This document shows, in pieces, positions 1 through 52,713 of a stretch of 52,713 bases of DNA (its first letter is position 1; the number at the start of each line of letters is the position of its first letter). The translations under genes were made by a program, and so were the position numbers. Below the pieces are notes generated by a model. It was not told the DNA's origin, did no database searches, and was given only the letters and a program-made list of their open reading frames with translations. The stretch is from positions 1 through 52,713 of IMG/VR virus record IMGVR_UViG_3300045971_000144; one strand, written 5' to 3'. This stretch comes from a virus. Its lineage: Duplodnaviria; Caudoviricetes.

Positions 1-228
1 ACAACCGGTAGCAAAGTTTCCAAGCTTAAAAACGGTAACGTCATGGTGCGTCGCGGTTACTTTTACCGCAATGGCATGGACGATGTCGCGTTCAACAACC
101 TAGTCGTTAACGCACTGCAAAAGGCAGGCGTTCCAGTTAACGTGGTTGACTTTGGTGACCACTGGGCTGCATTTAGCGGCGGCGCAAGCCTTGCCCGCTC
201 GTCTCACTTCTACGTTGAACTCGCTTAA
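1..228 (+). CDS. hypothetical phage protein (5'-truncated at window edge)
   Basis: Frame is open from position 1 to TAA at 226-228; the ORF track gives an internal ATG at 43. Confidence 0.6.
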   Translation, partial: TTGSKVSKLKNGNVMVRRGYFYRNGMDDVAFNNLVVNALQKAGVPVNVVDFGDHWAAFSGGASLARSSHFYVELA

Positions 229-246
229 ATACAGAAAGCACACATC

Positions 247-939
247 ATGGTAGTCAAAACAGCACAACCAGTTTTCTCAACTTTGGACGTCGTCGTGGCA
301 GTAACCATGGCGTATAAAGCAAATGGTAACAAGATTGAAAAATACAATGTATCCGCTGTACAAGCTGACGATTATCGGCCTGGATCTGCTGCGATTACAA
401 GCAATAAGGATCTCGCTATTGGGTATCTGGATTTTGCTACGAACTTTTCGGAGCAAGACCGAGAAGACGCGAAGTCGCTGGTAAGCTACTTACAGCAAAA
501 AAACATGCTTGACATGTTGACTGGCAAGAAGGTTAGCTCGTTTACACGTGACTTGGTTGCTGCACTTGAAAAAGAAGAAACGCTGAAAAGCGGCATTGGC
601 TTGCTCGTGTATGCGCCAAGTTTGCATGCGACTGGTCAAGCTCGTGATGCAGTGGCTGAGAAAACCGCAGAGTGCTCGTTTGAAAGCAAAGCGTTAGGCC
701 ATGTTGGCGAAAAGATTACTGTAAACTTTACACTGCTTGAAGATCGTTACATTGTGCAACTTGATTGCTATGCCGCATACGGCACTGACGATAACCACAA
801 CCTGGTGTCGTTTTTAACCAAACATAAACACTTGGTGCGGTCAGGTAAATTTACTGCTAAGGTTAAAAGTGCTGCCAACGATAAGTGGCATGGTAACGCG
901 ATGGTTACTTCACTGAACTTTGTGAAGGCTGCGGCTTGA
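247..939 (+). CDS. hypothetical phage protein, possible OB-fold-like C-terminal domain
   Basis: 230 aa ORF; beta-rich C-terminus beginning GHVGEKITVNFTL. Confidence 0.6.
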   Translation: MVVKTAQPVFSTLDVVVAVTMAYKANGNKIEKYNVSAVQADDYRPGSAAITSNKDLAIGYLDFATNFSEQDREDAKSLVSYLQQKNMLDMLTGKKVSSFTRDLVAALEKEETLKSGIGLLVYAPSLHATGQARDAVAEKTAECSFESKALGHVGEKITVNFTLLEDRYIVQLDCYAAYGTDDNHNLVSFLTKHKHLVRSGKFTAKVKSAANDKWHGNAMVTSLNFVKAAA

Positions 940-1255
940 ACAATGTCTCGCCTGGGTGATTTTCACGCTCATGCTGCTCAATGAGTGTTAATCGTTGTTC
1001 AAGTTTAATACTTTCTTCTTCATTGTGCACTAAATGCTTATAAAACACAGTAGTTAATCCAAATACTATTGTAATTAAACAAACTAAAAGACTAATTATA
1101 ATGTCTTGAACCCTTGTTTGTCTTCTGTCAGGTGCAACTCTCCGCAATTTAATTGCACGAGAATCCATAGATGATGCTAATCTTGCGGCGGCGTTATCTA
1201 AATCTTTTGTGCCCAAATCGTGTTGAGCTTTATCAGTTGCGGGTGATTTACCCAT
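905..1255 (-). CDS. hypothetical single-pass membrane protein
   Basis: One hydrophobic helix (IIISLLVCLITIVFGLTTVFY); overlaps the upstream minus-strand gene. Confidence 0.6.
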   Translation of the reverse strand: MGKSPATDKAQHDLGTKDLDNAAARLASSMDSRAIKLRRVAPDRRQTRVQDIIISLLVCLITIVFGLTTVFYKHLVHNEEESIKLEQRLTLIEQHERENHPGETLFKPQPSQSSVK

Positions 1256-1691
1256 AATTAACTCCTCCCGTCAAGTGGTTCACTTGAGAACCAAGTCTCG
1301 CATTATCAACTGCTAACTTGTTCATTTCAGTTTTTGCAGTGTCTAAACTTAATGCTAACTTTTCCACAAGTGCTTTCAACTCTATAACTTGCACTGATAA
1401 AAATTCAACCTGGGCAGTTAGTTTGCCAACTTTAGCAATTGCCTCGTTTCGTTCTGCTTCGATTACACCTAACCGCTCCATAAGCTTGTCGCGGTCTTTT
1501 TTAATTTCATCCCGCTCAGTTTTAAACGAGTTAATAAGATCAATGTGTGATTTATCATCACCGAGAGTTTTAGAGTCAGCAGACATACGACGGCGTATCA
1601 TTGATACGCCATACGCTATCACTACAGTAATTGACGGGACGCCAACTGCCCAGGATAAAATATCGTTAGCTAACTGTGGTTCATTTGCCAT
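1248..1691 (-). CDS. membrane-anchored coiled-coil protein
   Basis: N-terminal TM segment followed by a long heptad-rich region; overlaps both neighbours. Confidence 0.65.
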   Translation of the reverse strand: MANEPQLANDILSWAVGVPSITVVIAYGVSMIRRRMSADSKTLGDDKSHIDLINSFKTERDEIKKDRDKLMERLGVIEAERNEAIAKVGKLTAQVEFLSVQVIELKALVEKLALSLDTAKTEMNKLAVDNARLGSQVNHLTGGVNYG

Positions 1692-2118
1692 AATTATTCC
1701 GAAACAAAGACCACACCGAGAATATAGTCATTGTAATTTGTGCAGACCAAATTGGTGGCCAATTGTGGTCTAATAAAAAATACGCAACCATAATAATAGA
1801 CGTTGTGGTTGTCCATAACAACGCGGCAAGCAATGAGTCAAATACCACGAACCATTTGTTTTTCGTAGCAGTTACGAGCCCAACGAATCCAAAAACACCC
1901 TGTATTAAAAACAAAAGCAACCACATGTGCGAAGGCATTACAGATGCTAACAAATCTTGCGCTGGAGATATTAAATGAAAATTGTCATTAGGAATAAGTG
2001 CTATCCCTATTAGGGCTGCCCATATCAATGAGGCTATGCACAGCATCACGCGAAACATAAAGAATTCATCTACTTTACGCAGATTATTTTTTATATTTGA
2101 TTTTGTTAATATGCTCAC
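1681..2118 (-). CDS. hypothetical 4-TM membrane protein (holin-like?)
   Basis: Four hydrophobic segments; AAGGAG SD and a minus-strand TAAATA upstream (~2136-2141). Confidence 0.65.
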   Translation of the reverse strand: MSILTKSNIKNNLRKVDEFFMFRVMLCIASLIWAALIGIALIPNDNFHLISPAQDLLASVMPSHMWLLLFLIQGVFGFVGLVTATKNKWFVVFDSLLAALLWTTTTSIIMVAYFLLDHNWPPIWSAQITMTIFSVWSLFRNNYGK

Positions 2119-2197
2119 TTATTGCTCCTTGCCATGTATTTACCAAATAGTAAGGTGTAAGTAAAGTGTAATGTTATTGTGTGCTACCGCACATTGA

Positions 2198-2286
2198 AAT
2201 AATACCGTCGTGGCGCCTAAATGCTTATACTAGCAGCCTGCGTATATGTGTGGGCTTGTTTGAAGGGCTGCCACGACGTTATTATT
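2198..2286. repeat. 17-bp imperfect inverted repeat enclosing inner hairpins
   Basis: AATAATACCGTCGTGGC (2198-2214) pairs with GCCACGACGTTATTATT (2270-2286) at 16/17 positions. Confidence 0.7.
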
Positions 2287-2290
2287 AAAC

Positions 2291-3088
2291 TTATTCGTCT
2301 CCGTAAATCTTCAGGATCTCTCCAACCGCTGCATGTCGTTGTATGTCCCTCCTAGTAAACTCAACGCCAAATATGTATTCATGCCCGCGGAAATTCTGCG
2401 ACCTAATTTGGAAGTCCATTAACCCGTTTGAGTTAGCTTGCCTGTCAGTTTGCTGTATGTCTCCAGTTACAACCAACCTGCAATTCTCCCCAATCCGTGT
2501 CAGCAACATCTTCATCTGCGATGGTGTTGCGTTTTGCATTTCATCTGCAATGATCCATGCATTCTTAAATGATCTTCCTCTCATAAAAGCTAATGGTGAT
2601 ATTTCGATAGTCTCCTCCTCTAACATCATCGTAATCTCTCTTGGTGAGTAATACTCTTTCATCACATCAAAAATTGGTCGTGTCCACGGTTCCATTTTCT
2701 CATTGAGTGTACCTGGAAGGAAGCCATGCTTCTCATCGTCTACACCAACTGCTGGACGGGTGATAATGATTTTCTGGATCACCCCCTCTTTTAATGCCTT
2801 GATCGCTGCGAGAACAGCTAACATGGTCTTACCCGTACCTGCAGGGCCTGTCGCAAACACTATCAATTTTGCTGGATTCTCTAGTAAATCTATATACTCC
2901 TCTTGGGCTATGCTCTTTGGTATCAATGCAACAGTCTTACGCTTACTTACAAATGAATTAAAATTTACGATGTTCTCGTTTGTAAACGGCTTCTTCATTC
3001 CTTTGTGTGGTGTTGTATGACGTGGTCTCTCCATTTCAATCTCTACTTGTCTAGCACTCGATTGCTGCACATACTTACGTTTAGCCAA
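2291..3088 (-). CDS. phoH: PhoH-like ATPase
   Basis: GPAGTGKT Walker A, ITRP, GFLPG, PLAFMRGRSF, ADEMQN, LTRIG, VTGDIQQTD and QRH motifs. Confidence 0.95.
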   Translation of the reverse strand: MAKRKYVQQSSARQVEIEMERPRHTTPHKGMKKPFTNENIVNFNSFVSKRKTVALIPKSIAQEEYIDLLENPAKLIVFATGPAGTGKTMLAVLAAIKALKEGVIQKIIITRPAVGVDDEKHGFLPGTLNEKMEPWTRPIFDVMKEYYSPREITMMLEEETIEISPLAFMRGRSFKNAWIIADEMQNATPSQMKMLLTRIGENCRLVVTGDIQQTDRQANSNGLMDFQIRSQNFRGHEYIFGVEFTRRDIQRHAAVGEILKIYGDE

Positions 3089-3212
3089 AATGTTGTCTCC
3101 TTTAAAGTTGCAAACCCTATGCTTGCAAAAATATTTAAGTCACACAGAAAAAAGCAAAACTAACACTTTAAAAATTTTGTTATTGGTGTAAATAGATTCT
3201 AAGAGTAACTTT

Positions 3213-3731
3213 TTATCGAGACCACTCTGCGTATATACGCCTGCCACTGTCCCAGCGACACTCTTTCAAGTTAAACCCAAACTTAATCGCTAGCCTAATC
3301 TGTTCTTCTATCGACCAAGGGTAAAACGGTATCTCTCCACACTTGTCATTGTTGTGGTCCGCCCTGCCAGGATTACAGCGCCAATAAATCCTTGCTGTTG
3401 GATTTAACCACGAAACAACTTTAGTGATTTGCGCTTCGATATCGTCAACTGATCCAAAATTTATGCTACCCAAGCAAAACGCGACATCAAATTTTGTATC
3501 AGGCATAAAATCCTCTATTGATATTCTAATGTCAGCAGCATCGTTAGCTGGGTCAATTCCAATCAAGTTTGGGATTTTTCCCTTAAACGGGTTGTATCCG
3601 CAGCCAACGTCAATGACATTTTCGCTAGGCTTTACTTTGTGTGTCAATGCCCAGCCAGAGAACTCGTACTGATCTATGTTTGACTTCCATGTGTGTTCGA
3701 AATAAGTGTTTAATAAGGTTTGGTTTTTCAT
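3213..3731 (-). CDS. class I SAM-dependent methyltransferase-like protein
   Basis: VIDVGCG motif I, IGID, FDVAFCL; ATG 3731 chosen because it lies downstream of a minus-strand TAAATA (3737-3742). Confidence 0.75.
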   Translation of the reverse strand: MKNQTLLNTYFEHTWKSNIDQYEFSGWALTHKVKPSENVIDVGCGYNPFKGKIPNLIGIDPANDAADIRISIEDFMPDTKFDVAFCLGSINFGSVDDIEAQITKVVSWLNPTARIYWRCNPGRADHNNDKCGEIPFYPWSIEEQIRLAIKFGFNLKECRWDSGRRIYAEWSR

Positions 3732-3736
3732 CAAGA

Positions 3737-3755
3737 TATTTAGCATCAATAAATA
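3737..3755. promoter_or_regulatory. divergent pair of T4-type late promoters (TAAATA)
   Basis: TATTTA at 3737-3742 (minus) and TAAATA at 3750-3755 (plus), between divergent genes. Confidence 0.6.
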
Positions 3756-3763
3756 CTACTATA

Positions 3764-4342
3764 ATGAATACTCTACCCACCCACATATTTTTTACAGGTG
3801 TTCCTGGATCACGTTGGTCAGGCATTGCACAGACACTAGAATTGTTAGCAGGAATAAACACCAGTGACCACAATGATTCCAGACGATACTCGCATGCTGG
3901 GTTTGGTGGACACTCTGGTGTTTACTACGGAGAGGGAATGGAGTTTCCTGCTACATTGACTGCGTTAGATACATCAGCATGGCAAACTCGCGGTGGCTGT
4001 AAGATTGTAAAAAGCCACGATTGGGCGTATAATCTAAATAGCATTAAGCAAATGTATTCTAATGTGTGGATCATGCTTGTTTACCGTCCAGACAAGGCAA
4101 GCTTTGACTGGTGGAAGGAAGCGGGTGGTTTTGACATTAAGTACCCAAGTTATGTTTGGTACGAGAATGATGAGAAAATGATGGCAGAGATTAAAAAGCA
4201 AAACGAATGTATTTTAGAATTTGCTGAAAAACATAAGGCCAATTGGTCGCAATTTGATAGTTTATGGATACGAGAAAACTTTGATCAATTTGTATCAGTT
4301 GATAAAGTTTGGCCAGACATTATGGTTGCATTGATAAAATGA
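3764..4342 (+). CDS. sulfotransferase-like / P-loop-like protein
   Basis: N-terminal IFFTGVPGSRWS loop, IVKSH and LVYRP resemble the PAPS-sulfotransferase layout; ATG 3764 follows the late promoter. Confidence 0.5.
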   Translation: MNTLPTHIFFTGVPGSRWSGIAQTLELLAGINTSDHNDSRRYSHAGFGGHSGVYYGEGMEFPATLTALDTSAWQTRGGCKIVKSHDWAYNLNSIKQMYSNVWIMLVYRPDKASFDWWKEAGGFDIKYPSYVWYENDEKMMAEIKKQNECILEFAEKHKANWSQFDSLWIRENFDQFVSVDKVWPDIMVALIK

Positions 4343-4872
4343 TTTTAATACTGTATACTGGAGGTGCTGCTGGGAATTTGGTAGCAGCAATAATAGATAG
4401 CAGTCAATTTGTATTTAACAAATGGCATTTTGAATTCATTGACAATTCACCGCTTGCTAAATGGAAGTTTGGCTGCCCCACTTGGCAAACGACTGCTGAT
4501 AAATGTCAAGATCTTGACATAATGGATTTGGATTTTAACAGCGTAAGTAAAAATTATAAATCATTGGCAAGTCATCAACATAATTTTCATATAACGCGGA
4601 AACATGAATTTATTCTAATAGATTCATCCTCTTTACAATCCGCCCAATGGTGTGTGGATAGATTCCGCAAAAATACAAATTTACCATCATCACATGCGGT
4701 ATTTGAACTTGAAAGAAAAATAAAAATCAGTAAAAATCTTGCATTACACACTAACAAAATAATTAAACTTGAAGACATCATAAATGGGAAACTGATTGAA
4801 ATAATGAAGCAATGGACTGATCTTCCATTAAATGATGAGCTTTACAAAATGTGGTTGGATGCTAATGTTTAA
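4339..4872 (+). CDS. hypothetical protein with Gly-rich N-terminal loop (sulfotransferase-like)
   Basis: ILILYTGGAAGNLVA, ASH, IIKLEDI; ATGA overlap with the previous gene. Confidence 0.45.
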   Translation: MILILYTGGAAGNLVAAIIDSSQFVFNKWHFEFIDNSPLAKWKFGCPTWQTTADKCQDLDIMDLDFNSVSKNYKSLASHQHNFHITRKHEFILIDSSSLQSAQWCVDRFRKNTNLPSSHAVFELERKIKISKNLALHTNKIIKLEDIINGKLIEIMKQWTDLPLNDELYKMWLDANV

Positions 4873-4875
4873 ATC

Positions 4876-6333
4876 ATGAACTTATTCATCACATACCTTC
4901 CATTTTTACTTGCAGGCACATTGTACGGGTTCGTCTTTGGACTTATTCCTGTTGCAGGAGCAATGACTGGGCTGCTGACAGTTTACAGCTTTATTGGAGT
5001 GTTTGGGCACGACCCATACGCAATGGTTGTTTTTACAACGGCGTTGGTGGTAGCATGTAGTATAGGTGATTTATTCTCAAGCATCGTCATGAACATACCT
5101 GGTGCTGCTGGTAGCGCAGCGACGATGGTAGACGGTTTCCCAATGAGCAAAAAGGGGCAGGCGGCACGAGCGTTAAGCGCAGGTATTTTTAGCAGTGTTG
5201 GGCAGGGGTTAGTGTGGGGCACGTTAGTATTTTTGTTCTTGCCGTATTACGCTCCCGTGGTGTTGAGCTTTGGTATACCTGAAATGCTAATGTTCTTAGT
5301 TTTCTCTATGGCAAGTGTCACCTTTATCAATAGCCACCATTGGGGCAGAGGGTTGATTGCGTTAGGTGCTGGTGTATTTTTAGGGTTAGTGGGTCTTGAC
5401 CCAACAACTGGTGCGGCGAGGTTTACGGGTGGGTGGTACTACTTAGCGGACGGCATACAGTTGATACCAGTGATTGCTGGCTTCTTGGCTGTGCCTGAAA
5501 TCGTGGAAGCATTGTACTTTAAGATTAAACATGTTCCACCACCTAAAAACAATCTCGAGCAAATACGGCAAGGCATGAAGGATTCGTGGCGATATAAATG
5601 GGACTCGTTCCGCGGTGGGCTCATTGGTGGTGCAATTGGCTTACTGCCTGGCATTGGCGGGGCAATATGCGATTGGATGGCGTACGGGCAAACTGTTGCG
5701 CTGGCTAAGAATGACAAGATTCCGTTTGGTGAAGGCAATGTGCGTGGCGTGGTTGGTCCAGAGGGATCTGCGTTAGCACAAAAAGCGACCTCGTATGTGC
5801 CTACAGTGTTGTTTGGTGTTCCTGGGGCGCCGTTTGAGGTTATCGTGATGTCGCTGTTCATGATGATGGGACTGGAGATGGGCACAGTAGAAACGCTAAC
5901 AGACGCGAAGTTTTTTAGCTCGCTAAGTTACGGGTACATGGGCAGCTTATTGCTAACATTTGGTATTGCACTGGTGTTTATCAAGTACGCAAGCGGCATA
6001 ACTAAAATTCCTATGAAGTTTTACTTCATCCCTATTCTAGGTGTGATTGTGTGGAGTAGCGTACAATACACTGGTGGGTGGGAAGATTACGCGATGGTGT
6101 TTTTGTGTAGTGTTGCTGGCTTGCTGTGCAAACATTACAAATTTAGTAGGATCAGTTTGCTCATTGGGTTTATACTGGCAGGCAGATTAGAGAAAAACTT
6201 GATACAATACACCTCGCTGTATGACTGGGCTGATGTTTTCACTCGCCCCATTAGCTTAGTTATCATTGCGATGACATTAGTGGCAATCGTGTACGGCATC
6301 TTCTTTAACAAAGCAAAGATTAACTACGTATAA
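4876..6333 (+). CDS. tctA: tripartite tricarboxylate transporter large permease TctA family
   Basis: 485 aa polytopic membrane protein; GLIP, NIPGAAGSAATMVDGFPM, GLLPGIGG, GPEG and FGVPG motifs. Confidence 0.88.
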   Translation: MNLFITYLPFLLAGTLYGFVFGLIPVAGAMTGLLTVYSFIGVFGHDPYAMVVFTTALVVACSIGDLFSSIVMNIPGAAGSAATMVDGFPMSKKGQAARALSAGIFSSVGQGLVWGTLVFLFLPYYAPVVLSFGIPEMLMFLVFSMASVTFINSHHWGRGLIALGAGVFLGLVGLDPTTGAARFTGGWYYLADGIQLIPVIAGFLAVPEIVEALYFKIKHVPPPKNNLEQIRQGMKDSWRYKWDSFRGGLIGGAIGLLPGIGGAICDWMAYGQTVALAKNDKIPFGEGNVRGVVGPEGSALAQKATSYVPTVLFGVPGAPFEVIVMSLFMMMGLEMGTVETLTDAKFFSSLSYGYMGSLLLTFGIALVFIKYASGITKIPMKFYFIPILGVIVWSSVQYTGGWEDYAMVFLCSVAGLLCKHYKFSRISLLIGFILAGRLEKNLIQYTSLYDWADVFTRPISLVIIAMTLVAIVYGIFFNKAKINYV

Positions 6334-6336
6334 ATA
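6329..6336 (+). promoter_or_regulatory. T4-type late promoter TATAAATA
   Basis: Exact T4 late consensus overlapping the tctA stop, upstream of tctC. Confidence 0.65.
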
Positions 6337-6427
6337 AAAGTGCTTACTTAGAAAGAGTACAATGTTCACCAAGGTGAAAACATCGTACAGTCATACAACG
6401 TAAGTGACATTTTATAGGAGAAATCAC

Positions 6428-7492
6428 ATGTCAAAATTGAAGAGCATTCTCATGGCCGTTGCTTTGGGAATTTGTAGCATTGCACAAGCTGAATACCAAT
6501 TCATTGTGCCGCAAGAGCCTGGTAACGGGACGGATATTTGGGCTCGTATTGTAGCCCGTGAGATGAGTAAGAAGTTAGGCGAGGAAATTACAGTAGTTAA
6601 TATTCCTGGTGCTAACGACATTCCTGGGTTCAACAAGTTCCACAACTCATTGCGTAAAGACAACAAGGTAGTGATGGTTGCGCACGGTGGCAACGCAGAA
6701 AGTTATCTGTATCAGCAAGTAGACTACGATTATAAATTGTACGATCCCGTTGGACTACAAAACATTACAGTGATGATTGGCCGCAGATCTGATATGGATG
6801 TGTACAAGGATGTTATTAAATTTCCATCAGCGTCAGGTACTAATCCAGACATTATCGCAATGACATTGTTGGTGTGTGGCCCAGGCAAGACGATGAAAGA
6901 GTACGCAGCTTGTTACAAAGAGCACTTTAGGTATGTGAACGGGATGACGGGCAACGAGCGTAGACTTGCTTATTTCCGTGGCGAGTTAAACTCAATTCGT
7001 GAAACACCGTCAGCGTATATAAAGAACGTTACTAAGTTTGAGAAAAACGTGGACTGGTTTAATCCTGGTGTATTAGACTTAGCGTCAGGCAAAGTAGTAA
7101 CTGATGTAAACTTTCCTAAGGTAACGTTTGCTGATGTGTACAAAGCTAAATGGGGTGTGGCGCCGTCTGGTGACTTGTACGATGCGTGGTTGTTAGTTAA
7201 AAACTATCGTGACGTGCTACAGAAAGCACTGTATGTAAACAAGGGCAACCCAAATCGCGCAAAACTCATCCAAGCCCTACAAGCTACGCTAGCTGATCCA
7301 ATCAGCCTAGCAGCAATTGAGAAAGAAACGGGTAAATATCAGTGGATTATTGGCGATGATGTTAATAAAGCCCAAGCTACGTTAGAAAAGCTTACTACCA
7401 AGAAAGCACTTAAAGATTTAGTTTGGTTCACTGGTACAGTGCTCGGCAAAGAAGCTATTTACAAAGACAACATAGCAGCAAAAGCACATTAA
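6428..7492 (+). CDS. tctC: TctC/Bug-family periplasmic substrate-binding protein
   Basis: Signal peptide; IVPQEPGNGTDIWAR..VVNIPGA matches the Bug/TctC N-terminal motif; AGGAG SD at 6416-6420; adjacent to tctA. Confidence 0.8.
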   Translation: MSKLKSILMAVALGICSIAQAEYQFIVPQEPGNGTDIWARIVAREMSKKLGEEITVVNIPGANDIPGFNKFHNSLRKDNKVVMVAHGGNAESYLYQQVDYDYKLYDPVGLQNITVMIGRRSDMDVYKDVIKFPSASGTNPDIIAMTLLVCGPGKTMKEYAACYKEHFRYVNGMTGNERRLAYFRGELNSIRETPSAYIKNVTKFEKNVDWFNPGVLDLASGKVVTDVNFPKVTFADVYKAKWGVAPSGDLYDAWLLVKNYRDVLQKALYVNKGNPNRAKLIQALQATLADPISLAAIEKETGKYQWIIGDDVNKAQATLEKLTTKKALKDLVWFTGTVLGKEAIYKDNIAAKAH

Positions 7493-7554
7493 TCGTGATT
7501 GTATGCTAGTTGATCGCAAAACAGATAAATAACTTAAACACTATTTAGGTTTAC

Positions 7555-8136
7555 ATGACAACTAGCATACATACAGCACTTGAGAACGTTAAAGAAATCT
7601 ACATGTCGGATTCGGCATTAGCAACGCTTCTCGATTTTGAACGGGTCATTGACGAGTTAGACGTATATGCGTTTGCTAACTGGAAAATGGGTGAATTAGT
7701 AGCAGGTCCAGAGTATGAAAAATACTTTGTTACATGTACTTTTATGTGGCCACACAAGAAAATGCCTGATCCACGTGGTGGTGAGCAATTGCTTAATTAT
7801 AACTGTGAAGTCTTGTACAAGAAAGACGAGTTGGAATACCCAGTGAAGCCAAAATCTCCAGAAGATTTTAGACCTGGTACGAAAATGGCAAAGACTAAAC
7901 GTGTGCCAATATGGTTAGTTACGGTCACAATGCCTAAACAGTTGATGGCTGACATTCACAGAGGTTCAATTGAGTTAGAAAATGACAAACTTGATTTAGA
8001 GGATGTTGAACAAGCATACGAAACTGGCCAAGACGAGGCTGATGTACAGAACGACCAAGGTCAAGACCCAATGGGCGGTGAAGCACCAAATGCTCCTGAC
8101 CAAATGCAAGGAGGCATGCCAAATGTCCCACAATAA
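7555..8136 (+). CDS. hypothetical phage protein
   Basis: 193 aa ORF after ATAAATA at 7525-7531; acidic/Gln-Pro tail. Confidence 0.75.
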   Translation: MTTSIHTALENVKEIYMSDSALATLLDFERVIDELDVYAFANWKMGELVAGPEYEKYFVTCTFMWPHKKMPDPRGGEQLLNYNCEVLYKKDELEYPVKPKSPEDFRPGTKMAKTKRVPIWLVTVTMPKQLMADIHRGSIELENDKLDLEDVEQAYETGQDEADVQNDQGQDPMGGEAPNAPDQMQGGMPNVPQ

Positions 8137-8689
8137 TATATTTGAAGGTATTGAGATGGGCGACTTAGCCCGCCTCATTAATCCTGTAATGTCAGTGGAC
8201 GAGTTCCGCAGCAAGATGGGAGAGGACAAAGACATTATCGTAGTTGGATTTGTGGTGATGAGCAAGTTACCAGCGTTAGACTTAGTTAACTTCTTAGAGA
8301 AGAGCTACGATTGGGTGCTAGACGCAGACGTTAGCTCTGGTGAAACTGCGAATGGCAACTACTATGTGTTCGTTGAAATGCAACGTAACGCAAATGCTAT
8401 TAAGAACATTATGCAAATGCTTGAGGATATGATGAACCTCACAGAGCAAAAGCTAGAAGACTGGACTTTTACTTACATCAACGACCCAAAGGAAGTTCCA
8501 GTTACGTTAGAAAACTTGCAAGCTAAGATTATTACTGACCCGTCAATGTACGAGGCCAAGACGAGCGATGCAGTGACTGAAGCAGCATTGTTTAACAATT
8601 TACGTGCACTAGCTGGTGTGCAAACTAAACCGCTAGGTATTGTTAACCCACAGATTTTAAGCATTCAACGTGCAGCAGGGATAAAATAA
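8123..8689 (+). CDS. hypothetical phage protein
   Basis: ORF with ATG 8123 (MSHNNIFEG), preceded by a purine-rich GGAGG stretch. Confidence 0.7.
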   Translation: MSHNNIFEGIEMGDLARLINPVMSVDEFRSKMGEDKDIIVVGFVVMSKLPALDLVNFLEKSYDWVLDADVSSGETANGNYYVFVEMQRNANAIKNIMQMLEDMMNLTEQKLEDWTFTYINDPKEVPVTLENLQAKIITDPSMYEAKTSDAVTEAALFNNLRALAGVQTKPLGIVNPQILSIQRAAGIK

Positions 8690-8690
8690 A

Positions 8691-9341
8691 ATGGCAACAC
8701 CTTTTGACTTTGACTTTACATTAGAGCAAGCAACAGAAATTTTAGCAAACAACCCAGAGGTTGACCAGTGGTATGCTGCATTAGTTATGGTGCTGCCTGA
8801 GTTTGACATTTACACTCGTAAACGTGTAGCTGCGTTTTTAGCGCAAACAGCACACGAGTCTAATAACTATACTGCGTTACACGAAAACTTAAACTATCGT
8901 GCAGCATCACTAATTAAAACATGGCCTAAGCGTTTTGACGAAGCGTCAGCAGCGATTTATGAGCATCACCCAATACTGATTGCTAACAAAGTGTATGCAA
9001 ACAGGATGGGTAATGGCGATGAAGCAAGCGGCGATGGTTGGACTTATAGAGGTCGCGGCATTGTGCAAATTACTGGTAAAGACAATTACAGCGCATGCAG
9101 CATGGCTTTATACGGCGACTTACGTTTAATTGATAATCCAGAATTACTGGAACAAGATAAGACGGTGGCAGTACAGTCAGCATGCTGGTTTTGGAACTCA
9201 AAGGGCCTTAACGAATTAGCTGATGAAGATAAGATGAGCGATATCACGTACCGTATTAACGGTGGCTATAACGGTGCAGACGATAGAAACAATCGTTACG
9301 CTGCCGCAATGACATTCTTCCAAGACGACAGCGTAGCTTAA
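8691..9341 (+). CDS. glycoside hydrolase family 19 endolysin
   Basis: AAFLAQTAHES, ENLNY, YRGRGIVQITGKDNY, ACWFW and INGGYNG..DR motifs. Confidence 0.92.
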   Translation: MATPFDFDFTLEQATEILANNPEVDQWYAALVMVLPEFDIYTRKRVAAFLAQTAHESNNYTALHENLNYRAASLIKTWPKRFDEASAAIYEHHPILIANKVYANRMGNGDEASGDGWTYRGRGIVQITGKDNYSACSMALYGDLRLIDNPELLEQDKTVAVQSACWFWNSKGLNELADEDKMSDITYRINGGYNGADDRNNRYAAAMTFFQDDSVA

Positions 9342-9384
9342 ATTTCAGCTTTTGAAATAAATATCAATATAGGAGAATATTGAT

Positions 9385-9720
9385 ATGGCAATGATACACA
9401 ATCACGACGAGAATTGGCTACAAAAAAACTGGCGATCAATGATGGGGTGGCAGTATTTACTGGTATGCTTGTTTGATTTTATGCTTGCACCTATTTTTAT
9501 GGGCGTGTATGCATATATTACCAAAACTCCTTATGTCCAATGGGTTCCACTAACTATCCAAGGCGGCGGATTGTACCATTTATCGATGGGTGCAGTAACC
9601 GGCATTACAAGTTTTGCAAAATCACAGGAAAAGACTGCTCTTATTAAGAGCCCGTATGCTCCGGCACCAGGGCAAATAGTTACAGCAGCACCAGCACCAC
9701 AAGCTGATCCAGAAAAATAG
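9385..9720 (+). CDS. putative holin (3TM-holin-like)
   Basis: WRSMMGW, hydrophobic helices, GGLYHLSMGA..G; directly follows the endolysin; late promoter at 9357-9363. Confidence 0.65.
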   Translation: MAMIHNHDENWLQKNWRSMMGWQYLLVCLFDFMLAPIFMGVYAYITKTPYVQWVPLTIQGGGLYHLSMGAVTGITSFAKSQEKTALIKSPYAPAPGQIVTAAPAPQADPEK

Positions 9721-9764
9721 CCATTCTGTTTGCTTAACTTGTTATTTTAATGTAAAATAGCAAG

Positions 9765-10652
9765 ATGAATCATTATGAAACTTTGGGCGTAGCTAAGACT
9801 GCAACCCAAGATGAAATCAAACAAGCATTTCGAAAACTTTCGAGTCTTCACCATCCAGACAAAGGTGGTGATGCTGAAAAGTTCAAAGCGGTATCTACCG
9901 CTAACGATGTCTTACGAGACCCGCAAAGACGTGCACAGTATGATGAAGAAATAGCAGGTGGCGGAAATAGACAATTTCGGTTCTCTGCTCACCGAAATCC
10001 ACCTGGCATGGACCCAGACATGGGCAATATAGAAGATATTTTGTCGCACTTGCGTAGGCAGTTTGGCAACAACCATTCAGGGTTTGATCCATTTGCACAG
10101 TTTACACAAGCACAGCAACGTAGATCTCCAAGCAACCCAGATGTTCGAATTTCCATACAGTTAGATGTAGTATCAACTTTTGAAGAACAAGAAAAAGAGT
10201 TGAATATCAACATTCCGAATTTCAAAACGGAAACAATCAAAATTAAAATTCCACGTGGTGTTCGGACTGGCAATACTATACGGTATCCAGGGTTAGGATC
10301 AAACCAGATACCCAATGCTCCAAAATCAGACTTGTATGTTCAGTTCCAAGTAAGGACTCCGCCTGACTTTGAACAACGAGACATTGACTTGTTTACCACA
10401 CTTAATATAAACTGCTTAGAAGCAATAGCCGGTTGTGAAAAGGAAGTAGCTGGTGTTGACGGCAAGGTGTTTTCCATTAAGATACCACCGGGCGTTCAAT
10501 ACGGCGCAAAATTCGGAATCCCCGAGCAAGGTGCCTATACCACAGATCACCCAGGTAGAGGAAAGTTAATAGTCGTATTGCAAATTTATATTCCAAAAGA
10601 ATTAACTGCCGAGCAATTAACTATTATTAGTGACATAGCCAAGACGATATAA
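9765..10652 (+). CDS. dnaJ: DnaJ/CbpA-like co-chaperone (no zinc finger)
   Basis: J-domain (HYETLGV, HHPDKGG), G/F-rich linker, DnaJ C-terminal domain (KIPRGV, DLYV, KIPPG). Confidence 0.92.
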   Translation: MNHYETLGVAKTATQDEIKQAFRKLSSLHHPDKGGDAEKFKAVSTANDVLRDPQRRAQYDEEIAGGGNRQFRFSAHRNPPGMDPDMGNIEDILSHLRRQFGNNHSGFDPFAQFTQAQQRRSPSNPDVRISIQLDVVSTFEEQEKELNINIPNFKTETIKIKIPRGVRTGNTIRYPGLGSNQIPNAPKSDLYVQFQVRTPPDFEQRDIDLFTTLNINCLEAIAGCEKEVAGVDGKVFSIKIPPGVQYGAKFGIPEQGAYTTDHPGRGKLIVVLQIYIPKELTAEQLTIISDIAKTI

Positions 10653-10675
10653 ATATTTTAAACACACGGAGTTAC

Positions 10676-13600
10676 ATGATTAATTCAAGCCCAGAAGTAG
10701 AACTTATTGTCAGCAACGCAAGCAACTATGCTAAAGAGCAAAAGCACGAATATGTGACTTTAGAGCATTTAGCATTAGCGTTAGTGCAGCATCAAGAGTT
10801 CAACGATCTTTTAGTTAAACTCCACATTGATGTCAACGGCATCGAGAATGATTTAAAAGAGCATATCAATGCACAGGCTTACTTAGTAAGCGTTGACCCA
10901 GCGTATGAGTCCCCTAAGCGAACTCATGCTTTAGAGCGTGTGTTTAACCGTGCGTTTACACAGGTGCTATTCAGTGGCCGCACTAACATGCTGGTGGCTG
11001 ACATTTACATTAGTTTGACTAGTGAGAATCACAGTCAAGCGCAGTTTATATTTTCACGCTATGGTATCAACCCACAAGACTTGGTTAAGTTTTACAAGAA
11101 GAACTATAACGAGGCTAAAGGTAGTAAACTCGCAACTTCGCATAAAGCAGATTCTATACTGGACGAGTTTTGTACTAACCTAAACGAAAAAGCAATCGCA
11201 GGTAAGATTGATCCGGTGATTGGGCGTGACGATGAACTGGCAGAGATTACTGAAGTATTAGCAAAGCGTAACAAAAGCAACGTGCTCATGGTTGGTGACC
11301 CAGGCGTTGGTAAAGCCCAGCCATTATATTCTAAGGTCAAAACCCCGTCAGGGTGGACTACTATTGACGAAATTAAGGTTGGCACAACAATTACTGCTCA
11401 TGATGGCAAAGATACCACGGTGATAGGCGTGTTTCCCCAAGGAAAAAAAGAGATATACGAAATTGTGTTTGCTGACGGTCGTACTGCTAGATCGTCCATA
11501 GACCATCTATGGACGATCTATGGGAAATTTGGTGAAGCATATACTACACCCGGAGGATGGAAGAGTAAACGTGTAGGCCCCACGACAATGGAATTGTCTG
11601 CAATTATTGAGAAAAGCAAAACTAATAAATCTTATATTAAAGGATTGCATATCCCGTTAATTTCACACCAGTACGATAAACAAAATATCGAGGTTCCAAT
11701 TGCTCCATACCTATTAGGAGCGTTAATTGGTGATGGGTGTTACGCTCCAACCAAAATGGGGTTTACTAGTGCCGATCAATTTATGGTTGATAAAGTTGCT
11801 ACTCTTCTGCCAGACAATTGTTTTATAAGCCAATCCGGAAAGGTAATTGATTTTAAAATTAATGGGAGAAATTTATCTGAAAAGTTCATTCCTGGTGGCA
11901 GTAGGTATAGAGGGCAGACACCAAATCCCTTAAAGGAAAAATTAATCGACCTTGGAATTTATGGACAGAGAAGTCATGAGAAATATATACCAGAACAATA
12001 TTTTAATTGCTCGAATCAGCAAAAGATTGAACTGATACAAGGATTGATGGACACAGATGGCTATGTAGGCAAAAATGGGACATTACAATATACTTCAACC
12101 TCATTCACTCTTGCTAATCAAGTAGTCGAATTAGTTCGCAGCATCGGAGGTATCGCAACCATACGTGCAAAAATTAATAACACATACTTATATAAGGGTG
12201 AACGGGTTTCATGTAAAGATGCATATACTGTTAACATTAGATACTACCAGCCTAATTCTTTAGTTACATTGCCAAGGAAACTTGAAAGAATTAGCAAAAA
12301 TTATCAATACAGCAATCTAAGACTTGGCATTTCTGACATTAAATATGTGGGTGAAGAAGAATGTAAATGCATAATGATCGACCATCCAGATCATTTATAC
12401 ATCACTGACAATTATGTCGTGACCCATAACACTGCGGTGGCAGAAGGGCTTGCGCTACACATTACACAAGGTGTAGTGCCAGAGTATCTTAAAGAGTTTA
12501 CTGTTTACAATCTTGACATTGGCTCGCTGCTCGCAGGTAGCAAATACAGGGGAGAGTTTGAAGAGAAGTTGAAAGATGTTTTACGTGCGTTAGAGACTAA
12601 GGGCAATACTATATTGTTTATTGACGAAGCGCATCAAATGCGTGGTGCTGGCGCAGGTGGTGGCGGCAGTAGCGTAGACTTTGCTAACATGATTAAACCA
12701 GCGTTAAGTAAAGGTAACATCAAAGTTATTGCGTCAACAACATGGGAAGAATACACGTCATCGTTTGAAAAGGATCGTGCGTTGATGCGGCGTTTTTACC
12801 GCATGAACATTACTGAGCCAACATCTGAAGTGGCAGTAAACATTCTCAACGGATTAAAATCGCATTTTGAGAAATTCCACAAAGGTAAGATTACAGACGA
12901 AGCGATTGACGCAGCAGTTAGTTTGAGCGTTAGATATCAGACTGACAAACGATTGCCAGACAAGGCTATTGACTTGATTGATACTGCGTGTGCTAAGAAG
13001 CGCATACTTGGTAAGCAGTTTACTATTGGCCGCGGTGAGATCGTGGAAGTGTTAAGCAAGATTACTAAAATTCCAACGGACCAAATTGGTGTTGACCAAT
13101 CAACTTCTTCAGCATCGTTAGTTAACTTAGAAGCTGATCTCAAGACTAAGTTATACGGGCAGGATCAAGCAATCGACGAAGTATTAGACAAGATTTATGT
13201 TGCTAAGTCAGGCTTGAAAGCATTGGATAAGCCAATGGGCAGTTTCTTGTTTATTGGCCCAAGTGGAGTAGGTAAGACAGAGCTTGCTAAACTGTTGGCT
13301 GCAAACTTGCAAATGAAACTAATCCGCTTTGACATGTCAGAGTATCAGGAAAAACATACAGTAGCAAAACTTATTGGTGCGCCTCCTGGCTACGTTGGCT
13401 ACGAGGATGGCAACTTGGGTGGCGGCTTACTTGTTAGCGAGATTGAGAAGAATCCTAACTCTATTGTGCTGTTTGATGAAATAGAAAAAGCACACCCAGA
13501 TGTGTCTAACGTTTTGCTGGCACTTATGGATGAAGGTGCAGTTACATCAAGTAATGGTAAGAAAGCAGATGCTCGTAATACTATTGTTATTATGACGTCT

Positions 13601-14092
13601 AACTTGGGTGCTGCTGAAAGCGAGAGGAATAGCATCGGGTTTGGTAATATTAAAGATCGTTCCGGTGAAGATGACAAAGCAATTAAAGAGTTCTTTAAAC
13701 CAGAGTTCCGCAATAGACTCGATGGCATTTGTAAGTTTAAGAAACTTGATGAACTTAGTATTAAGCGTGTTGTGCACAAGTTTATGGCTGAAGTTGAAGA
13801 GTTGTTGTCAGAGAAGAAGATTAAAATCAAGCTCACTGAAGCGGCTGTTGACTTCTTGGCTAAAGAAGGCTTTGACCCGGCGATGGGTGCACGGCCAATG
13901 GCACGTAAAATACACACGTTGATTAAAGTGCCGTTGAGTAAGAAGATTTTGTTTGAGGGTGTGTCGGCAAAAGCGTTAGTAATGGTTGATGTGGTTGATG
14001 ACAAAATAGTGCTTAAAGTTATAAACGCCACAGTGTCTCCAGAACAAGCAGTAATTGACGAAAATGGTTTCATCCAAATACCAATGGCGTAA
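10676..14092 (+). CDS. clpA: ClpA-like AAA+ chaperone/protease subunit containing an intein
   Basis: Clp N-domain (HEYVTLEHL), DPVIGR, GDPGVGK/T, LFIDEAH, GPSGVGKT, RFDMSEY, LFDEIEKAH, IGF loop and GARP; no ClpB middle domain. Confidence 0.93.
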   Translation: MINSSPEVELIVSNASNYAKEQKHEYVTLEHLALALVQHQEFNDLLVKLHIDVNGIENDLKEHINAQAYLVSVDPAYESPKRTHALERVFNRAFTQVLFSGRTNMLVADIYISLTSENHSQAQFIFSRYGINPQDLVKFYKKNYNEAKGSKLATSHKADSILDEFCTNLNEKAIAGKIDPVIGRDDELAEITEVLAKRNKSNVLMVGDPGVGKAQPLYSKVKTPSGWTTIDEIKVGTTITAHDGKDTTVIGVFPQGKKEIYEIVFADGRTARSSIDHLWTIYGKFGEAYTTPGGWKSKRVGPTTMELSAIIEKSKTNKSYIKGLHIPLISHQYDKQNIEVPIAPYLLGALIGDGCYAPTKMGFTSADQFMVDKVATLLPDNCFISQSGKVIDFKINGRNLSEKFIPGGSRYRGQTPNPLKEKLIDLGIYGQRSHEKYIPEQYFNCSNQQKIELIQGLMDTDGYVGKNGTLQYTSTSFTLANQVVELVRSIGGIATIRAKINNTYLYKGERVSCKDAYTVNIRYYQPNSLVTLPRKLERISKNYQYSNLRLGISDIKYVGEEECKCIMIDHPDHLYITDNYVVTHNTAVAEGLALHITQGVVPEYLKEFTVYNLDIGSLLAGSKYRGEFEEKLKDVLRALETKGNTILFIDEAHQMRGAGAGGGGSSVDFANMIKPALSKGNIKVIASTTWEEYTSSFEKDRALMRRFYRMNITEPTSEVAVNILNGLKSHFEKFHKGKITDEAIDAAVSLSVRYQTDKRLPDKAIDLIDTACAKKRILGKQFTIGRGEIVEVLSKITKIPTDQIGVDQSTSSASLVNLEADLKTKLYGQDQAIDEVLDKIYVAKSGLKALDKPMGSFLFIGPSGVGKTELAKLLAANLQMKLIRFDMSEYQEKHTVAKLIGAPPGYVGYEDGNLGGGLLVSEIEKNPNSIVLFDEIEKAHPDVSNVLLALMDEGAVTSSNGKKADARNTIVIMTSNLGAAESERNSIGFGNIKDRSGEDDKAIKEFFKPEFRNRLDGICKFKKLDELSIKRVVHKFMAEVEELLSEKKIKIKLTEAAVDFLAKEGFDPAMGARPMARKIHTLIKVPLSKKILFEGVSAKALVMVDVVDDKIVLKVINATVSPEQAVIDENGFIQIPMA
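11315..12430 (+). mobile_element. class 3-type intein with LAGLIDADG endonuclease in the ClpA Walker A motif
   Basis: Inserted at GK|T; starts AQPL and ends VVTHN; block B HLW, block F CKCI; YLLGALIGDG and LIQGLMDTDG motifs; 372 aa. Confidence 0.92.
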
Positions 14093-14789
14093 GTTTTTAC
14101 CTGCTAAGGATATAGAATACGCAAATAAACTATATCACGAAAAATACCTGTATTCTGCCACCATTTCATTTAGACTTGCGTTTTATGTAAGGTGGGCAGA
14201 AAAGAAAACGTTTGAAGAGTTATGTAAGGCGTTAGATGATCGTTTTACTGCACGTAGCCGATGGCAGGGGTTTGACACCACCACTACTACTATGCTTCCC
14301 ACTCTCGTCGAGAAAACACAGATATACGTATTGTCTCAGTTCATTAAGAAAAACAAAAAAGTATTCAGAACTCGAATTGAAAATAATGCTGTGATGTTTT
14401 ATACAGTAACTGATGCTACTATGCATCAAATATTTCATTTTATAAAGCAAAATACAGATTACAAAATCAAGAAATTGTATCTTCCACAGGATGTTAATAT
14501 CCCACGGGCAACAATAATCGTTAAACGGAAACCAGAGTTTCAATACAAAGTATACATCAAATATTCTAAGTATCCTGAGGAAACAAAGAAGCAATTTTTA
14601 GCTTATATTCAAGCTAACTCCTCATCAATTAACGCTCCAGATGGCCTTATTTCCAGATTGTCAAACTTGAAATCAAGACACATTGCTGGATTTTACTATA
14701 TAAATGACCAATCACTATTGCTGTTTATTCAGTTGATTTCCCCAGATTTGGTTAAGAAAATATATACACTACAGCAGCAGACACCATAA
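14064..14789 (+). CDS. hypothetical protein
   Basis: Long basic ORF overlapping the clpA end; start uncertain (TTG 14055 or ATG 14064). Confidence 0.65.
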   Translation: MVSSKYQWRKFLPAKDIEYANKLYHEKYLYSATISFRLAFYVRWAEKKTFEELCKALDDRFTARSRWQGFDTTTTTMLPTLVEKTQIYVLSQFIKKNKKVFRTRIENNAVMFYTVTDATMHQIFHFIKQNTDYKIKKLYLPQDVNIPRATIIVKRKPEFQYKVYIKYSKYPEETKKQFLAYIQANSSSINAPDGLISRLSNLKSRHIAGFYYINDQSLLLFIQLISPDLVKKIYTLQQQTP

Positions 14790-14810
14790 ATAATACAAAG
14801 GACCTAAATC

Positions 14811-14978
14811 ATGGCAAAAATCGTAGAAGAAGTTATCGTTATCAAATTGAGCCGTATTCTCAAAGACAACGAAAAAGACCCATCAACAATGGGCAACCAA
14901 GAAATGCTTGCTACACTTGAATCAGTAGTTCAAGAGTTAGTGGGCGATGGTGTGGTAGTTGAGGCAACTGCGGCGTAA
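14811..14978 (+). CDS. small hypothetical protein (55 aa, not in ORF track)
   Basis: MAKIVEEVIVIKLSRILKD...VEATAA*; TAAATA at 14787-14792 and AAGGA SD; TAATG overlap with the next gene. Confidence 0.7.
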   Translation: MAKIVEEVIVIKLSRILKDNEKDPSTMGNQEMLATLESVVQELVGDGVVVEATAA

Positions 14979-15337
14979 TGGCAAACTTATCAGTCACATT
15001 ATTTCCATCATTACTTATTGATGGCAACACTGTGTTTCCTATCAAAAGTGTTAAAGCTAAAGGTAGGGGATATCTTGACACGGGTGGGTTACACACTATA
15101 CAATACACTACAGTGAATAACTTTGTAGGTGTTATCAAAATACGAGCAACATTAGCAACTGAACCTGCTGAGACTGATTGGTTTGATGTTCACGGTGTTT
15201 ACTTAGGCGACAACATTACTCCAGTGCCAGATGGCGCAGTGACACAGAATTTCACAGGTAACTTTGTGTGGGTTAGGGCAGTAGTCATTAGCCATACAAC
15301 GGGCAACATTAATCGCGTTTTATTTAATCACTCTTAA
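14978..15337 (+). CDS. hypothetical beta-rich protein (possibly virion-associated)
   Basis: 119 aa ORF in a late operon; FTGNFVWVRA. Confidence 0.65.
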   Translation: MANLSVTLFPSLLIDGNTVFPIKSVKAKGRGYLDTGGLHTIQYTTVNNFVGVIKIRATLATEPAETDWFDVHGVYLGDNITPVPDGAVTQNFTGNFVWVRAVVISHTTGNINRVLFNHS

Positions 15338-15343
15338 AAATTC

Positions 15344-16195
15344 ATGAAGAAAAAACAAAACTTTGCTAAAAAAGCAACTGCTCCAGCGAGCGTGTCAGAC
15401 GCACCAAACGTAACATTGGCGGGCAATACGCACACCAGTATTATTTCCCAAATCAAAGACATTCAAGCACAGCAAGCAATTAGTAATCCGTCACCTCAGG
15501 GTGTAGCATTTGATTTCTCCAAGTGCCACTTACACATTGGCTTACCTTGCTATGGTGGTTTAGTGTTAGAGTCAACAATGACGAGTTTCATTAAGTTTAT
15601 CCTTATGTGTTCTAAAGTTGGCTTGTCGTGGTCAATGGACACAATGGTAAACGAGTCCCTTATTACTCGTGGACGCAATAACTTGATGGCTAAGTTGATG
15701 ACAAACAAGACAGCAACCCACTTTATGTTTGTTGATGCTGATATCAAATTTGAGCCAGAGTCGATTTTCCAGATGATGGCCGCTGACGTTGACATTGTGT
15801 CCGGGGCATACCCAAAGAAGGCCTACCCCATCGCACTAAACATCAATTTGAAGCAGCAAACAAAAATTAAAGGCCCATTATTTACTGTAGATACTGCGGC
15901 GACAGGATTCCTAATGTTTAAACGTAAGGTATATGAGGACTTGATTGCTGCCCACCCCCAAACAAAATATGTTGATGACGTGGGATTAGGAAAGCAATAT
16001 GAGCCGTTTATGTATGCCATCTTTGATTGCATCATTGATGAAAAGGGCCATTACTTGAGTGAAGATTGGACCTTCTGCCGTAGGGCATCAGCTCTTGGGT
16101 ATGATATATGGTGTGATGGCCGTGTTTTGCTTGACCATACTGGCACCCATACCTTTAAGGGCGATTTGTCGCTGATCACTGGACCTAAACCGTAA
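15344..16195 (+). CDS. GT-A fold glycosyltransferase
   Basis: SLITRGRN, FMFVDADI (DxD), ATGFLM, YLSEDWTFC and LDHTG motifs. Confidence 0.8.
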   Translation: MKKKQNFAKKATAPASVSDAPNVTLAGNTHTSIISQIKDIQAQQAISNPSPQGVAFDFSKCHLHIGLPCYGGLVLESTMTSFIKFILMCSKVGLSWSMDTMVNESLITRGRNNLMAKLMTNKTATHFMFVDADIKFEPESIFQMMAADVDIVSGAYPKKAYPIALNINLKQQTKIKGPLFTVDTAATGFLMFKRKVYEDLIAAHPQTKYVDDVGLGKQYEPFMYAIFDCIIDEKGHYLSEDWTFCRRASALGYDIWCDGRVLLDHTGTHTFKGDLSLITGPKP

Positions 16196-16802
16196 CAAGT
16201 TTATTGCGACAATTATCACCATGCCATCTTACCAATGCACCGCGTTGGTAAGATTTTTCACAATGAATACATTTAAATTTCGGTTGATTTTTATTTGATT
16301 CGGAATTTTTACGTTTTGATTCAGGGGAATGGGTTTTGTTATACATAGGATGATTAGTTCCCACCCTGTTTTCTCTGCTTACTAACCACCCTTTAGTGAT
16401 TCCATCACTATATCGTTTGCTCATTGCAGCAGTCAACTCACGTGGAGATGGTTTTCCTGCCAATGACTTCGAAATTTTTTGCTTAATTTCCTCAGATAAG
16501 TGTCTACCTGGTGCCCCGCCATCCATACCATTTTCAGGTATGCAATTTGCCCATTCGCTAGATTCAACAATGCGATTTTCAGTAGAAAACGACATTGCAA
16601 ACTTTGATAATTCCTCTTGATCCGTAAATAATTTATACCATATAGTGTCAACATGTTTGCCATGCTTAAATAAATGGCGCTTCCAATATTTCCCTGATCC
16701 ATAATACGTTAACGGATTTTTACGTGTAGTCTTACCAAAATATTTTAAACCAGTGATTTTATGTTGTTTAACGTATAGCCACGTCGGACGATAAATACCC
16801 AT
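16185..16802 (-). CDS. free-standing GIY-YIG-like (Seg-like) homing endonuclease with NUMOD3-like motifs
   Basis: LYVKQH..TGLKYFGKT, YYGSG, WAN..PENG..GG, HLSEEIKQKIS, HSPESKRKNS and a C-terminal CIHC..H..NC. Confidence 0.8.
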   Translation of the reverse strand: MGIYRPTWLYVKQHKITGLKYFGKTTRKNPLTYYGSGKYWKRHLFKHGKHVDTIWYKLFTDQEELSKFAMSFSTENRIVESSEWANCIPENGMDGGAPGRHLSEEIKQKISKSLAGKPSPRELTAAMSKRYSDGITKGWLVSRENRVGTNHPMYNKTHSPESKRKNSESNKNQPKFKCIHCEKSYQRGALVRWHGDNCRNKLVTV

Positions 16803-16872
16803 GCTGATTGCTCCTTTTAAGCGTTAGAGTAGTTGGAACCGCCAAGTTCGCGAACTACATTTATATTTATGC
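16800..16872. repeat. endonuclease-associated conserved structured element, copy 1
   Basis: 72/73 nt identical to 46724-46796; related to 48447-48516. Confidence 0.9.
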
Positions 16873-16879
16873 ATAAATA
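16864..16879. promoter_or_regulatory. palindromic back-to-back late promoters TATTTATGCATAAATA
   Basis: Perfect 16-bp palindrome giving ATAAATA on both strands between divergent genes. Confidence 0.65.
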
Positions 16880-16899
16880 CTATACTATTTGGAATATAC

Positions 16900-19800
16900 A
16901 TGTTCACCACTGAGTTATTTGAAGACCAAGCCAAAAATGTTAAGGTAATTTACCCCGGCAGGTTCCAGCCTTGGCATTCTGGCCACGCCGCTGTCTATAA
17001 CCACTTAGTCTCTAAATATGGGCTGAATAACGTATTCATCGTGACAAGCGACAAGCAGGACGGTGATAAATCCCCATTCTCTTTTGAAGAGAAGAAACGC
17101 ATGATGATGCTAACTGGCATTGATCCAAGCCACATCGTTATGTCTACACAGCCATACAGGGCAATGGAAGTAGTATCAACGTTTACCCCTGATACAGTAT
17201 TATTGTTTGCCGTTAGCGCAAAGGATATGGCAGAAGATCCTAGGTTCCAGTTTGCCCCAAAGAAAGATGGTTCGGCATCGTATTTTCAACCCTTTACCGA
17301 CATAAAGAAATGTGTCCCATTTGCTAAACATGCGTATATGGTCACAGTTCCAACATTTACTTTTACAGTGTTAGGTAAGCCAGCAAATAGCGCATCGCAA
17401 ATTCGTGCCCAGTTTGGTGCTGCTGACGATGAAACACAGAAGAAAATCGTAGCCGATTTATTTGGCAAATTTGACCACAGAATATATACTATCATGCGTT
17501 CCAAGTTAGTTCATAATCCTGCTCCAGTCACTGAAAGTAAAAATGCTAAATCGGAATTTACTGTTGCTGATTTTAAAATAGCACGGTTTGAATCATGGAC
17601 TGACTATACAAGATTCTTATCTGGACACAAGACATCTAAGCGAGATACCGTATGGAATTGGCCAACCGGAGTTGCGAAATTATTATCACCAAGTAAAAGT
17701 TGCTTACTGTCGGAATCCGCAGACACGAAGAACGATCGTTTATTAGCAAGGCAATTTTCTACTAGATTTAAGGCATTAGATCAAAGAGATTCTGTTATTA
17801 TTAAAAAAGGTAACTCAATAAGTGTTTTATCGTCAGTATTAGATCTAGACAAAAAGTCAATTGAATTACGCGGTTTTGTTAAATCGAAGAAAATTGTAGC
17901 TATCAACACAAATGCCGACGGATCTATAGATGTAATTGAATTTGACGACGGGTCTCAGTTTCCAGAACGTAACGAACTAACTTATGTGTTTAACCAAGAT
18001 ATTACTAACACAATATTTTTTGCTGATGAGTCGTCATCTAGTAGGGCGTATACTGAAATTTGGATGATGATGTCGTCAATGGAAGGTAGCGGATGGAATA
18101 TATCCAATCAATTGTCAGAATCGTCAATCAATGAAAGTTACACCTATTCAACTACTGACCCAGTAGCAAATGCTGATGAAGCGCAACGTATAGCAGATTT
18201 AAAAAGATTACGTGGCATGTTTAACGGCAACGAAAAACGTGCTCGCTACTTGGATAGCAAAGGATTGTTAAAAGCAACAAAAGCAGAAAAAGAATTCTTA
18301 TATAAAATGACAGATGCGTTAGGCAATCTCCGCCCGCGTATTGGAAATATGGAACAACCACAAACAGAGGCAGTAGTCAATGATGAATCTAAGATATTGG
18401 CTCACCTTGAAGAACAATTTGGCGAGATATACCCCCTTGGTACTACTATTAACGGAAAACGAATAAACTCGTTGACTGCTAACAAAAAATTATATTTGCA
18501 TTTGGCTGAAACAGAAGGTGGGCGCGGTATTGATTTTTATAATAGGCTTATTGCAGTTAAATTGCATTTGGCAAGCGGTATTCCTCTAACCGAGTCAGTT
18601 AAAGTCAACGAGGTAAATCCTTTATTTAGATTATTGGATACTTTTAACAACCCACACCAGGTGCAAGTTGGTGACAAATTATCAATCATTGAAGTATCGG
18701 CTTGGGTAAATGCCATCTACCTGGATGGATTTATTAAACAAAAAGAAGTAGTCGAAATTCATGCTGGAGCATTCGTTTTCAGTGACGGGTCATCGTGGCC
18801 CCAAAATACTTCGATAGTTCGTCAAACAAGCACAACAAAGCAATGCCTTTATTTTCATTCAAAATCTGATGCCGAGAAATGTCTAACTGCTATTTTAATG
18901 TTTGGAAATAAAATCGGTGACTGGGCAATACATAACGAGATAACAGAGGAAACTATGACAATCACAACTAACGAATCAGCAAACGACGCAGAATACTTTG
19001 ACAACTGGCACAAATGGGATCAAGCAGTGCGCCGCGCTGGTGGAACCACTGAACACTCAGGTGGCGGTAGATACAATGCTATTTGGATGGACGGAGAAAG
19101 TTTCGGTCTTTGGGATGAAAATACTGGTGAAGGCTACATTGACTATGAACAAGAGCAGCCATATTTAGGAAACAACGACTCGTTGGGTGAAGATACTCAA
19201 GTTGATGAAGCACGTGGTGACACTATTGAGGCACACGGCATACGTGGTATGAAACGTCAGCCGTGGAGACGCTCTTTTAAAGACTACGCAGCGATGGAAG
19301 CATGGTGCGAAAAGTATGATGCTGAAGTTTATGGCACTCGTGACACAGATGCTGCTAAACAAGGTAAGTTGGCCCCTGCTATGGGCAGTGATGAACAAGT
19401 AAACGAACTTAGCACAGGCACATTGAACAGGTATGTTGGCAAAGCAAAAAATGCTGTGCCAGCAAACTTACACCAAGCAAGCAACAGGATACATGGCATT
19501 ATGAAAGCAAAAGAAAAAGAGCATGGACGCAAAGTGGATAGCGACTTAGCACGGAAGGGCGACCCGCGCATGCAAGCTGAAGGTTACTGGCAAGACTCAG
19601 TAAAAGCAGTAGAGAAAAAGCGTGAAGCAGAAAAAGGCAAAACGTTTGAAAAGAACCCAGCAAGCCACGACAGAAACGGTGTATACAAAGGCGACAAAGA
19701 TTTGGCAGGTAATCCAGTTCCTAAGAAAGTTGATGAGGCTGGCAAAAAAGGCACGTCTGCTCATGCTAAGGAAGTTGCAGCTAAAAGTAAGAAGTATTAT

Positions 19801-20697
19801 GACGACCAAGCATTGAAAAACGAAAAAGCCGGTGAAACTTATAACTATGGTAACGCTAAAGTTACTAAGCTAACAGTTCCAGAAAGTAAACTTGGTGGTG
19901 TGCCATGGGGACCTATTGCTAACGAAGGTAGATTTGTCAAAGGCCCAGGTGGTGTGCCATTGGATCGCCAAGGCAATCCTATCCCGCCTAAAGTTAAAGA
20001 GCCACGTGCGCCAGCTGGTCCACGTCGTGACAGCAACGGCTTGACTAAAGAAGATTACAGCAAAGTATGGCGCAAGATTGAAGATGTAGTAAGCAACATT
20101 TTCCCAGACGGTGATCCTATTGACTGGCTTGCTCCTTGGTTAAACAGGTCAGGCATTAGAGACCATCATGTAGGTGAAGTGTTAGACAAAGCATCTAGGA
20201 TGAATGGATATAAAGACATCTATGCTTACTATGACTCGTTCAAGTCAGAAGATTACGGGTATAATCAAGGTGTGAAAGAAGGTGTTGTTGATTCCGTCAG
20301 AGCAATGAACTATAATCGGTTAGCAAAACGATCAGGTAACAAAGTAGATAATGCATTCGATAAAATGCACGATTACGATTTTACAGATCCAGATAGATTC
20401 CCACATGAAAAGGAATTTGCTGATCAGATGGATAAAAAAACACAACGACTCAATAAAGCCAAGCAGTTGGGCGCGGCAGATAAAGAGCAAGGTGTGAAAG
20501 AAGAGCAAGTCAATGAACTTAGCATTGATACATTAGAAAAATATGCTACCGCAGCTAACAGGAATCGCTCAGCAGTATCAGCTACACACATGGCACAGCA
20601 TAAATGGGACCCAAAAGTAGTTGACAAGATGGATCGCAGAGCTGATCATAGTATGAACGCATTGCACAAAGCAGATAACAAGAGAGCAGCAAAATAA
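16900..20697 (+). CDS. large mosaic protein: N-terminal HxGH cytidylyltransferase-like domain plus many short modules
   Basis: YPGRFQPWHSGH, PFSFEEK and SASQIR motifs; remainder punctuated by [ILV]-x-E-[SGA] linkers. Confidence 0.8.
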   Translation: MFTTELFEDQAKNVKVIYPGRFQPWHSGHAAVYNHLVSKYGLNNVFIVTSDKQDGDKSPFSFEEKKRMMMLTGIDPSHIVMSTQPYRAMEVVSTFTPDTVLLFAVSAKDMAEDPRFQFAPKKDGSASYFQPFTDIKKCVPFAKHAYMVTVPTFTFTVLGKPANSASQIRAQFGAADDETQKKIVADLFGKFDHRIYTIMRSKLVHNPAPVTESKNAKSEFTVADFKIARFESWTDYTRFLSGHKTSKRDTVWNWPTGVAKLLSPSKSCLLSESADTKNDRLLARQFSTRFKALDQRDSVIIKKGNSISVLSSVLDLDKKSIELRGFVKSKKIVAINTNADGSIDVIEFDDGSQFPERNELTYVFNQDITNTIFFADESSSSRAYTEIWMMMSSMEGSGWNISNQLSESSINESYTYSTTDPVANADEAQRIADLKRLRGMFNGNEKRARYLDSKGLLKATKAEKEFLYKMTDALGNLRPRIGNMEQPQTEAVVNDESKILAHLEEQFGEIYPLGTTINGKRINSLTANKKLYLHLAETEGGRGIDFYNRLIAVKLHLASGIPLTESVKVNEVNPLFRLLDTFNNPHQVQVGDKLSIIEVSAWVNAIYLDGFIKQKEVVEIHAGAFVFSDGSSWPQNTSIVRQTSTTKQCLYFHSKSDAEKCLTAILMFGNKIGDWAIHNEITEETMTITTNESANDAEYFDNWHKWDQAVRRAGGTTEHSGGGRYNAIWMDGESFGLWDENTGEGYIDYEQEQPYLGNNDSLGEDTQVDEARGDTIEAHGIRGMKRQPWRRSFKDYAAMEAWCEKYDAEVYGTRDTDAAKQGKLAPAMGSDEQVNELSTGTLNRYVGKAKNAVPANLHQASNRIHGIMKAKEKEHGRKVDSDLARKGDPRMQAEGYWQDSVKAVEKKREAEKGKTFEKNPASHDRNGVYKGDKDLAGNPVPKKVDEAGKKGTSAHAKEVAAKSKKYYDDQALKNEKAGETYNYGNAKVTKLTVPESKLGGVPWGPIANEGRFVKGPGGVPLDRQGNPIPPKVKEPRAPAGPRRDSNGLTKEDYSKVWRKIEDVVSNIFPDGDPIDWLAPWLNRSGIRDHHVGEVLDKASRMNGYKDIYAYYDSFKSEDYGYNQGVKEGVVDSVRAMNYNRLAKRSGNKVDNAFDKMHDYDFTDPDRFPHEKEFADQMDKKTQRLNKAKQLGAADKEQGVKEEQVNELSIDTLEKYATAANRNRSAVSATHMAQHKWDPKVVDKMDRRADHSMNALHKADNKRAAK
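20266..20503 (+). repeat. 16-nt direct repeat CAAGGTGTGAAAGAAG (QGVKE) with 222-nt spacing
   Basis: Identical copies at 20266-20281 and 20488-20503. Confidence 0.8.
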
Positions 20698-20698
20698 T

Positions 20699-20965
20699 AT
20701 GAATACTAAAGTAGTAAAAATAGTAGCTAGTGTTTACGCTACACAAAAATCTGGTGAAAACTATCGTGTGTATGTAAACGACACACTAATGACGGAACGC
20801 ACCTTTGTTTGGCCAAAAGATAAAAACTACATTGACGAGAACATAGTCATCGATGTTCCCCCAGGTAAATATTCCGTGTATGTGACCCCAGTAAGTGAGT
20901 TTGAAATACGAAAAATAGTAGTAGACGGTGTTGAACATAATAACGATACTATAGTAATAAAATAA
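20699..20965 (+). CDS. hypothetical protein
   Basis: 88 aa beta-rich ORF (YRVYVND.LMTER). Confidence 0.65.
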   Translation: MNTKVVKIVASVYATQKSGENYRVYVNDTLMTERTFVWPKDKNYIDENIVIDVPPGKYSVYVTPVSEFEIRKIVVDGVEHNNDTIVIK

Positions 20966-20996
20966 GCTAAATATACACAATACCTGGAATATTGCC

Positions 20997-21905
20997 ATGA
21001 AACCAACAGAATTTATCAAAGAAGCCGCACCGCCAGCTATTGGCACCAAGTTTCCTGACTCAAAAGCAGGTGTTCTTGCGTTGTTAAACAGCCCTAAACA
21101 AATACAACAATCATTTGTCAAAACTCTCAACTTACCAAAATGTGTAATATTTCCAGACCCAAGTGTTGAAGGTGTATGGGCAGTTGATAGCCCAAGCACT
21201 GGAATACGTTTAGTTATTTACCTTGGCGGATATAGAGACCCAATGGGCAATATCCGTCCGTTTAACGACTTTGAAGAAGGTAGCATTCCAAAATCAGCAA
21301 TGGCTCGTTACAAGAGGAACGACCAAGCGGCAGACGATATGGATGATTATCGCAATGAAAGTTTAGGTGAAGGTAGTAATTATATGGATGCGGCATCTGG
21401 GTATTATGTTAAGAGCAAAGTAACTGGTAAATATGTTGGTGGTCCATATTACGCAAAAAGTGAAATACCTGAATATTTCCAACATGAAAAATATGAAATA
21501 TCTTATACTCCATTCAGTGATGAAAAAGTGGAGGAAGGGGTAACTGAAGGACAAAAAGAAGAGCGCGATAGCTTTGTAAATAAAAGTGGCAAGGTTACAG
21601 AAGACGCATCAGGTGGCGCAAGCTGCGCTGGCGCAATAGCAGCAGGCCCAGCAGGCAACTTATTCTCAAGCACAGTAAAACGTTCAGCACCAAAGAAGAA
21701 GAAAAGCGCCGTGGGTGAAGGCATTGACTTAGTTAAAGAAATGTGGGGTGCGAGTGATCACGCTCCAGACCAGATGAGCAAGCGTGAAGAAGCAAAATAC
21801 TTGGCTAGAATGAAAGCTGGGCAAAAAGCTCGTGATGCTAAACGTAAAGCTGACACACAAACTGCTAATAGAGCTGCTAAGTCAAGCACACCACAATCAA
21901 AGTAA
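20997..21905 (+). CDS. hypothetical mosaic protein, probable head-internal
   Basis: MKPTEFIKEA N-terminus; LGEG, VEEG, VTEG and VTED linkers; late promoter at 20967-20973. Confidence 0.7.
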   Translation: MKPTEFIKEAAPPAIGTKFPDSKAGVLALLNSPKQIQQSFVKTLNLPKCVIFPDPSVEGVWAVDSPSTGIRLVIYLGGYRDPMGNIRPFNDFEEGSIPKSAMARYKRNDQAADDMDDYRNESLGEGSNYMDAASGYYVKSKVTGKYVGGPYYAKSEIPEYFQHEKYEISYTPFSDEKVEEGVTEGQKEERDSFVNKSGKVTEDASGGASCAGAIAAGPAGNLFSSTVKRSAPKKKKSAVGEGIDLVKEMWGASDHAPDQMSKREEAKYLARMKAGQKARDAKRKADTQTANRAAKSSTPQSK

Positions 21906-21911
21906 AACAAT

Positions 21912-23915
21912 ATGTCACAAATACGCAAACTCATAGAAAGCTTAGACAGCATCATTGACGGTAAAGAGTCAAATGCTGACTTGCCGCAAGTTAAAAAACC
22001 TAAAACTAAAAACAAGTTCTTGGGTAAGCCTTTCAAGCCTAAAGAAGGTGGCATTGTAGAAGCGTTGACTGCGCAATATGAAGACTTTGTTAAAAATAAA
22101 GCAGTGCCAGACAGCAAAGAAAAGTTGACAATGTCGCAACGTGACGATGGCGCTTGGCAAGTTAAAAACGAGAAGGGTGATGTAGTTAGCAAAGGCACTA
22201 AAGCAGATTGTAACGACTATATCTCCAAGAAAAACTCTGCGTTAAACGATGCTAAGTTAGATGAAGGGTCTACTTCCAAGGAAAAGCAAAAGCGTCCATA
22301 CAAGACTATGGCACAGCATAAGGAAGCAGGCAAAGCATACGGCGCAAAGGTAGATGCTGACAAAAAAGCAAAAGAAGCAGAGAAGATTGGTAGAAAGAAA
22401 ACTAACGAAGCTGATGAAGTGCCGGGTTATGGTAAATGGTTTAACGCTGAACAAAAAAAGAAAGATACTAAAGCAGCAAATCGTAAAAATACAAAAGACG
22501 CACAAAAATCTAAGATTGAGTTAAACAAAAAATCGCCAATGAAAGAATCCGCTGACGGCAAGTGGATTGTATACCGCAGTGCTGACGATTTTAAAACCTT
22601 TCCAACTTACAGAGCCGCAACTGCGTTTCACAATAAGTTTGGTGAGCGTGGCTATAAGGTAGCAAGTGCAGCATGGTTTTACGACAAGATGAAACCACAG
22701 GGCGCAGTTACTGAAAGCCCAATAGCAAAACCAGACAACGCACATTGGGCTGGCGCAGTGGCAAGGGCTAAGGGCGCAAAGGATGCTAGCTCGTTATGGA
22801 ACACACATCAAAATGTTCGCAACCGTCACATGGCACAACTTGCTCGTGATGCTGGGCATACTCCAACGCCAGACATGACTAAACATGAACCAGTTGGCGA
22901 AGCTTTTGGTGAAACCAGTGGGCCAGATACAGACAGTATTTTAGAATATTTAACAAGCGCATATCGCATGCTGGCAGGCTCAGGTTTGTTTAGCAGTGAT
23001 GGAGAAAGCGAGTTAAAAGCAATATATGAAATGTTGCGCTCACCTTTGATGGAAGGTGATTTTAGCAAGTTTGACGAAATGTATGACTACATGAGCGGCA
23101 GATATCCAGACATATTTGACGAGTTAGTTGGACAAATGTATTTAGAGGCAGGATTAGGCGATCACGGCACATACGAACAGTTTATGGCTAAGGTAGGTGG
23201 CGGTGCTGGATTAGGGGAAGGCATTGGCGATACAATCAAGCGCGGCGTAAAGAACATTAAGCGTGGTATGCAAGGTTGGGGACAGCTTAACGACGTTCCA
23301 GATGATGATCCAAGATTGTTACCTGGCGCAAAAGACACTCCACACCAAATGGTAGCACGAAATAAAGGATATGACGACGAAACAGTAAGGCGTCTAGCTC
23401 GTCCTACTAAATCAAGTTTCCCGTTTGGCGGAGATGATACCACAAGCCCGCACAGTCCACGTGGGTTGCAGAAGCGTGTTCTCGATCGTGAAATGAAAAA
23501 ACGTGGGTTGGGTGAAGAAGTTGTGCCTACAAAAACAGGCAAGCTCGCTAAAATGCGTAGTATGTTAGACAAGTTATCCGCAACATTGGCAAAAACAAAA
23601 CAGTCGCTGGGTGGTAAGCAAGGTGTAGTTGATGAAGAAATGCCAGTTGCTCCAACAGGTGTTAAAACTGCAATGCCACCACAACCCGCTCAACCAGCGC
23701 AGCCAGCACAAAATGCTCAACCGGCACCAGCGCCAGGTGCAGCGCCAGCAAATGCTCCAGCAGCACCTGCCCCAGGCACACCAGTGCCACCGCAAGGCAG
23801 CGCAACTAACGCGGCTACTACTCCAGGTGAGCAAGTGAAGGCGCTAGTCCAAACTTTAGCAACTAACCCAGCCGCAGCCAAGCAGTTAGGAACAAAACTC
23901 AACACCATAAGGTAA
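21912..23915 (+). CDS. hypothetical mosaic low-complexity protein, probable head-internal
   Basis: 667 aa; repeated LDEG, MKES, VTES, VGEA, LGEG and VDEE linkers; Pro/Ala/Gln-rich tail. Confidence 0.75.
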   Translation: MSQIRKLIESLDSIIDGKESNADLPQVKKPKTKNKFLGKPFKPKEGGIVEALTAQYEDFVKNKAVPDSKEKLTMSQRDDGAWQVKNEKGDVVSKGTKADCNDYISKKNSALNDAKLDEGSTSKEKQKRPYKTMAQHKEAGKAYGAKVDADKKAKEAEKIGRKKTNEADEVPGYGKWFNAEQKKKDTKAANRKNTKDAQKSKIELNKKSPMKESADGKWIVYRSADDFKTFPTYRAATAFHNKFGERGYKVASAAWFYDKMKPQGAVTESPIAKPDNAHWAGAVARAKGAKDASSLWNTHQNVRNRHMAQLARDAGHTPTPDMTKHEPVGEAFGETSGPDTDSILEYLTSAYRMLAGSGLFSSDGESELKAIYEMLRSPLMEGDFSKFDEMYDYMSGRYPDIFDELVGQMYLEAGLGDHGTYEQFMAKVGGGAGLGEGIGDTIKRGVKNIKRGMQGWGQLNDVPDDDPRLLPGAKDTPHQMVARNKGYDDETVRRLARPTKSSFPFGGDDTTSPHSPRGLQKRVLDREMKKRGLGEEVVPTKTGKLAKMRSMLDKLSATLAKTKQSLGGKQGVVDEEMPVAPTGVKTAMPPQPAQPAQPAQNAQPAPAPGAAPANAPAAPAPGTPVPPQGSATNAATTPGEQVKALVQTLATNPAAAKQLGTKLNTIR

Positions 23916-23918
23916 TAT

Positions 23919-24965
23919 ATGTTCCTAACTGAAATGTTTAACGAAACTTCTTTAAAACCACAACAAATTGTTAAAGAATTTGTCTGGACGGATTATGAAG
24001 ACATGCCAATGGCAGCTCGAATATCATTGGCTGAAACATGGATTAGTAGCAAAACTACATTGCTTGAATCAAATGATCCAAATGCCAATGAGTATTTCAT
24101 AAATATGCCATCAGACACCCCAGTGGTTGGCAAAAAATATATAGTAACATTACTAGCATTAGTAAATGATAAAATAGTTGACCTGTCGTCACCAAAAGTA
24201 GGATTGCTTATTGACAAAATGTCAGATTCGTATGTTGTAGAATTCAATGATACCACAACAAAGTTCCCATTTGATTCAATCAAAGATAAAACAACAGTCA
24301 AAACATTCTTTTTCAAGAACCAAGATTCTTACACTAATTTTAGGTCAACATTAAAAATTAAATTTGGAACGGAACTGTCAAATGTATCCATTCCATCTAT
24401 CAACGAAGCAACTCATGTATCTGCCAAAGAGCGTATACTGAATCCTGGCATCAATGTAGGCGATATGGTTTATGTCAAAGCCCCTGGGTATGACTACATG
24501 CTACGCACAGCAAAGTTATTGCGCATTGGTCCATCAGGGTTAGCTACTATTGAACTCACTGCGCCGCTTGAGTCTAATGCAAAAGTTCCAGACTATTTCA
24601 AAGGTGCTACCACATTAGCAGTGCCCCCGAGCTGGTTACATGCTGACGAAAAATCGGCATGGCCAGTGCCCGAGTGGATGAAGAAGAAACAACAGCAAGC
24701 TGAAAGCGTAGTAGACGAAGCAAAAGGCTTGAAGAAGCGTGTAAGGATTGTTACGGGATCAGAAAAAGGTAGGACTGGGACCATTGGTGAAGTGCGCCAT
24801 GGGTTATACAAAGGTGCCCCAAAGATGTTTACCATTGATATGGACGGTGGCGGCAATATCATGCTACCAGGATCTGCGTTACGTTTGATTAAAAGTGAAC
24901 CAGAATCTGGTGCTATGTCTACTGACAGCTTCAACATGCAAAGTTTAATATCGCAAGGAAGATAA
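23919..24965 (+). CDS. hypothetical mosaic protein with SH3/KOW-like modules
   Basis: MFLTEMFNE N-terminus; INVGDMVYVK and KRVRIVTGSEKGRTGTIGEV are KOW-like. Confidence 0.7.
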   Translation: MFLTEMFNETSLKPQQIVKEFVWTDYEDMPMAARISLAETWISSKTTLLESNDPNANEYFINMPSDTPVVGKKYIVTLLALVNDKIVDLSSPKVGLLIDKMSDSYVVEFNDTTTKFPFDSIKDKTTVKTFFFKNQDSYTNFRSTLKIKFGTELSNVSIPSINEATHVSAKERILNPGINVGDMVYVKAPGYDYMLRTAKLLRIGPSGLATIELTAPLESNAKVPDYFKGATTLAVPPSWLHADEKSAWPVPEWMKKKQQQAESVVDEAKGLKKRVRIVTGSEKGRTGTIGEVRHGLYKGAPKMFTIDMDGGGNIMLPGSALRLIKSEPESGAMSTDSFNMQSLISQGR

Positions 24966-24969
24966 AAAG

Positions 24970-25064
24970 AACACACTACCTTAGGAACCTTTATGGTTAC
25001 TCTCGTGTGCGCCGGCTGCTGGCGCGGGACGGCTGGCCGGGAATCCAGAATCCTGAAAGTGAGC
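24970..25064 (+). ncRNA. candidate structured non-coding RNA
   Basis: GC-rich intergenic island with several predicted stems; family not recognised. Confidence 0.4.
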
Positions 25065-25075
25065 AATAATTTATA

Positions 25076-25820
25076 ATGAATATTCAAGAGTTGTGGACTA
25101 AAAAAATTCAACCCAGTGTAATGGTGCTTAATGGAACCATTACACCACCATGCACGCTACAATGGGCGGGAACTGACACTGAAGAATGTTTTGACAAACA
25201 TGCTTGGAATGAAAAAGTAGGCAATTATGATAAAAATTCAATCACATACTGTATAAACGAGCTAGGGGTATCGGTCTGATTCGTTTGATGTTGACAATAA
25301 TGGCAAAATAAAAATTTTAACATGCGGCTGCTCTTTTACTTTTGGTATTGGCCTGCAATTGCACGAAATATGGCCAGTTAAATTTGCAAATAAGATAGAT
25401 AACGCAATGTTATATAATTTGTCAATGGGAGCCGGAAGTCCTGATTATGTAGCTCGTACTATTTTTAATGCCATCGAAGTTATTAAGCCTAGCATTGTGG
25501 CTATATTATGGCCACCAAAATCAAGAGCCGAAATAATCAAGGGAACTGATATTTCCGTTATGGGTGCATGGATGCAAAATTATCCCCGTGTATTATCTGA
25601 TGATAATTACCAGCAGTATCTATTAATAAAAAATATTGAAATTGTTAACTTATTATGTGCGGCACATGGGTCAATATTAGTATCGAACCTGGTTGAAGAT
25701 ATTTATAATAATAATTATGTTAAAGATCACGCACGAGACTCTCAACATTTTGGCCCTCTCACACATACCATTATTTCTAACATGATGTTTGATCAATATA
25801 CTCAAAAAATTAAGTTATGA
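25076..25820 (+). pseudogene. SGNH/GDSL hydrolase-like gene with +1 frameshift at GGGG (25265-25268)
   Basis: Removing one G joins YCINELG to YRSDSF..ILTCGCSFTFGIG..YNLSMGAGS..DSQHFGP, giving 247 aa. Confidence 0.7.
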
Positions 25821-25866
25821 CACCCACTATGCTGTAAAATGTATTAGTAATTTACACCCAGCAATC

Positions 25867-26769
25867 ATGCATTATCCCATAACTACAAACCTTCTGCAAC
25901 ACCCATTTACTATAATTGTCTATCCGGTCGGATCGGGAGGGGCGTTCATGACAACACTAATTTCGTTTGTGCAGGCAAACATAACAGAATTAATTCATAT
26001 ATCTGATGTCGGCGACGCCCATTTAATTCTTGAAAGTTTAATAGACAACGGCAAATTTGGATTCAAGGAGACCTCGCGGTATCCGTTTTTTAACCCATCA
26101 CAACTAGAAAACATACCAACGTCAGCTGCTGAATTTATTGATAGTATGAAATCGCAGATTCCGCAAGACAAAGTAGATCATGAGTTAACCTTAATTTTGG
26201 TATCACATTATTTAGAAAATATACCTGTTTATGAGTCTGTGTTCTCTAACTCATCGATTTTTGCGATAACATGCAATACAGTTGAGGAAAATCTTATTTC
26301 GCAAATTAATGTGTACGTTAAACATAGATTTAAATATAGCGATATTCAACGTATATGGTGGCTCACTGATCGTGCATTATTAGAAATACGCCAATTAGTA
26401 GAGTGTTATTTTTCTAAAGAAAGCAGCAATAAGATAGTTCAACACATAATTGACAACAAGATTAATAAAAGTTGTATGAATAGTTTAATATGGATGAAAT
26501 TCAAAGATAAACCACTCGCAGCAATACATAACTCTACAAGTAACGCAGTATCAATTCCATACTCATATATTTTATCAAACAATATAGCGGGCGTCGCCAA
26601 TGCCATAGAAAAATTAATTAATAATAAACTAACTAAAACACAATATAAAATAATTTCAGACAATATGAATAATTACTATATGCATGCAAATCATGTCATG
26701 AATGCCAATGTGTATGAGTATATCGATTCCTTAGAGGTAGACTTTAAGTCCCTGTCGAAAATTGCATAG
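25867..26769 (+). CDS. hypothetical protein with Gly-rich N-terminal loop (sulfotransferase-like)
   Basis: IIVYPVGSGGAFM, GDAH, LVSH; AT-rich; start uncertain (TTG 25789 is the alternative). Confidence 0.55.
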   Translation: MHYPITTNLLQHPFTIIVYPVGSGGAFMTTLISFVQANITELIHISDVGDAHLILESLIDNGKFGFKETSRYPFFNPSQLENIPTSAAEFIDSMKSQIPQDKVDHELTLILVSHYLENIPVYESVFSNSSIFAITCNTVEENLISQINVYVKHRFKYSDIQRIWWLTDRALLEIRQLVECYFSKESSNKIVQHIIDNKINKSCMNSLIWMKFKDKPLAAIHNSTSNAVSIPYSYILSNNIAGVANAIEKLINNKLTKTQYKIISDNMNNYYMHANHVMNANVYEYIDSLEVDFKSLSKIA

Positions 26770-26919
26770 TATGCCTAAAATTATTATGTTCAGTGGTGGT
26801 CAACGCGGTGATAGTTCATTGCGAGCAAAGCCACGTTACTAGAAATAAACCCAACCAACGCAGGCCCAGTGTCACTGCGTTATGGAAAATTATTTTGGCA
26901 TACATAAAATTCTAAGGTG

Positions 26920-26948
26920 TTGCGTTTCTAAGATAACTAATATATAAT
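26920..26948 (+). promoter_or_regulatory. sigma70-type promoter
   Basis: TTGCGT-17 nt-TATAAT. Confidence 0.6.
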
Positions 26949-26974
26949 AGTTAAACTTATAAAGGAACAACACT

Positions 26975-27235
26975 ATGGCAAGTCGAATGTTTTCGGGTGA
27001 ACAAAAGAACAAACTCACACAACTGTTCAACGAAGGAATCGCAGTGATGCAGGAAGTAGAAGATTTGAGTGCTGGACTATCTGACACTATTAAAGCAGTA
27101 GCAGAAGAACTCGAAATCAAACCAGGTGTTTTGAAGAAAGCACTCAAGACAGCACAAAAAACACGTTTTGGCGAGCAAGATGCTGATCACGAAACTTTGC
27201 GCGACATTTTGGAAACGGTTGGAAGAACTCTCTAA
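26975..27235 (+). CDS. small DNA-binding protein, T4 DsbA-like
   Basis: 86 aa helical protein, LSDTIKAVAEELEIKPGVLKKA; AAGGA SD; lies before the replication genes. Confidence 0.55.
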   Translation: MASRMFSGEQKNKLTQLFNEGIAVMQEVEDLSAGLSDTIKAVAEELEIKPGVLKKALKTAQKTRFGEQDADHETLRDILETVGRTL

Positions 27236-27241
27236 TATTTG

Positions 27242-27814
27242 ATGCAGCCATCAACTAAAGTAAGACCATATGTTTATAATGGCATCAATCCAATAACTGG
27301 CGAATTTTATATTGGTTACCGAGAAATAAACACAAAACCATCTCATATAGATATACTTGAGTATAGAACTTCATCAAAAGTAGTAGAGCCGATATTTGAT
27401 ATGATGACCTGGCAAGTGTTGGCAGAATTTGAAACAGGAAAAGATGCATATGATTTTGAGCAACTTTCAATATACGAGAATTGGGACAATCCATTGTTGT
27501 TAAATGAAAGATGTTATTTTCAGAAAGAAAGATTTAAAAGCAAAAAAGGTTCTGTTCCGTGGAATAAAGGAAAACCCGGGCTACAGTCTCATTCTGAAAC
27601 TACTAAAGAAGTTATTCGTAAAAAACGAGCAACACAAGTATTTTCTTCTGAGACTTGCATCAAAATTAGTAAATCATTAGTTGGGAATAGTAGAAGTAAA
27701 AAGCCTCGGTCGATAGAACAAAATTTGGCAAAATCTTCAAGACAGACTGGACAAAAAAGAGGTCCATATAAAAAGAAGTCAGTAAATAGCATACAATCAC
27801 AGTTACGCAGCTAA
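27242..27814 (+). CDS. free-standing GIY-YIG homing endonuclease
   Basis: YVY..INPITGEFYIGYR, AYDFEQ, PLLLN, PWNKGK, HSETTKE; immediately upstream of the DNA polymerase. Confidence 0.75.
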   Translation: MQPSTKVRPYVYNGINPITGEFYIGYREINTKPSHIDILEYRTSSKVVEPIFDMMTWQVLAEFETGKDAYDFEQLSIYENWDNPLLLNERCYFQKERFKSKKGSVPWNKGKPGLQSHSETTKEVIRKKRATQVFSSETCIKISKSLVGNSRSKKPRSIEQNLAKSSRQTGQKRGPYKKKSVNSIQSQLRS

Positions 27815-27834
27815 AAGTGCGATAAGGAAATAAT

Positions 27835-30045
27835 TTGAGTTACATTGACGCAATTCTCGATAAACAGCGAGATAAAATTCACGTTGTAGAACGTGACGAA
27901 ACGGGTAAGCGTGTTTACACTGAGTTCCCAACCGAATATGTCCTTTATTATGAGGATTCAAAAGGTAAACACCAAACCATTTACAGAACACCTGTATCTA
28001 AGTTTACAACACAATCCAATACTCAGTTTAGAAAAGAGTTAAAAATACATAGTAGTAAAAAACTATGGGAAAGCGATGTAAATCCAATCTTCCGTTGCTT
28101 AGAGAAAAACTATCTCGGCGCAAAATCCCCAAAACTCCATACATGCTTTTTCGACATTGAGTCCGACTTTGACTTAGCACAGGGCGGTTATGCGCCAGTG
28201 GATGATCCGTTTAATATGATCACGGCTATTACTGTTTACTTAGACTGGTTGGACAAACTCATCACCTTAGCAGTGCCGCCTAAGACTTTAACTTGGGATC
28301 AGGCAACTGAGATCGCAAGTTTCTTTGACGACACATACCTGTTTCATACCGAAGCAGAAATGCTTGACACGTTTTTAAACTTGATTGACGATGCGGATGT
28401 GATTAGCGGATGGAACAGTGAGGGCTATGACGTTCCTTACACTGTTGGACGCATTATGCGGGTGCTGGCTAAGGACGACCTACGCAGGCTTTGCTTGTGG
28501 GATCAAATGCCAAAGAAGCGAGAGTTTGAACGCTACGGTGCGAAAAGCATGACGTATGATTTATGCGGCCGTGTGCACCTGGACTATATGCAACTGTATC
28601 GCAAGTATACATATGAAGAACGCCACAGCTATTCCCTTGATGCAATCGGCGAGTATGAACTTAACGAGCGCAAGTTGGCGTACGAAGGATCATTGGATCA
28701 GTTATACAATCAAGACTTTAAAAAGTTCATCGACTATAACAGGCAAGATACTCGCTTGCTTGCTCGTTTAGACGAAAAACTACGCTTCTTAGACTTGGCA
28801 AATGAGTTGGCACATGATAATACAGTGTTGTTGGCGACAACAATGGGCGCGGTTGCAGTGACTGACCAAGCTATTATTAACGCAGCGCACAAACAGGGAT
28901 TGGTTGTTCCATCCAAACCGCCGTATGTTGAAGAGACTGATGACGATATTGACGACGATGACAGCGACGGTCGAGCCGCTGGAGCGTATGTAGCACAGCC
29001 TAAGGTAGGTATGCATCAGTATATAGGTGCTATCGACATTAACTCACTATACCCATCCACAATTCGTGCCCTTAACATGGGACCAGAAACTATCGTGGGG
29101 CAATTACGGCCAGTAATGAGCGAACAATATATTGCGTCTAAAATGGCAGACAAGATTGTTAACCACCAAAAGCGTAAAGGTATGTCATTTGCCGCAGCAT
29201 GGGACGGATTGTTTGGGAGTCTTGAATACATTGCAGTAATGGCCCAAGAGAAAGACACAGAGATTATCATTGACTGGGAAGGTGGTGAGGCCACTGCCCA
29301 TAGTGCTGCTGATGTGTGGTCGCTTATCTTTGAAGGTGGACAGAAGTGGATGCTAAGTGGCAACGGCACTATTTTCCGCTACGACATTGAAGGCATTATC
29401 CCCACATTGCTTGCTACTTGGTATAAAGAGCGTAAAGAGCTACAGGCTAAGAAGAAGGAAGCAACCACTAAGGAAGATATTGCGTTCTGGGATAAGCGAC
29501 AGTTAGTGAAGAAGATTAACTTGAACTCACTGTATGGTGCGTTGTTGAATCCAGGCTGTAGATTCCACGATTTTAGGATTGGGCAGTCCACTACACTGAC
29601 TGGGCGTGTTATTGCCAAGCACATGGATGCGTTTACAAACGAGTGTATTACAGGCAAGTATGAACACGATGGTAAAGCAATTGTTTACGGTGATAGCGTA
29701 ACTGGTGACAGCCTCGTTAAAACTGATTCGGGCGAAATCACTATTGCGGAGATGTTTGTGCAGTGTGCTGGGCACGATGTTTACGGCGAAAAGGAATATG
29801 GCTTTGATACTTCCGCTAAAGTAGTAGGGTTTGATATATGTAAAGATCAACCAATTATGAGTGAAGTATCGTTTGTGATTCGGCATAAGACTAAGAAGAA
29901 GTTATATAGAATAACAACAGAAAGCGGTGAGTCTGTTACAGTAACAGAAGATCATAGTATCATGGTAGACCGCGATGGATTCACAATAGAAGTTAAACCA
30001 ACACAACTTACATTAGATGACTTAATAATCAAGCTTGTGGCATAA
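27835..30045 (+). CDS. polB: family B DNA polymerase, N-terminal part fused to split-intein N-fragment
   Basis: ExoI FFDIES, ExoII SGWNSEGYD, ExoIII YNRQD, motif A DINSLYPS, motif B KINLNSLYG, then YGD followed by intein sequence; TTG start with AAGGA SD. Confidence 0.95.
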   Translation: MSYIDAILDKQRDKIHVVERDETGKRVYTEFPTEYVLYYEDSKGKHQTIYRTPVSKFTTQSNTQFRKELKIHSSKKLWESDVNPIFRCLEKNYLGAKSPKLHTCFFDIESDFDLAQGGYAPVDDPFNMITAITVYLDWLDKLITLAVPPKTLTWDQATEIASFFDDTYLFHTEAEMLDTFLNLIDDADVISGWNSEGYDVPYTVGRIMRVLAKDDLRRLCLWDQMPKKREFERYGAKSMTYDLCGRVHLDYMQLYRKYTYEERHSYSLDAIGEYELNERKLAYEGSLDQLYNQDFKKFIDYNRQDTRLLARLDEKLRFLDLANELAHDNTVLLATTMGAVAVTDQAIINAAHKQGLVVPSKPPYVEETDDDIDDDDSDGRAAGAYVAQPKVGMHQYIGAIDINSLYPSTIRALNMGPETIVGQLRPVMSEQYIASKMADKIVNHQKRKGMSFAAAWDGLFGSLEYIAVMAQEKDTEIIIDWEGGEATAHSAADVWSLIFEGGQKWMLSGNGTIFRYDIEGIIPTLLATWYKERKELQAKKKEATTKEDIAFWDKRQLVKKINLNSLYGALLNPGCRFHDFRIGQSTTLTGRVIAKHMDAFTNECITGKYEHDGKAIVYGDSVTGDSLVKTDSGEITIAEMFVQCAGHDVYGEKEYGFDTSAKVVGFDICKDQPIMSEVSFVIRHKTKKKLYRITTESGESVTVTEDHSIMVDRDGFTIEVKPTQLTLDDLIIKLVA
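29695..30042 (+). mobile_element. split intein N-fragment (116 aa)
   Basis: Block A SVTGDSLV after YGD; block B VTVTEDHSIM; ends at the stop codon. Confidence 0.9.
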
Positions 30046-30074
30046 ATACTATATGGAGATAGGAGTATTAGCAT

Positions 30075-31031
30075 ATGATTAAATGTCTAGAATGTGGTTT
30101 TGAATCTGAGAGGTTACAATGGACGCACTTCAAATATAAGTGCACTGGTAAATTTAAGAACGGTGTCGAATATATGGCAGCGTACCCAGGGGCAAAAGTT
30201 GTAAGTAGTACGCTCGCAAAGTGTACCGCAGTTACACTAAATAACCTTGTCAAGAAATATGGGCAAGAAGAAGGCAAAACACGATGGGAGAGGTACTGTG
30301 GCAGGCAATCCAATTCTAACACGTACGAGTATAAGAAGGAAAAATACGGTTGGTCCAAGGAAGAGTTTGACGAGTATAATTCATCCAGGGCGCAAACATT
30401 ACAAAAAATGATTGCTCGCCACGGTGAAGAAGTAGGTGCTGCTAAGTGGGAAAATTACTGTCTCCGCCAGGCGTACACAAATACTAAAACATATTTCATC
30501 GAAAAATACGGGCAAGATGTAGGGACATTTCTATATCTAGCAGTCAACAAGAAAAAGAGTCTTGCTAGTAATCCGGCGCTGTTGGCAGAGCATTTACATA
30601 TTACTGAGGAAGAAGCTACTCAGATCATAATGAGTAGAAAATCCACTCAACATTGCAGCAACTTAGAAAACGAGTTTGTTGTAATGCTAGAAGACGCGAT
30701 CGGTTTCAAATTAGACCATACAAGCGTTAACTCTCCGTTCGGGAAATGGTCTACTCTTCTGAACTCATATGTGATTTATGATGTAGTCCACAAGAATTGC
30801 ATTATAGAATTTAACGGCGACTACTGGCATGCTAACCCAGATATCTATGTCGAATCTGCACTAATCCGTGGCCGCAGTGCGGTTGACATATGGCACAAAG
30901 ACATGCTAAAGTTGAAGACTGCCGAAGACTTAGGATTTAAGGTGATAACGGTATGGGAACAAGAATTTAAAAGCAGCAAAGCACTAACTATTGAAAGGGT
31001 AATCAAATGGATGTTATCAGAACTAAAGTAA
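30075..31031 (+). CDS. Vsr-like / DUF559-type endonuclease between the split-intein halves
   Basis: N-terminal CLECG..H...C zinc motif, repeated KYG.E.G..W..YC.RQ units, C-terminal YD..IIEFNGDYWH..D..K..GFKVITVWE. Confidence 0.8.
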   Translation: MIKCLECGFESERLQWTHFKYKCTGKFKNGVEYMAAYPGAKVVSSTLAKCTAVTLNNLVKKYGQEEGKTRWERYCGRQSNSNTYEYKKEKYGWSKEEFDEYNSSRAQTLQKMIARHGEEVGAAKWENYCLRQAYTNTKTYFIEKYGQDVGTFLYLAVNKKKSLASNPALLAEHLHITEEEATQIIMSRKSTQHCSNLENEFVVMLEDAIGFKLDHTSVNSPFGKWSTLLNSYVIYDVVHKNCIIEFNGDYWHANPDIYVESALIRGRSAVDIWHKDMLKLKTAEDLGFKVITVWEQEFKSSKALTIERVIKWMLSELK

Positions 31032-31132
31032 AGTCAGTCGAATGTCTAGGAGAAGTGGATGACTACGTTTATGATATAAGCGTTACTGGTCAAGACCCAG
31101 TATTCTTCGCAAACGACTTGCTCGTTAAAAAT
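31007..31132 (+). mobile_element. split intein C-fragment (42 aa)
   Basis: VKSVE..YVYDISV..FFANDLLVKN followed by +1 Thr; blocks F and G. Confidence 0.9.
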
Positions 31133-32026
31133 ACCGATTCCGTTTATTTCAGTGCATGGCCTATTATCAAGAAAGAAGTTGACGCTGGAACATTGGAATG
31201 GAACAAGGACATTTGCTTGCAGATGTATGATGCTATCGCTGACAAGGTTAACGAGAGTTTCCCCGCTATGATGGCTGCGGCTTGCAACTGTCCAACTGAG
31301 CGTGGTGCGTTGATTAAAGGCGGACGAGAATTAATTGCCACCTCTGGTTTGTTTATTAAAAAGAAGCGTTATGCTGTATTGATTTACGACATGGAAGGCA
31401 CACGTTTGGATCAATACGATCACGAAACTTCCAAGAAGAAAGGTGTGCACTTTGGACATGGCAAAGTAAAAGCAATGGGCTTAGACTTGAAGCGTTCAGA
31501 TACACCTCGCGTAGTACAGGACTTTTTGAGTGACTTACTTTACGATACGCTAATTAACGTAGACAAAGAAAAGATCATTACTAAAATCCGCGACTTTAAA
31601 CTGAAGTTTGCTGAAATCCCTGCATGGGAAAAAGGCACACCTAAGCGTGTGAACAATTTGACCAAATACACCAAAGAGTTTGAACTTACTGGTGGCTGTA
31701 GGGTTGGACACGTGATGGCAGCGATTAACTGGAACAGACTGAAAAAGATGCATGGTGATAACTACAGCCCAAGCATCGTAGACGGTATGAAGGTTATCGT
31801 GTGCAAACTTAAAAACAATCCGCTTGAGTATACCTCTGTTGCTTACCCAACAGACATTATGCACATACCGGACTGGTTTAAAGAGCTACCGTTTGACAAC
31901 GACCTTATGGAGACAACTATTGTTAACCAAAAGGTGGAGAACTTATTAGGCGTGCTAAACTGGGACATAACTAACAATACTGAAGTTAAGACCACATTTA
32001 GCTCGTTATTTACATTTGGAGAATAA
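31007..32026 (+). CDS. polB: family B DNA polymerase, C-terminal part preceded by split-intein C-fragment
   Basis: After the intein C-fragment: TDSVYF (completes YGDTDS), KKRYA, KAMGLDLKRSD. Confidence 0.93.
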   Translation: MDVIRTKVKSVECLGEVDDYVYDISVTGQDPVFFANDLLVKNTDSVYFSAWPIIKKEVDAGTLEWNKDICLQMYDAIADKVNESFPAMMAAACNCPTERGALIKGGRELIATSGLFIKKKRYAVLIYDMEGTRLDQYDHETSKKKGVHFGHGKVKAMGLDLKRSDTPRVVQDFLSDLLYDTLINVDKEKIITKIRDFKLKFAEIPAWEKGTPKRVNNLTKYTKEFELTGGCRVGHVMAAINWNRLKKMHGDNYSPSIVDGMKVIVCKLKNNPLEYTSVAYPTDIMHIPDWFKELPFDNDLMETTIVNQKVENLLGVLNWDITNNTEVKTTFSSLFTFGE

Positions 32027-32028
32027 TC

Positions 32029-32961
32029 ATGAGCATAGGTAAATTGATAAAATTTAAAGAAAGAGCAAAAAATAATATAGATTTGGTTGATATAAGTATC
32101 GCTATCAACAAAAAAATGAATCGATTGTTAACTATAGTTAAAGATATTGATGATATTGAATTATCTACGTTAGTATCACCAGTGTGCTCAGATCAAATGA
32201 AATTGTTTGACGATCTTATACAAAACTCTTCTACTAAATTGGCAAAGATTCTTGACGTCGTCGAATTGAAGATTAGCGACGAGGGGAAACTGTTGTCATC
32301 GCGAACTCCGCCAGAAACAGATTATGAAAGTCTTCGCCACTCGCGGGCATTTAATTACTCAGACTATATGTTACAGTTATTACTTGGCAGAATTAGCAAA
32401 TATTCGTCGTGGCAATATCCTGCGATGGAGATAAACCCACGCCGCCCTAGTATAATTACAACAAAATTAGTCGCAAGTGATCCACTTTACTTAGTTGAAC
32501 TTGAGTTTGAAAAAGTGTTAACTGACGCTTTATCTATTTTTACACCAGAATACCAAGCACGGTTACGCCCATATTTTATTAGCGGATATGACTTTTCAAT
32601 TCTACCTAAAGAACAGTTTGGCTTTGTCATTAGTGTAAACTCTTTCGACTTTATTAACAGCAATAGCATTGAACAATATATGAAAGCAATTTATCCATTA
32701 CTGCTACCCGGGGGCACATTTTTATTTACTTACAATAATTGTGAAATTCCCGTGGGTGCAATGATGGCAGAAGAGAATGTCCGCTCATATGTCACTCAAA
32801 CTACGATATCTGAAATGGCAGTTAATATTGGGTATGAAATAGCAGAAACTTTCAACTTAGTTGACCATCAGCAGCTCAGTTGGGTCGAGATTAAGAAACC
32901 CGGCACACTCAACACAATTAAAGGCCACCAAGCTCTTGGTGCAATTAAAGATATTGAGTGA
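32029..32961 (+). CDS. SAM-dependent methyltransferase-like protein
   Basis: LPKEQFGFVISVNSFDF..LLLPGGTFLFT resembles the class I MTase C-terminal motifs; motif I is degenerate. Confidence 0.55.
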   Translation: MSIGKLIKFKERAKNNIDLVDISIAINKKMNRLLTIVKDIDDIELSTLVSPVCSDQMKLFDDLIQNSSTKLAKILDVVELKISDEGKLLSSRTPPETDYESLRHSRAFNYSDYMLQLLLGRISKYSSWQYPAMEINPRRPSIITTKLVASDPLYLVELEFEKVLTDALSIFTPEYQARLRPYFISGYDFSILPKEQFGFVISVNSFDFINSNSIEQYMKAIYPLLLPGGTFLFTYNNCEIPVGAMMAEENVRSYVTQTTISEMAVNIGYEIAETFNLVDHQQLSWVEIKKPGTLNTIKGHQALGAIKDIE

Positions 32962-32978
32962 ATTAGTTTTCAAAAGAC

Positions 32979-33007
32979 TTGATACGGTCTAAATAAAGTA
33001 TTACAAT
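32979..33007 (+). promoter_or_regulatory. sigma70-type promoter with nested TAAATA
   Basis: TTGATA-17 nt-TACAAT, with TAAATA in the spacer. Confidence 0.55.
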
Positions 33008-33041
33008 TAGTGATAACATTAACCTACAGGAGTATTTTTTA

Positions 33042-33776
33042 ATGAATTTAGATTATTTGAAAGACATTGTGCAGCATACACACGGACTTGGCATGATTGA
33101 GCTTGTCAAACTTACTGGCACAATACAAGACACGTCGATTGACGCAATGTCAGAGGATCGTAGCGTTATTGTGCAAGCAAAGACGCATAACCCAATTCCA
33201 GAGTTTGTTGGCCAATTTGGTATGCCAAACCTGTCCAAATTGAACGTTATTTTGAACATTCCTGAATACAAGGAAGATGCCAAAATTTCGGTCACGATGC
33301 AAGATCGCAATGGTGAAAAGGTACCAGTAGGGTTGCACTTTGAAAACAAAGACAAAAACTTTAAGAACGATTATCGGTTCATGTCAACTGAATTGATTAA
33401 CGAAACACTCAAGGCGATTAAGTTCAAGGGTGTTAAATGGAATGTTGAGTTTGAACCATCAGCACTTAGCATCCAGCGTTTGAAGTTCATGGCGCAAGCT
33501 AACAGTGAAGAAACAACGTTTGTTGCTAAAACTGAAAACGGCAACCTAATGTTTTACTTTGGTGATCATTCGTCCCATGCAGGCAACTTTGCGTTTGCTG
33601 ACGGTGTTACTGGCACTGTGGCAAAAGGTTTCCACTGGCCAATCAGCGTAGTGCAAGGTATTTTAAACTTGCCAGGCGACAAGACCTTCCGCTTTAGTGA
33701 TGAAGGCGCTGCACAGATCACAGTTGATAGTGGTTTAGCAGTGTATAACTACACAATGCCCGCACAACAAAAATGA
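33042..33776 (+). CDS. probable DNA polymerase sliding clamp (gp45-like)
   Basis: 244 aa alpha/beta two-domain pattern (FGMPNLSKLNVIL..Y..Y) near the polymerase; inferred from size, pattern and context. Confidence 0.55.
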   Translation: MNLDYLKDIVQHTHGLGMIELVKLTGTIQDTSIDAMSEDRSVIVQAKTHNPIPEFVGQFGMPNLSKLNVILNIPEYKEDAKISVTMQDRNGEKVPVGLHFENKDKNFKNDYRFMSTELINETLKAIKFKGVKWNVEFEPSALSIQRLKFMAQANSEETTFVAKTENGNLMFYFGDHSSHAGNFAFADGVTGTVAKGFHWPISVVQGILNLPGDKTFRFSDEGAAQITVDSGLAVYNYTMPAQQK

Positions 33777-34204
33777 GTGACTTTCACTTAGACGCTGCTA
33801 TTTTTGCTGCTCAAGAGCAAAAAATGCGTACCTCAATGTTTACTGCATCGCGTAACATTTGGGTGACCTTTCAAAAGGAAGGCATCCACTGTTACCCAGC
33901 AGCATTGACTGAACCATCATTGTCTGATGTCAAGTTTTTAGGGTTCTCACATCGCCATATCTTCCACTTTCGGGTGGAGATTAGTGTGGAGCACAATGAC
34001 CGTGACATCGAGTTCATTCAGTTCAAGCGTTGGCTTGAAGCCCTTTACAGTAGCGACCGCTTAGATCTCAATTCTAAGAGTTGCGAAATGATTTCCGACG
34101 ACTTATATAGCCAGATTGCTATGCAATACCCAGGGCGATGTGTTACTATAGAAGTGTCAGAAGACGGTGAAAACGGATGCCGTATTACATATCCGTTGGT
34201 TTAA
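33773..34204 (+). CDS. QueD/PTPS-like T-fold protein (divergent)
   Basis: H...HRH, DRDIEF..FK, SCEMI and IEVSEDGENG parallel QueD H/HxH, DF..LK, xCE and VxET..N. Confidence 0.6.
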   Translation: MSDFHLDAAIFAAQEQKMRTSMFTASRNIWVTFQKEGIHCYPAALTEPSLSDVKFLGFSHRHIFHFRVEISVEHNDRDIEFIQFKRWLEALYSSDRLDLNSKSCEMISDDLYSQIAMQYPGRCVTIEVSEDGENGCRITYPLV

Positions 34205-34222
34205 TAAAAATAGGAAACTATC

Positions 34223-34447
34223 ATGGCAGCATCAGTAGAATCATACAACAAGAAATATTTGCGTATGAAACCAGAGGTTACACAAATTTTTGACATGTTG
34301 GATGAGTATTTGGATTTTGTGCGGCTACAATACCCGGCTGTGCCGTTTGATCCGAGCACTATGTACCACAACTCGAGCGAAACATGGAGGCGATTCACTC
34401 GTAGTCGCAATCAGCCATATCGTAATGAGCAGCAAGCACAACGATAA
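34223..34447 (+). CDS. hypothetical protein
   Basis: 74 aa ORF with AGGA SD. Confidence 0.6.
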   Translation: MAASVESYNKKYLRMKPEVTQIFDMLDEYLDFVRLQYPAVPFDPSTMYHNSSETWRRFTRSRNQPYRNEQQAQR

Positions 34448-34910
34448 GAAGCAGACAGCGGGCGGGACTTACGCAAAAGTAACACCGTCTGCTGAAACTG
34501 TTCAACGCATTCTTAGCATTGCGGGCCAATTAAATATACCAAATTTAGTTGGCCCATCGTCATTACACACCACGGTTGTTTATAGCCGTGTAGTATGTGA
34601 CGAGATCGCAAACATAAATGTACATTTTCCAATGCATGCCGCTGGCAAATCATTTAGAATATTTGAGACGGAGTCTGGTGAGCGAGCGTTAGTGTTAGAG
34701 TTAAACAGTATTCGCTTACATTCATTACATGATTATTGCCGCATTGCATATCATGCCACACATGATTATCCATCGTATACCCCACACATTACGCTAAGTT
34801 ATGACTATCCTGACATAGACTTACCGAGTAGCGATATGCTACAATACTTCAAGGACTTAGAGTTTGACCAATTTGTGGTTGAACCATTAAACTTTGAATG
34901 GACTGAATAG
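34425..34910 (+). CDS. acb1: 2H phosphodiesterase, Acb1 (T4 gp57B)-like anti-CBASS nuclease
   Basis: Two HxT motifs, LHTTVVYSR and YTPHITLSY; ATHDY; LVLELNS; C-terminal EPL..W. Confidence 0.8.
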   Translation: MSSKHNDKKQTAGGTYAKVTPSAETVQRILSIAGQLNIPNLVGPSSLHTTVVYSRVVCDEIANINVHFPMHAAGKSFRIFETESGERALVLELNSIRLHSLHDYCRIAYHATHDYPSYTPHITLSYDYPDIDLPSSDMLQYFKDLEFDQFVVEPLNFEWTE

Positions 34911-34919
34911 AAGAACAAT

Positions 34920-36593
34920 ATGACCGAAAAAATCAATTTAACACCAAATCAGAAAGATTACGCGGTATTTTTACCAGCAATCAGTGGTTTTTATTCAGGC
35001 TATGTAGGCAAGCAACGACACTCACAGCATATTGATGCTGCTCGTATGCCAACTCGCTTTGAGCATGGAGTCGAAGGGTTAAACTTCCTTAATCCAGACG
35101 AAGGCTACTTCCAATATAAGTGGGGTCTGTATTCAGCAGGACACGCTAACTTGGATATGACTAAGTTTGACATGAGTGAGGATATGATCCGCAATCGTGA
35201 CAAGTCAAGTTTCATCCTTGGTGACTCTGGAGGATTCCAGATCGGTAAAGGTGTATGGGAAGGTGATTGGCGTGCTGGTAGTGGTTGTGCTAAGGCCCAA
35301 AAGTATCGTCAGCAAGTTCTTGATTGGATGGAAGCCAACATGAACTACGGCATGACGCTTGATATTCCAGGTTGGGTTGGCCGTTCTCCAAAGGGTGCTG
35401 AAGCGACAAAGATCACAACTTACGACGAAGCAGTTGAAGCATCTAAATACAACTTTGAGTATTGGATGAAGAACCGCAAGGGCAACTGTAAGTTCCTTAC
35501 TGTATTGCAAGGCGACACTCATAAGCAAGCAGATCAGTGGTACGACGAAATGAAAGGTTATTGTGATCCCAAACAGTATCCAAATGATCATTTCAATGGT
35601 TGGGCAATGGGTTCTCAAAACAAATGTGATGTGCATCTTATTTTACGTCGGCTAGTGGCAATGATTTGGGATGGGTTGTTAGAATCTGGTAAACAAGATT
35701 GGATTCACTATTTGGGAACATCTAAATTAGAGTGGGCAATTATGTTCACTGATATCCAACGTGCTATCCGTAAGTATCACAACCCAACACTATCCATTAG
35801 CTTTGACTGTGCATCACCATTTCTAGCTACAGCAAACGGGCAAGTATACTGGCAAAACAATTTGGACGATGCTGGCAGGTGGTCGTATCAAATGTCAAAA
35901 TGTGTCGACGACAAGAAATATTCAAATGACCCACGCATGTTCCGCGACGTTATGGTTCAAGATCATTATTTCGAAAGTTTCATTGAAAGTCCAATTATTG
36001 ACCGTATGGAAATTAATGACGTATGTGTGTATGGGCCAACCGACTTGAACAAGATTGGCAAGATTGGCCGGACATCATGGGATAGTTTTGCGTATGCGTT
36101 GTTGATGGGTCATAATGTATATGCTCATATTAAAGCAGTGCAGGACGGCAATGATTTGTATGACCAAGGAATTGTCCCAGCTATGCTGCGAGACGAACTG
36201 CGTGACAAGTATGCGTTTAGACAATTAGTGGATGCTATTTTTAGTGCTAAAACTCGAGGTGAAGCAATGAAACTGGTTGACGATGAGAGCAAATGGTATT
36301 TGAAGATGCCAGGGTCAAGTGCTAACGGTAATTTAGGCAAAAAGGCAATGAATGCCCTTACATCAGCTGAAGACTTATTTGGTATACAGGCTCAGCCTAA
36401 GCCAAAGCCTGTACCTAAGGTAGTCGCGACAGTAGTAGAGACCCCAGTATTTGAGTTTGTTGCACCAGTAAAGAAAAAGCATCAGATTAAGAAAGATGGC
36501 AAGGCTACTACAAAGCACGTAGATATCTTTCATCGTGACGATTCGGGATTAGACGAAGACAAATTAGACAAACTCGAAGAAAGTGAAACATGA
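34920..36593 (+). CDS. TGT/DpdA-like guanine transglycosylase
   Basis: GDSGGFQ, MTLD, VLQG, GWAMG, IHYLG and SFDCASP occur in TGT barrel order; folE, queD and queE are nearby. Confidence 0.8.
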   Translation: MTEKINLTPNQKDYAVFLPAISGFYSGYVGKQRHSQHIDAARMPTRFEHGVEGLNFLNPDEGYFQYKWGLYSAGHANLDMTKFDMSEDMIRNRDKSSFILGDSGGFQIGKGVWEGDWRAGSGCAKAQKYRQQVLDWMEANMNYGMTLDIPGWVGRSPKGAEATKITTYDEAVEASKYNFEYWMKNRKGNCKFLTVLQGDTHKQADQWYDEMKGYCDPKQYPNDHFNGWAMGSQNKCDVHLILRRLVAMIWDGLLESGKQDWIHYLGTSKLEWAIMFTDIQRAIRKYHNPTLSISFDCASPFLATANGQVYWQNNLDDAGRWSYQMSKCVDDKKYSNDPRMFRDVMVQDHYFESFIESPIIDRMEINDVCVYGPTDLNKIGKIGRTSWDSFAYALLMGHNVYAHIKAVQDGNDLYDQGIVPAMLRDELRDKYAFRQLVDAIFSAKTRGEAMKLVDDESKWYLKMPGSSANGNLGKKAMNALTSAEDLFGIQAQPKPKPVPKVVATVVETPVFEFVAPVKKKHQIKKDGKATTKHVDIFHRDDSGLDEDKLDKLEESET

Positions 36594-36673
36594 AATGCTT
36601 TATAATCTTCGTATAATTGTTCTTTAGTTTTGTGACATTTAGTATTTTTATATATTTAGCATGGAGGTTAAAA

Positions 36674-37741
36674 ATGGGTAAGAAAATTTGGATTTTTTGT
36701 ATCGAACCACTTGATGGCAGATACTCGCTTCAGTGGTATCATAATGTGCCGAAAATTTTAAACGAAAAGATACAAGAAAGACAACTTGATTTTCAAGTTG
36801 TCACAGTTGACGGAATTCAACGAAGCAAGACGGCCACACCGGGAGCGTTTTTGGATTTTACCGACACTAATTATTACAAAAGCACACAGTTATGCAAATT
36901 CATTGAGCACTTTGAATCTGGCGATGTTGGAATAAACGACAAAATACTGTTCACTGATGCTTGGAACCCTTGCATCACGCAAGTAGCATATATGAGAGAT
37001 TTAATGGAGCAGCAATGGGAATTATCAAGTGTTTGGCACGCCGGAGCCTACGATCCGACTGATATCTTGGGTTATAAGATGAAGAAACCGTGGCCTTGGC
37101 ATGCGGAGCGTAGTTGGTACTATAGTTGCGATTACAACTACTACGCAACTGACTTTCACAAGAAAATGTTCTTAAAGAACCTCACTATTGATAGCGGCGA
37201 ATTTGGTCGTGCTGTGCGTAGTGGGCAACCACATACTCCAATCATCGAGCAATGTAGCCAATTTTGGGATACGCCAAAGAACGGCAAGATGATTTGGCCG
37301 CATCGATATAACGCTGACAAGCAGCCAGAGATCGCTGAAGAAATCGCGTTGACTGTGCCAACTATTATTACACAAAAAATGAACTTGAGTAAAGCAGATT
37401 ACTACAAGACACTTGGCGAGTCGTCAGTGATGTTTAGTTGCTCGCTACACGAGAATCTTGGTATCTCTATCATGGAAGGTGCGTTGGCTGGTGTTATTCC
37501 ACTCTTGCCAGACCGCTGTAGCTACAGTGAAATGTATTTGCCAGAGTTTATATATCCAAGTGAGTGGACTAAGGATTACAAATCATTCCTAATATACAAA
37601 CCTGATCTATTAGAGTTTATAAACGACAGGATTGAGCGTAGAGGGCTGTATCTCACTGCATTGCAGCGTCAATGTGAAATACTTATTGAAAAATACTTGA
37701 CTCCCACTGTGATGGTCAATAAATTGTTGGGGGTTAAATGA
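36674..37741 (+). CDS. GT-B fold glycosyltransferase
   Basis: WPHRYNADKQP and ENLGISIME (EX7E) motifs; GGAGG SD before ATG 36674. Confidence 0.8.
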   Translation: MGKKIWIFCIEPLDGRYSLQWYHNVPKILNEKIQERQLDFQVVTVDGIQRSKTATPGAFLDFTDTNYYKSTQLCKFIEHFESGDVGINDKILFTDAWNPCITQVAYMRDLMEQQWELSSVWHAGAYDPTDILGYKMKKPWPWHAERSWYYSCDYNYYATDFHKKMFLKNLTIDSGEFGRAVRSGQPHTPIIEQCSQFWDTPKNGKMIWPHRYNADKQPEIAEEIALTVPTIITQKMNLSKADYYKTLGESSVMFSCSLHENLGISIMEGALAGVIPLLPDRCSYSEMYLPEFIYPSEWTKDYKSFLIYKPDLLEFINDRIERRGLYLTALQRQCEILIEKYLTPTVMVNKLLGVK

Positions 37742-38541
37742 CATTTAACTTTGGACCTAAAATAGGGATTGTCGGCCTTGGTGTAGTGGGCATGGCTATT
37801 CGTCGCTCATGCAAGTTTGACACACCCGTAATGGTTGATCCTAACCCTGATCTCAACTGTACTGGCACATACTCTGATCTATTTACATGTCACGGCATTT
37901 TTGTTTGTGTACCAAGTCCGTCCAGCAAAGATGGCACTTGCGATACAAGCATATTAGAATCAGTATTAGCCAAGTTAGAAGGGTTTAAGGGCGTTATCAT
38001 TAGTAAAGTAACAGCACCACCGTCTGTGTATTCAAGACTGTCTAAACTGTATCCTAACTTGGTGTATTGCCCAGAGTTCCTGACAGAGCGTAATGCTACT
38101 AACGATTACTTGACCAGTAGATTTGTAGTCATTGGTGGTACAGTAGCGGCATACATGAATGAGACAAAACGAATCATAAGCGAAAACTTACCTGATGTTA
38201 ACCATTATCTCATGTGTACGCCAGAGGAAGCATCGCTAATGAAGTACACTGTAAACTCATTCCTTGCCACCAAGGTAATATTTATGAATGAGTTGAAACA
38301 GTTGGCTGATGCTACTGAAAATGTTGATTTTAAGAATGTCACTAACTTACTTAAACATGATCTCAGAATTGGCGAGACTCACATGCACGTACCAGGCCCA
38401 GATGAAAAGCTTGGATTCGGTGGAATGTGTTTTCCAAAGGACACAGAAGCATTGCTAAAGTTTGCTGAAGATGCTAAAATAGAACTCAGTGTGTTAGAAA
38501 CAGCGGTTAGAAAGAATACATTATTACGGCTTAAAGAATGA
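37738..38541 (+). CDS. ugd: UDP-glucose/GDP-mannose dehydrogenase family (short form)
   Basis: GIVGLGVVG, FVCVPSP, PEFL, KY..NSFLATK and GFGGMCFPKD; lacks the usual C-terminal domain. Confidence 0.88.
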   Translation: MTFNFGPKIGIVGLGVVGMAIRRSCKFDTPVMVDPNPDLNCTGTYSDLFTCHGIFVCVPSPSSKDGTCDTSILESVLAKLEGFKGVIISKVTAPPSVYSRLSKLYPNLVYCPEFLTERNATNDYLTSRFVVIGGTVAAYMNETKRIISENLPDVNHYLMCTPEEASLMKYTVNSFLATKVIFMNELKQLADATENVDFKNVTNLLKHDLRIGETHMHVPGPDEKLGFGGMCFPKDTEALLKFAEDAKIELSVLETAVRKNTLLRLKE

Positions 38542-38732
38542 AGGATCAGCATGAAATTTGGTTGCTGCTGGCTAAAGAAAAGTTTCCAGCACTAACAGAA
38601 GCCCAGTTAGTTAATGTTAAACTCAATGCTTCTATGGATTGGGGATGCGGAATGGAGACTGAATTGGCTAAATTATTTGATTCTTACATTATGATGCGAA
38701 ATTTATACGGGATTAAGCAAAAGGATAAATAA
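38538..38732 (+). CDS. hypothetical protein
   Basis: 64 aa ORF, ATGA-coupled to ugd. Confidence 0.55.
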   Translation: MKDQHEIWLLLAKEKFPALTEAQLVNVKLNASMDWGCGMETELAKLFDSYIMMRNLYGIKQKDK

Positions 38733-38791
38733 CTATGTAGCACAAAGGCTACAAAATATCAAAAACAAACCATCACAAAGGAAGGTTATCT

Positions 38792-39469
38792 ATGTCGTTT
38801 AACAAACAAAAATGTGATCCAGAATTGGGCAGAAAAGTACACGAGCACTTAGTTAAATGCGGTGTAGAAACACCGCAAAAACAAAACAGTATCAGCCGTA
38901 GTGATAAGATTGACCTTATTGAAAAACATTTTGCTGTCATTATGGAAACACTTGGATTAGATCTAACTGACGACAGTTTAGAGGAAACGCCAAAACGTGT
39001 GGCCAAAATGTTCGTAAATGAAATATTTTTTGGGCTTGATTATGAGGCATTCCCCAAATGTACTACAGTTGACAACAAAATGTTATACGACGAAATGGTC
39101 GTTGAAAGAAACGTAAATGTACAATCTAACTGCGAACATCACTTTGTTGTCATTGATGGTGTTGCAACGGTCGCTTATATTCCTAACAAACGTGTATTGG
39201 GCCTTAGTAAGATCAATCGCATCGTTGAGTACTTTAGCAAACGCCCGCAAATCCAAGAACGATTGACCGAGCAAATCTTCCACGCATTACAGTTCATCCT
39301 TGATACTGAAAATGTTGCTGTGGTAGTTGACGCTAAACATTTCTGTGTTCGTGCTCGTGGCGTTGAAGACACTGGCTCAAGCACAGTAACAAGCAAACTC
39401 GGCGGTGGATTTAAAACAGATCCATCAGTGAGATCAGAGTTTATGCGTTTAGTTTCTGTTAGGAGTTAA
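38792..39469 (+). CDS. folE: GTP cyclohydrolase I
   Basis: ETPKRVAK, SNCEHHF, GLSKINR, RPQIQERLT and HFCVRARGV motifs. Confidence 0.96.
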   Translation: MSFNKQKCDPELGRKVHEHLVKCGVETPQKQNSISRSDKIDLIEKHFAVIMETLGLDLTDDSLEETPKRVAKMFVNEIFFGLDYEAFPKCTTVDNKMLYDEMVVERNVNVQSNCEHHFVVIDGVATVAYIPNKRVLGLSKINRIVEYFSKRPQIQERLTEQIFHALQFILDTENVAVVVDAKHFCVRARGVEDTGSSTVTSKLGGGFKTDPSVRSEFMRLVSVRS

Positions 39470-39470
39470 G

Positions 39471-39788
39471 ATGTTAGTAAAATTTAGACGAAAAATGTTT
39501 CGCTGGTTACAAAATGCTGCCATTGAAGAGTGCGAGCCCGCTCCATACTATAACAGCACTAGCACAATTGGCAGTAATGCAAAAGTTAGTGCAGGTCCAA
39601 GCAAAGACTTAGACAGTGCTGGTATCCACTTTAAAGTTATACCAGGGCAAGGCGGCACGGTTATTGAAACATTTCACTACAATAAGAAAACTGACAACCG
39701 CGACACCACGCTATATGTTGTGCCTGACACAGACGATTTGTCACAAGCAATAACACACATTATCACATTACAATCAATGAGAGGGTAA
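39471..39788 (+). CDS. hypothetical protein
   Basis: 105 aa ORF in operon. Confidence 0.6.
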   Translation: MLVKFRRKMFRWLQNAAIEECEPAPYYNSTSTIGSNAKVSAGPSKDLDSAGIHFKVIPGQGGTVIETFHYNKKTDNRDTTLYVVPDTDDLSQAITHIITLQSMRG

Positions 39789-39789
39789 G

Positions 39790-40077
39790 ATGGAAAATAA
39801 AATGTTGTCTGAACATAAAGTGCCCCCAACATGGGTTGCGCAAGCAGGCGGTGATTTTCACGTAGCAATATACAAAGACGACGTGCCAGAGTCGTTGATT
39901 TTTGCTCCTATGTACAATACACTAGATTTGATAGATGATTGCGTCTACACTGCGACACACGTTGGCAATAAGATGATTGCTGACGGGATTTGTGCTAGTG
40001 TGTTTGTTGATTACAACCTTGAGTCACCCACTAACTTGTGGCCGTACATTCGTTTACGTTGGGGGCAAGATGTCTAA
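39790..40077 (+). CDS. hypothetical protein
   Basis: 95 aa ORF with GAGGG SD. Confidence 0.55.
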   Translation: MENKMLSEHKVPPTWVAQAGGDFHVAIYKDDVPESLIFAPMYNTLDLIDDCVYTATHVGNKMIADGICASVFVDYNLESPTNLWPYIRLRWGQDV

Positions 40078-40369
40078 ATCAGGCCTTACCCCATACCAAG
40101 ACGAGTGCTTGGAAATTCTCGTAGAAGAATGTGCTGAAGTAATTCAAGAGAAAAGTAAAATTTTCCGCTTTGGAATCAATGAAGCAAGTTGGCATCACCC
40201 AGCATTTACACACGCTGAATGTTTAGAAATTGAGCTAGGTGATTTACTTGCGATGATAGAACTAGTACAATCGAGTGGTGTTGGTGTTACTGCCGCAGGC
40301 ATGGAAGCAGCAAAGCAAAAGAAATTAGCTAAAGTCCTTAAATGGATGACGCATAAGAAAGAAGATTAA
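40070..40369 (+). CDS. MazG-like NTP pyrophosphohydrolase
   Basis: LVEECAEVIQ ... LEIELGDLLA acidic ExxE/ExxD motifs. Confidence 0.75.
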   Translation: MSKSGLTPYQDECLEILVEECAEVIQEKSKIFRFGINEASWHHPAFTHAECLEIELGDLLAMIELVQSSGVGVTAAGMEAAKQKKLAKVLKWMTHKKED

Positions 40370-40371
40370 CT

Positions 40372-40995
40372 ATGAAAACGAGTAGATCAGATTTCAATGA
40401 AACTTGGCTAGCAGAAATGCCAGCCAAATTGGGGAACTTTGGGGACACGTTTAGTATTGTTAATACCTCAATCACTGAATGGGTGGCCGCAGGTAAAGTA
40501 CCTGAACAATTGTCACCAGCATTATTTAGGCTTAGTGGGCAAAATATTTCTTATTACTGGTATCAAACTCTAGATGAAATAACTCTTGCAGTTGAATTAG
40601 AAAAACGACCGCAGGGATTAGCAGTTTCAATTATAGGAAAAAATCCCAAATGCATGAATCAATCTCCATATGCCACTGAATTATATAGTGACATATTGAA
40701 GCATAACCCATACTCTTTGCTGCTAAGTGATAACCAGATTAGTGACAGCGGCATTAAATTATGGAAAAGATTACTCACTGATCCAGCTAATATAGTATCA
40801 GTGTATAATCACAGAAACCCAGCGCGAACATTTAAAACAATAACATCAGTAGCAGAAATGGATGCTGTGTTAGGTCCAGATCATTATTATGACAGGTTTG
40901 TGCTATCACACAAAGGAACATCGTTGGCTGAGACTCGTAGCTATTTTAATACCAGGCGATATCGAGAATTAGCTGGTATTTCGTTAGAAGACTAA
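40372..40995 (+). CDS. hypothetical protein, possible GNAT-like fold
   Basis: YATELY..LLLSDNQISDSGIKLWKRL pattern. Confidence 0.5.
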   Translation: MKTSRSDFNETWLAEMPAKLGNFGDTFSIVNTSITEWVAAGKVPEQLSPALFRLSGQNISYYWYQTLDEITLAVELEKRPQGLAVSIIGKNPKCMNQSPYATELYSDILKHNPYSLLLSDNQISDSGIKLWKRLLTDPANIVSVYNHRNPARTFKTITSVAEMDAVLGPDHYYDRFVLSHKGTSLAETRSYFNTRRYRELAGISLED

Positions 40996-41002
40996 TAATC
41001 CA

Positions 41003-41068
41003 ACCGGCCTTTTGGCTTCATTCCCGGTATATAAATTCTGCAGCCTATGCTAAAATTTAACATAGGAG
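41003..41068 (+). promoter_or_regulatory. structured 5' leader of queD with SD-sequestering hairpin
   Basis: ACCGG/CCGGT stem; CCTATG (41044-41049) pairs with CATAGG (41061-41066), covering the start of AGGAG. Confidence 0.5.
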
Positions 41069-41071
41069 ATA

Positions 41072-41551
41072 ATGATGGCAAAATATTTCAGTACAAAAAC
41101 ATACAATCAAATCGGGCCAGTTGCTTATAGGCAATGGCGCTCAGATTCGCATTGCAATCTAATTCATGGGTATGCTATGTCGTTTCATTTCGAATTTGAA
41201 GCCGACACGTTAGATGCTCGTAATTGGGTAACCGATTTTGGTGGGTTGAGACCACTTAAAGATAAATTAGAAGAATGGTTTGATCATACATTGCTGGTCG
41301 CACAAGATGACCCACAGCGAGAAGCATTGATTCATCTTGGTAAAATTGGTGTTGCAAAAATCACAGAAGTAGAAAAGACAGGGTGTGAAGGTATCGCTGA
41401 CTTTCTTTATGAGTATGTGAATACTATTTTCTTACCAAACTGCGGCACTGAAGAAGCCAAGCGAGTCTGGTGTACTCGCGTTGAAGTTCGTGAAACTGCA
41501 AACAATATGGCTGGTCGGCAAGGCCGTAGGGAAGATAACGAGTTTATTTAA
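41072..41551 (+). CDS. queD: 6-carboxytetrahydropterin synthase QueD
   Basis: HCNLIHGY, DFGGL..LK, FDH, TGCE and VEVRET..N motifs. Confidence 0.9.
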   Translation: MMAKYFSTKTYNQIGPVAYRQWRSDSHCNLIHGYAMSFHFEFEADTLDARNWVTDFGGLRPLKDKLEEWFDHTLLVAQDDPQREALIHLGKIGVAKITEVEKTGCEGIADFLYEYVNTIFLPNCGTEEAKRVWCTRVEVRETANNMAGRQGRREDNEFI

Positions 41552-41804
41552 CTTGTTTTGATTTTGGTGTGCGTGGAGCAGTTTTGGCAATCACTGCTGG
41601 TTTCTTTTGCGGTAATGCTTTTGGCGCAGGTGCTGGAGATGGCTTCTTAGCTGGCGCTTTTGAAGGTACTGGCTGCTTTTTAACAGCAGGCGCTTTTGGT
41701 GCTGATGACGGGGGAGTCACCGTAATTTTGATTTCTGGCTCAGCAGCCTTTTCTGGAACACCTGAAACCCAGCAAACGATTTTGTTATACAACTTTTTAA
41801 ACAT
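41544..41804 (-). CDS. Pro/Lys/Ala-rich hypothetical protein
   Basis: GGAG SD and a minus-strand ATAAATA upstream. Confidence 0.6.
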   Translation of the reverse strand: MFKKLYNKIVCWVSGVPEKAAEPEIKITVTPPSSAPKAPAVKKQPVPSKAPAKKPSPAPAPKALPQKKPAVIAKTAPRTPKSKQVK

Positions 41805-41871
41805 GAAAAATCTCCGTAAAATAAGGCATTTTGGTGCCCAGAATAATATTTATCATTTTGACCACCAGTGC

Positions 41872-41900
41872 TTGACTTTTACTGGAAACCATGTTACAAT
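41872..41900 (+). promoter_or_regulatory. sigma70-type early promoter
   Basis: TTGACT-17 nt-TACAAT. Confidence 0.65.
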
Positions 41901-41906
41901 AGCAGT

Positions 41907-42143
41907 ATGAATCATATTACGTGGGATATTGTAGACCCAGATGCAATGCGTGTTGTTATTATGCGTAACGGTGACCCTGTCATGCAAATTTCTGTGCACG
42001 AAATCATCGAAAGTTGCTCACGGAACAAAGTATTGCAGCATGTAGCAGAATGTGACAGAACACCCTGGCTAACGCGGTGGCAAAATGAAAAGCACCAAGA
42101 GATAACAGATTTGTTGAAAAAGGATTACAGCAATGATGTCTGA
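41907..42143 (+). CDS. hypothetical protein
   Basis: ATG 41907 lies just after the promoter (possibly leaderless). Confidence 0.55.
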   Translation: MNHITWDIVDPDAMRVVIMRNGDPVMQISVHEIIESCSRNKVLQHVAECDRTPWLTRWQNEKHQEITDLLKKDYSNDV

Positions 42144-42516
42144 CGAATTACGCAAATATATAGACATGATTATCTTGGAAGATAAAAATGATGAACTATA
42201 CGAGATGGCAAATCTCGGCAGTGATGATCATGGAATTGCACACGTCGTTATTTGGGTAGGCAAAGCTAACAAACAACATGGATTACGAGTTAAGGTATCT
42301 AATTTAAAAGATCGATGGAGCAATGACGATAATTTTGTGATTCAAATGCCATCACTGGATTACGACCACGAACAAGTGGCACCATGGATTCGAGGATCAG
42401 TTATGAAGTTGATTTTAGCTTGGATAGTATTAAATTCAAAAGTATTGCATGATTTTGAAAATGATGCTATAGTCTATACAAGAGATTTTTTAAATCAAAT
42501 AGCAAAAGTAAAATAA
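42133..42516 (+). CDS. hypothetical protein
   Basis: 127 aa; ELRKYIDMIILE..LYEMANL N-terminus. Confidence 0.65.
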   Translation: MMSDELRKYIDMIILEDKNDELYEMANLGSDDHGIAHVVIWVGKANKQHGLRVKVSNLKDRWSNDDNFVIQMPSLDYDHEQVAPWIRGSVMKLILAWIVLNSKVLHDFENDAIVYTRDFLNQIAKVK

Positions 42517-42692
42517 TGTTTAACCCGTATAACGTTTACGTAGCAATGCGGTTCAGTGGCAGATCTATTCCGTATTCTTTGTTTTGCACAGCATTGTGTG
42601 TTATACTGCTACCGTATTCAAAGTACAAAGAGTGGGAATACGACAGGAAGCAGAAAGATGATGGATTTGGTAAATTTAAGGATCGAGAATAA
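42516..42692 (+). CDS. small hypothetical protein (58 aa, not in ORF track)
   Basis: TAATG-coupled on both sides; MFNPYNVYVAMRF... Confidence 0.5.
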   Translation: MFNPYNVYVAMRFSGRSIPYSLFCTALCVILLPYSKYKEWEYDRKQKDDGFGKFKDRE

Positions 42693-42859
42693 TGCCGCCA
42701 ATAACGTACGAAGAATTGAAGGCCGTGTACGACTCGTTGAAAGAGTGTAGGCCTAACGTTGATGACTTTTCATGGGGGCCTACATTAGGCATGGCGGAAA
42801 AGCGTAAAAAGGAAGCACTGAAAATTTTACGCAGGGCAATGAAGAAATATTTAGAATAA
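42692..42859 (+). CDS. small hypothetical protein (55 aa, not in ORF track)
   Basis: TAATG-coupled; MPPITYEELKAVYDSLKEC... Confidence 0.55.
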   Translation: MPPITYEELKAVYDSLKECRPNVDDFSWGPTLGMAEKRKKEALKILRRAMKKYLE

Positions 42860-42870
42860 GGAAACGAATA

Positions 42871-43143
42871 ATGTCATCTAAAGAACTATGGCTTACTGCT
42901 CCTGATGGACAGTTTGCAGATGATCTAAAGTGGATCATTAAAGAATGGAGCGATGAACCCACATCTGCGCAACTGTTAAAGGCGTTGGACTGGGCTGCGT
43001 ACTGCGGTGGTGCATCGACATTTGCAATGCAATGTTTAAACATAGAGCTCGTCATGGCATTGAAGAATGAAGGTACCACTAGGGAACAACTCGAACTAGC
43101 GGGACTGTTAGCATGGCGCAACGAGTCTCCATTTACAGATTAA
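42871..43143 (+). CDS. hypothetical protein
   Basis: 90 aa ORF with AAGGA SD. Confidence 0.6.
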   Translation: MSSKELWLTAPDGQFADDLKWIIKEWSDEPTSAQLLKALDWAAYCGGASTFAMQCLNIELVMALKNEGTTREQLELAGLLAWRNESPFTD

Positions 43144-43184
43144 GGAATAACAATGTTTGGAACTAACACCGTAACATTGTTAAA

Positions 43185-43778
43185 ATGATTTTCTATACAT
43201 ACGCCTACATACGAAATAAAGATTCTGTTGCCGGAAAAGCAGGATCTCCGTATTATATTGGCAAAGGCAAAGAAGATAGAGCTTATGAAAATCACGGAAA
43301 AATTCGTGTACCTAAGAATAAAAACTATATTGTAATTTTGGAAACTAACTTAACCGAAGTTGGTGCATTTGCATTAGAACGACGATATATAGAATGGTAT
43401 GGTCGAAGAGATTTAGGCACCGGTATATTACACAATAGAACCAATGGCGGGGATGGTAGTTCGGGGAGAATTTTTAAGTATAGCGAAGAGTCCAAGTTGA
43501 AAATGTCTCTTGCCAAAAAGGGCAAGGCACCGCCAAATAAAGGTAAAAAGTGGAATAAAGAGACAATACAAAAAATGTCTGACGTAAAGAAAGGTAGTAA
43601 AAATCCACGCTTTAATGCTATAATTAAAGATGAAACAAGATTAAAAATATCTGCATGGCAGAAAGGTGTACCTAAATCTAAGGTAAAATGTAGTCATTGC
43701 GGAATAGAAACATCGTTAATGAATATTGCAAGATGGCATGAAAATAATTGTAAGGCTGTAAAAAATGAAAAAATATAA
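43185..43778 (+). CDS. free-standing GIY-YIG-like homing endonuclease
   Basis: FYTYAY..PYYIGKG..R, AFALE..I..YGR, LHNRTNGGDG, NUMOD3-like repeats and CSHC..H..NC. Confidence 0.8.
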   Translation: MIFYTYAYIRNKDSVAGKAGSPYYIGKGKEDRAYENHGKIRVPKNKNYIVILETNLTEVGAFALERRYIEWYGRRDLGTGILHNRTNGGDGSSGRIFKYSEESKLKMSLAKKGKAPPNKGKKWNKETIQKMSDVKKGSKNPRFNAIIKDETRLKISAWQKGVPKSKVKCSHCGIETSLMNIARWHENNCKAVKNEKI

Positions 43779-44709
43779 ATATTCGGAAATTTTTGGAAAA
43801 ACAATCCAGGGCGAAGGTCGTTACACTGGTTATCCAACAGTATGGATTAGATTTTGGGGTTGTAATTTTGAGTGCAACGGTTTTGGTCAAGATACACCGG
43901 AAGATCCTACTACATATAACCTAGATTATCAAACTATAGATGTGTCGTCTATTAAACACATGAACGATCTCCCAGTGTTTAGTAAAGGATGTGACAGTTC
44001 GTACAGCTGGTCGAAGAAATTTGCACATCTTGCAAATACAAGTTCGGTATCAGATATATGTGATAAATTAGAATATTATCTAATTTCAGAGAGTAATCCG
44101 GGGGGAAAATTTTTACATCCAGAAAGTAAACAATGGACACATCTTGCATTTACGGGTGGTGAGCCAATGATGAATCAATCTGCTATTGTAGACATTATGC
44201 AAGAATTTGATAGGCGTGAGAACTCACCAAAATATGTAACCATAGAGACAAACGGTACGCAAATGATACGGGAAAATTTTCAGGCGTATTTCGGTAGTAA
44301 AGTGATTACTGAATTTCTAAAGGGCTTTACTCTTGCTGGGCCGTTATTTAATGACATAGAAGGAAGAGAATTGTTCTGGAGTGTCAGCCCGAAGTTATAC
44401 CTCAGTGGGGAGAAATGGGAAGATGCTATTAGGTCTGAAATAGTAGCAGGATATAAACTTGTTTCAAATGTAGGACAATTAAAGTATGTGTCGAATGGTA
44501 GTGCACGATCGTGGGACGAAGTTAAACAGGCTACAAAAGAATATGCTGCTAGATCAATTGATTGGCCTGTATGGATTATGCCTGTAGGGGCAGATATCGA
44601 AGGGCAGAATAAAGTCGCAGCAAGAATTACAGAGGGTGCTGTTGAAAGAGGATACAATGTTGCTGCAAGAGTTCACACATATATTTTCGGAAATGTTGTT
44701 GGTAAATGA
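43765..44709 (+). CDS. queE: 7-carboxy-7-deazaguanine synthase QueE (radical SAM)
   Basis: EIF..IQGEG, IRFWGCNFEC..(insert)..GCDS, FTGGEP, IETNGT, SVSPKL, RVH. Confidence 0.92.
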   Translation: MKKYKYSEIFGKTIQGEGRYTGYPTVWIRFWGCNFECNGFGQDTPEDPTTYNLDYQTIDVSSIKHMNDLPVFSKGCDSSYSWSKKFAHLANTSSVSDICDKLEYYLISESNPGGKFLHPESKQWTHLAFTGGEPMMNQSAIVDIMQEFDRRENSPKYVTIETNGTQMIRENFQAYFGSKVITEFLKGFTLAGPLFNDIEGRELFWSVSPKLYLSGEKWEDAIRSEIVAGYKLVSNVGQLKYVSNGSARSWDEVKQATKEYAARSIDWPVWIMPVGADIEGQNKVAARITEGAVERGYNVAARVHTYIFGNVVGK

Positions 44710-44730
44710 TTTTTGGTTTGGGAACTTTAT

Positions 44731-44850
44731 ATGAAGCAATTTTTTAGTAGGTTATGGTGCGCCCTAAATGGCCATGGTGGTATTCATGGTGGATATGTAT
44801 TGGGATCTACTGGTATGTGCAAACGATGTGGAGCAAAGGTTAAACTATGA
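44731..44850 (+). CDS. small Cys/His protein (39 aa)
   Basis: LWCALNGH...CKRCG possible zinc ligands; ATGA overlap with the next gene. Confidence 0.5.
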   Translation: MKQFFSRLWCALNGHGGIHGGYVLGSTGMCKRCGAKVKL

Positions 44851-45068
44851 GCAAACATTTTACTGATACTGAACGCCTTGATTTCCAGCAAAATAACCTT
44901 GCTTACGAATTCTCTGCGGAGGATGACGATGGCGATCTTATTTGGATTGCTTATAAAGTTACTGGCAGCAGAAATGATCGCGAATGGCATAAAGTTGCCG
45001 ATGGCTACAATTTACGCGAAGCAATTGATGCTGCAATGTCACTGAAATATTTTGGAGTAGAAAAATGA
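44847..45068 (+). CDS. hypothetical protein
   Basis: DTERLDF..LREAIDAAM pattern. Confidence 0.6.
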   Translation: MSKHFTDTERLDFQQNNLAYEFSAEDDDGDLIWIAYKVTGSRNDREWHKVADGYNLREAIDAAMSLKYFGVEK

Positions 45069-45292
45069 ACGAACATATTAAAACAATACTTAACAGAGTT
45101 ACTTCAGAGCGAGATCAAGCTGGTGAAGGTATAGGTCGGGCAGGCAAAGGTAAAATATACTTTTTGAATGGTGATGATGTTGAAAAGTATGCGGAGTTGA
45201 TTATCGCTGAATGTGCACGAGTTGCCAATAACGCCGGTGCTGTTTATTTCACCGGGGATAAAATCCTAAAACATTTTGGAAAAGAGAAATGA
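45065..45292 (+). CDS. hypothetical protein
   Basis: EKYAELIIAECA..ILKHFG pattern; GGAG SD. Confidence 0.6.
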   Translation: MNEHIKTILNRVTSERDQAGEGIGRAGKGKIYFLNGDDVEKYAELIIAECARVANNAGAVYFTGDKILKHFGKEK

Positions 45293-45387
45293 GTAATCAA
45301 GCGAACCACGAATACACTGGTCGCTATTGTTTAGAGCACGGGTTTAAGCTCAACTTACAGCAGCATTTATATGTGGGTATGGCATGA
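45289..45387 (+). pseudogene. probable QueE C-terminal remnant (32 aa ORF)
   Basis: MSNQANHEYTGRYCLEHGFKLNLQQHLYVGMA* resembles the QueE C-terminal YC..H...LSLQ.H motif. Confidence 0.5.
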
Positions 45388-45581
45388 ACGATATTGACGA
45401 TCCAAAAGACGAGAAAATATTTGAACTACAGCAAGAAATTAAACACTTGCGTGGGCAAATAACCTATCTCCAAGAACAACTTTCTAGCGTAGAAGATGAG
45501 ATGGATAAAAAGGTTTCTCGCTTAGAGGATGAGATTGAAGGACTTGAAGACCAACTCAGTAATGCTGCTTACAGGGACTAA
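45384..45581 (+). CDS. coiled-coil hypothetical protein
   Basis: 65 aa heptad-rich ORF. Confidence 0.55.
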   Translation: MNDIDDPKDEKIFELQQEIKHLRGQITYLQEQLSSVEDEMDKKVSRLEDEIEGLEDQLSNAAYRD

Positions 45582-45586
45582 TATAA

Positions 45587-45802
45587 ATGAAAAAGTATAG
45601 CATCGTACAAACTATTATGCTGAGTTTCCTAACTCACAATGACTCGTATGATGCTCTGCTTGGTCCCGCGAATGGTTACTTAAAGTTTGACGGCAAGGAT
45701 ATTATCTTTGTAACATACAACGGTAAAGAAGTTGTATCGCACACAACTAATAATGCCATTGCCCTTTGGTTAGAACAAGGTAAGATTGAGGAGTTAAAAT
45801 AA
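45587..45802 (+). CDS. hypothetical protein
   Basis: 71 aa ORF, TAATG-coupled to the next gene. Confidence 0.55.
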   Translation: MKKYSIVQTIMLSFLTHNDSYDALLGPANGYLKFDGKDIIFVTYNGKEVVSHTTNNAIALWLEQGKIEELK

Positions 45803-46227
45803 TGTTTAGCAAGTTAAAAAAGTTTTTCACAAGTAGCAATGTACCTGACGAAGTTTTTGTGCCGCCACCAGTTGCGGAGAAGAAACCACGATCACCACGC
45901 AAGAAAAAAGTTGAGGTGCCAGTCTTAACTGACGCAGTTAACATTGAAAAAGTAAAAGCAACCGCCGCTGGCGAGCCGTGGGTTAATGTCACTGGTGTTG
46001 AGATTGATCTTGACAATGTTGGTGCTGGCAGTTTTAATTTAGATTTCAATGACATATTTGTGGCACGGTTAGTCAAAGCAGGCTACCGTGGTAATACTGA
46101 CATTCAAATCGTGGACCAATGGTTTACTGAAATTTGTAGAAACATTGCTCTAGAAACATTTGCCCAAGACATGGCCGATCCCGATAAACGCACTGAATGG
46201 ACTAATAAGTCAACCCCTACTTCTTGA
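45802..46227 (+). CDS. hypothetical phage protein
   Basis: EKVKATAAGEPWV..G.F.LDFNDIFV..L..AGY..IVDQWF..IC; GAGGAG SD. Confidence 0.7.
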   Translation: MFSKLKKFFTSSNVPDEVFVPPPVAEKKPRSPRKKKVEVPVLTDAVNIEKVKATAAGEPWVNVTGVEIDLDNVGAGSFNLDFNDIFVARLVKAGYRGNTDIQIVDQWFTEICRNIALETFAQDMADPDKRTEWTNKSTPTS

Positions 46228-46726
46228 TTTTAGAATAAGTCAACCCTTCATGTCCATTAGACCTTCCTTTCTTGGCCATTGATATAGCCAGTCGTCTTTC
46301 AGCAGGCATTGGCCCATTAACACGCCCAGTTAGTATGTTTGATATTTTCTGGCCAGTCGACGGGTTTCTTTTTGTCCCCAATCGTGCGGCAGATATTTTC
46401 TGTTTGGTGTCAGATCGAACAATTCTTCCAATAACACCGCCACCGTCAACCCCCGTTTCAGGTTTAAGGTTTGCCCAGTTCGGTGATTCAACTATGTCAT
46501 GCGATGCCGAAAATGCTAATGCTTCTTCTTTAAGTAATTCTTCATTATCATACTGATGACACCAAATAGTCGAAACGTCTTTGCCATGGACTGCCAAATG
46601 CCTCTTCCAATATTTTCCAGAACCTAAATATTTGATTGGGTCTTTTCTAGTTGTTTTACAGAAATATTTTAATCCAGTTTGATTATGTTGTTTTATCATT
46701 AGCCATGTAGGCTGATAAATATTCAT
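46217..46726 (-). CDS. free-standing GIY-YIG-like homing endonuclease (paralog of 16185-16802)
   Basis: IYQPTWLMIKQH..TGLKYFCKT..YLGSGKYWKRHL, WANLKPETG. Confidence 0.8.
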   Translation of the reverse strand: MNIYQPTWLMIKQHNQTGLKYFCKTTRKDPIKYLGSGKYWKRHLAVHGKDVSTIWCHQYDNEELLKEEALAFSASHDIVESPNWANLKPETGVDGGGVIGRIVRSDTKQKISAARLGTKRNPSTGQKISNILTGRVNGPMPAERRLAISMAKKGRSNGHEGLTYSKIKK

Positions 46727-46796
46727 GCTGATTGCTCCTTTTAAGCGTTAGAGTAGTTGGAACCGCCAAGTTCGCGAACTACATTTTTATTTATGC
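46724..46796. repeat. endonuclease-associated conserved structured element, copy 2
   Basis: 72/73 nt identical to 16800-16872. Confidence 0.9.
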
Positions 46797-46838
46797 CAGA
46801 ATGCTTGCGATGAAACTATTTTAATGCTACACTACAGC

Positions 46839-47828
46839 ATGAAATACTTACTTATTGACTTGGCAAATTGTTTTTTTAGGGCAATACATGCGAGTGCACG
46901 TGGCTCTGATCTTGAAGAGCGTGTGTCCTTTGCTGTGCACTGTGCGCTTCAAAGTATCGCGTCTGCTTGGCGTGATCAGAATGCCACACACGTTGTGGTA
47001 ATGTTGGAGGGTCACTCGTGGCGTAAGGATTTTTATAAGCCATATAAAGCGAACAGAGAAGTCGCACGTATGGCACAGACTGAGAAAGAGAAGAAAGACG
47101 GTGAAGCGTTTTTTGCTGCGCTAATTGACTTGACTGACTTTCTGATCAACAAAACTAACGTAACCGTTATACAGCATCCAAACTTGGAAGCAGACGATTT
47201 AATCGCAGGCTGGATACAAAATCATCCACTGGATGAGCATGTTATTGTTAGCACTGACACAGACTTCTACCAGTTACTTGCTGAAAACGTCACCCAGTAT
47301 AGCGGTGTATTGCGTCAACTACACACAATAAACGGTGTGTTTGATGCCAAGGGCAAAGCAGTCATTGACAAAAAGACGGGCTTTCCAATCGCAGTGCCAG
47401 ACCCAAAATACATCTTGTTTGAAAAATGTGTTCGTGGTGACCCCACTGACAATGTGTTTAGTGCTTACCCTGGTGCGAGATCAAAAGGCAGCAAAAACAA
47501 GATTGGTATACAGGAGGCATTCGCGGACCGAAATAACAAAGGGTTCAATTGGAATAATTTTCAATTACAACGATGGGTCGATCATAATGAAGTAGAGCAT
47601 AGAGTTTTGGATGATTTTCTCCGAAATGAGATTCTCATTGATTTATCAAAACAGCCACCAGAAATAAGAAAAATTATTGACGACACAGTGTTAGCGTCAG
47701 CCACCGCAAAAAATAAATTAATGATTGGTGCTCAATTTCTTAAGTTCTGTGGAGTTCATAATTTAGTAAAGTTATCTGAACAGTGTGACACTTATGCTAA
47801 GATATTATCTGCCGTTTATGCCACCTAG
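46839..47828 (+). CDS. rnh: T4 RNase H-like 5'-3' exonuclease / flap endonuclease
   Basis: LLIDLAN, WRKDFYKPYKANR, LEADDLIA, VSTDTDFYQL, RGDPTDNV and LIDL motifs; TTGCGA-17-TACACT promoter at 46805-46833. Confidence 0.9.
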   Translation: MKYLLIDLANCFFRAIHASARGSDLEERVSFAVHCALQSIASAWRDQNATHVVVMLEGHSWRKDFYKPYKANREVARMAQTEKEKKDGEAFFAALIDLTDFLINKTNVTVIQHPNLEADDLIAGWIQNHPLDEHVIVSTDTDFYQLLAENVTQYSGVLRQLHTINGVFDAKGKAVIDKKTGFPIAVPDPKYILFEKCVRGDPTDNVFSAYPGARSKGSKNKIGIQEAFADRNNKGFNWNNFQLQRWVDHNEVEHRVLDDFLRNEILIDLSKQPPEIRKIIDDTVLASATAKNKLMIGAQFLKFCGVHNLVKLSEQCDTYAKILSAVYAT

Positions 47829-48449
47829 TATCCAATTTTTATGTTGCTTGTATTTTCCGCTTACGACTCTACTTATACTGCTTTGATCTAAGTTAAATGT
47901 GCGCTGAAAATCATACATAGTCATCGTCACAGTGTTATTGGTAATTGTATTATGAAAAATATATTTATTATGATTATACATATATGAATTTCTTCCTGAA
48001 ATACGTGCTCTCACTTCTGGTCGATTCATGGCATGAACATGTGTGGCATGTTCAGGAAGTTTAGTCCAATGATTATTCCCTGTTTGTTTTTTAATTGTTT
48101 CAGGAGATCGTTTGGTCCCGACCATTCGATCACTCATACGTTTTCGTTCTTCAGCAGACATACAAAGTCGCCCGCCGCCTCCTCCAGTTTCTGGTATTTT
48201 ATTTGCCCATTCAGAACTTTGGACAATGTTCCATAAATTACTGTAATACCGCCCCAGATCGTTTACCTCAATTTTATTACACGATTCATGTAAAATAACC
48301 GTGTCTATATCTTTATTACCATAAGTATTTAAATGCTTAAGCCAATCAACACCAGACCCTTTATATTTGAATGGATTCTGAGTTGTTTGCCCTAAATATT
48401 TAAACCCAGTTTTTCTATGAGTCTTAATGTAAAGATAATAAATATTCAT
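47805..48449 (-). CDS. free-standing GIY-YIG-like homing endonuclease with C-terminal NUMOD1/HTH-like domain
   Basis: YYLYIKTH..TGFKYLGQT..YKGSG, WANKIPETGGG, SSISRVVSGK...KNW. Confidence 0.8.
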   Translation of the reverse strand: MNIYYLYIKTHRKTGFKYLGQTTQNPFKYKGSGVDWLKHLNTYGNKDIDTVILHESCNKIEVNDLGRYYSNLWNIVQSSEWANKIPETGGGGGRLCMSAEERKRMSDRMVGTKRSPETIKKQTGNNHWTKLPEHATHVHAMNRPEVRARISGRNSYMYNHNKYIFHNTITNNTVTMTMYDFQRTFNLDQSSISRVVSGKYKQHKNWILGGINGR

Positions 48450-48516
48450 TGCTGATGCTACTTAAAAGCGTTAGAGTAGGTGGGCTTGCCGGCCGCGATC
48501 TACACAATTATTTATC
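48447..48516. repeat. endonuclease-associated conserved structured element, divergent copy 3
   Basis: Keeps GCTGAT..GCT..AAGCGTTAGAGTAG..GCGA.CTACA..TATTTAT with compensatory stem changes. Confidence 0.8.
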
Positions 48517-48523
48517 AAATCCG

Positions 48524-48552
48524 TTGACTTAACTAATTTTTTATTGTATTAT
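48524..48552 (+). promoter_or_regulatory. sigma70-type early promoter
   Basis: TTGACT-17 nt-TATTAT. Confidence 0.65.
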
Positions 48553-48580
48553 ACATATATCACATACATTAAGGATTAAT

Positions 48581-49297
48581 ATGAAACTCGTTAAATTTCT
48601 CGCAGCCGCAAACTGTAACGTATCAGGCGGATCTCTGTATGGATGGGACTGTTATGGCCCAAATGCGCAATATCTCGACATTTGTGACAAAGACAACAAC
48701 GAGATCGGTGGCTGTATATTTGATAGGCAAACGCAGGAAGTGTATGAAGTTGAGGTGGAGGATGTAGAAACTTCAAAAATGTACTGCTGGCGTGATTTGA
48801 AATTTGCTGAAGAGTATGAAGAAGAAGCAAAAAGACGTCAGGTTGATTTGGATCAAGACATCAACATGGTTTATGTTGAAGAAATTATTCTTGACGTTGT
48901 TAAAGGATTGTGCGGTGTAGAGGATAGTGTAATGTTTGATGCCGCTGAACCTGATGAGTTTACTACCGAGCACATGGATGAAGACGAGCCGCCGCATATT
49001 GAAGATGATGAGTTTGCTGCTAGTGCAGCAGCGGCTGAGGCAGAGTTTGATCGCATTTTAGAAGCAGAGCGTGAAGCTCAGCGTAACAACAAAACTTACA
49101 TGGTCACTATTGAAATGACACATGAGATTGAAGTCACTGCGGCTACTATGGAAGATGCCGCAAGCAAGGCTACAGAGTTTGTTAAGGCAATGAAGCCGCA
49201 TGGTGCAAACTTTGACAACACCGTAGGCTGGATAGATACTTACGTATCTAAGGAAACTGTTAGCCGCAAACTCGCGGTGCTTAACGTGGAGATGTAA
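48581..49297 (+). CDS. acidic hypothetical protein
   Basis: 238 aa; GG..YGWDCYGPNA..FD..TQ.VYE; AAGGA SD. Confidence 0.7.
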   Translation: MKLVKFLAAANCNVSGGSLYGWDCYGPNAQYLDICDKDNNEIGGCIFDRQTQEVYEVEVEDVETSKMYCWRDLKFAEEYEEEAKRRQVDLDQDINMVYVEEIILDVVKGLCGVEDSVMFDAAEPDEFTTEHMDEDEPPHIEDDEFAASAAAAEAEFDRILEAEREAQRNNKTYMVTIEMTHEIEVTAATMEDAASKATEFVKAMKPHGANFDNTVGWIDTYVSKETVSRKLAVLNVEM

Positions 49298-49301
49298 AGA
49301 T

Positions 49302-49886
49302 ATGGATAGTATTCTTCAAGAAAAATTGTTTGCTAAATATCCCAAAATATTCGGTGAAAAAGATTTGCCAATGACGCAGACTTGCATGTGTTGGGGCATA
49401 GAGACAGATAATGGTTGGTACAACATTTTAGACAGGTTGTGTAGCAACATTCAGTGGTACATTGATAGCAGTGTCAAGAGCGTCGAGTATAATACCAAAC
49501 ACAACGCCATGGTAACTGCCGCAAAGGCGGGTGACTGGACTTTGTTTGACGAGCAGTTTGTTGGTGGTACTTACACTCCGGCATATTTACAAATGCGTAA
49601 GAAAGAAATACTTACAGAACCATTGCGTAATGCCACTATTGTTACACAAGTGGTGGCTTCACAAGTGAAGGAAAAGTTTGGCGCACTGCGGTTTTACTAC
49701 AATGGTGGCGACGATGTTATTGACGGCATGGTAGGTATGGCAGAGGCAATGAGTGGCTGTACTTGCGAGGCATGCGGCAATATTGGCAGAGTGCGTAGCG
49801 GTGGATGGATGCGTACACTATGCGACGAGCATGCTGAAAAAGCAGGATATAACAAAATTGAAACTGAAGAAGAGGACACACTATGA
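49302..49886 (+). CDS. hypothetical phage protein with C-terminal zinc finger
   Basis: GW..IL..LC, QVKEKFGALRFY, CEACG..TLCDEH. Confidence 0.75.
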   Translation: MDSILQEKLFAKYPKIFGEKDLPMTQTCMCWGIETDNGWYNILDRLCSNIQWYIDSSVKSVEYNTKHNAMVTAAKAGDWTLFDEQFVGGTYTPAYLQMRKKEILTEPLRNATIVTQVVASQVKEKFGALRFYYNGGDDVIDGMVGMAEAMSGCTCEACGNIGRVRSGGWMRTLCDEHAEKAGYNKIETEEEDTL

Positions 49887-50083
49887 CAATGACTTATAAA
49901 TTCATCGCTATTGACGATGAAAACGACGAATGTGGGCCAGCACGGATTATTGAGCACACTATTACAGGTGAGCAAAAATGGAATGAACTGTTAGTACATT
50001 TTGAAAACTGGCTTAGTGGCGTAGGCTTTACTTACGACGGGCATTTAGAAATGGTCGAGGACGAGCCGCGAAAGGTCACATAA
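49883..50083 (+). CDS. hypothetical protein
   Basis: 66 aa ORF, overlap-coupled. Confidence 0.6.
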   Translation: MTMTYKFIAIDDENDECGPARIIEHTITGEQKWNELLVHFENWLSGVGFTYDGHLEMVEDEPRKVT

Positions 50084-50328
50084 TGAACAACATGAGCGAC
50101 ATGCTGGATAAGATGAAAGAGATGCTCGGCGAGGAAACTACGCAAGTAGCTACGTTGGATCATGCTCTTGAAATAGCAATTTCCGCACTGGAGGAAATCG
50201 CAGTTTATGCGGTGTACAGCCAACCAGCACAGTGCGAATACGAAGCAAAGAAGGCGTTGGACGCATTGCGCACGATTAAAGAGTTACACATTAAAAATAG
50301 TCAGAAAGACGAAAGTGCCGAACCATGA
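50083..50328 (+). CDS. hypothetical protein
   Basis: 81 aa ORF, TAATG-coupled. Confidence 0.6.
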   Translation: MNNMSDMLDKMKEMLGEETTQVATLDHALEIAISALEEIAVYAVYSQPAQCEYEAKKALDALRTIKELHIKNSQKDESAEP

Positions 50329-50552
50329 GTAGTGTTAAACTAAGTGAAGGTGATGTGTTTACCATTAAGTGGGCATGTACAAATTTGCCTTACATTGATT
50401 TTGACGACGGAAAAAATGTAAGTAATCGCATTTTCCTCAACAAGCAAGACGTAGTCACGATAATCAAGGAAATGCAATCATTTGTTGATTTTTACACTGA
50501 AGATTTTTCTGCAGGCAGAGTTAACGAAATGTTTAGGTACGAAGATGTTTAA
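50325..50552 (+). CDS. hypothetical protein
   Basis: 75 aa ORF, ATGA-coupled. Confidence 0.55.
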   Translation: MSSVKLSEGDVFTIKWACTNLPYIDFDDGKNVSNRIFLNKQDVVTIIKEMQSFVDFYTEDFSAGRVNEMFRYEDV

Positions 50553-50868
50553 TTCAATAGTAGCTGGCCCAGGCCTAACCACAGTGTCCCCAGTGCCGCC
50601 ACCCACTGTGTCAGGAATGTTAGTATGGGACGGGACAAATAGAAAAGTCAACATTGTTGATCCAAACTATCCAACAACGAGTAACAGCGTGTACCCATCT
50701 GCGCAAATGGTGTGTCTTGATCCTGAAACGTTACATATCATACAGTGGGCAAAAACGAAAATGGTCGCGGAGCAACGCATTGCAGCATTGATGGTACAGC
50801 ATCCTGGGTTAAAAGACTTACACGAAAAATACGAAGTCATGCTCGCGTTAGTACAGGAACATAAATAA
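50545..50868 (+). CDS. hypothetical protein
   Basis: ATG 50545; IIQWAK.KM..E...L...HP.LKD pattern. Confidence 0.6.
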   Translation: MFNSIVAGPGLTTVSPVPPPTVSGMLVWDGTNRKVNIVDPNYPTTSNSVYPSAQMVCLDPETLHIIQWAKTKMVAEQRIAALMVQHPGLKDLHEKYEVMLALVQEHK

Positions 50869-51344
50869 TGAACACTATGTTGACCGCAAAACCAATTGTG
50901 AAAAACAAATTTTGGATCGTTGAAAAAGACGGTCGTCAGTACGCTACTATACAAACATCACCCGCTGGCGTTGCGTTTGTGCAAGATGGTGAGCGCGAAC
51001 AGTTCACCAGCATTAAAGGGTTGAACGAAAAGTACAAGATCGCGTTTGGCAAAAAGCACAAAGCAGCAGAAGCAACAAGGCAATCTGTGTACGGTTTTCC
51101 ATGTGATTGCTTGCCACATAACACCTTATTTAATGTTCAAAAGAAAGTGCCAGTGTACACTAAAGAAGCAGACAGTAAGAGTTTCTTTTGCGCTGGACAT
51201 TACTTAATTGACTACGGAACAAACTCTTTCTCGTACGAATACTGCCCAAAGCTAATCACTGTAAATAGATATAAGTTTTGCGGGCCATTCCACACTAAAG
51301 CTGCCACTCTTGCGTTTCTAAAGTCCCAAAAAACTGCCCAATAA
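50868..51344 (+). CDS. hypothetical phage protein
   Basis: AKPIVKNKFWIVE..PVYTK..SKSFFCAG..CPKLIT..Y...GPF. Confidence 0.75.
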   Translation: MNTMLTAKPIVKNKFWIVEKDGRQYATIQTSPAGVAFVQDGEREQFTSIKGLNEKYKIAFGKKHKAAEATRQSVYGFPCDCLPHNTLFNVQKKVPVYTKEADSKSFFCAGHYLIDYGTNSFSYEYCPKLITVNRYKFCGPFHTKAATLAFLKSQKTAQ

Positions 51345-51400
51345 CAGAGTAGTTTATTCAGAATGGATAAATAAATATACATTACTGGATAATTTACACA

Positions 51401-51688
51401 ATGAGCAGACCAAAACCGCTGATAATTTTAGAGCAAATTAACAAAACTACCTACGTGTCTGAGCAAGTTCTTGGCAGTGAAGGCATCTGGGCGGTGTTTT
51501 ACGATGGCAAACCAATCAACTTAAAAACACACAACATTTTGGTAAGCTACCCTGGCCCAAAGTACAAAAAGGTGTCGTTCTCTAACTCTGGGCATGCTAT
51601 CAATCTGTGCAAGAAACTCAATGCCTTGTTTAAGACTGACAAATTCACAGTCGTATTATTACAGCAAGGCGAAACAATCTACCCGTAA
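51401..51688 (+). CDS. hypothetical phage protein
   Basis: MSRPKP..GIWAVFY..YPGPKYKK.SFSN.GHA.NL; ATAAATA at ~51367. Confidence 0.75.
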   Translation: MSRPKPLIILEQINKTTYVSEQVLGSEGIWAVFYDGKPINLKTHNILVSYPGPKYKKVSFSNSGHAINLCKKLNALFKTDKFTVVLLQQGETIYP

Positions 51689-52062
51689 TGAACAAGCGTG
51701 AGTTAACTAAATTATTTTTAACTCAAGCTGGCAGCACAGTTACAAAAGACTTGGTGACAAAATCGATGCTCCATTGGTGGATTGCGCCTTACGCGACACG
51801 TGGATTTCAACTTACGTTTAAAGGCTATACGTTTTTAACAGACACGCTACAGCTCAAGCATTATATGTATCGCATCAAGGATGATTTTGAAGTAACGATG
51901 CCACATATTTTGTTACTAAGCAAACACATTGAGCACCCATTTTTTCTAATACGCAACGCATCAGGGACTTCACTTACACTGTTTGGCGAGTCAGATGCTG
52001 CGATGATGGGGCTATATTCAGGGGATTTAAAGCAATATCTGCTCAATTTTTCACGAATTTAG
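51688..52062 (+). CDS. hypothetical protein
   Basis: 124 aa ORF, TAATG-coupled. Confidence 0.65.
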   Translation: MNKRELTKLFLTQAGSTVTKDLVTKSMLHWWIAPYATRGFQLTFKGYTFLTDTLQLKHYMYRIKDDFEVTMPHILLLSKHIEHPFFLIRNASGTSLTLFGESDAAMMGLYSGDLKQYLLNFSRI

Positions 52063-52088
52063 TTGTTTTCACGCAACAAATTTAATGG

Positions 52089-52117
52089 TTGACTTTACCA
52101 TGTATCTACGCTATAAT
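52089..52117 (+). promoter_or_regulatory. near-consensus sigma70-type early promoter
   Basis: TTGACT-17 nt-TATAAT. Confidence 0.8.
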
Positions 52118-52145
52118 ACTCGCATAGCAACACAGGACACGTAAA

Positions 52146-52403
52146 ATGGCTAAAACATTTACCATCATCAAAACTCAGCATCGCACTGGCCAAACCTACG
52201 TGCAATCTGGTACACTTGACGAACTCGTTAAGTGCTATTCCTACACACTGGAATGCGGCGCAAGCTACTCGCACGAAAAGGGTAATTCCAAGATCAATCG
52301 CACCCCGAAAACGGTGAAAAGCCTTGTTACAAACCTCAACAATGCTGTGAATAACAGTGCAGCCAACGGCTACGGTGGCGTGACTTACGAACTTTCGGCT
52401 TGA
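52146..52403 (+). CDS. small early hypothetical protein
   Basis: 85 aa with its own promoter and AGGA SD. Confidence 0.7.
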   Translation: MAKTFTIIKTQHRTGQTYVQSGTLDELVKCYSYTLECGASYSHEKGNSKINRTPKTVKSLVTNLNNAVNNSAANGYGGVTYELSA

Positions 52404-52428
52404 CTTTTGGCCCGGTTGGCTGTATAAT
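52400..52428 (+). promoter_or_regulatory. near-consensus sigma70-type early promoter
   Basis: TTGACT-17 nt-TATAAT; the -35 box overlaps the previous TGA stop. Confidence 0.8.
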
Positions 52429-52456
52429 AATTGCATAGCAAAACAGGACACACAAA

Positions 52457-52705
52457 ATGAACGCATACGACGAAATGATTCCAGTTAATCCCAAAACACA
52501 GATGTACGGTTGCGACATTGAAAAGTTTCGCGAATCGCTTGAAAACAGCTTTACGTTTAAGTTTAGCGGTCCTGGAATGTGCGCAATGTCGCTGATGAGC
52601 GACGCTCAGGAAGAAATGGCGTACGGCAACGTTGAGTCTGCTCGCCAAACTATCAACCGCGCCAAGTGGATCATTGGCGAATACATGATGAAGGAACGGG
52701 CATGA
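52457..52705 (+). CDS. small early hypothetical protein
   Basis: 82 aa with its own promoter and AGGA SD. Confidence 0.7.
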   Translation: MNAYDEMIPVNPKTQMYGCDIEKFRESLENSFTFKFSGPGMCAMSLMSDAQEEMAYGNVESARQTINRAKWIIGEYMMKERA

Positions 52706-52713
52706 ACGAACGT

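Follow-up and report, generated by a model that had tools for sequence, protein, structure and literature searches.

It is, to our knowledge, poorly understood how lytic phages live with dozens of selfish nuclease genes. Known controls of T4 nucleases are gene-specific hairpins and autorepression. A 52,713-nucleotide stretch of viral DNA (Caudoviricetes; IMG/VR record IMGVR_UViG_3300045971_000144, positions 1 to 52,713, here called the window) raises the question of what one short, repeated element does at the start of several nuclease genes. The initial annotation, made from the letters alone, described the element as a conserved, covarying pair of hairpins attached to every antisense GIY-YIG-like endonuclease gene, in three copies. 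The proposed control module is about 95 bases long and is found at the start of the nuclease gene; its parts are listed in Table 1.

The element and the nuclease genes that it heads

Copies 1 and 2 of the element (16800–16872 and 46724–46796) differ by a single base and match at 72 of 73 positions, although the nuclease ORFs behind them are only 56% identical over about 117 aa and have lengths of 205 and 169 aa. Copy 3 (48447–48516) keeps the fold and the exact 14-mer AAGCGTTAGAGTAG, which occurs three times in the window, each time at a copy of the element. With up to three mismatches the 14-mer has four matches in the window against 3.9 expected; weight is therefore placed only on the exact ones. 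A covariance model trained on relatives recovered three sites only when run over the window at E values up to 10, with scores of 95.7, 94.4 and, for copy 3, 85.9 bits. These results agree with the initial annotation, as does the sequence of copy 1, where the minus strand spans an ATAAATA box, a leader and the ATG.

Table 1. Positions in the window of the three modules, their parts and the adjoining genes
Feature	Position	Strand	Basis or details
Homing endonuclease ORF 1, 205 aa, NUMOD3, phrog_314/655	16185..16802	-	domain/phrog matches
Copy 1 TAAATA box, candidate late-type promoter of antisense RNA	16792..16797	+	sequence; 115 unique relatives
Copy 1 folded core	16803..16858	+	fold, covariance model, covariation
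Copy 1 helix A	16804-16808 and 16810-16812 paired with 16820-16822 and 16823-16827	+	fold
Copy 1 junction A	16828	+	fold
Copy 1 helix B	16829-16834, G16835 and 16836-16839 paired with 16846-16849, C16851 and 16853-16858	+	fold
Copy 1 nuclease mRNA leader	Shine–Dalgarno, complement of 16812-16815; ATG, complement of 16800-16802	-	
Copy 1 ATAAATA box (TATTTAT on +), candidate late promoter of nuclease	16864..16870	-	sequence
Homing endonuclease ORF 2, 169 aa, NUMOD3, phrog_314	46217..46726	-	domain/phrog matches
Copy 2 module	46716..46794	+	TAAATA 46716-46721, core 46727-46782, TATTTAT 46788-46794; 94.4 bits
Homing endonuclease ORF 3, 214 aa, phrog_314, without Pfam match	47805..48449	-	
Copy 3 module	48439..48515	+	TAAATA 48439-48444, core 48451-48503, TATTTAT 48509-48515; 85.9 bits
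Sigma-70-like TTGACT-N17-TATTAT directly following copy 3, upstream of gene 48581-49297	48524..48552	+	sequence reading

All three minus-strand nuclease ORFs of the window (phrog_314 homing endonucleases) carry the element, as first reported. Three sense-oriented nuclease genes had been said to lack it; this stands for the NUMOD3 gene at 43185–43778, the sole one of the three that could be identified with certainty. The ORF at 30075–31031, inside a split DNA polymerase, is a candidate second sense-oriented nuclease gene. Beyond the window, the description as an element of GIY-YIG genes proved too narrow, since the linked ORFs belong to at least four families of nuclease domain. Among 88 linked ORFs, Pfam domains were HNH_3 (17), HNH (5), GIY-YIG/SegE (5) and TnsA-like (3), while 39 linked nuclease ORFs were missed by Pfam; the NUMOD3 domain is also found among ORFs headed by the element. 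Complete linked ORFs are at least 100 aa long in 86 of 90 cases, and the four short ones have nuclease-like N-termini and resemble decayed nuclease genes. Equal frequency away from nuclease genes was named at the outset as evidence against a functional linked element; all instances inspected overlap a nuclease-like ORF at its start. A search with a single nuclease protein returned 10 loci, three of them with the element, which is too few for an unbiased frequency.

Comparison of occupied sites (the window and L172) with the empty site of a relative (L200) places the element inside the inserted cassette that L200 lacks, and the right edge of the insertion in L172 relative to L200 coincides with the end of the element. 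The tie to a mobile nuclease gene that had been suggested from the window is supported.

The element is present in at least 121 uncultured viral contigs, and its hosts are uncultured, mostly freshwater, T4-related giant phages. Five giant contigs hold 13, 13, 7, 4 and 1 copies, the highest load being 13 copies in one phage genome of 333–360 kb. The matches listed yield 115 unique cores (116 in the comparison of minimum free energies). No match was found in Rfam 15, either for the whole window at gathering thresholds or for 16700–16950 at E values up to 10. Among 50,697 records of isolate phages, megablast with 14000–20000 gave no match and blastn with the element gave seven chance matches of 18–31 nt inside unrelated genes. 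A 24-base pattern searched against bacterial and archaeal genomes hit three contigs of metagenome-assembled genomes (two below 2 kb and one of 42.9 kb), with no usable clue to the host. A tRNA-like reading of AGUUGG was dropped, ARAGORN having found neither tRNA nor tmRNA. The element is missing from Rfam and from the isolate phage genomes and abundant in uncultured giant phages. Literature searches on nuclease-linked RNA elements, PeSL motifs and T4 late promoters turned up no description of the motif. A 2023 catalogue of structured-RNA candidates from IMG/VR includes candidates upstream of HNH and GIY-YIG genes (PMC10690425); the motif string is absent from its searchable supplements, and the element may already be in the catalogue, unnamed.

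A conserved, covarying and strand-specific structure

All stems of the window copies fold on the + strand as first described, into helix A, a junction A and helix B. The z-scores of single-sequence folds are weak (-0.5 to -1.8). The strands differ in copy 3, with a fold energy of -19.6 kcal/mol on the + strand against -8.7 on the minus strand, and the + strand has the lower minimum free energy in 94 of 116 unique cores among the matches listed (mean -15.9 against -12.8 kcal/mol).

The structure is conserved and covaries, as had been claimed from three copies. In 35 instances found by the covariance model, selected independently of the 17-mer search pattern and aligned by fitting to the model's own structure (alignment A4), paired cells make up 99.5%, whereas shuffles give 86.2%. 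Both partners have changed in 13 of 19 pairs (6.9 in shuffles), and the covariation score reaches 0.431 (0.159 in shuffles). For each of these three measures 0 of 500 shuffles reached the observed value; because the sequences share kinship, these counts, like the Wilcoxon P value that was also obtained, are not true probabilities. When the alignment was slid out of register, 30–53% of cells paired. In 97 pattern-selected sequences, whose alignment (A3) was anchored by the search pattern at the 3' arm of helix A, 99.1% of cells are paired against 92.0%, and the covariation score is 0.195 against 0.062 in shuffles. Individual variants follow the same rule. For instance, helix A keeps its pairing as GCU/AGC, ACU/AGU, UCU/AGA or GUC/GAC in one part and as CUGAU/GUUAG, CUGGC/GUUAG or CUGUG/UAUAG in the other. 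The inner stem of helix B is hypervariable, yet paired in every case, and copy 3 combines an outer stem with a G-U pair (GUAGGU/AUCUAC) with an inner stem unlike that of copies 1 and 2. The conserved unpaired bases are the G and GYG of the internal loop and the junction A. A third helix joining both A/U boxes was considered and set aside, both boxes being almost invariant.

The wobble pairs identify the strand. Cells with G-U or U-G outnumber those with A-C or C-A by 224 to 8 in the 97 sequences and by 69 to 2 in the 35, and the A-C cells are confined to the loop-closing pair. The folded strand is therefore the one antisense to the nuclease, in line with the first observation that the G-U pairs suit the + strand only. 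The lone G of helix B likewise pairs as G-C, G-U or A-U. Watson–Crick covariation is symmetric, and so helix B probably forms at the 5' end of the nuclease mRNA too. In the helix A region the sense strand has two C-A mismatches where the + strand has G-U; its minimum-free-energy folds in copies 1 and 2 pair only part of the Shine–Dalgarno sequence (GAG), within a stem of 4 bp, and the leader of copy 3 is largely unstructured.

Facing TAAATA boxes and a proposed antisense RNA

Two boxes of the T4 late type, TAAATA, face each other across about 56 nt, and a gap of about 5 nt separates each of them from a helix base. In copy 1 the + strand box is held by the opening codons of ORF 1 (M-G-I-Y), 5 nt ahead of the G preceding helix A. 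An exact + strand TAAATA is found in 103 of 115 unique cores among the matches listed, and in 101 of those 103 it lies 4–6 nt before the G of GCUGAU. Relative to the ATG, its frame offset is 0 in 18, 1 in 12 and 2 in 98 of 130 rows; residue 2 of the nuclease is variable and the box base inside its codon is fixed. Since the box occurs in all three frames, it is a signal at the level of nucleotides. The nuclease-strand box (TATTTA on the + strand) is exact in 114 of the 115 unique cores listed, 5 nt after helix B in 87 of them and 3–5 nt outside it in 109 of the 114. The copy 1 box, 5 nt outside helix B, forms on the + strand the U-rich tail after that helix, for which the consensus is A C U U U U A U U U A U. 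That TAAATA acts as a promoter in the window phage is plausible: by a hand check it lies 21–33 nt before the ATG at about 9 of 49 + strand ORF starts in the window, four of five related giant contigs have a gp55-like ORF (with weak E-values of 1e-6 to 4e-5), and the DNA polymerase of the window is closest to those of T4-related jumbo phages.

The reading that we favour, with a probability of roughly 0.45, is that the element is a cis-antisense small RNA gene lying over the Shine–Dalgarno sequence and AUG of the nuclease and limiting nuclease production. The nuclease-strand box would start the nuclease mRNA, with a leader of about 55 nt in which both the Shine–Dalgarno sequence and the AUG lie. 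From its place in the opening codons of the nuclease, the + strand box would drive synthesis of an RNA of about 65–70 nt, ending at helix B, that folds into helix A (with an anti-Shine–Dalgarno sequence at its top and loop), helix B and the U-rich tail ACUUUUAUUUAU, and that would be the exact complement of the whole nuclease leader. By pairing with the leader this RNA would block ribosome binding; the duplex might be exposed to RNases, and nuclease output would stay low. RNAs from different copies could also work in trans, as copies within a genome share most of their sequence. Read directly, the complement of the 5' arm and loop of helix A gives GGAG, a spacer of 7–11 nt and ATG. The U-rich tail and the complementarity to the Shine–Dalgarno sequence and AUG follow from the candidate nuclease promoter and the leader on the minus strand and are thus not independent evidence. 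What is observed is the conserved structure, the strand that folds, the spacing of the boxes, the link to nuclease starts and the place within the inserted cassette; promoter activity, the antisense RNA with its end at helix B and repression are predictions.

Alternatively, the + strand structure could serve the neighbouring genes from the exit of a cassette inserted in antisense, by terminating, insulating or processing read-through transcripts or by acting as a protective 5' leader for downstream late transcripts from the + strand TAAATA. We consider this possible though rather doubtful. The flanking genes lie mostly on the + strand of the element (53 against 20 decisive cases to the left of the element, 58 against 15 to its right, at 99 loci), and the element can adjoin a downstream promoter. 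Among the matches listed, TTGAC lies 19–24 nt past helix B in 20 of 126 instances, the others differing in sequence there, and at any position after helix B in 27 of 126, against 8.6% expected. The TTGACT-N17-TATTAT that follows copy 3 may be the cassette's own outward-facing promoter, as it is missing from the empty site in L200, and T4 nuclease cassettes are described in part of PMC2988022 as carrying promoters for downstream genes. However, no terminator separates the two genes at the empty site, hence none is needed there, and one that protects the nuclease gene should sit at the opposite end of the cassette. About one-fifth of decisive flanks are co-oriented with the nuclease and the element is unaltered there, which also goes against the earlier suggestion that it is particular to antisense insertions. 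Helix B has an A/U-rich base, an internal loop and a U-run from 2–3 nt after the stem; judged from these letters it is a poor textbook terminator, so that a + strand transcript may continue into the next gene, and a simple terminator scan of 16100–17000 found none. A role for the neighbours would, moreover, leave the conserved, covarying helix A and its anti-Shine–Dalgarno sequence unexplained. An unlikely alternative looks to the other strand, where the nuclease mRNA leader would be the functional RNA, its 5' helix B stabilizing the mRNA or serving as the binding site of a regulator, for example the nuclease or a translational repressor of the phage; it is equally unlikely that the G-U bias of the antisense strand reflects selection for an unpaired Shine–Dalgarno region on the mRNA. 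Helix B pairs mostly by Watson–Crick pairs and would form there too, the nuclease-strand box is the better conserved of the two, and the two conserved G-U pairs of helix A become C-A mismatches that leave the Shine–Dalgarno sequence open on the mRNA. Hairpins with late promoters in nuclease 5' UTRs are well known, and that of seg43(25) lies just upstream of the ribosome-binding site without sequestering it (PMC2988022, PMC2677866, in the relevant passages). Yet helix A covaries in a way that keeps pairing through G-U intermediates that pair on the + strand only, the lone-G series of helix B would read G-C, A-C and A-U on the sense strand, and the + strand TAAATA, fixed relative to helix A in all three frames, would have no role.

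That the element matters mainly as DNA seems very unlikely. It would then be a block of promoter and stem-loop like a PeSL, giving homology for recombination while nuclease ORFs are swapped behind it and cassettes move between sites, with the RNA fold secondary. The sharing of one head by at least four nuclease families, its presence in as many as 13 copies in a genome and an insertion edge at the element end would all suit such a block, as would the PeSLs themselves, which are composite terminator/promoter repeats at indel borders (PMC4122927, in part). Homology, however, needs identity and not compensatory changes, and the inner stem of helix B is hypervariable but paired; this and the strand-specific G-U bias both point to selection on RNA or on a single strand; and PeSLs flank many kinds of ORF, whereas the element was found, in the instances examined, at nuclease starts only. 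Other single-strand roles, namely an attC-like hairpin in single-stranded DNA during replication or homing, a ribozyme or an RNA cofactor of the nuclease, are highly improbable. A strand-specific fold with conserved unpaired bases would suit them, and G-T pairs are tolerated in single-stranded DNA, but no ribozyme or other family matched in Rfam at E values up to 10, no integrase-like partner gene was seen among the window ORFs scanned, and the variable part is self-paired and hence not free to act as a guide. The nuclease-bound scaffold first floated is unlikely because the nuclease families that share the element are unrelated. Among the functions proposed at the outset, antisense regulation therefore fits best, a terminator is possible and a ribozyme finds no support in Rfam.

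If the element is a cis-antisense RNA gene, the RNA module itself could be the unit under selection, an idea that we put forward only tentatively and consider rather unlikely. The module would be a head for expression and restraint with an antisense promoter hidden in the first codons, behind which unrelated nucleases (HNH, GIY-YIG, TnsA-like) were repeatedly captured or swapped. Together, the RNAs of as many as 13 copies would act in trans across the genome to curb every homing endonuclease of the phage, and the hypervariable inner stem-loop of helix B would tune cross-talk between copies, in the way that kissing loops set specificity among plasmid antisense RNAs. The element would be one portable RNA control module across at least four nuclease families. 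An antisense RNA would extend restraint of the IS10 type from other selfish elements to homing endonucleases, and would provide a clear case of a promoter within the first codons of an opposed gene. In addition, the covariance model can be used on metagenomic phages to locate cassettes of free-standing nucleases and to place their 5' borders exactly, including ORFs missed by Pfam, and the approximately 115 natural variants among the matches listed can be used for comparisons of structure and function.

Comparison with known systems

Cis-antisense control is known from IS10 RNA-OUT/RNA-IN, P22 sar and systems of the hok/sok type. The element shares with these a conserved stem-loop on the antisense strand and an overlap that covers the ribosome-binding site and start codon, and the convergent promoters are predicted from its mirror boxes, present in 103 and 114 of the 115 unique cores among the matches listed. 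The likeness to IS10 includes face-to-face promoter boxes (here candidate promoters), a short stem-loop RNA (here predicted) fully complementary to the 5' end, ribosome-binding site and start codon of the mRNA for the nuclease or transposase of a selfish element, and multiple genomic copies that could inhibit one another in trans. Unlike those of IS10, the putative promoters resemble T4 late (gp55-type) boxes and not sigma-70 promoters, the overlap comprises the whole leader of about 56 nt with two hairpins, and the setting is a lytic giant phage in which the cargo is homing endonucleases of several families. An antisense RNA over a homing endonuclease gene in a lytic T4-like phage also has a reported precedent: the CfrI RNA of cyanophage S-PM2, attributed to Millard et al. 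in 2010, is said to be about 225 nt long, to overlap the F-CphI nuclease gene and to link psbA to the nuclease at a single locus. The RNA predicted here would differ from CfrI in belonging to a repeated, family-independent cassette head with conserved structure.

Hairpins that sequester the ribosome-binding site and have embedded late promoters precede I-TevI, I-TevII, I-TevIII, segB and Aeh1 mobE, as described in passages of PMC2988022. In this paradigm the stem contains the Shine–Dalgarno sequence and the hairpin encloses the late promoter, such that late transcripts escape (PMC2988022). The element likewise combines a late promoter of the TATAAATA type, here a candidate, with a 5' RNA hairpin and a presumed restriction of nuclease synthesis. 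It differs in that the candidate promoter lies 5 nt outside helix B (outside in 109 of 114 exact-box cores among the matches listed, and so not embedded), structural selection acts on the antisense strand, and on the sense strand the Shine–Dalgarno region is the side that pairs weakly, the minimum-free-energy folds of the three copies there not placing it in a stable stem. In ocean and lake metagenomes, free-standing nuclease genes are preceded by TATAAATA and by a 5' UTR hairpin that contains a pair of conserved complementary motifs, and one locus keeps the hairpin after loss of the nuclease (Dassa et al., 2009; PMC2677866). Those loci are also from uncultured, phage-like sources and also place a conserved hairpin and late promoter before GIY-YIG and other free-standing nucleases. 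By the main text of PMC2677866, however, their nucleases run in the direction of the fractured host gene, and the late promoter is reported to lie inside the hairpin; the word antisense was not found in that main text, and its relevant passages make no mention of covariation analysis.

PeSLs, as characterized in parts of PMC4122927, consist of an early sigma-70 promoter and one simple stem-loop, flank ORFans and have lineage-specific sequences. The element resembles them as a short, conserved, multi-copy block of stem-loop and (candidate) promoter at the borders of variable genes, for which modular shuffling has been proposed (PMC4122927); it, too, is repeated within genomes and marks the end of an insertion. 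The early sigma-70 component has a possible counterpart only in the 20 of 126 listed instances with TTGAC at 19–24 nt, and PeSLs accompany diverse ORFs with no tie to start codons. In contrast to PeSLs, the element combines a pair of late-type boxes with two covarying helices and is tied to the start codons of nuclease genes.

Fold, strand and distribution of the element

Covariation supports the two-hairpin element as a genuine and abundant RNA motif. An 18-position pattern taken from it has at least 121 matches in IMG/VR. The 121 listed all share one layout, read here antisense to the ORF: TAAATA, 4-6 nt, GCUGAU(U)GCU, a loop, AGCGUUAG, A, GUAGKU, G, a variable stem-loop, CGYG, AMCUAC, about 5 nt and UAUUUAU. 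Searched at E up to 10 with a covariance model built on 97 unique sequences (R1), the window gives no match beyond the three known copies; five viral contigs of 210-360 kb contain 13, 13, 7, 4 and 1 matches to the model, and 3 of 10 loci retrieved via the nuclease protein are positive. Rfam 15, the comparison proposed with the initial annotation, gives no match. Isolate phage records (50,697) yielded chance matches only, and among prokaryotes, at one genome per species, three MAG contigs matched (two below 2 kb, one of 42.9 kb).

As first noticed, copies 1 and 2 are identical but for one base of 73 beside diverged genes (proteins 56% identical over ~117 aa), and the 14-mer that copy 3 was said to keep has three exact matches in the window. 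The annotated hairpins were recovered by single-sequence folding, though their z-scores are weak; for copy 3 the + strand gives much the stronger fold (-19.6 kcal/mol, against -8.7 for the minus strand).

The claim that the fold covaries was borne out in A4, an alignment of 35 model-found instances (32 from giant contigs or protein-retrieved loci and the three window copies). Although A4 was fitted to the model's own structure, compensatory changes are plain by eye, and 99.5% of cells are paired (shuffles: 86.2%), both partners change in 13 of 19 pairs (6.9 expected) and the covariation score is 0.431 (0.159 in shuffles), each value being reached by 0 of 500 shuffles. Sliding the partners by 1-3 columns drops pairing to 30-53%. 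Compensatory variants include GCU/AGC, ACU/AGU, UCU/AGA, GUC/GAC, CUGGC/GUUAG and CUGUG/UAUAG in helix A, and GUAGUU/AACUAC, GUGAGU/ACUCAC, GUCAGU/ACUGAC and GAGAAU/AUUCUC in the outer stem of helix B. In A3, the alignment of 97 pattern-selected sequences, pairing is 99.1% vs 92.0% and covariation 0.195 vs 0.062 (0/500 shuffles); its four double-change pairs are not above shuffles (465/500 reach 4) because much of the 3' side was dictated by the pattern itself.

Wobble pairs decide which strand folds: it is the one antisense to the nuclease. G-U and U-G cells, described from the outset as strand-specific, outnumber A-C and C-A cells by 224 to 8 in A3 and 69 to 2 in A4, and A-C cells are confined to the loop-closing pair. 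The lone G of helix B appears in A4 as G-C (27), G-U (5) and A-U (3), a series that on the nuclease strand would be G-C, A-C, A-U. In 94 of 116 unique cores, the + strand folds more stably than its complement (mean -15.9 vs -12.8 kcal/mol), a difference whose significance is only indicative, the cores being related sequences. One helix A wobble (columns 27/49 of both alignments; between the G in CUGAU and the central U in GUUAG) stays unchanged in 97/97 and 35/35 sequences while neighbouring pairs covary, which suggests a specific recognition feature, not simple pairing.

Nuclease linkage and cassette borders

An ORF starts inside the element in all 153 instances. Collapsed by their first 60 residues, these ORFs reduce to 122, of which 32 run off the locus and 90 are complete; 86 of the latter have at least 100 aa. 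The other four (behind the elements of L033, L137, L157 and L159) are nuclease-like at their N-termini, reduced to 15-61 codons and probably decayed; the element head can evidently outlive its own nuclease gene. Pfam matches among 88 unique complete ORFs at E up to 0.001 (in brackets, those over the curated cut-off) were HNH_3 in 17 (17), HNH in 5 (3), GIY-YIG or SegE_GIY-YIG in 5 (3), TnsA-like endonuclease N in 3 (3), DUF7487 in 2 (1), DUF2089 in 1 (0) and NUMOD3 only in 16 (cut-off not tallied), with no match in 39. Several nuclease families follow the element, which is therefore a family-independent head: of the proposed GIY-YIG linkage, the nuclease start within the element stands, but the restriction to that family does not. 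Carriage is not universal, the element being absent from some nuclease genes; a comparison of coordinates across the five giant contigs places an R1 match beside 16 of the 19 HNH_3 matches that exceed the cut-off, and beside only 1 of 7 such NUMOD3 matches.

The window (52.7 kb, G+C 40.7%) encodes a DNA polymerase B whose nearest relatives are those of T4-related jumbo phages (47% identity to PA5oct; Phosso, Atu_ph07 and SCTP-2 also match). Its three minus-strand homing endonuclease ORFs, two with NUMOD3, lie among + strand genes. The split polymerase resembles the "fractured gene" layout of split intein and free-standing nuclease in PMC2677866. The LAGLIDADG_3 domain in the ClpB-like gene suggests an intein, and the TctA and TctC-like pair are unusual auxiliary genes for a phage.

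Features of the window
Feature	Position	Strand	Remarks
TctA transporter subunit, then TctC-like receptor	4876-7492		tripartite tricarboxylate transporter; TctA E 3e-79; TctC-like weak
DnaJ homologue	9765-10652		directly upstream of ClpB-like gene
ClpB-like AAA+ chaperone gene	10676-14092		in-frame LAGLIDADG_3, residues 450-515
Homing endonuclease ORF	16185-16802	minus	phrog_314
Split B-family DNA polymerase	27835-32026
Polymerase N part	27835-30045
ORF between polymerase parts	30075-31031		318 aa; phrog_22677; no Pfam match; TAAATA box upstream
Polymerase C part	31007-32026		weak C-terminal intein-splicing match, residues 2-42
Acb1 anti-CBASS homologue	34290-34910
GTP cyclohydrolase I	38792-39469		7-deazaguanine pathway
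QueD	41072-41551		7-deazaguanine pathway
NUMOD3 nuclease gene	43185-43778	sense-oriented	without element; inserted just before QueE
QueE	43765-44709		7-deazaguanine pathway
Homing endonuclease ORF	46217-46726	minus	phrog_314
Flap-endonuclease gene	46824-47828
Homing endonuclease ORF	47805-48449	minus	phrog_314
TTGACT-N17-TATTAT	48524-48552		after copy 3

Occupied and empty sites were compared among 80 relatives of the flap-endonuclease gene, only three of which have elements nearby. Both sides of the gene are empty in the nearest relative, L200 (71% identity), where a 44-nt upstream spacer contains TTGACT-N17-TACTAT and the next gene adjoins directly downstream. In L172 this upstream site holds an insertion, and the native CCAAAATA...TTGACT resumes right after TATTTAT; therefore, the element is the terminal part of an inserted cassette. 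The TTGACT-N17-TATTAT after copy 3 is absent from the empty site, and TTGAC lies 19-24 nt past helix B in 20 of 126 instances; some cassettes may therefore carry an outward promoter for the downstream gene. In L022, L133, L137, L135, L150 and L153 (giant contigs G001 and G002), a recurrent extension, TATTTATCTTTTTGNTTGACAT, directly past the element connects it with a -35 box close to consensus, followed at 17 nt by a -10-like box, which suggests a cassette sub-type with an outward early promoter.

Facing boxes and a candidate antisense RNA

Of 115 unique cores, 114 have an exact TATTTA, which is TAAATA when read along the nuclease strand, past helix B (spacing 5 nt in 87), and 103 have an exact + strand TAAATA ahead of helix A (5 nt in 70, 4-6 nt in 101). 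This + box falls in the first codons of the nuclease; among 130 rows, to which A3 and A4 contribute some near-duplicates, its offset from the ATG is 0 in 18, 1 in 12 and 2 in 98. The corresponding N-termini, M-Y-L, M-x-F and M-x-I-Y, occur in nucleases of unrelated families. Variation is free at the two bases adjoining the box, and the box is under selection as nucleotides rather than protein. A hand check places TAAATA 21-33 nt upstream of ~9 of 49 + strand ORF starts in the window, and four of five related giant contigs have a weak gp55-like ORF (32-34% identity, ~70 aa, E 1e-6 to 4e-5). T4 late promoters have TATAAATA at -13 to -6; with this geometry, both transcripts would start at a G at the base of a helix.

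The best-supported reading, with a probability of roughly 45%, is that the element is a cis-antisense small RNA gene facing the nuclease promoter. The RNA would start at the + box and run through helix A, which holds the anti-Shine-Dalgarno sequence, and helix B to a U-rich tail; by pairing with the complementary nuclease leader, it would limit translation. IS10 RNA-OUT/RNA-IN and P22 sar are antisense control of this sort. The comparisons above establish the fold, its strand, the box geometry, the nuclease linkage and the place in the cassette; we infer transcription, termination and repression. Against them, helix B is a weak terminator, and the U-rich tail and complementarity arise as by-products of the promoter and leader on the opposite strand.

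The strongest rival, though unlikely, is that the + strand serves neighbouring genes as terminator, insulator or leader; by a crude ORF-length test at 99 loci, flanking genes lie mostly on that strand, antisense to the nuclease (left flank: antisense 53, sense 20, undecided 23, too short 3; right flank: 58, 15, 24 and 2), and the weakness of helix B as a terminator counts against this role too. We consider a sense-strand 5' UTR role rather improbable; the wobble pairs place the fold on the opposite strand. A recombination block resembling PeSLs shares the cassette-end position and is quite improbable, and other single-strand roles are very improbable.

Comparison with known systems

No published description of the element was found in the literature searched. 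A 2023 catalogue of candidate viral RNAs lists unnamed candidates located ahead of HNH and GIY-YIG genes (PMC10690425); the element's motif string was not found in those of its supplementary files that were searched. Dassa et al. (2009) describe metagenomic free-standing nuclease genes preceded by hairpins of two complementary motifs and TATAAATA (PMC2677866), and these motifs possibly overlap the element. The T4 paradigm, as PMC2988022 presents it, places the Shine-Dalgarno sequence in a stem and embeds the late promoter in the hairpin, whereas the element has neither feature. PeSLs, according to PMC4122927, are likewise a portable block of stem-loop and promoter, but are there without the nuclease linkage, late-type boxes and two covarying helices of the element. 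Judged by its predicted function, the element would add a new form to the known ways in which selfish nucleases are controlled.

Follow-up and report, generated by a model that had tools for sequence, protein, structure and literature searches.

One important question raised by positions 27835-32026 of the window (the whole 52,713-nt stretch of viral DNA that was analysed) is whether a replicative DNA polymerase gene interrupted at its catalytic motif can still give rise to one polymerase chain, and what the endonuclease gene lodged between its halves does there. The analysis established the anatomy of the locus, its homologies, folds and conservation, and showed that the cassette has moved horizontally between relatives. 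Read from its sequence, the locus is very probably a live fractured gene, in which a mobile cassette, formed by a class 1 cysteine-less split intein and a free-standing Vsr-like homing endonuclease, sits inside the YGD/TDS site of a family B polymerase (PolB). The phage is an uncultured giant (jumbo) phage from a pond.

The polymerase gene is broken within motif C

Reading of the sequence confirmed the three same-strand open reading frames that the initial annotation had placed at 27835-32026, all on the plus strand. Gene 1 (27835-30045, 736 amino acids) starts with TTG, with AAGGA 6 nt upstream, and encodes the PolB N-extein (residues 1-620, 27835-29694), which contains the exonuclease domain and motifs A and B and ends with the YGD of motif C; residues 616-626 read IVYGD/SVTGDS, the N-terminal half of the intein (IntN) following the YGD. 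The middle ORF (30075-31031, 318 amino acids) encodes the endonuclease. Gene 3 (31007-32026, 339 amino acids) opens with the 42 residues of the C-terminal half (IntC), ending in LLVKN, followed by TDSVYF; its C-extein (31133-32026, 297 amino acids plus stop) begins with Thr+1-Asp-Ser, the remainder of motif C, with 296 further residues after Thr+1. Both boundaries agreed to the residue with what had been described, namely YGD followed by a 116-residue IntN with Ser1 and TEDH (ORF translation and TIGR01445), and a 42-residue IntC followed by TDSVYF.

The N-extein matches PF03104 (E 8.7e-15) and PF00136 (E 1.3e-22), and the motifs DINSLYPS, KINLNSLYG and YGD plus TDS, of family B (T4 gp43 type), are visible in the two halves. 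On the 856-position profile phrog_262, gene 1 aligns to positions 10-578 (E 9e-138) and gene 3 to positions 578-852 (E 3.5e-45), and the exteins meet at position 578 with neither gap nor overlap. The spliced product computed from the ORFs would have 620 + 297 = 917 amino acids with YGDTDS restored, in agreement with the PolB of about 917 residues proposed earlier. The polymerase part of gene 1 shares 47% identity with the polymerase of PA5oct (98% of the gene covered) and 52% with the Phosso polymerase. T43, D44 and S45 of gene 3 were invariant in the alignment of the IntC junction in relatives (31/31 rows). Since the contig is estimated to represent only 15% of the genome, a second polymerase may be encoded elsewhere in this phage.

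The halves carry the motifs of a cysteine-less split intein

IntN (29695-30045, plus strand, 116 amino acids and the TAA stop) corresponds to residues 621-736 of gene 1, with Ser1 at 621, the NX motif at Arg683-His684 and block B (N3) at Thr704-Glu-Asp-His707. IntC (31007-31132, plus strand, 42 amino acids) contains block F (YVYD, with Asp23) and ends in Lys41-Asn42. TIGR01445 (intein_Nterm) matched gene 1 residues 622-711 with 44.9 bits (cut-off 24.5), and with 50.6 in a six-frame search. PF14890 scored 36.4 on gene 1 (cut-off 35.8), and 16.7 on IntC alone, which is under the cut-off (E 0.0065, profile positions 117-155). Judged by these profiles, the intein assignment is more than chance. 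Among relatives, Ser1, the Arg-His of the NX motif and Thr-x-Asp-His were invariant in 28/28 rows of the IntN alignment, and Y20, V21, Y22, Asp23 and Asn42 in 31/31 rows of the IntC alignment. Ser1, block B, the NX motif, the block F Asp, the terminal Asn, the Thr at +1 and the profile match together place the intein in class 1, among the cysteine-less Ser1 inteins, with one departure from that subgroup: the penultimate His (block G position 6) is Lys41 here. In the available text of PMC10189870, the NX motif (Arg or Lys, then His) is reported to be specific to Ser1 inteins.

The junction set of Ser1, penultimate Lys and Thr+1 was thus as first annotated. Asn cyclisation usually has the help of two histidines, one at the penultimate position and one in block F. 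Both are missing in the window: the penultimate residue is Lys, and block F lacks, there as in near relatives, the His found within the N-H-x-F-F stretch of Aes144, KP13-7 and SCTP-2. The Lys41 codon is AAA (31127-31129), two base changes away from CAT or CAC, one of which was found in 45/45 distinct junction contexts of relatives. Of 94 intein-bearing relatives, 12 have a penultimate Lys; none of 77 IMG/VR loci does. PMC4031507, in the part available, describes the penultimate His as an assisting residue, and splicing without it is named in titles of its reference list; the residue is not universal. No mention of the Lys-Asn variant was found in the accessible portions of the PolB split-intein literature, and section 7 of PMC12707363 names four PolB split inteins, all with Ser+1.

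Among solved structures, the closest relative is an Aes-type PolB intein (PDB 9hth_A, E 2e-11), which trans-splices in vitro according to the available text of PMC11923092. Because its in vitro splicing reaches only ~30% (PMC11923092), natural split inteins of PolB are not necessarily efficient.

A model of the IntN-IntC complex scored 0.78, the best control being 0.01; the score mark was reached by 116/157 solved complexes and 2/215 mismatched pairs. The runs agreed in at least 93% of contacts, with a partner pLDDT of at least 77, and the NX stretch (Arg683-His684) lay against IntC residues 21-24. Since solved split-intein complexes exist, this pass may reflect likeness only, and what the model indicates is association, not chemistry.

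That association would also suit an enzyme in which the intein halves have ceased to splice and act purely as docking modules for a non-covalent complex of two polymerase chains, as has been published for gene-fracturing endonucleases that lack inteins. The absence of both His residues points the same way, and two-chain solutions have been published for Aeh1 NrdA and for gp43 of Aeromonas phages (PMC2677866, PMC3045599, as far as their available text goes). We consider this improbable, however. All residues of the ester chemistry (Ser1, Thr-x-x-His, the NX His, the block F Asp, Asn42 and Thr+1) are retained and none of them varies among the 28 and 31 relatives, and the dN/dS of IntN in relatives is 0.06 (two usable pairs, probably non-independent). 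The interruption separates the two aspartates of YGDTDS that bind metal and places 158 intein residues there, which would presumably bear on an unspliced enzyme. Lys-Asn is also found in the contiguous inteins of SCTP-2, P0199 and P0194, which must splice, because otherwise there would be no polymerase at all.

We therefore return to the live fractured gene, for which we infer splicing, DNA cleavage and the target site as follows. The polymerase halves would be translated separately, and the 116-residue IntN and the 42-residue IntC would fold jointly into one HINT domain. Ser1 would form the first ester, Thr+1 would take over the N-extein, and cyclisation of Asn42 would release the 917-residue polymerase with YGDTDS restored. 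The endonuclease, translated from its own start codon, would cut intein-less alleles in co-infecting relatives, and repair would copy the entire cassette into the cut allele.

The middle ORF encodes a Vsr-like endonuclease

The 318-residue middle ORF contains each element that had been attributed to it, the zinc motif, the KYG repeats and EFNGDYWH. Residues 1-192 (30075-30650, plus strand) comprise a Cys-Cys-His-Cys knuckle (C4, C7, H18 and C23, invariant in 29/29 rows of the alignment of relatives) followed by helical KYG repeats (KYG at 61-63, 90-92 and 144-146; RHG at 115-117), and are presumed to be the DNA-binding part. AF2 modelled them with a pLDDT of 92.8, and no structural match at Z >= 5 was obtained for them among 48,161 chains.

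Residues 193-318 (30651-31031, plus strand), the last 25 nt of which (31007-31031) overlap gene 3, form a Vsr-like (EDxHD-type) nuclease domain with EFNGDYWH at residues 245-252. VIA-align superposed the predicted domain on Vsr (1cw0_A) with Z 11.6 and rmsd 2.9 over 113 residues, and on I-Bth0305I (3r3p_A) with Z 11.1 and rmsd 3.1 over 96/97 residues; Foldseek alone gave E 0.015 and 0.23, respectively. The modelled C-terminal domain thus has a Vsr-like nuclease fold, as the Vsr-like label in the initial annotation implied. E198, D236, E245, N247 and H252 were invariant and D276 was conserved in at least 90% of a 39-row alignment. Profile-based alignment with Vsr, whose E of 0.37 alone is not significant, placed E245 on Phe62, N247 on His64, H252 on His69 and D276 on Asp97, the roles of the Vsr residues being taken from the available part of PMC3239194; E198 and D236 were assigned to the composite motif by order and invariance only. 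As aligned, the EDxHD composite motif (Glu, Asp, His, Asp) is conserved in the middle ORF.

Between gene 1 and the endonuclease lies a spacer (30041-30076, plus strand), where CATAAATA at 30041-30048 overlaps the gene 1 stop codon. Of 40 distinct upstream regions from relatives, 31 contained ATAAATA and 4 the full TATAAATA; the window has CATAAATA. An inverted repeat (30051-30060 and 30067-30076) carries the Shine-Dalgarno sequence AGGAG (30061-30065) in its loop, and its 3' arm reaches the endonuclease ATG. Its arms pair in 75.3% of cells, compared with 17-51% for a slid partner; 49/500 shuffles reach 75.3%, and the fold in the window alone has a z of -0.22. This hairpin is therefore not statistically supported and is suggestive only. 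In the part of PMC2677866 available, a hairpin at the endonuclease start is reported for 15/16 loci, often holding TATAAATA.

It might be argued that the middle ORF is removed at the RNA level as an intron, an alternative raised in the first annotation, or that the split is an assembly artefact. Nothing in favour of either was found, and both are extremely improbable: no Rfam family matched at E <= 1 on either strand of 29500-31500, the two halves hold complementary intein motifs together with an in-frame stop and start, and phages that were isolated and sequenced show this layout as well. The whole stretch is also present, identically, in one 10,275-nt contig of a sequencing run; since that run may have supplied this DNA, the observation is not independent.

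The cassette moves among relatives

From 313 matching stretches in IMG/VR, 80 loci were kept, selected because they contain the nuclease gene. PolB-N/IntN was found upstream of it in all 80 and IntC downstream in 77; the other three, without an IntC match, end near the end of the nuclease match. The insertion register is that of the window (YGD/TDS) in 68 of the 80 loci and that of Aes (DTD/S) in 12. The 120 best relatives of the C half comprise 90 split genes, 4 single chains with IntN and IntC and 26 uninterrupted genes with YxDTDSxYF; every stage of the published fractured-gene model occurs among them.

On the nuclease tree there is a single change of register (SH-aLRT 95), on the N-extein tree there are five, at least four of these being forced, and sibling cassettes stand two codons out of register within near-identical polymerases. 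One locus (L050) has exteins 84% and 81% identical to those of the window, whereas its IntN, nuclease and IntC are 54%, 63% and 67% identical; in another (L008) the pattern is reversed. Between L010 and L031 the dS of the cassette is 0.27-0.39, while extein dS is saturated; the comparison offered two usable pairs, which are probably not independent. These trees and dS values show that the intein and the nuclease travel jointly as one unit among relatives, and they indirectly favour site-specific cleavage of element-free alleles by the endonuclease.

They also bear on the proposal that the cassette is decaying, with an inactive endonuclease and an immobile arrangement left as a frozen relic. 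According to the homing cycle model, nuclease activity is lost following fixation, and the cassette, present in 80/80 loci, is apparently fixed in that sample; the sample was chosen by the nuclease gene, however, and is uninformative on fixation. The 26 uninterrupted genes among the 120 best C-half relatives and, weakly, two diverged contigs that skip the cassette speak against decay, as do the intact ORF, the catalytic residues invariant in 39 rows, a nuclease dN/dS of 0.18 (from the same two pairs, probably non-independent) and the conflict between cassette and extein trees. A relic is thus most improbable.

Comparison with known systems

The three-gene layout is annotated in the Aeromonas salmonicida T4-like phages Aes123 and Aes144 (GenBank JN377900), where it is recorded as gp43B1 N-intein, putative VSR endonuclease and gp43B2 C-intein. 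Aes144 and the window share a family B polymerase split within motif C, a Ser1 intein with the NX motif and no catalytic Cys, an IntN of about 116-120 and an IntC of about 40 residues, and, lying between the two halves and overlapping the gene for the C half, a gene for a homologous Vsr-like nuclease (37% identity, E 1e-41). They differ in intein sequence (only 38% identity), in register (YIDTD/S with Ser+1 in Aes144, YGD/TDS with Thr+1 here) and at the penultimate junction (His-Asn, Lys-Asn here); the additional split of the Aes polymerase (gp43A) is not a feature of the window. The Aes PolB1 split intein has been solved as PDB 9hth and is the parent of the engineered CL and CLm ligation tools.

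In Klebsiella phage KP13-7 (OP617745), an enterobacterial jumbo phage that has been cultured, three CDS, each with a hypothetical annotation, share the register of the window (YGD/SVTGDS and HN/TDSVYF), with a homologous nuclease gene directly 3' of the N half (35% identity, E 2e-36); the junction is His-Asn instead of Lys-Asn and the inteins are 36% identical. A split PolB intein has been described in the Pseudomonas jumbo phages MIJ3 and PA5oct, the latter having, within the phage collection, the cultured polymerase nearest to that of the window. It is homologous to that of the window (42% identity) but has the DTD/S register with Ser+1, and its nuclease is of a different build (561 amino acids, annotated as Hef-like and called HNH in the available text of PMC6892783). 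The PolB of Salicola phage SCTP-2 (MF360958) has a contiguous mini-intein of 163 residues in a single chain, with no endonuclease gene, in the same register and with the same Lys-Asn/Thr junction (35% intein identity); it is presumed to represent the state before fracture. I-Bth0305I (PDB 3r3p), the prototype EDxHD homing endonuclease, likewise has a Vsr-like catalytic domain with conserved Glu, Asp, His and Asp, but it is intron-encoded and its N-terminal part has NUMOD motifs (PMC3239194, available part) where the window ORF has the knuckle and KYG repeats.

By its sequence, the arrangement belongs to the fractured genes as defined by Dassa, London, Stoddard, Schueler-Furman and Pietrokovski (2009; PMC2677866, available in part), who first described the Vsr-like endonuclease family: the host gene is divided into two ORFs that each carry one half of a split intein, and a free-standing Vsr-like endonuclease lies between them. 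Late-promoter-like ATAAATA stands beside the nuclease start in both, and the overlap with the downstream gene is 25 nt in the window and 6-69 bp in 15 of their loci; unlike theirs, the upstream hairpin of the window lacks statistical support. Their hosts, in the text available, are gp41, NrdA, NrdJ, IMPDH, DnaE, ligase and terminase, whereas PolB figures there solely as a fracture without an intein or as the N. equitans case. The published definition is matched, the same polymerase motif is interrupted in public Aeromonas phage records, and every sequence test run supported the anatomy and trans-splicing proposed in the initial annotation, with a free-standing Vsr-like endonuclease as the presumed mobility gene. 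Its novelty was overstated, given the homologous layout annotated in Aeromonas phages, found in KP13-7 and described for MIJ3/PA5oct. As for a new ligation tool, the cysteine-less niche is already occupied by Aes/CL/CLm, LCGC14 and PolB16 (PMC12707363 and PMC10189870, available parts); Thr+1 and Lys-Asn remain unusual. The fractured-gene layout is therefore already known, and the less ordinary features of this phage polymerase are its Thr+1 register, its penultimate Lys, the shift of register among siblings and the co-movement of intein and nuclease.

Polymerase halves and intein

The three plus-strand ORFs described in the initial annotation were found again with exactly the same coordinates and junction residues. 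Gene 1 (27835–30045, +), which has a TTG start behind AAGGA, encodes family B exonuclease and polymerase domains and, after ...IVYGD, the 116-residue N-terminal half of an intein (IntN), with a TIGR01445 score of 44.9 bits (cut-off 24.5). Gene 3 (31007–32026, +) starts with the 42 residues of the C-terminal half (IntC), ending in LLVKN, which are followed by TDSVYF. Using the PHROG polymerase profile (856 positions), both the end of gene 1 and the start of gene 3 were placed at position 578. Since the two halves meet at this position, excision of the 158 intein residues would give an uninterrupted 917-aa polymerase (PolB) with the motif YGDTDS restored. The insertion site is probably the classical 'pol-c' site with Ser1/Thr+1, on which a literature search for the archaeal insertion in motif C gave nothing of use. 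The same motif reads YADTDSSYFSAY in the PolB of Sinorhizobium phage Phosso, an uninterrupted relative, and the uninterrupted motif YGDTDSVYFSAW was present in 26 of the 120 best relatives of the C-half. Jumbo phages have the polymerases nearest to that of the window (identity 47% with PA5oct, 52% with Phosso), and the 52.7-kb linear virus contig is estimated to represent about 15% of a genome. No match to the 4.2-kb stretch was obtained by megablast against 50,697 phage records.

All the ester-pathway residues of class 1 are present in the window intein and are invariant among its relatives. Ser1, the Arg-His 'NX' motif and Thr-x-Asp-His showed no variation in the IntN alignment (28 of 28 rows), and neither did the block F Asp, the terminal Asn and Thr-Asp-Ser in the IntC alignment (31 of 31 rows). 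The NX histidine has been described as characteristic of Ser1 inteins (PMC10189870). The nearest solved chain, 9hth_A (E 2e-11), has the sequence of the gp43B1 intein of Aeromonas phage Aes144, and by sequence the window intein belongs with the Aes123 PolB1 family, members of which are reported to trans-splice in vitro and to have been engineered into CL and CLm (PMC11923092, PMC12707363). When the complex of IntC with IntN, the latter extended by five extein residues, was modelled, the score was 0.78, whereas the best control reached 0.01; of 157 solved complexes 116 attained this mark, and of 215 mismatched pairs 2 did. At least 93% of the contacts agreed between runs, and the pLDDT of the partners was at least 77. 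Because split-intein complexes have already been solved, this score is a measure of likeness and not a proof.

Against a removal of the middle ORF (30075–31031) at the RNA level, no Rfam family was found between positions 29500 and 31500, and no RNA run turned up among the sequencing runs searched. The trans-splicing proposed in the initial annotation is very probably right, and PolB would be one more essential replication enzyme that depends on protein splicing.

In the spacer, CATAAATA spans the stop codon of gene 1. Among 40 distinct upstream regions from relatives, 31 contained ATAAATA and 4 the full T4-type TATAAATA. An inverted repeat flanks the Shine-Dalgarno sequence, with 75.3% of cells pairing versus 17–51% in slid controls, a value equalled or exceeded in 49 of 500 shuffles; for the window alone the fold had a z of -0.22. 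Scans for sigma-70 promoters and terminators gave nothing above shuffles.

The endonuclease encoded between the halves

The 318-aa product of the middle ORF matched phrog_22677 (E 3.6e-63) and 527 proteins at E ≤ 1e-5. No Pfam family was detected in it at E ≤ 0.01, and MTES_1575 matched weakly in 27 of the 39 members of its family. A phmmer search against PDB sequences gave nothing meaningful (best E 0.28, an unrelated chain); in a profile search three Vsr chains came on top, with E values of just 0.37–0.49. An AlphaFold model built with 39 sequences had a pLDDT of 91.3. Foldseek with the whole model returned nothing at E ≤ 0.001, and VIA-align of the modelled residues 193–318 gave a Z of 11.6 with Vsr (rmsd 2.9, 113 aligned) and of 11.1 with the catalytic domain of I-Bth0305I (96 of 97 residues aligned). 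Residues E198, D236, E245, N247 and H252 were invariant in the 39 rows and D276 nearly so. A profile alignment to Vsr, weak when taken alone, placed E245, N247, H252 and D276 on Phe62, His64, His69 and Asp97, the same correspondences that are described for the Vsr-like nuclease family (PMC2677866, PMC3239194). The modelled fold and the conserved residues bear out the earlier description of this protein as Vsr-like, with a predicted cleavage activity.

The 192 N-terminal residues of the nuclease (window 30075–30650, +) contain a Cys-Cys-His-Cys knuckle followed by KYG helical repeats and were modelled with a pLDDT of 92.8. Comparison of this half with 48,161 chains gave none at Z ≥ 5 (best 4r1h_B, Z 4.3), and a Ros-type zinc finger aligned with residues 1–52 at Z 3.0. 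This half could be a DNA-binding module of the nuclease family that is as yet undescribed.

Mobility and registers of the cassette

A relative of the nuclease was encoded in 313 IMG/VR stretches, of which 80 loci were kept and examined. IntN lay upstream of the nuclease in all 80 and IntC downstream in 77; the remaining three had no IntC match and end close to the nuclease match. The insertion register was that of the window (YxD/S ... HN/TDS, the slash marking the junction) in 68 loci and that of Aes (YxDTD/S ... HN/S) in 12. The latter, DTD/S (Ser+1) cassettes (loci L061, L064–L067, L069, L070, L072, L078, L079, L086 and L087; C-half proteins P0171, P0174, P0192 and P0202), carry a homologous intein and nuclease two codons further on, in polymerases closely kin to the carriers of the YGD/TDS (Thr+1) form.

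The nuclease tree required a single change of register (SH-aLRT 95) and the IntN tree two, where one is also possible, versus five changes on the N-extein tree, at least four of them forced. Two sister polymerases (SH-aLRT 97), P0129 with Lys-Asn/TDS and P0174 with His-Asn/S, have unlike IntC sequences. The polymerase nearest to that of the window, from locus L050, has exteins with 84% and 81% identity and a distant cassette (IntN 54%, nuclease 63%), and the opposite pattern, with distant exteins and a near cassette, was found in locus L008. The DNA identity profile drops across the cassette. Between loci L010 and L031 the dS of the cassette was 0.27–0.39, whereas that of the exteins was saturated; the nuclease had a dN/dS of 0.18 in this pair and IntN one of 0.06. 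This is effectively one comparison: just 10 locus pairs were in the usable range, and the two non-overlapping pairs computed probably represent the same two lineages. Clear evidence is thereby added that intein and nuclease travel together between polymerase genes.

Among the 120 best relatives of the C-half, 90 alleles were split, 4 contiguous and 26 empty. Two diverged contigs, from runs X1 and X3 of the three DNA runs searched, skip the element (29627 to 31194, side 29; 29571 to 31144, side 73). Since their likeness is below 95% and the letters between are unread, they are a mere hint that element-free relatives live alongside, one of them coming from a run that is possibly the source of this DNA.

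The penultimate lysine

The penultimate residue of IntC in the window is Lys (AAA). All 45 distinct junction contexts of relatives have CAT or CAC instead, and Lys was found at this position in none of 77 IMG/VR loci. The junction Lys-Asn/TDS was present in 10 C-half proteins among the best 120 and also in the contiguous inteins P0199 and P0194, which makes 12 of the 94 intein-bearing proteins in this set; the mini-intein of Salicola phage SCTP-2, likewise contiguous, has it too. This recurrence in other split and contiguous inteins indicates that the Lys is not a private defect of the window. No residue besides His or Lys was found in the 90 C-half proteins where the junction pattern matched. 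Two pairs, P0131 and P0133, and P0211 and P0217, have near-identical IntC sequences that are unlike at this position. The Lys state required eight changes on the C-extein tree, at least six of them forced, and this scatter must be due in part to cassette transfer. The His before F-F of block F, which is present in Aes144, KP13-7 and SCTP-2, is absent from the window and its near relatives. Inteins splicing without the penultimate His appear among the titles in the reference list of PMC4031507.

In four contiguous relatives (P0199, P0194, P0201 and P0183) IntN and IntC form one chain without endonuclease, with Lys-Asn in two of them; these represent either the state before fracture or a re-fusion after loss of the nuclease gene.

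Other selfish elements in the contig

Genes for selfish nucleases are unusually numerous in the contig. A 1138-aa ClpA/ClpB-like AAA+ protein (10676–14092, +) has its first Walker A motif interrupted by an insert of about 390 aa containing a LAGLIDADG_3 domain (junctions ...GDPGVGK/AQPLYS ... VVTHN/TAVAEGLA). The insert starts with Ala, has His-Leu-Trp in block B and Lys-Cys-Ile in block F, and ends in Thr-His-Asn/Thr; TIGR01445 was not detected in it. Judged from these residues, this putative intein bears the Trp-Cys-Thr signature that is reported to define class 3 inteins (PMC2807308).

Five small ORFs match phrog_314 'homing endonuclease' (27239–27814, +; 16185–16802, -; 43185–43778, +; 46217–46726, -; 47805–48449, -), and NUMOD3 motifs are present in three of these. 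The one immediately before the polymerase gene opens with YVY...GEFYIGY, a stretch that looks GIY-YIG-like. Homologues of GTP cyclohydrolase (38792–39469, +), QueD (41072–41551, +) and QueE (43765–44709, +) suggest that the phage DNA may be modified with 7-deazaguanine; the QueE gene is abutted by an ORF for a NUMOD3 endonuclease.

Relation to known systems and significance

Fractured genes have been described as split-intein halves around a free-standing endonuclease gene, often Vsr-like, which overlaps the downstream half by 6–69 bp (PMC2677866); the window has the same arrangement, with an overlap of 25 nt. In Aes144 (JN377900), PolB is annotated with an 'N-intein', a 'putative VSR endonuclease' and a 'C-intein', and its nuclease is 37% identical to that of the window. 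Klebsiella phage KP13-7 shares the register of the window and encodes a homologous nuclease, with every gene annotated as hypothetical. In MIJ3/PA5oct the split intein is homologous and the nuclease a different one. The window locus is one more representative of a large family that is already published and exploited.

The Ser1/Thr+1 pair had been put forward as a possible new ligation tool. Its newness is overstated, since the family is already used in protein engineering; what the window adds is a natural Ser1/Thr+1 pair with a Lys-Asn end, a reasonable bench candidate and not a discovery. The Aes intein is about 38% identical to the window split intein, and LCGC14, a split intein for which orthogonality to the Aes-derived CLm is reported, shares 35.0% identity with the Aes intein (PMC12707363). 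In a literature search on jumbo phages, no description of a split PolB intein with Thr+1 was found.

The sibling Thr+1 and Ser+1 cassettes, two codons apart, might compete for the same freshwater jumbo-phage polymerases, the offset making an occupied allele uncuttable by the endonuclease of the rival so that neither displaces the other, with Lys in the Thr+1 lineage a repeatedly selected and fully functional substitute for His in split and contiguous forms alike; as a joint proposal we regard this as rather unlikely. The points that a specialist might follow up are confined to the split-form Thr+1 register, the recurring Lys and the two sibling cassettes in different registers. The repeated switch between His and Lys offers an inexpensive natural experiment on the way in which Asn cyclisation is helped.
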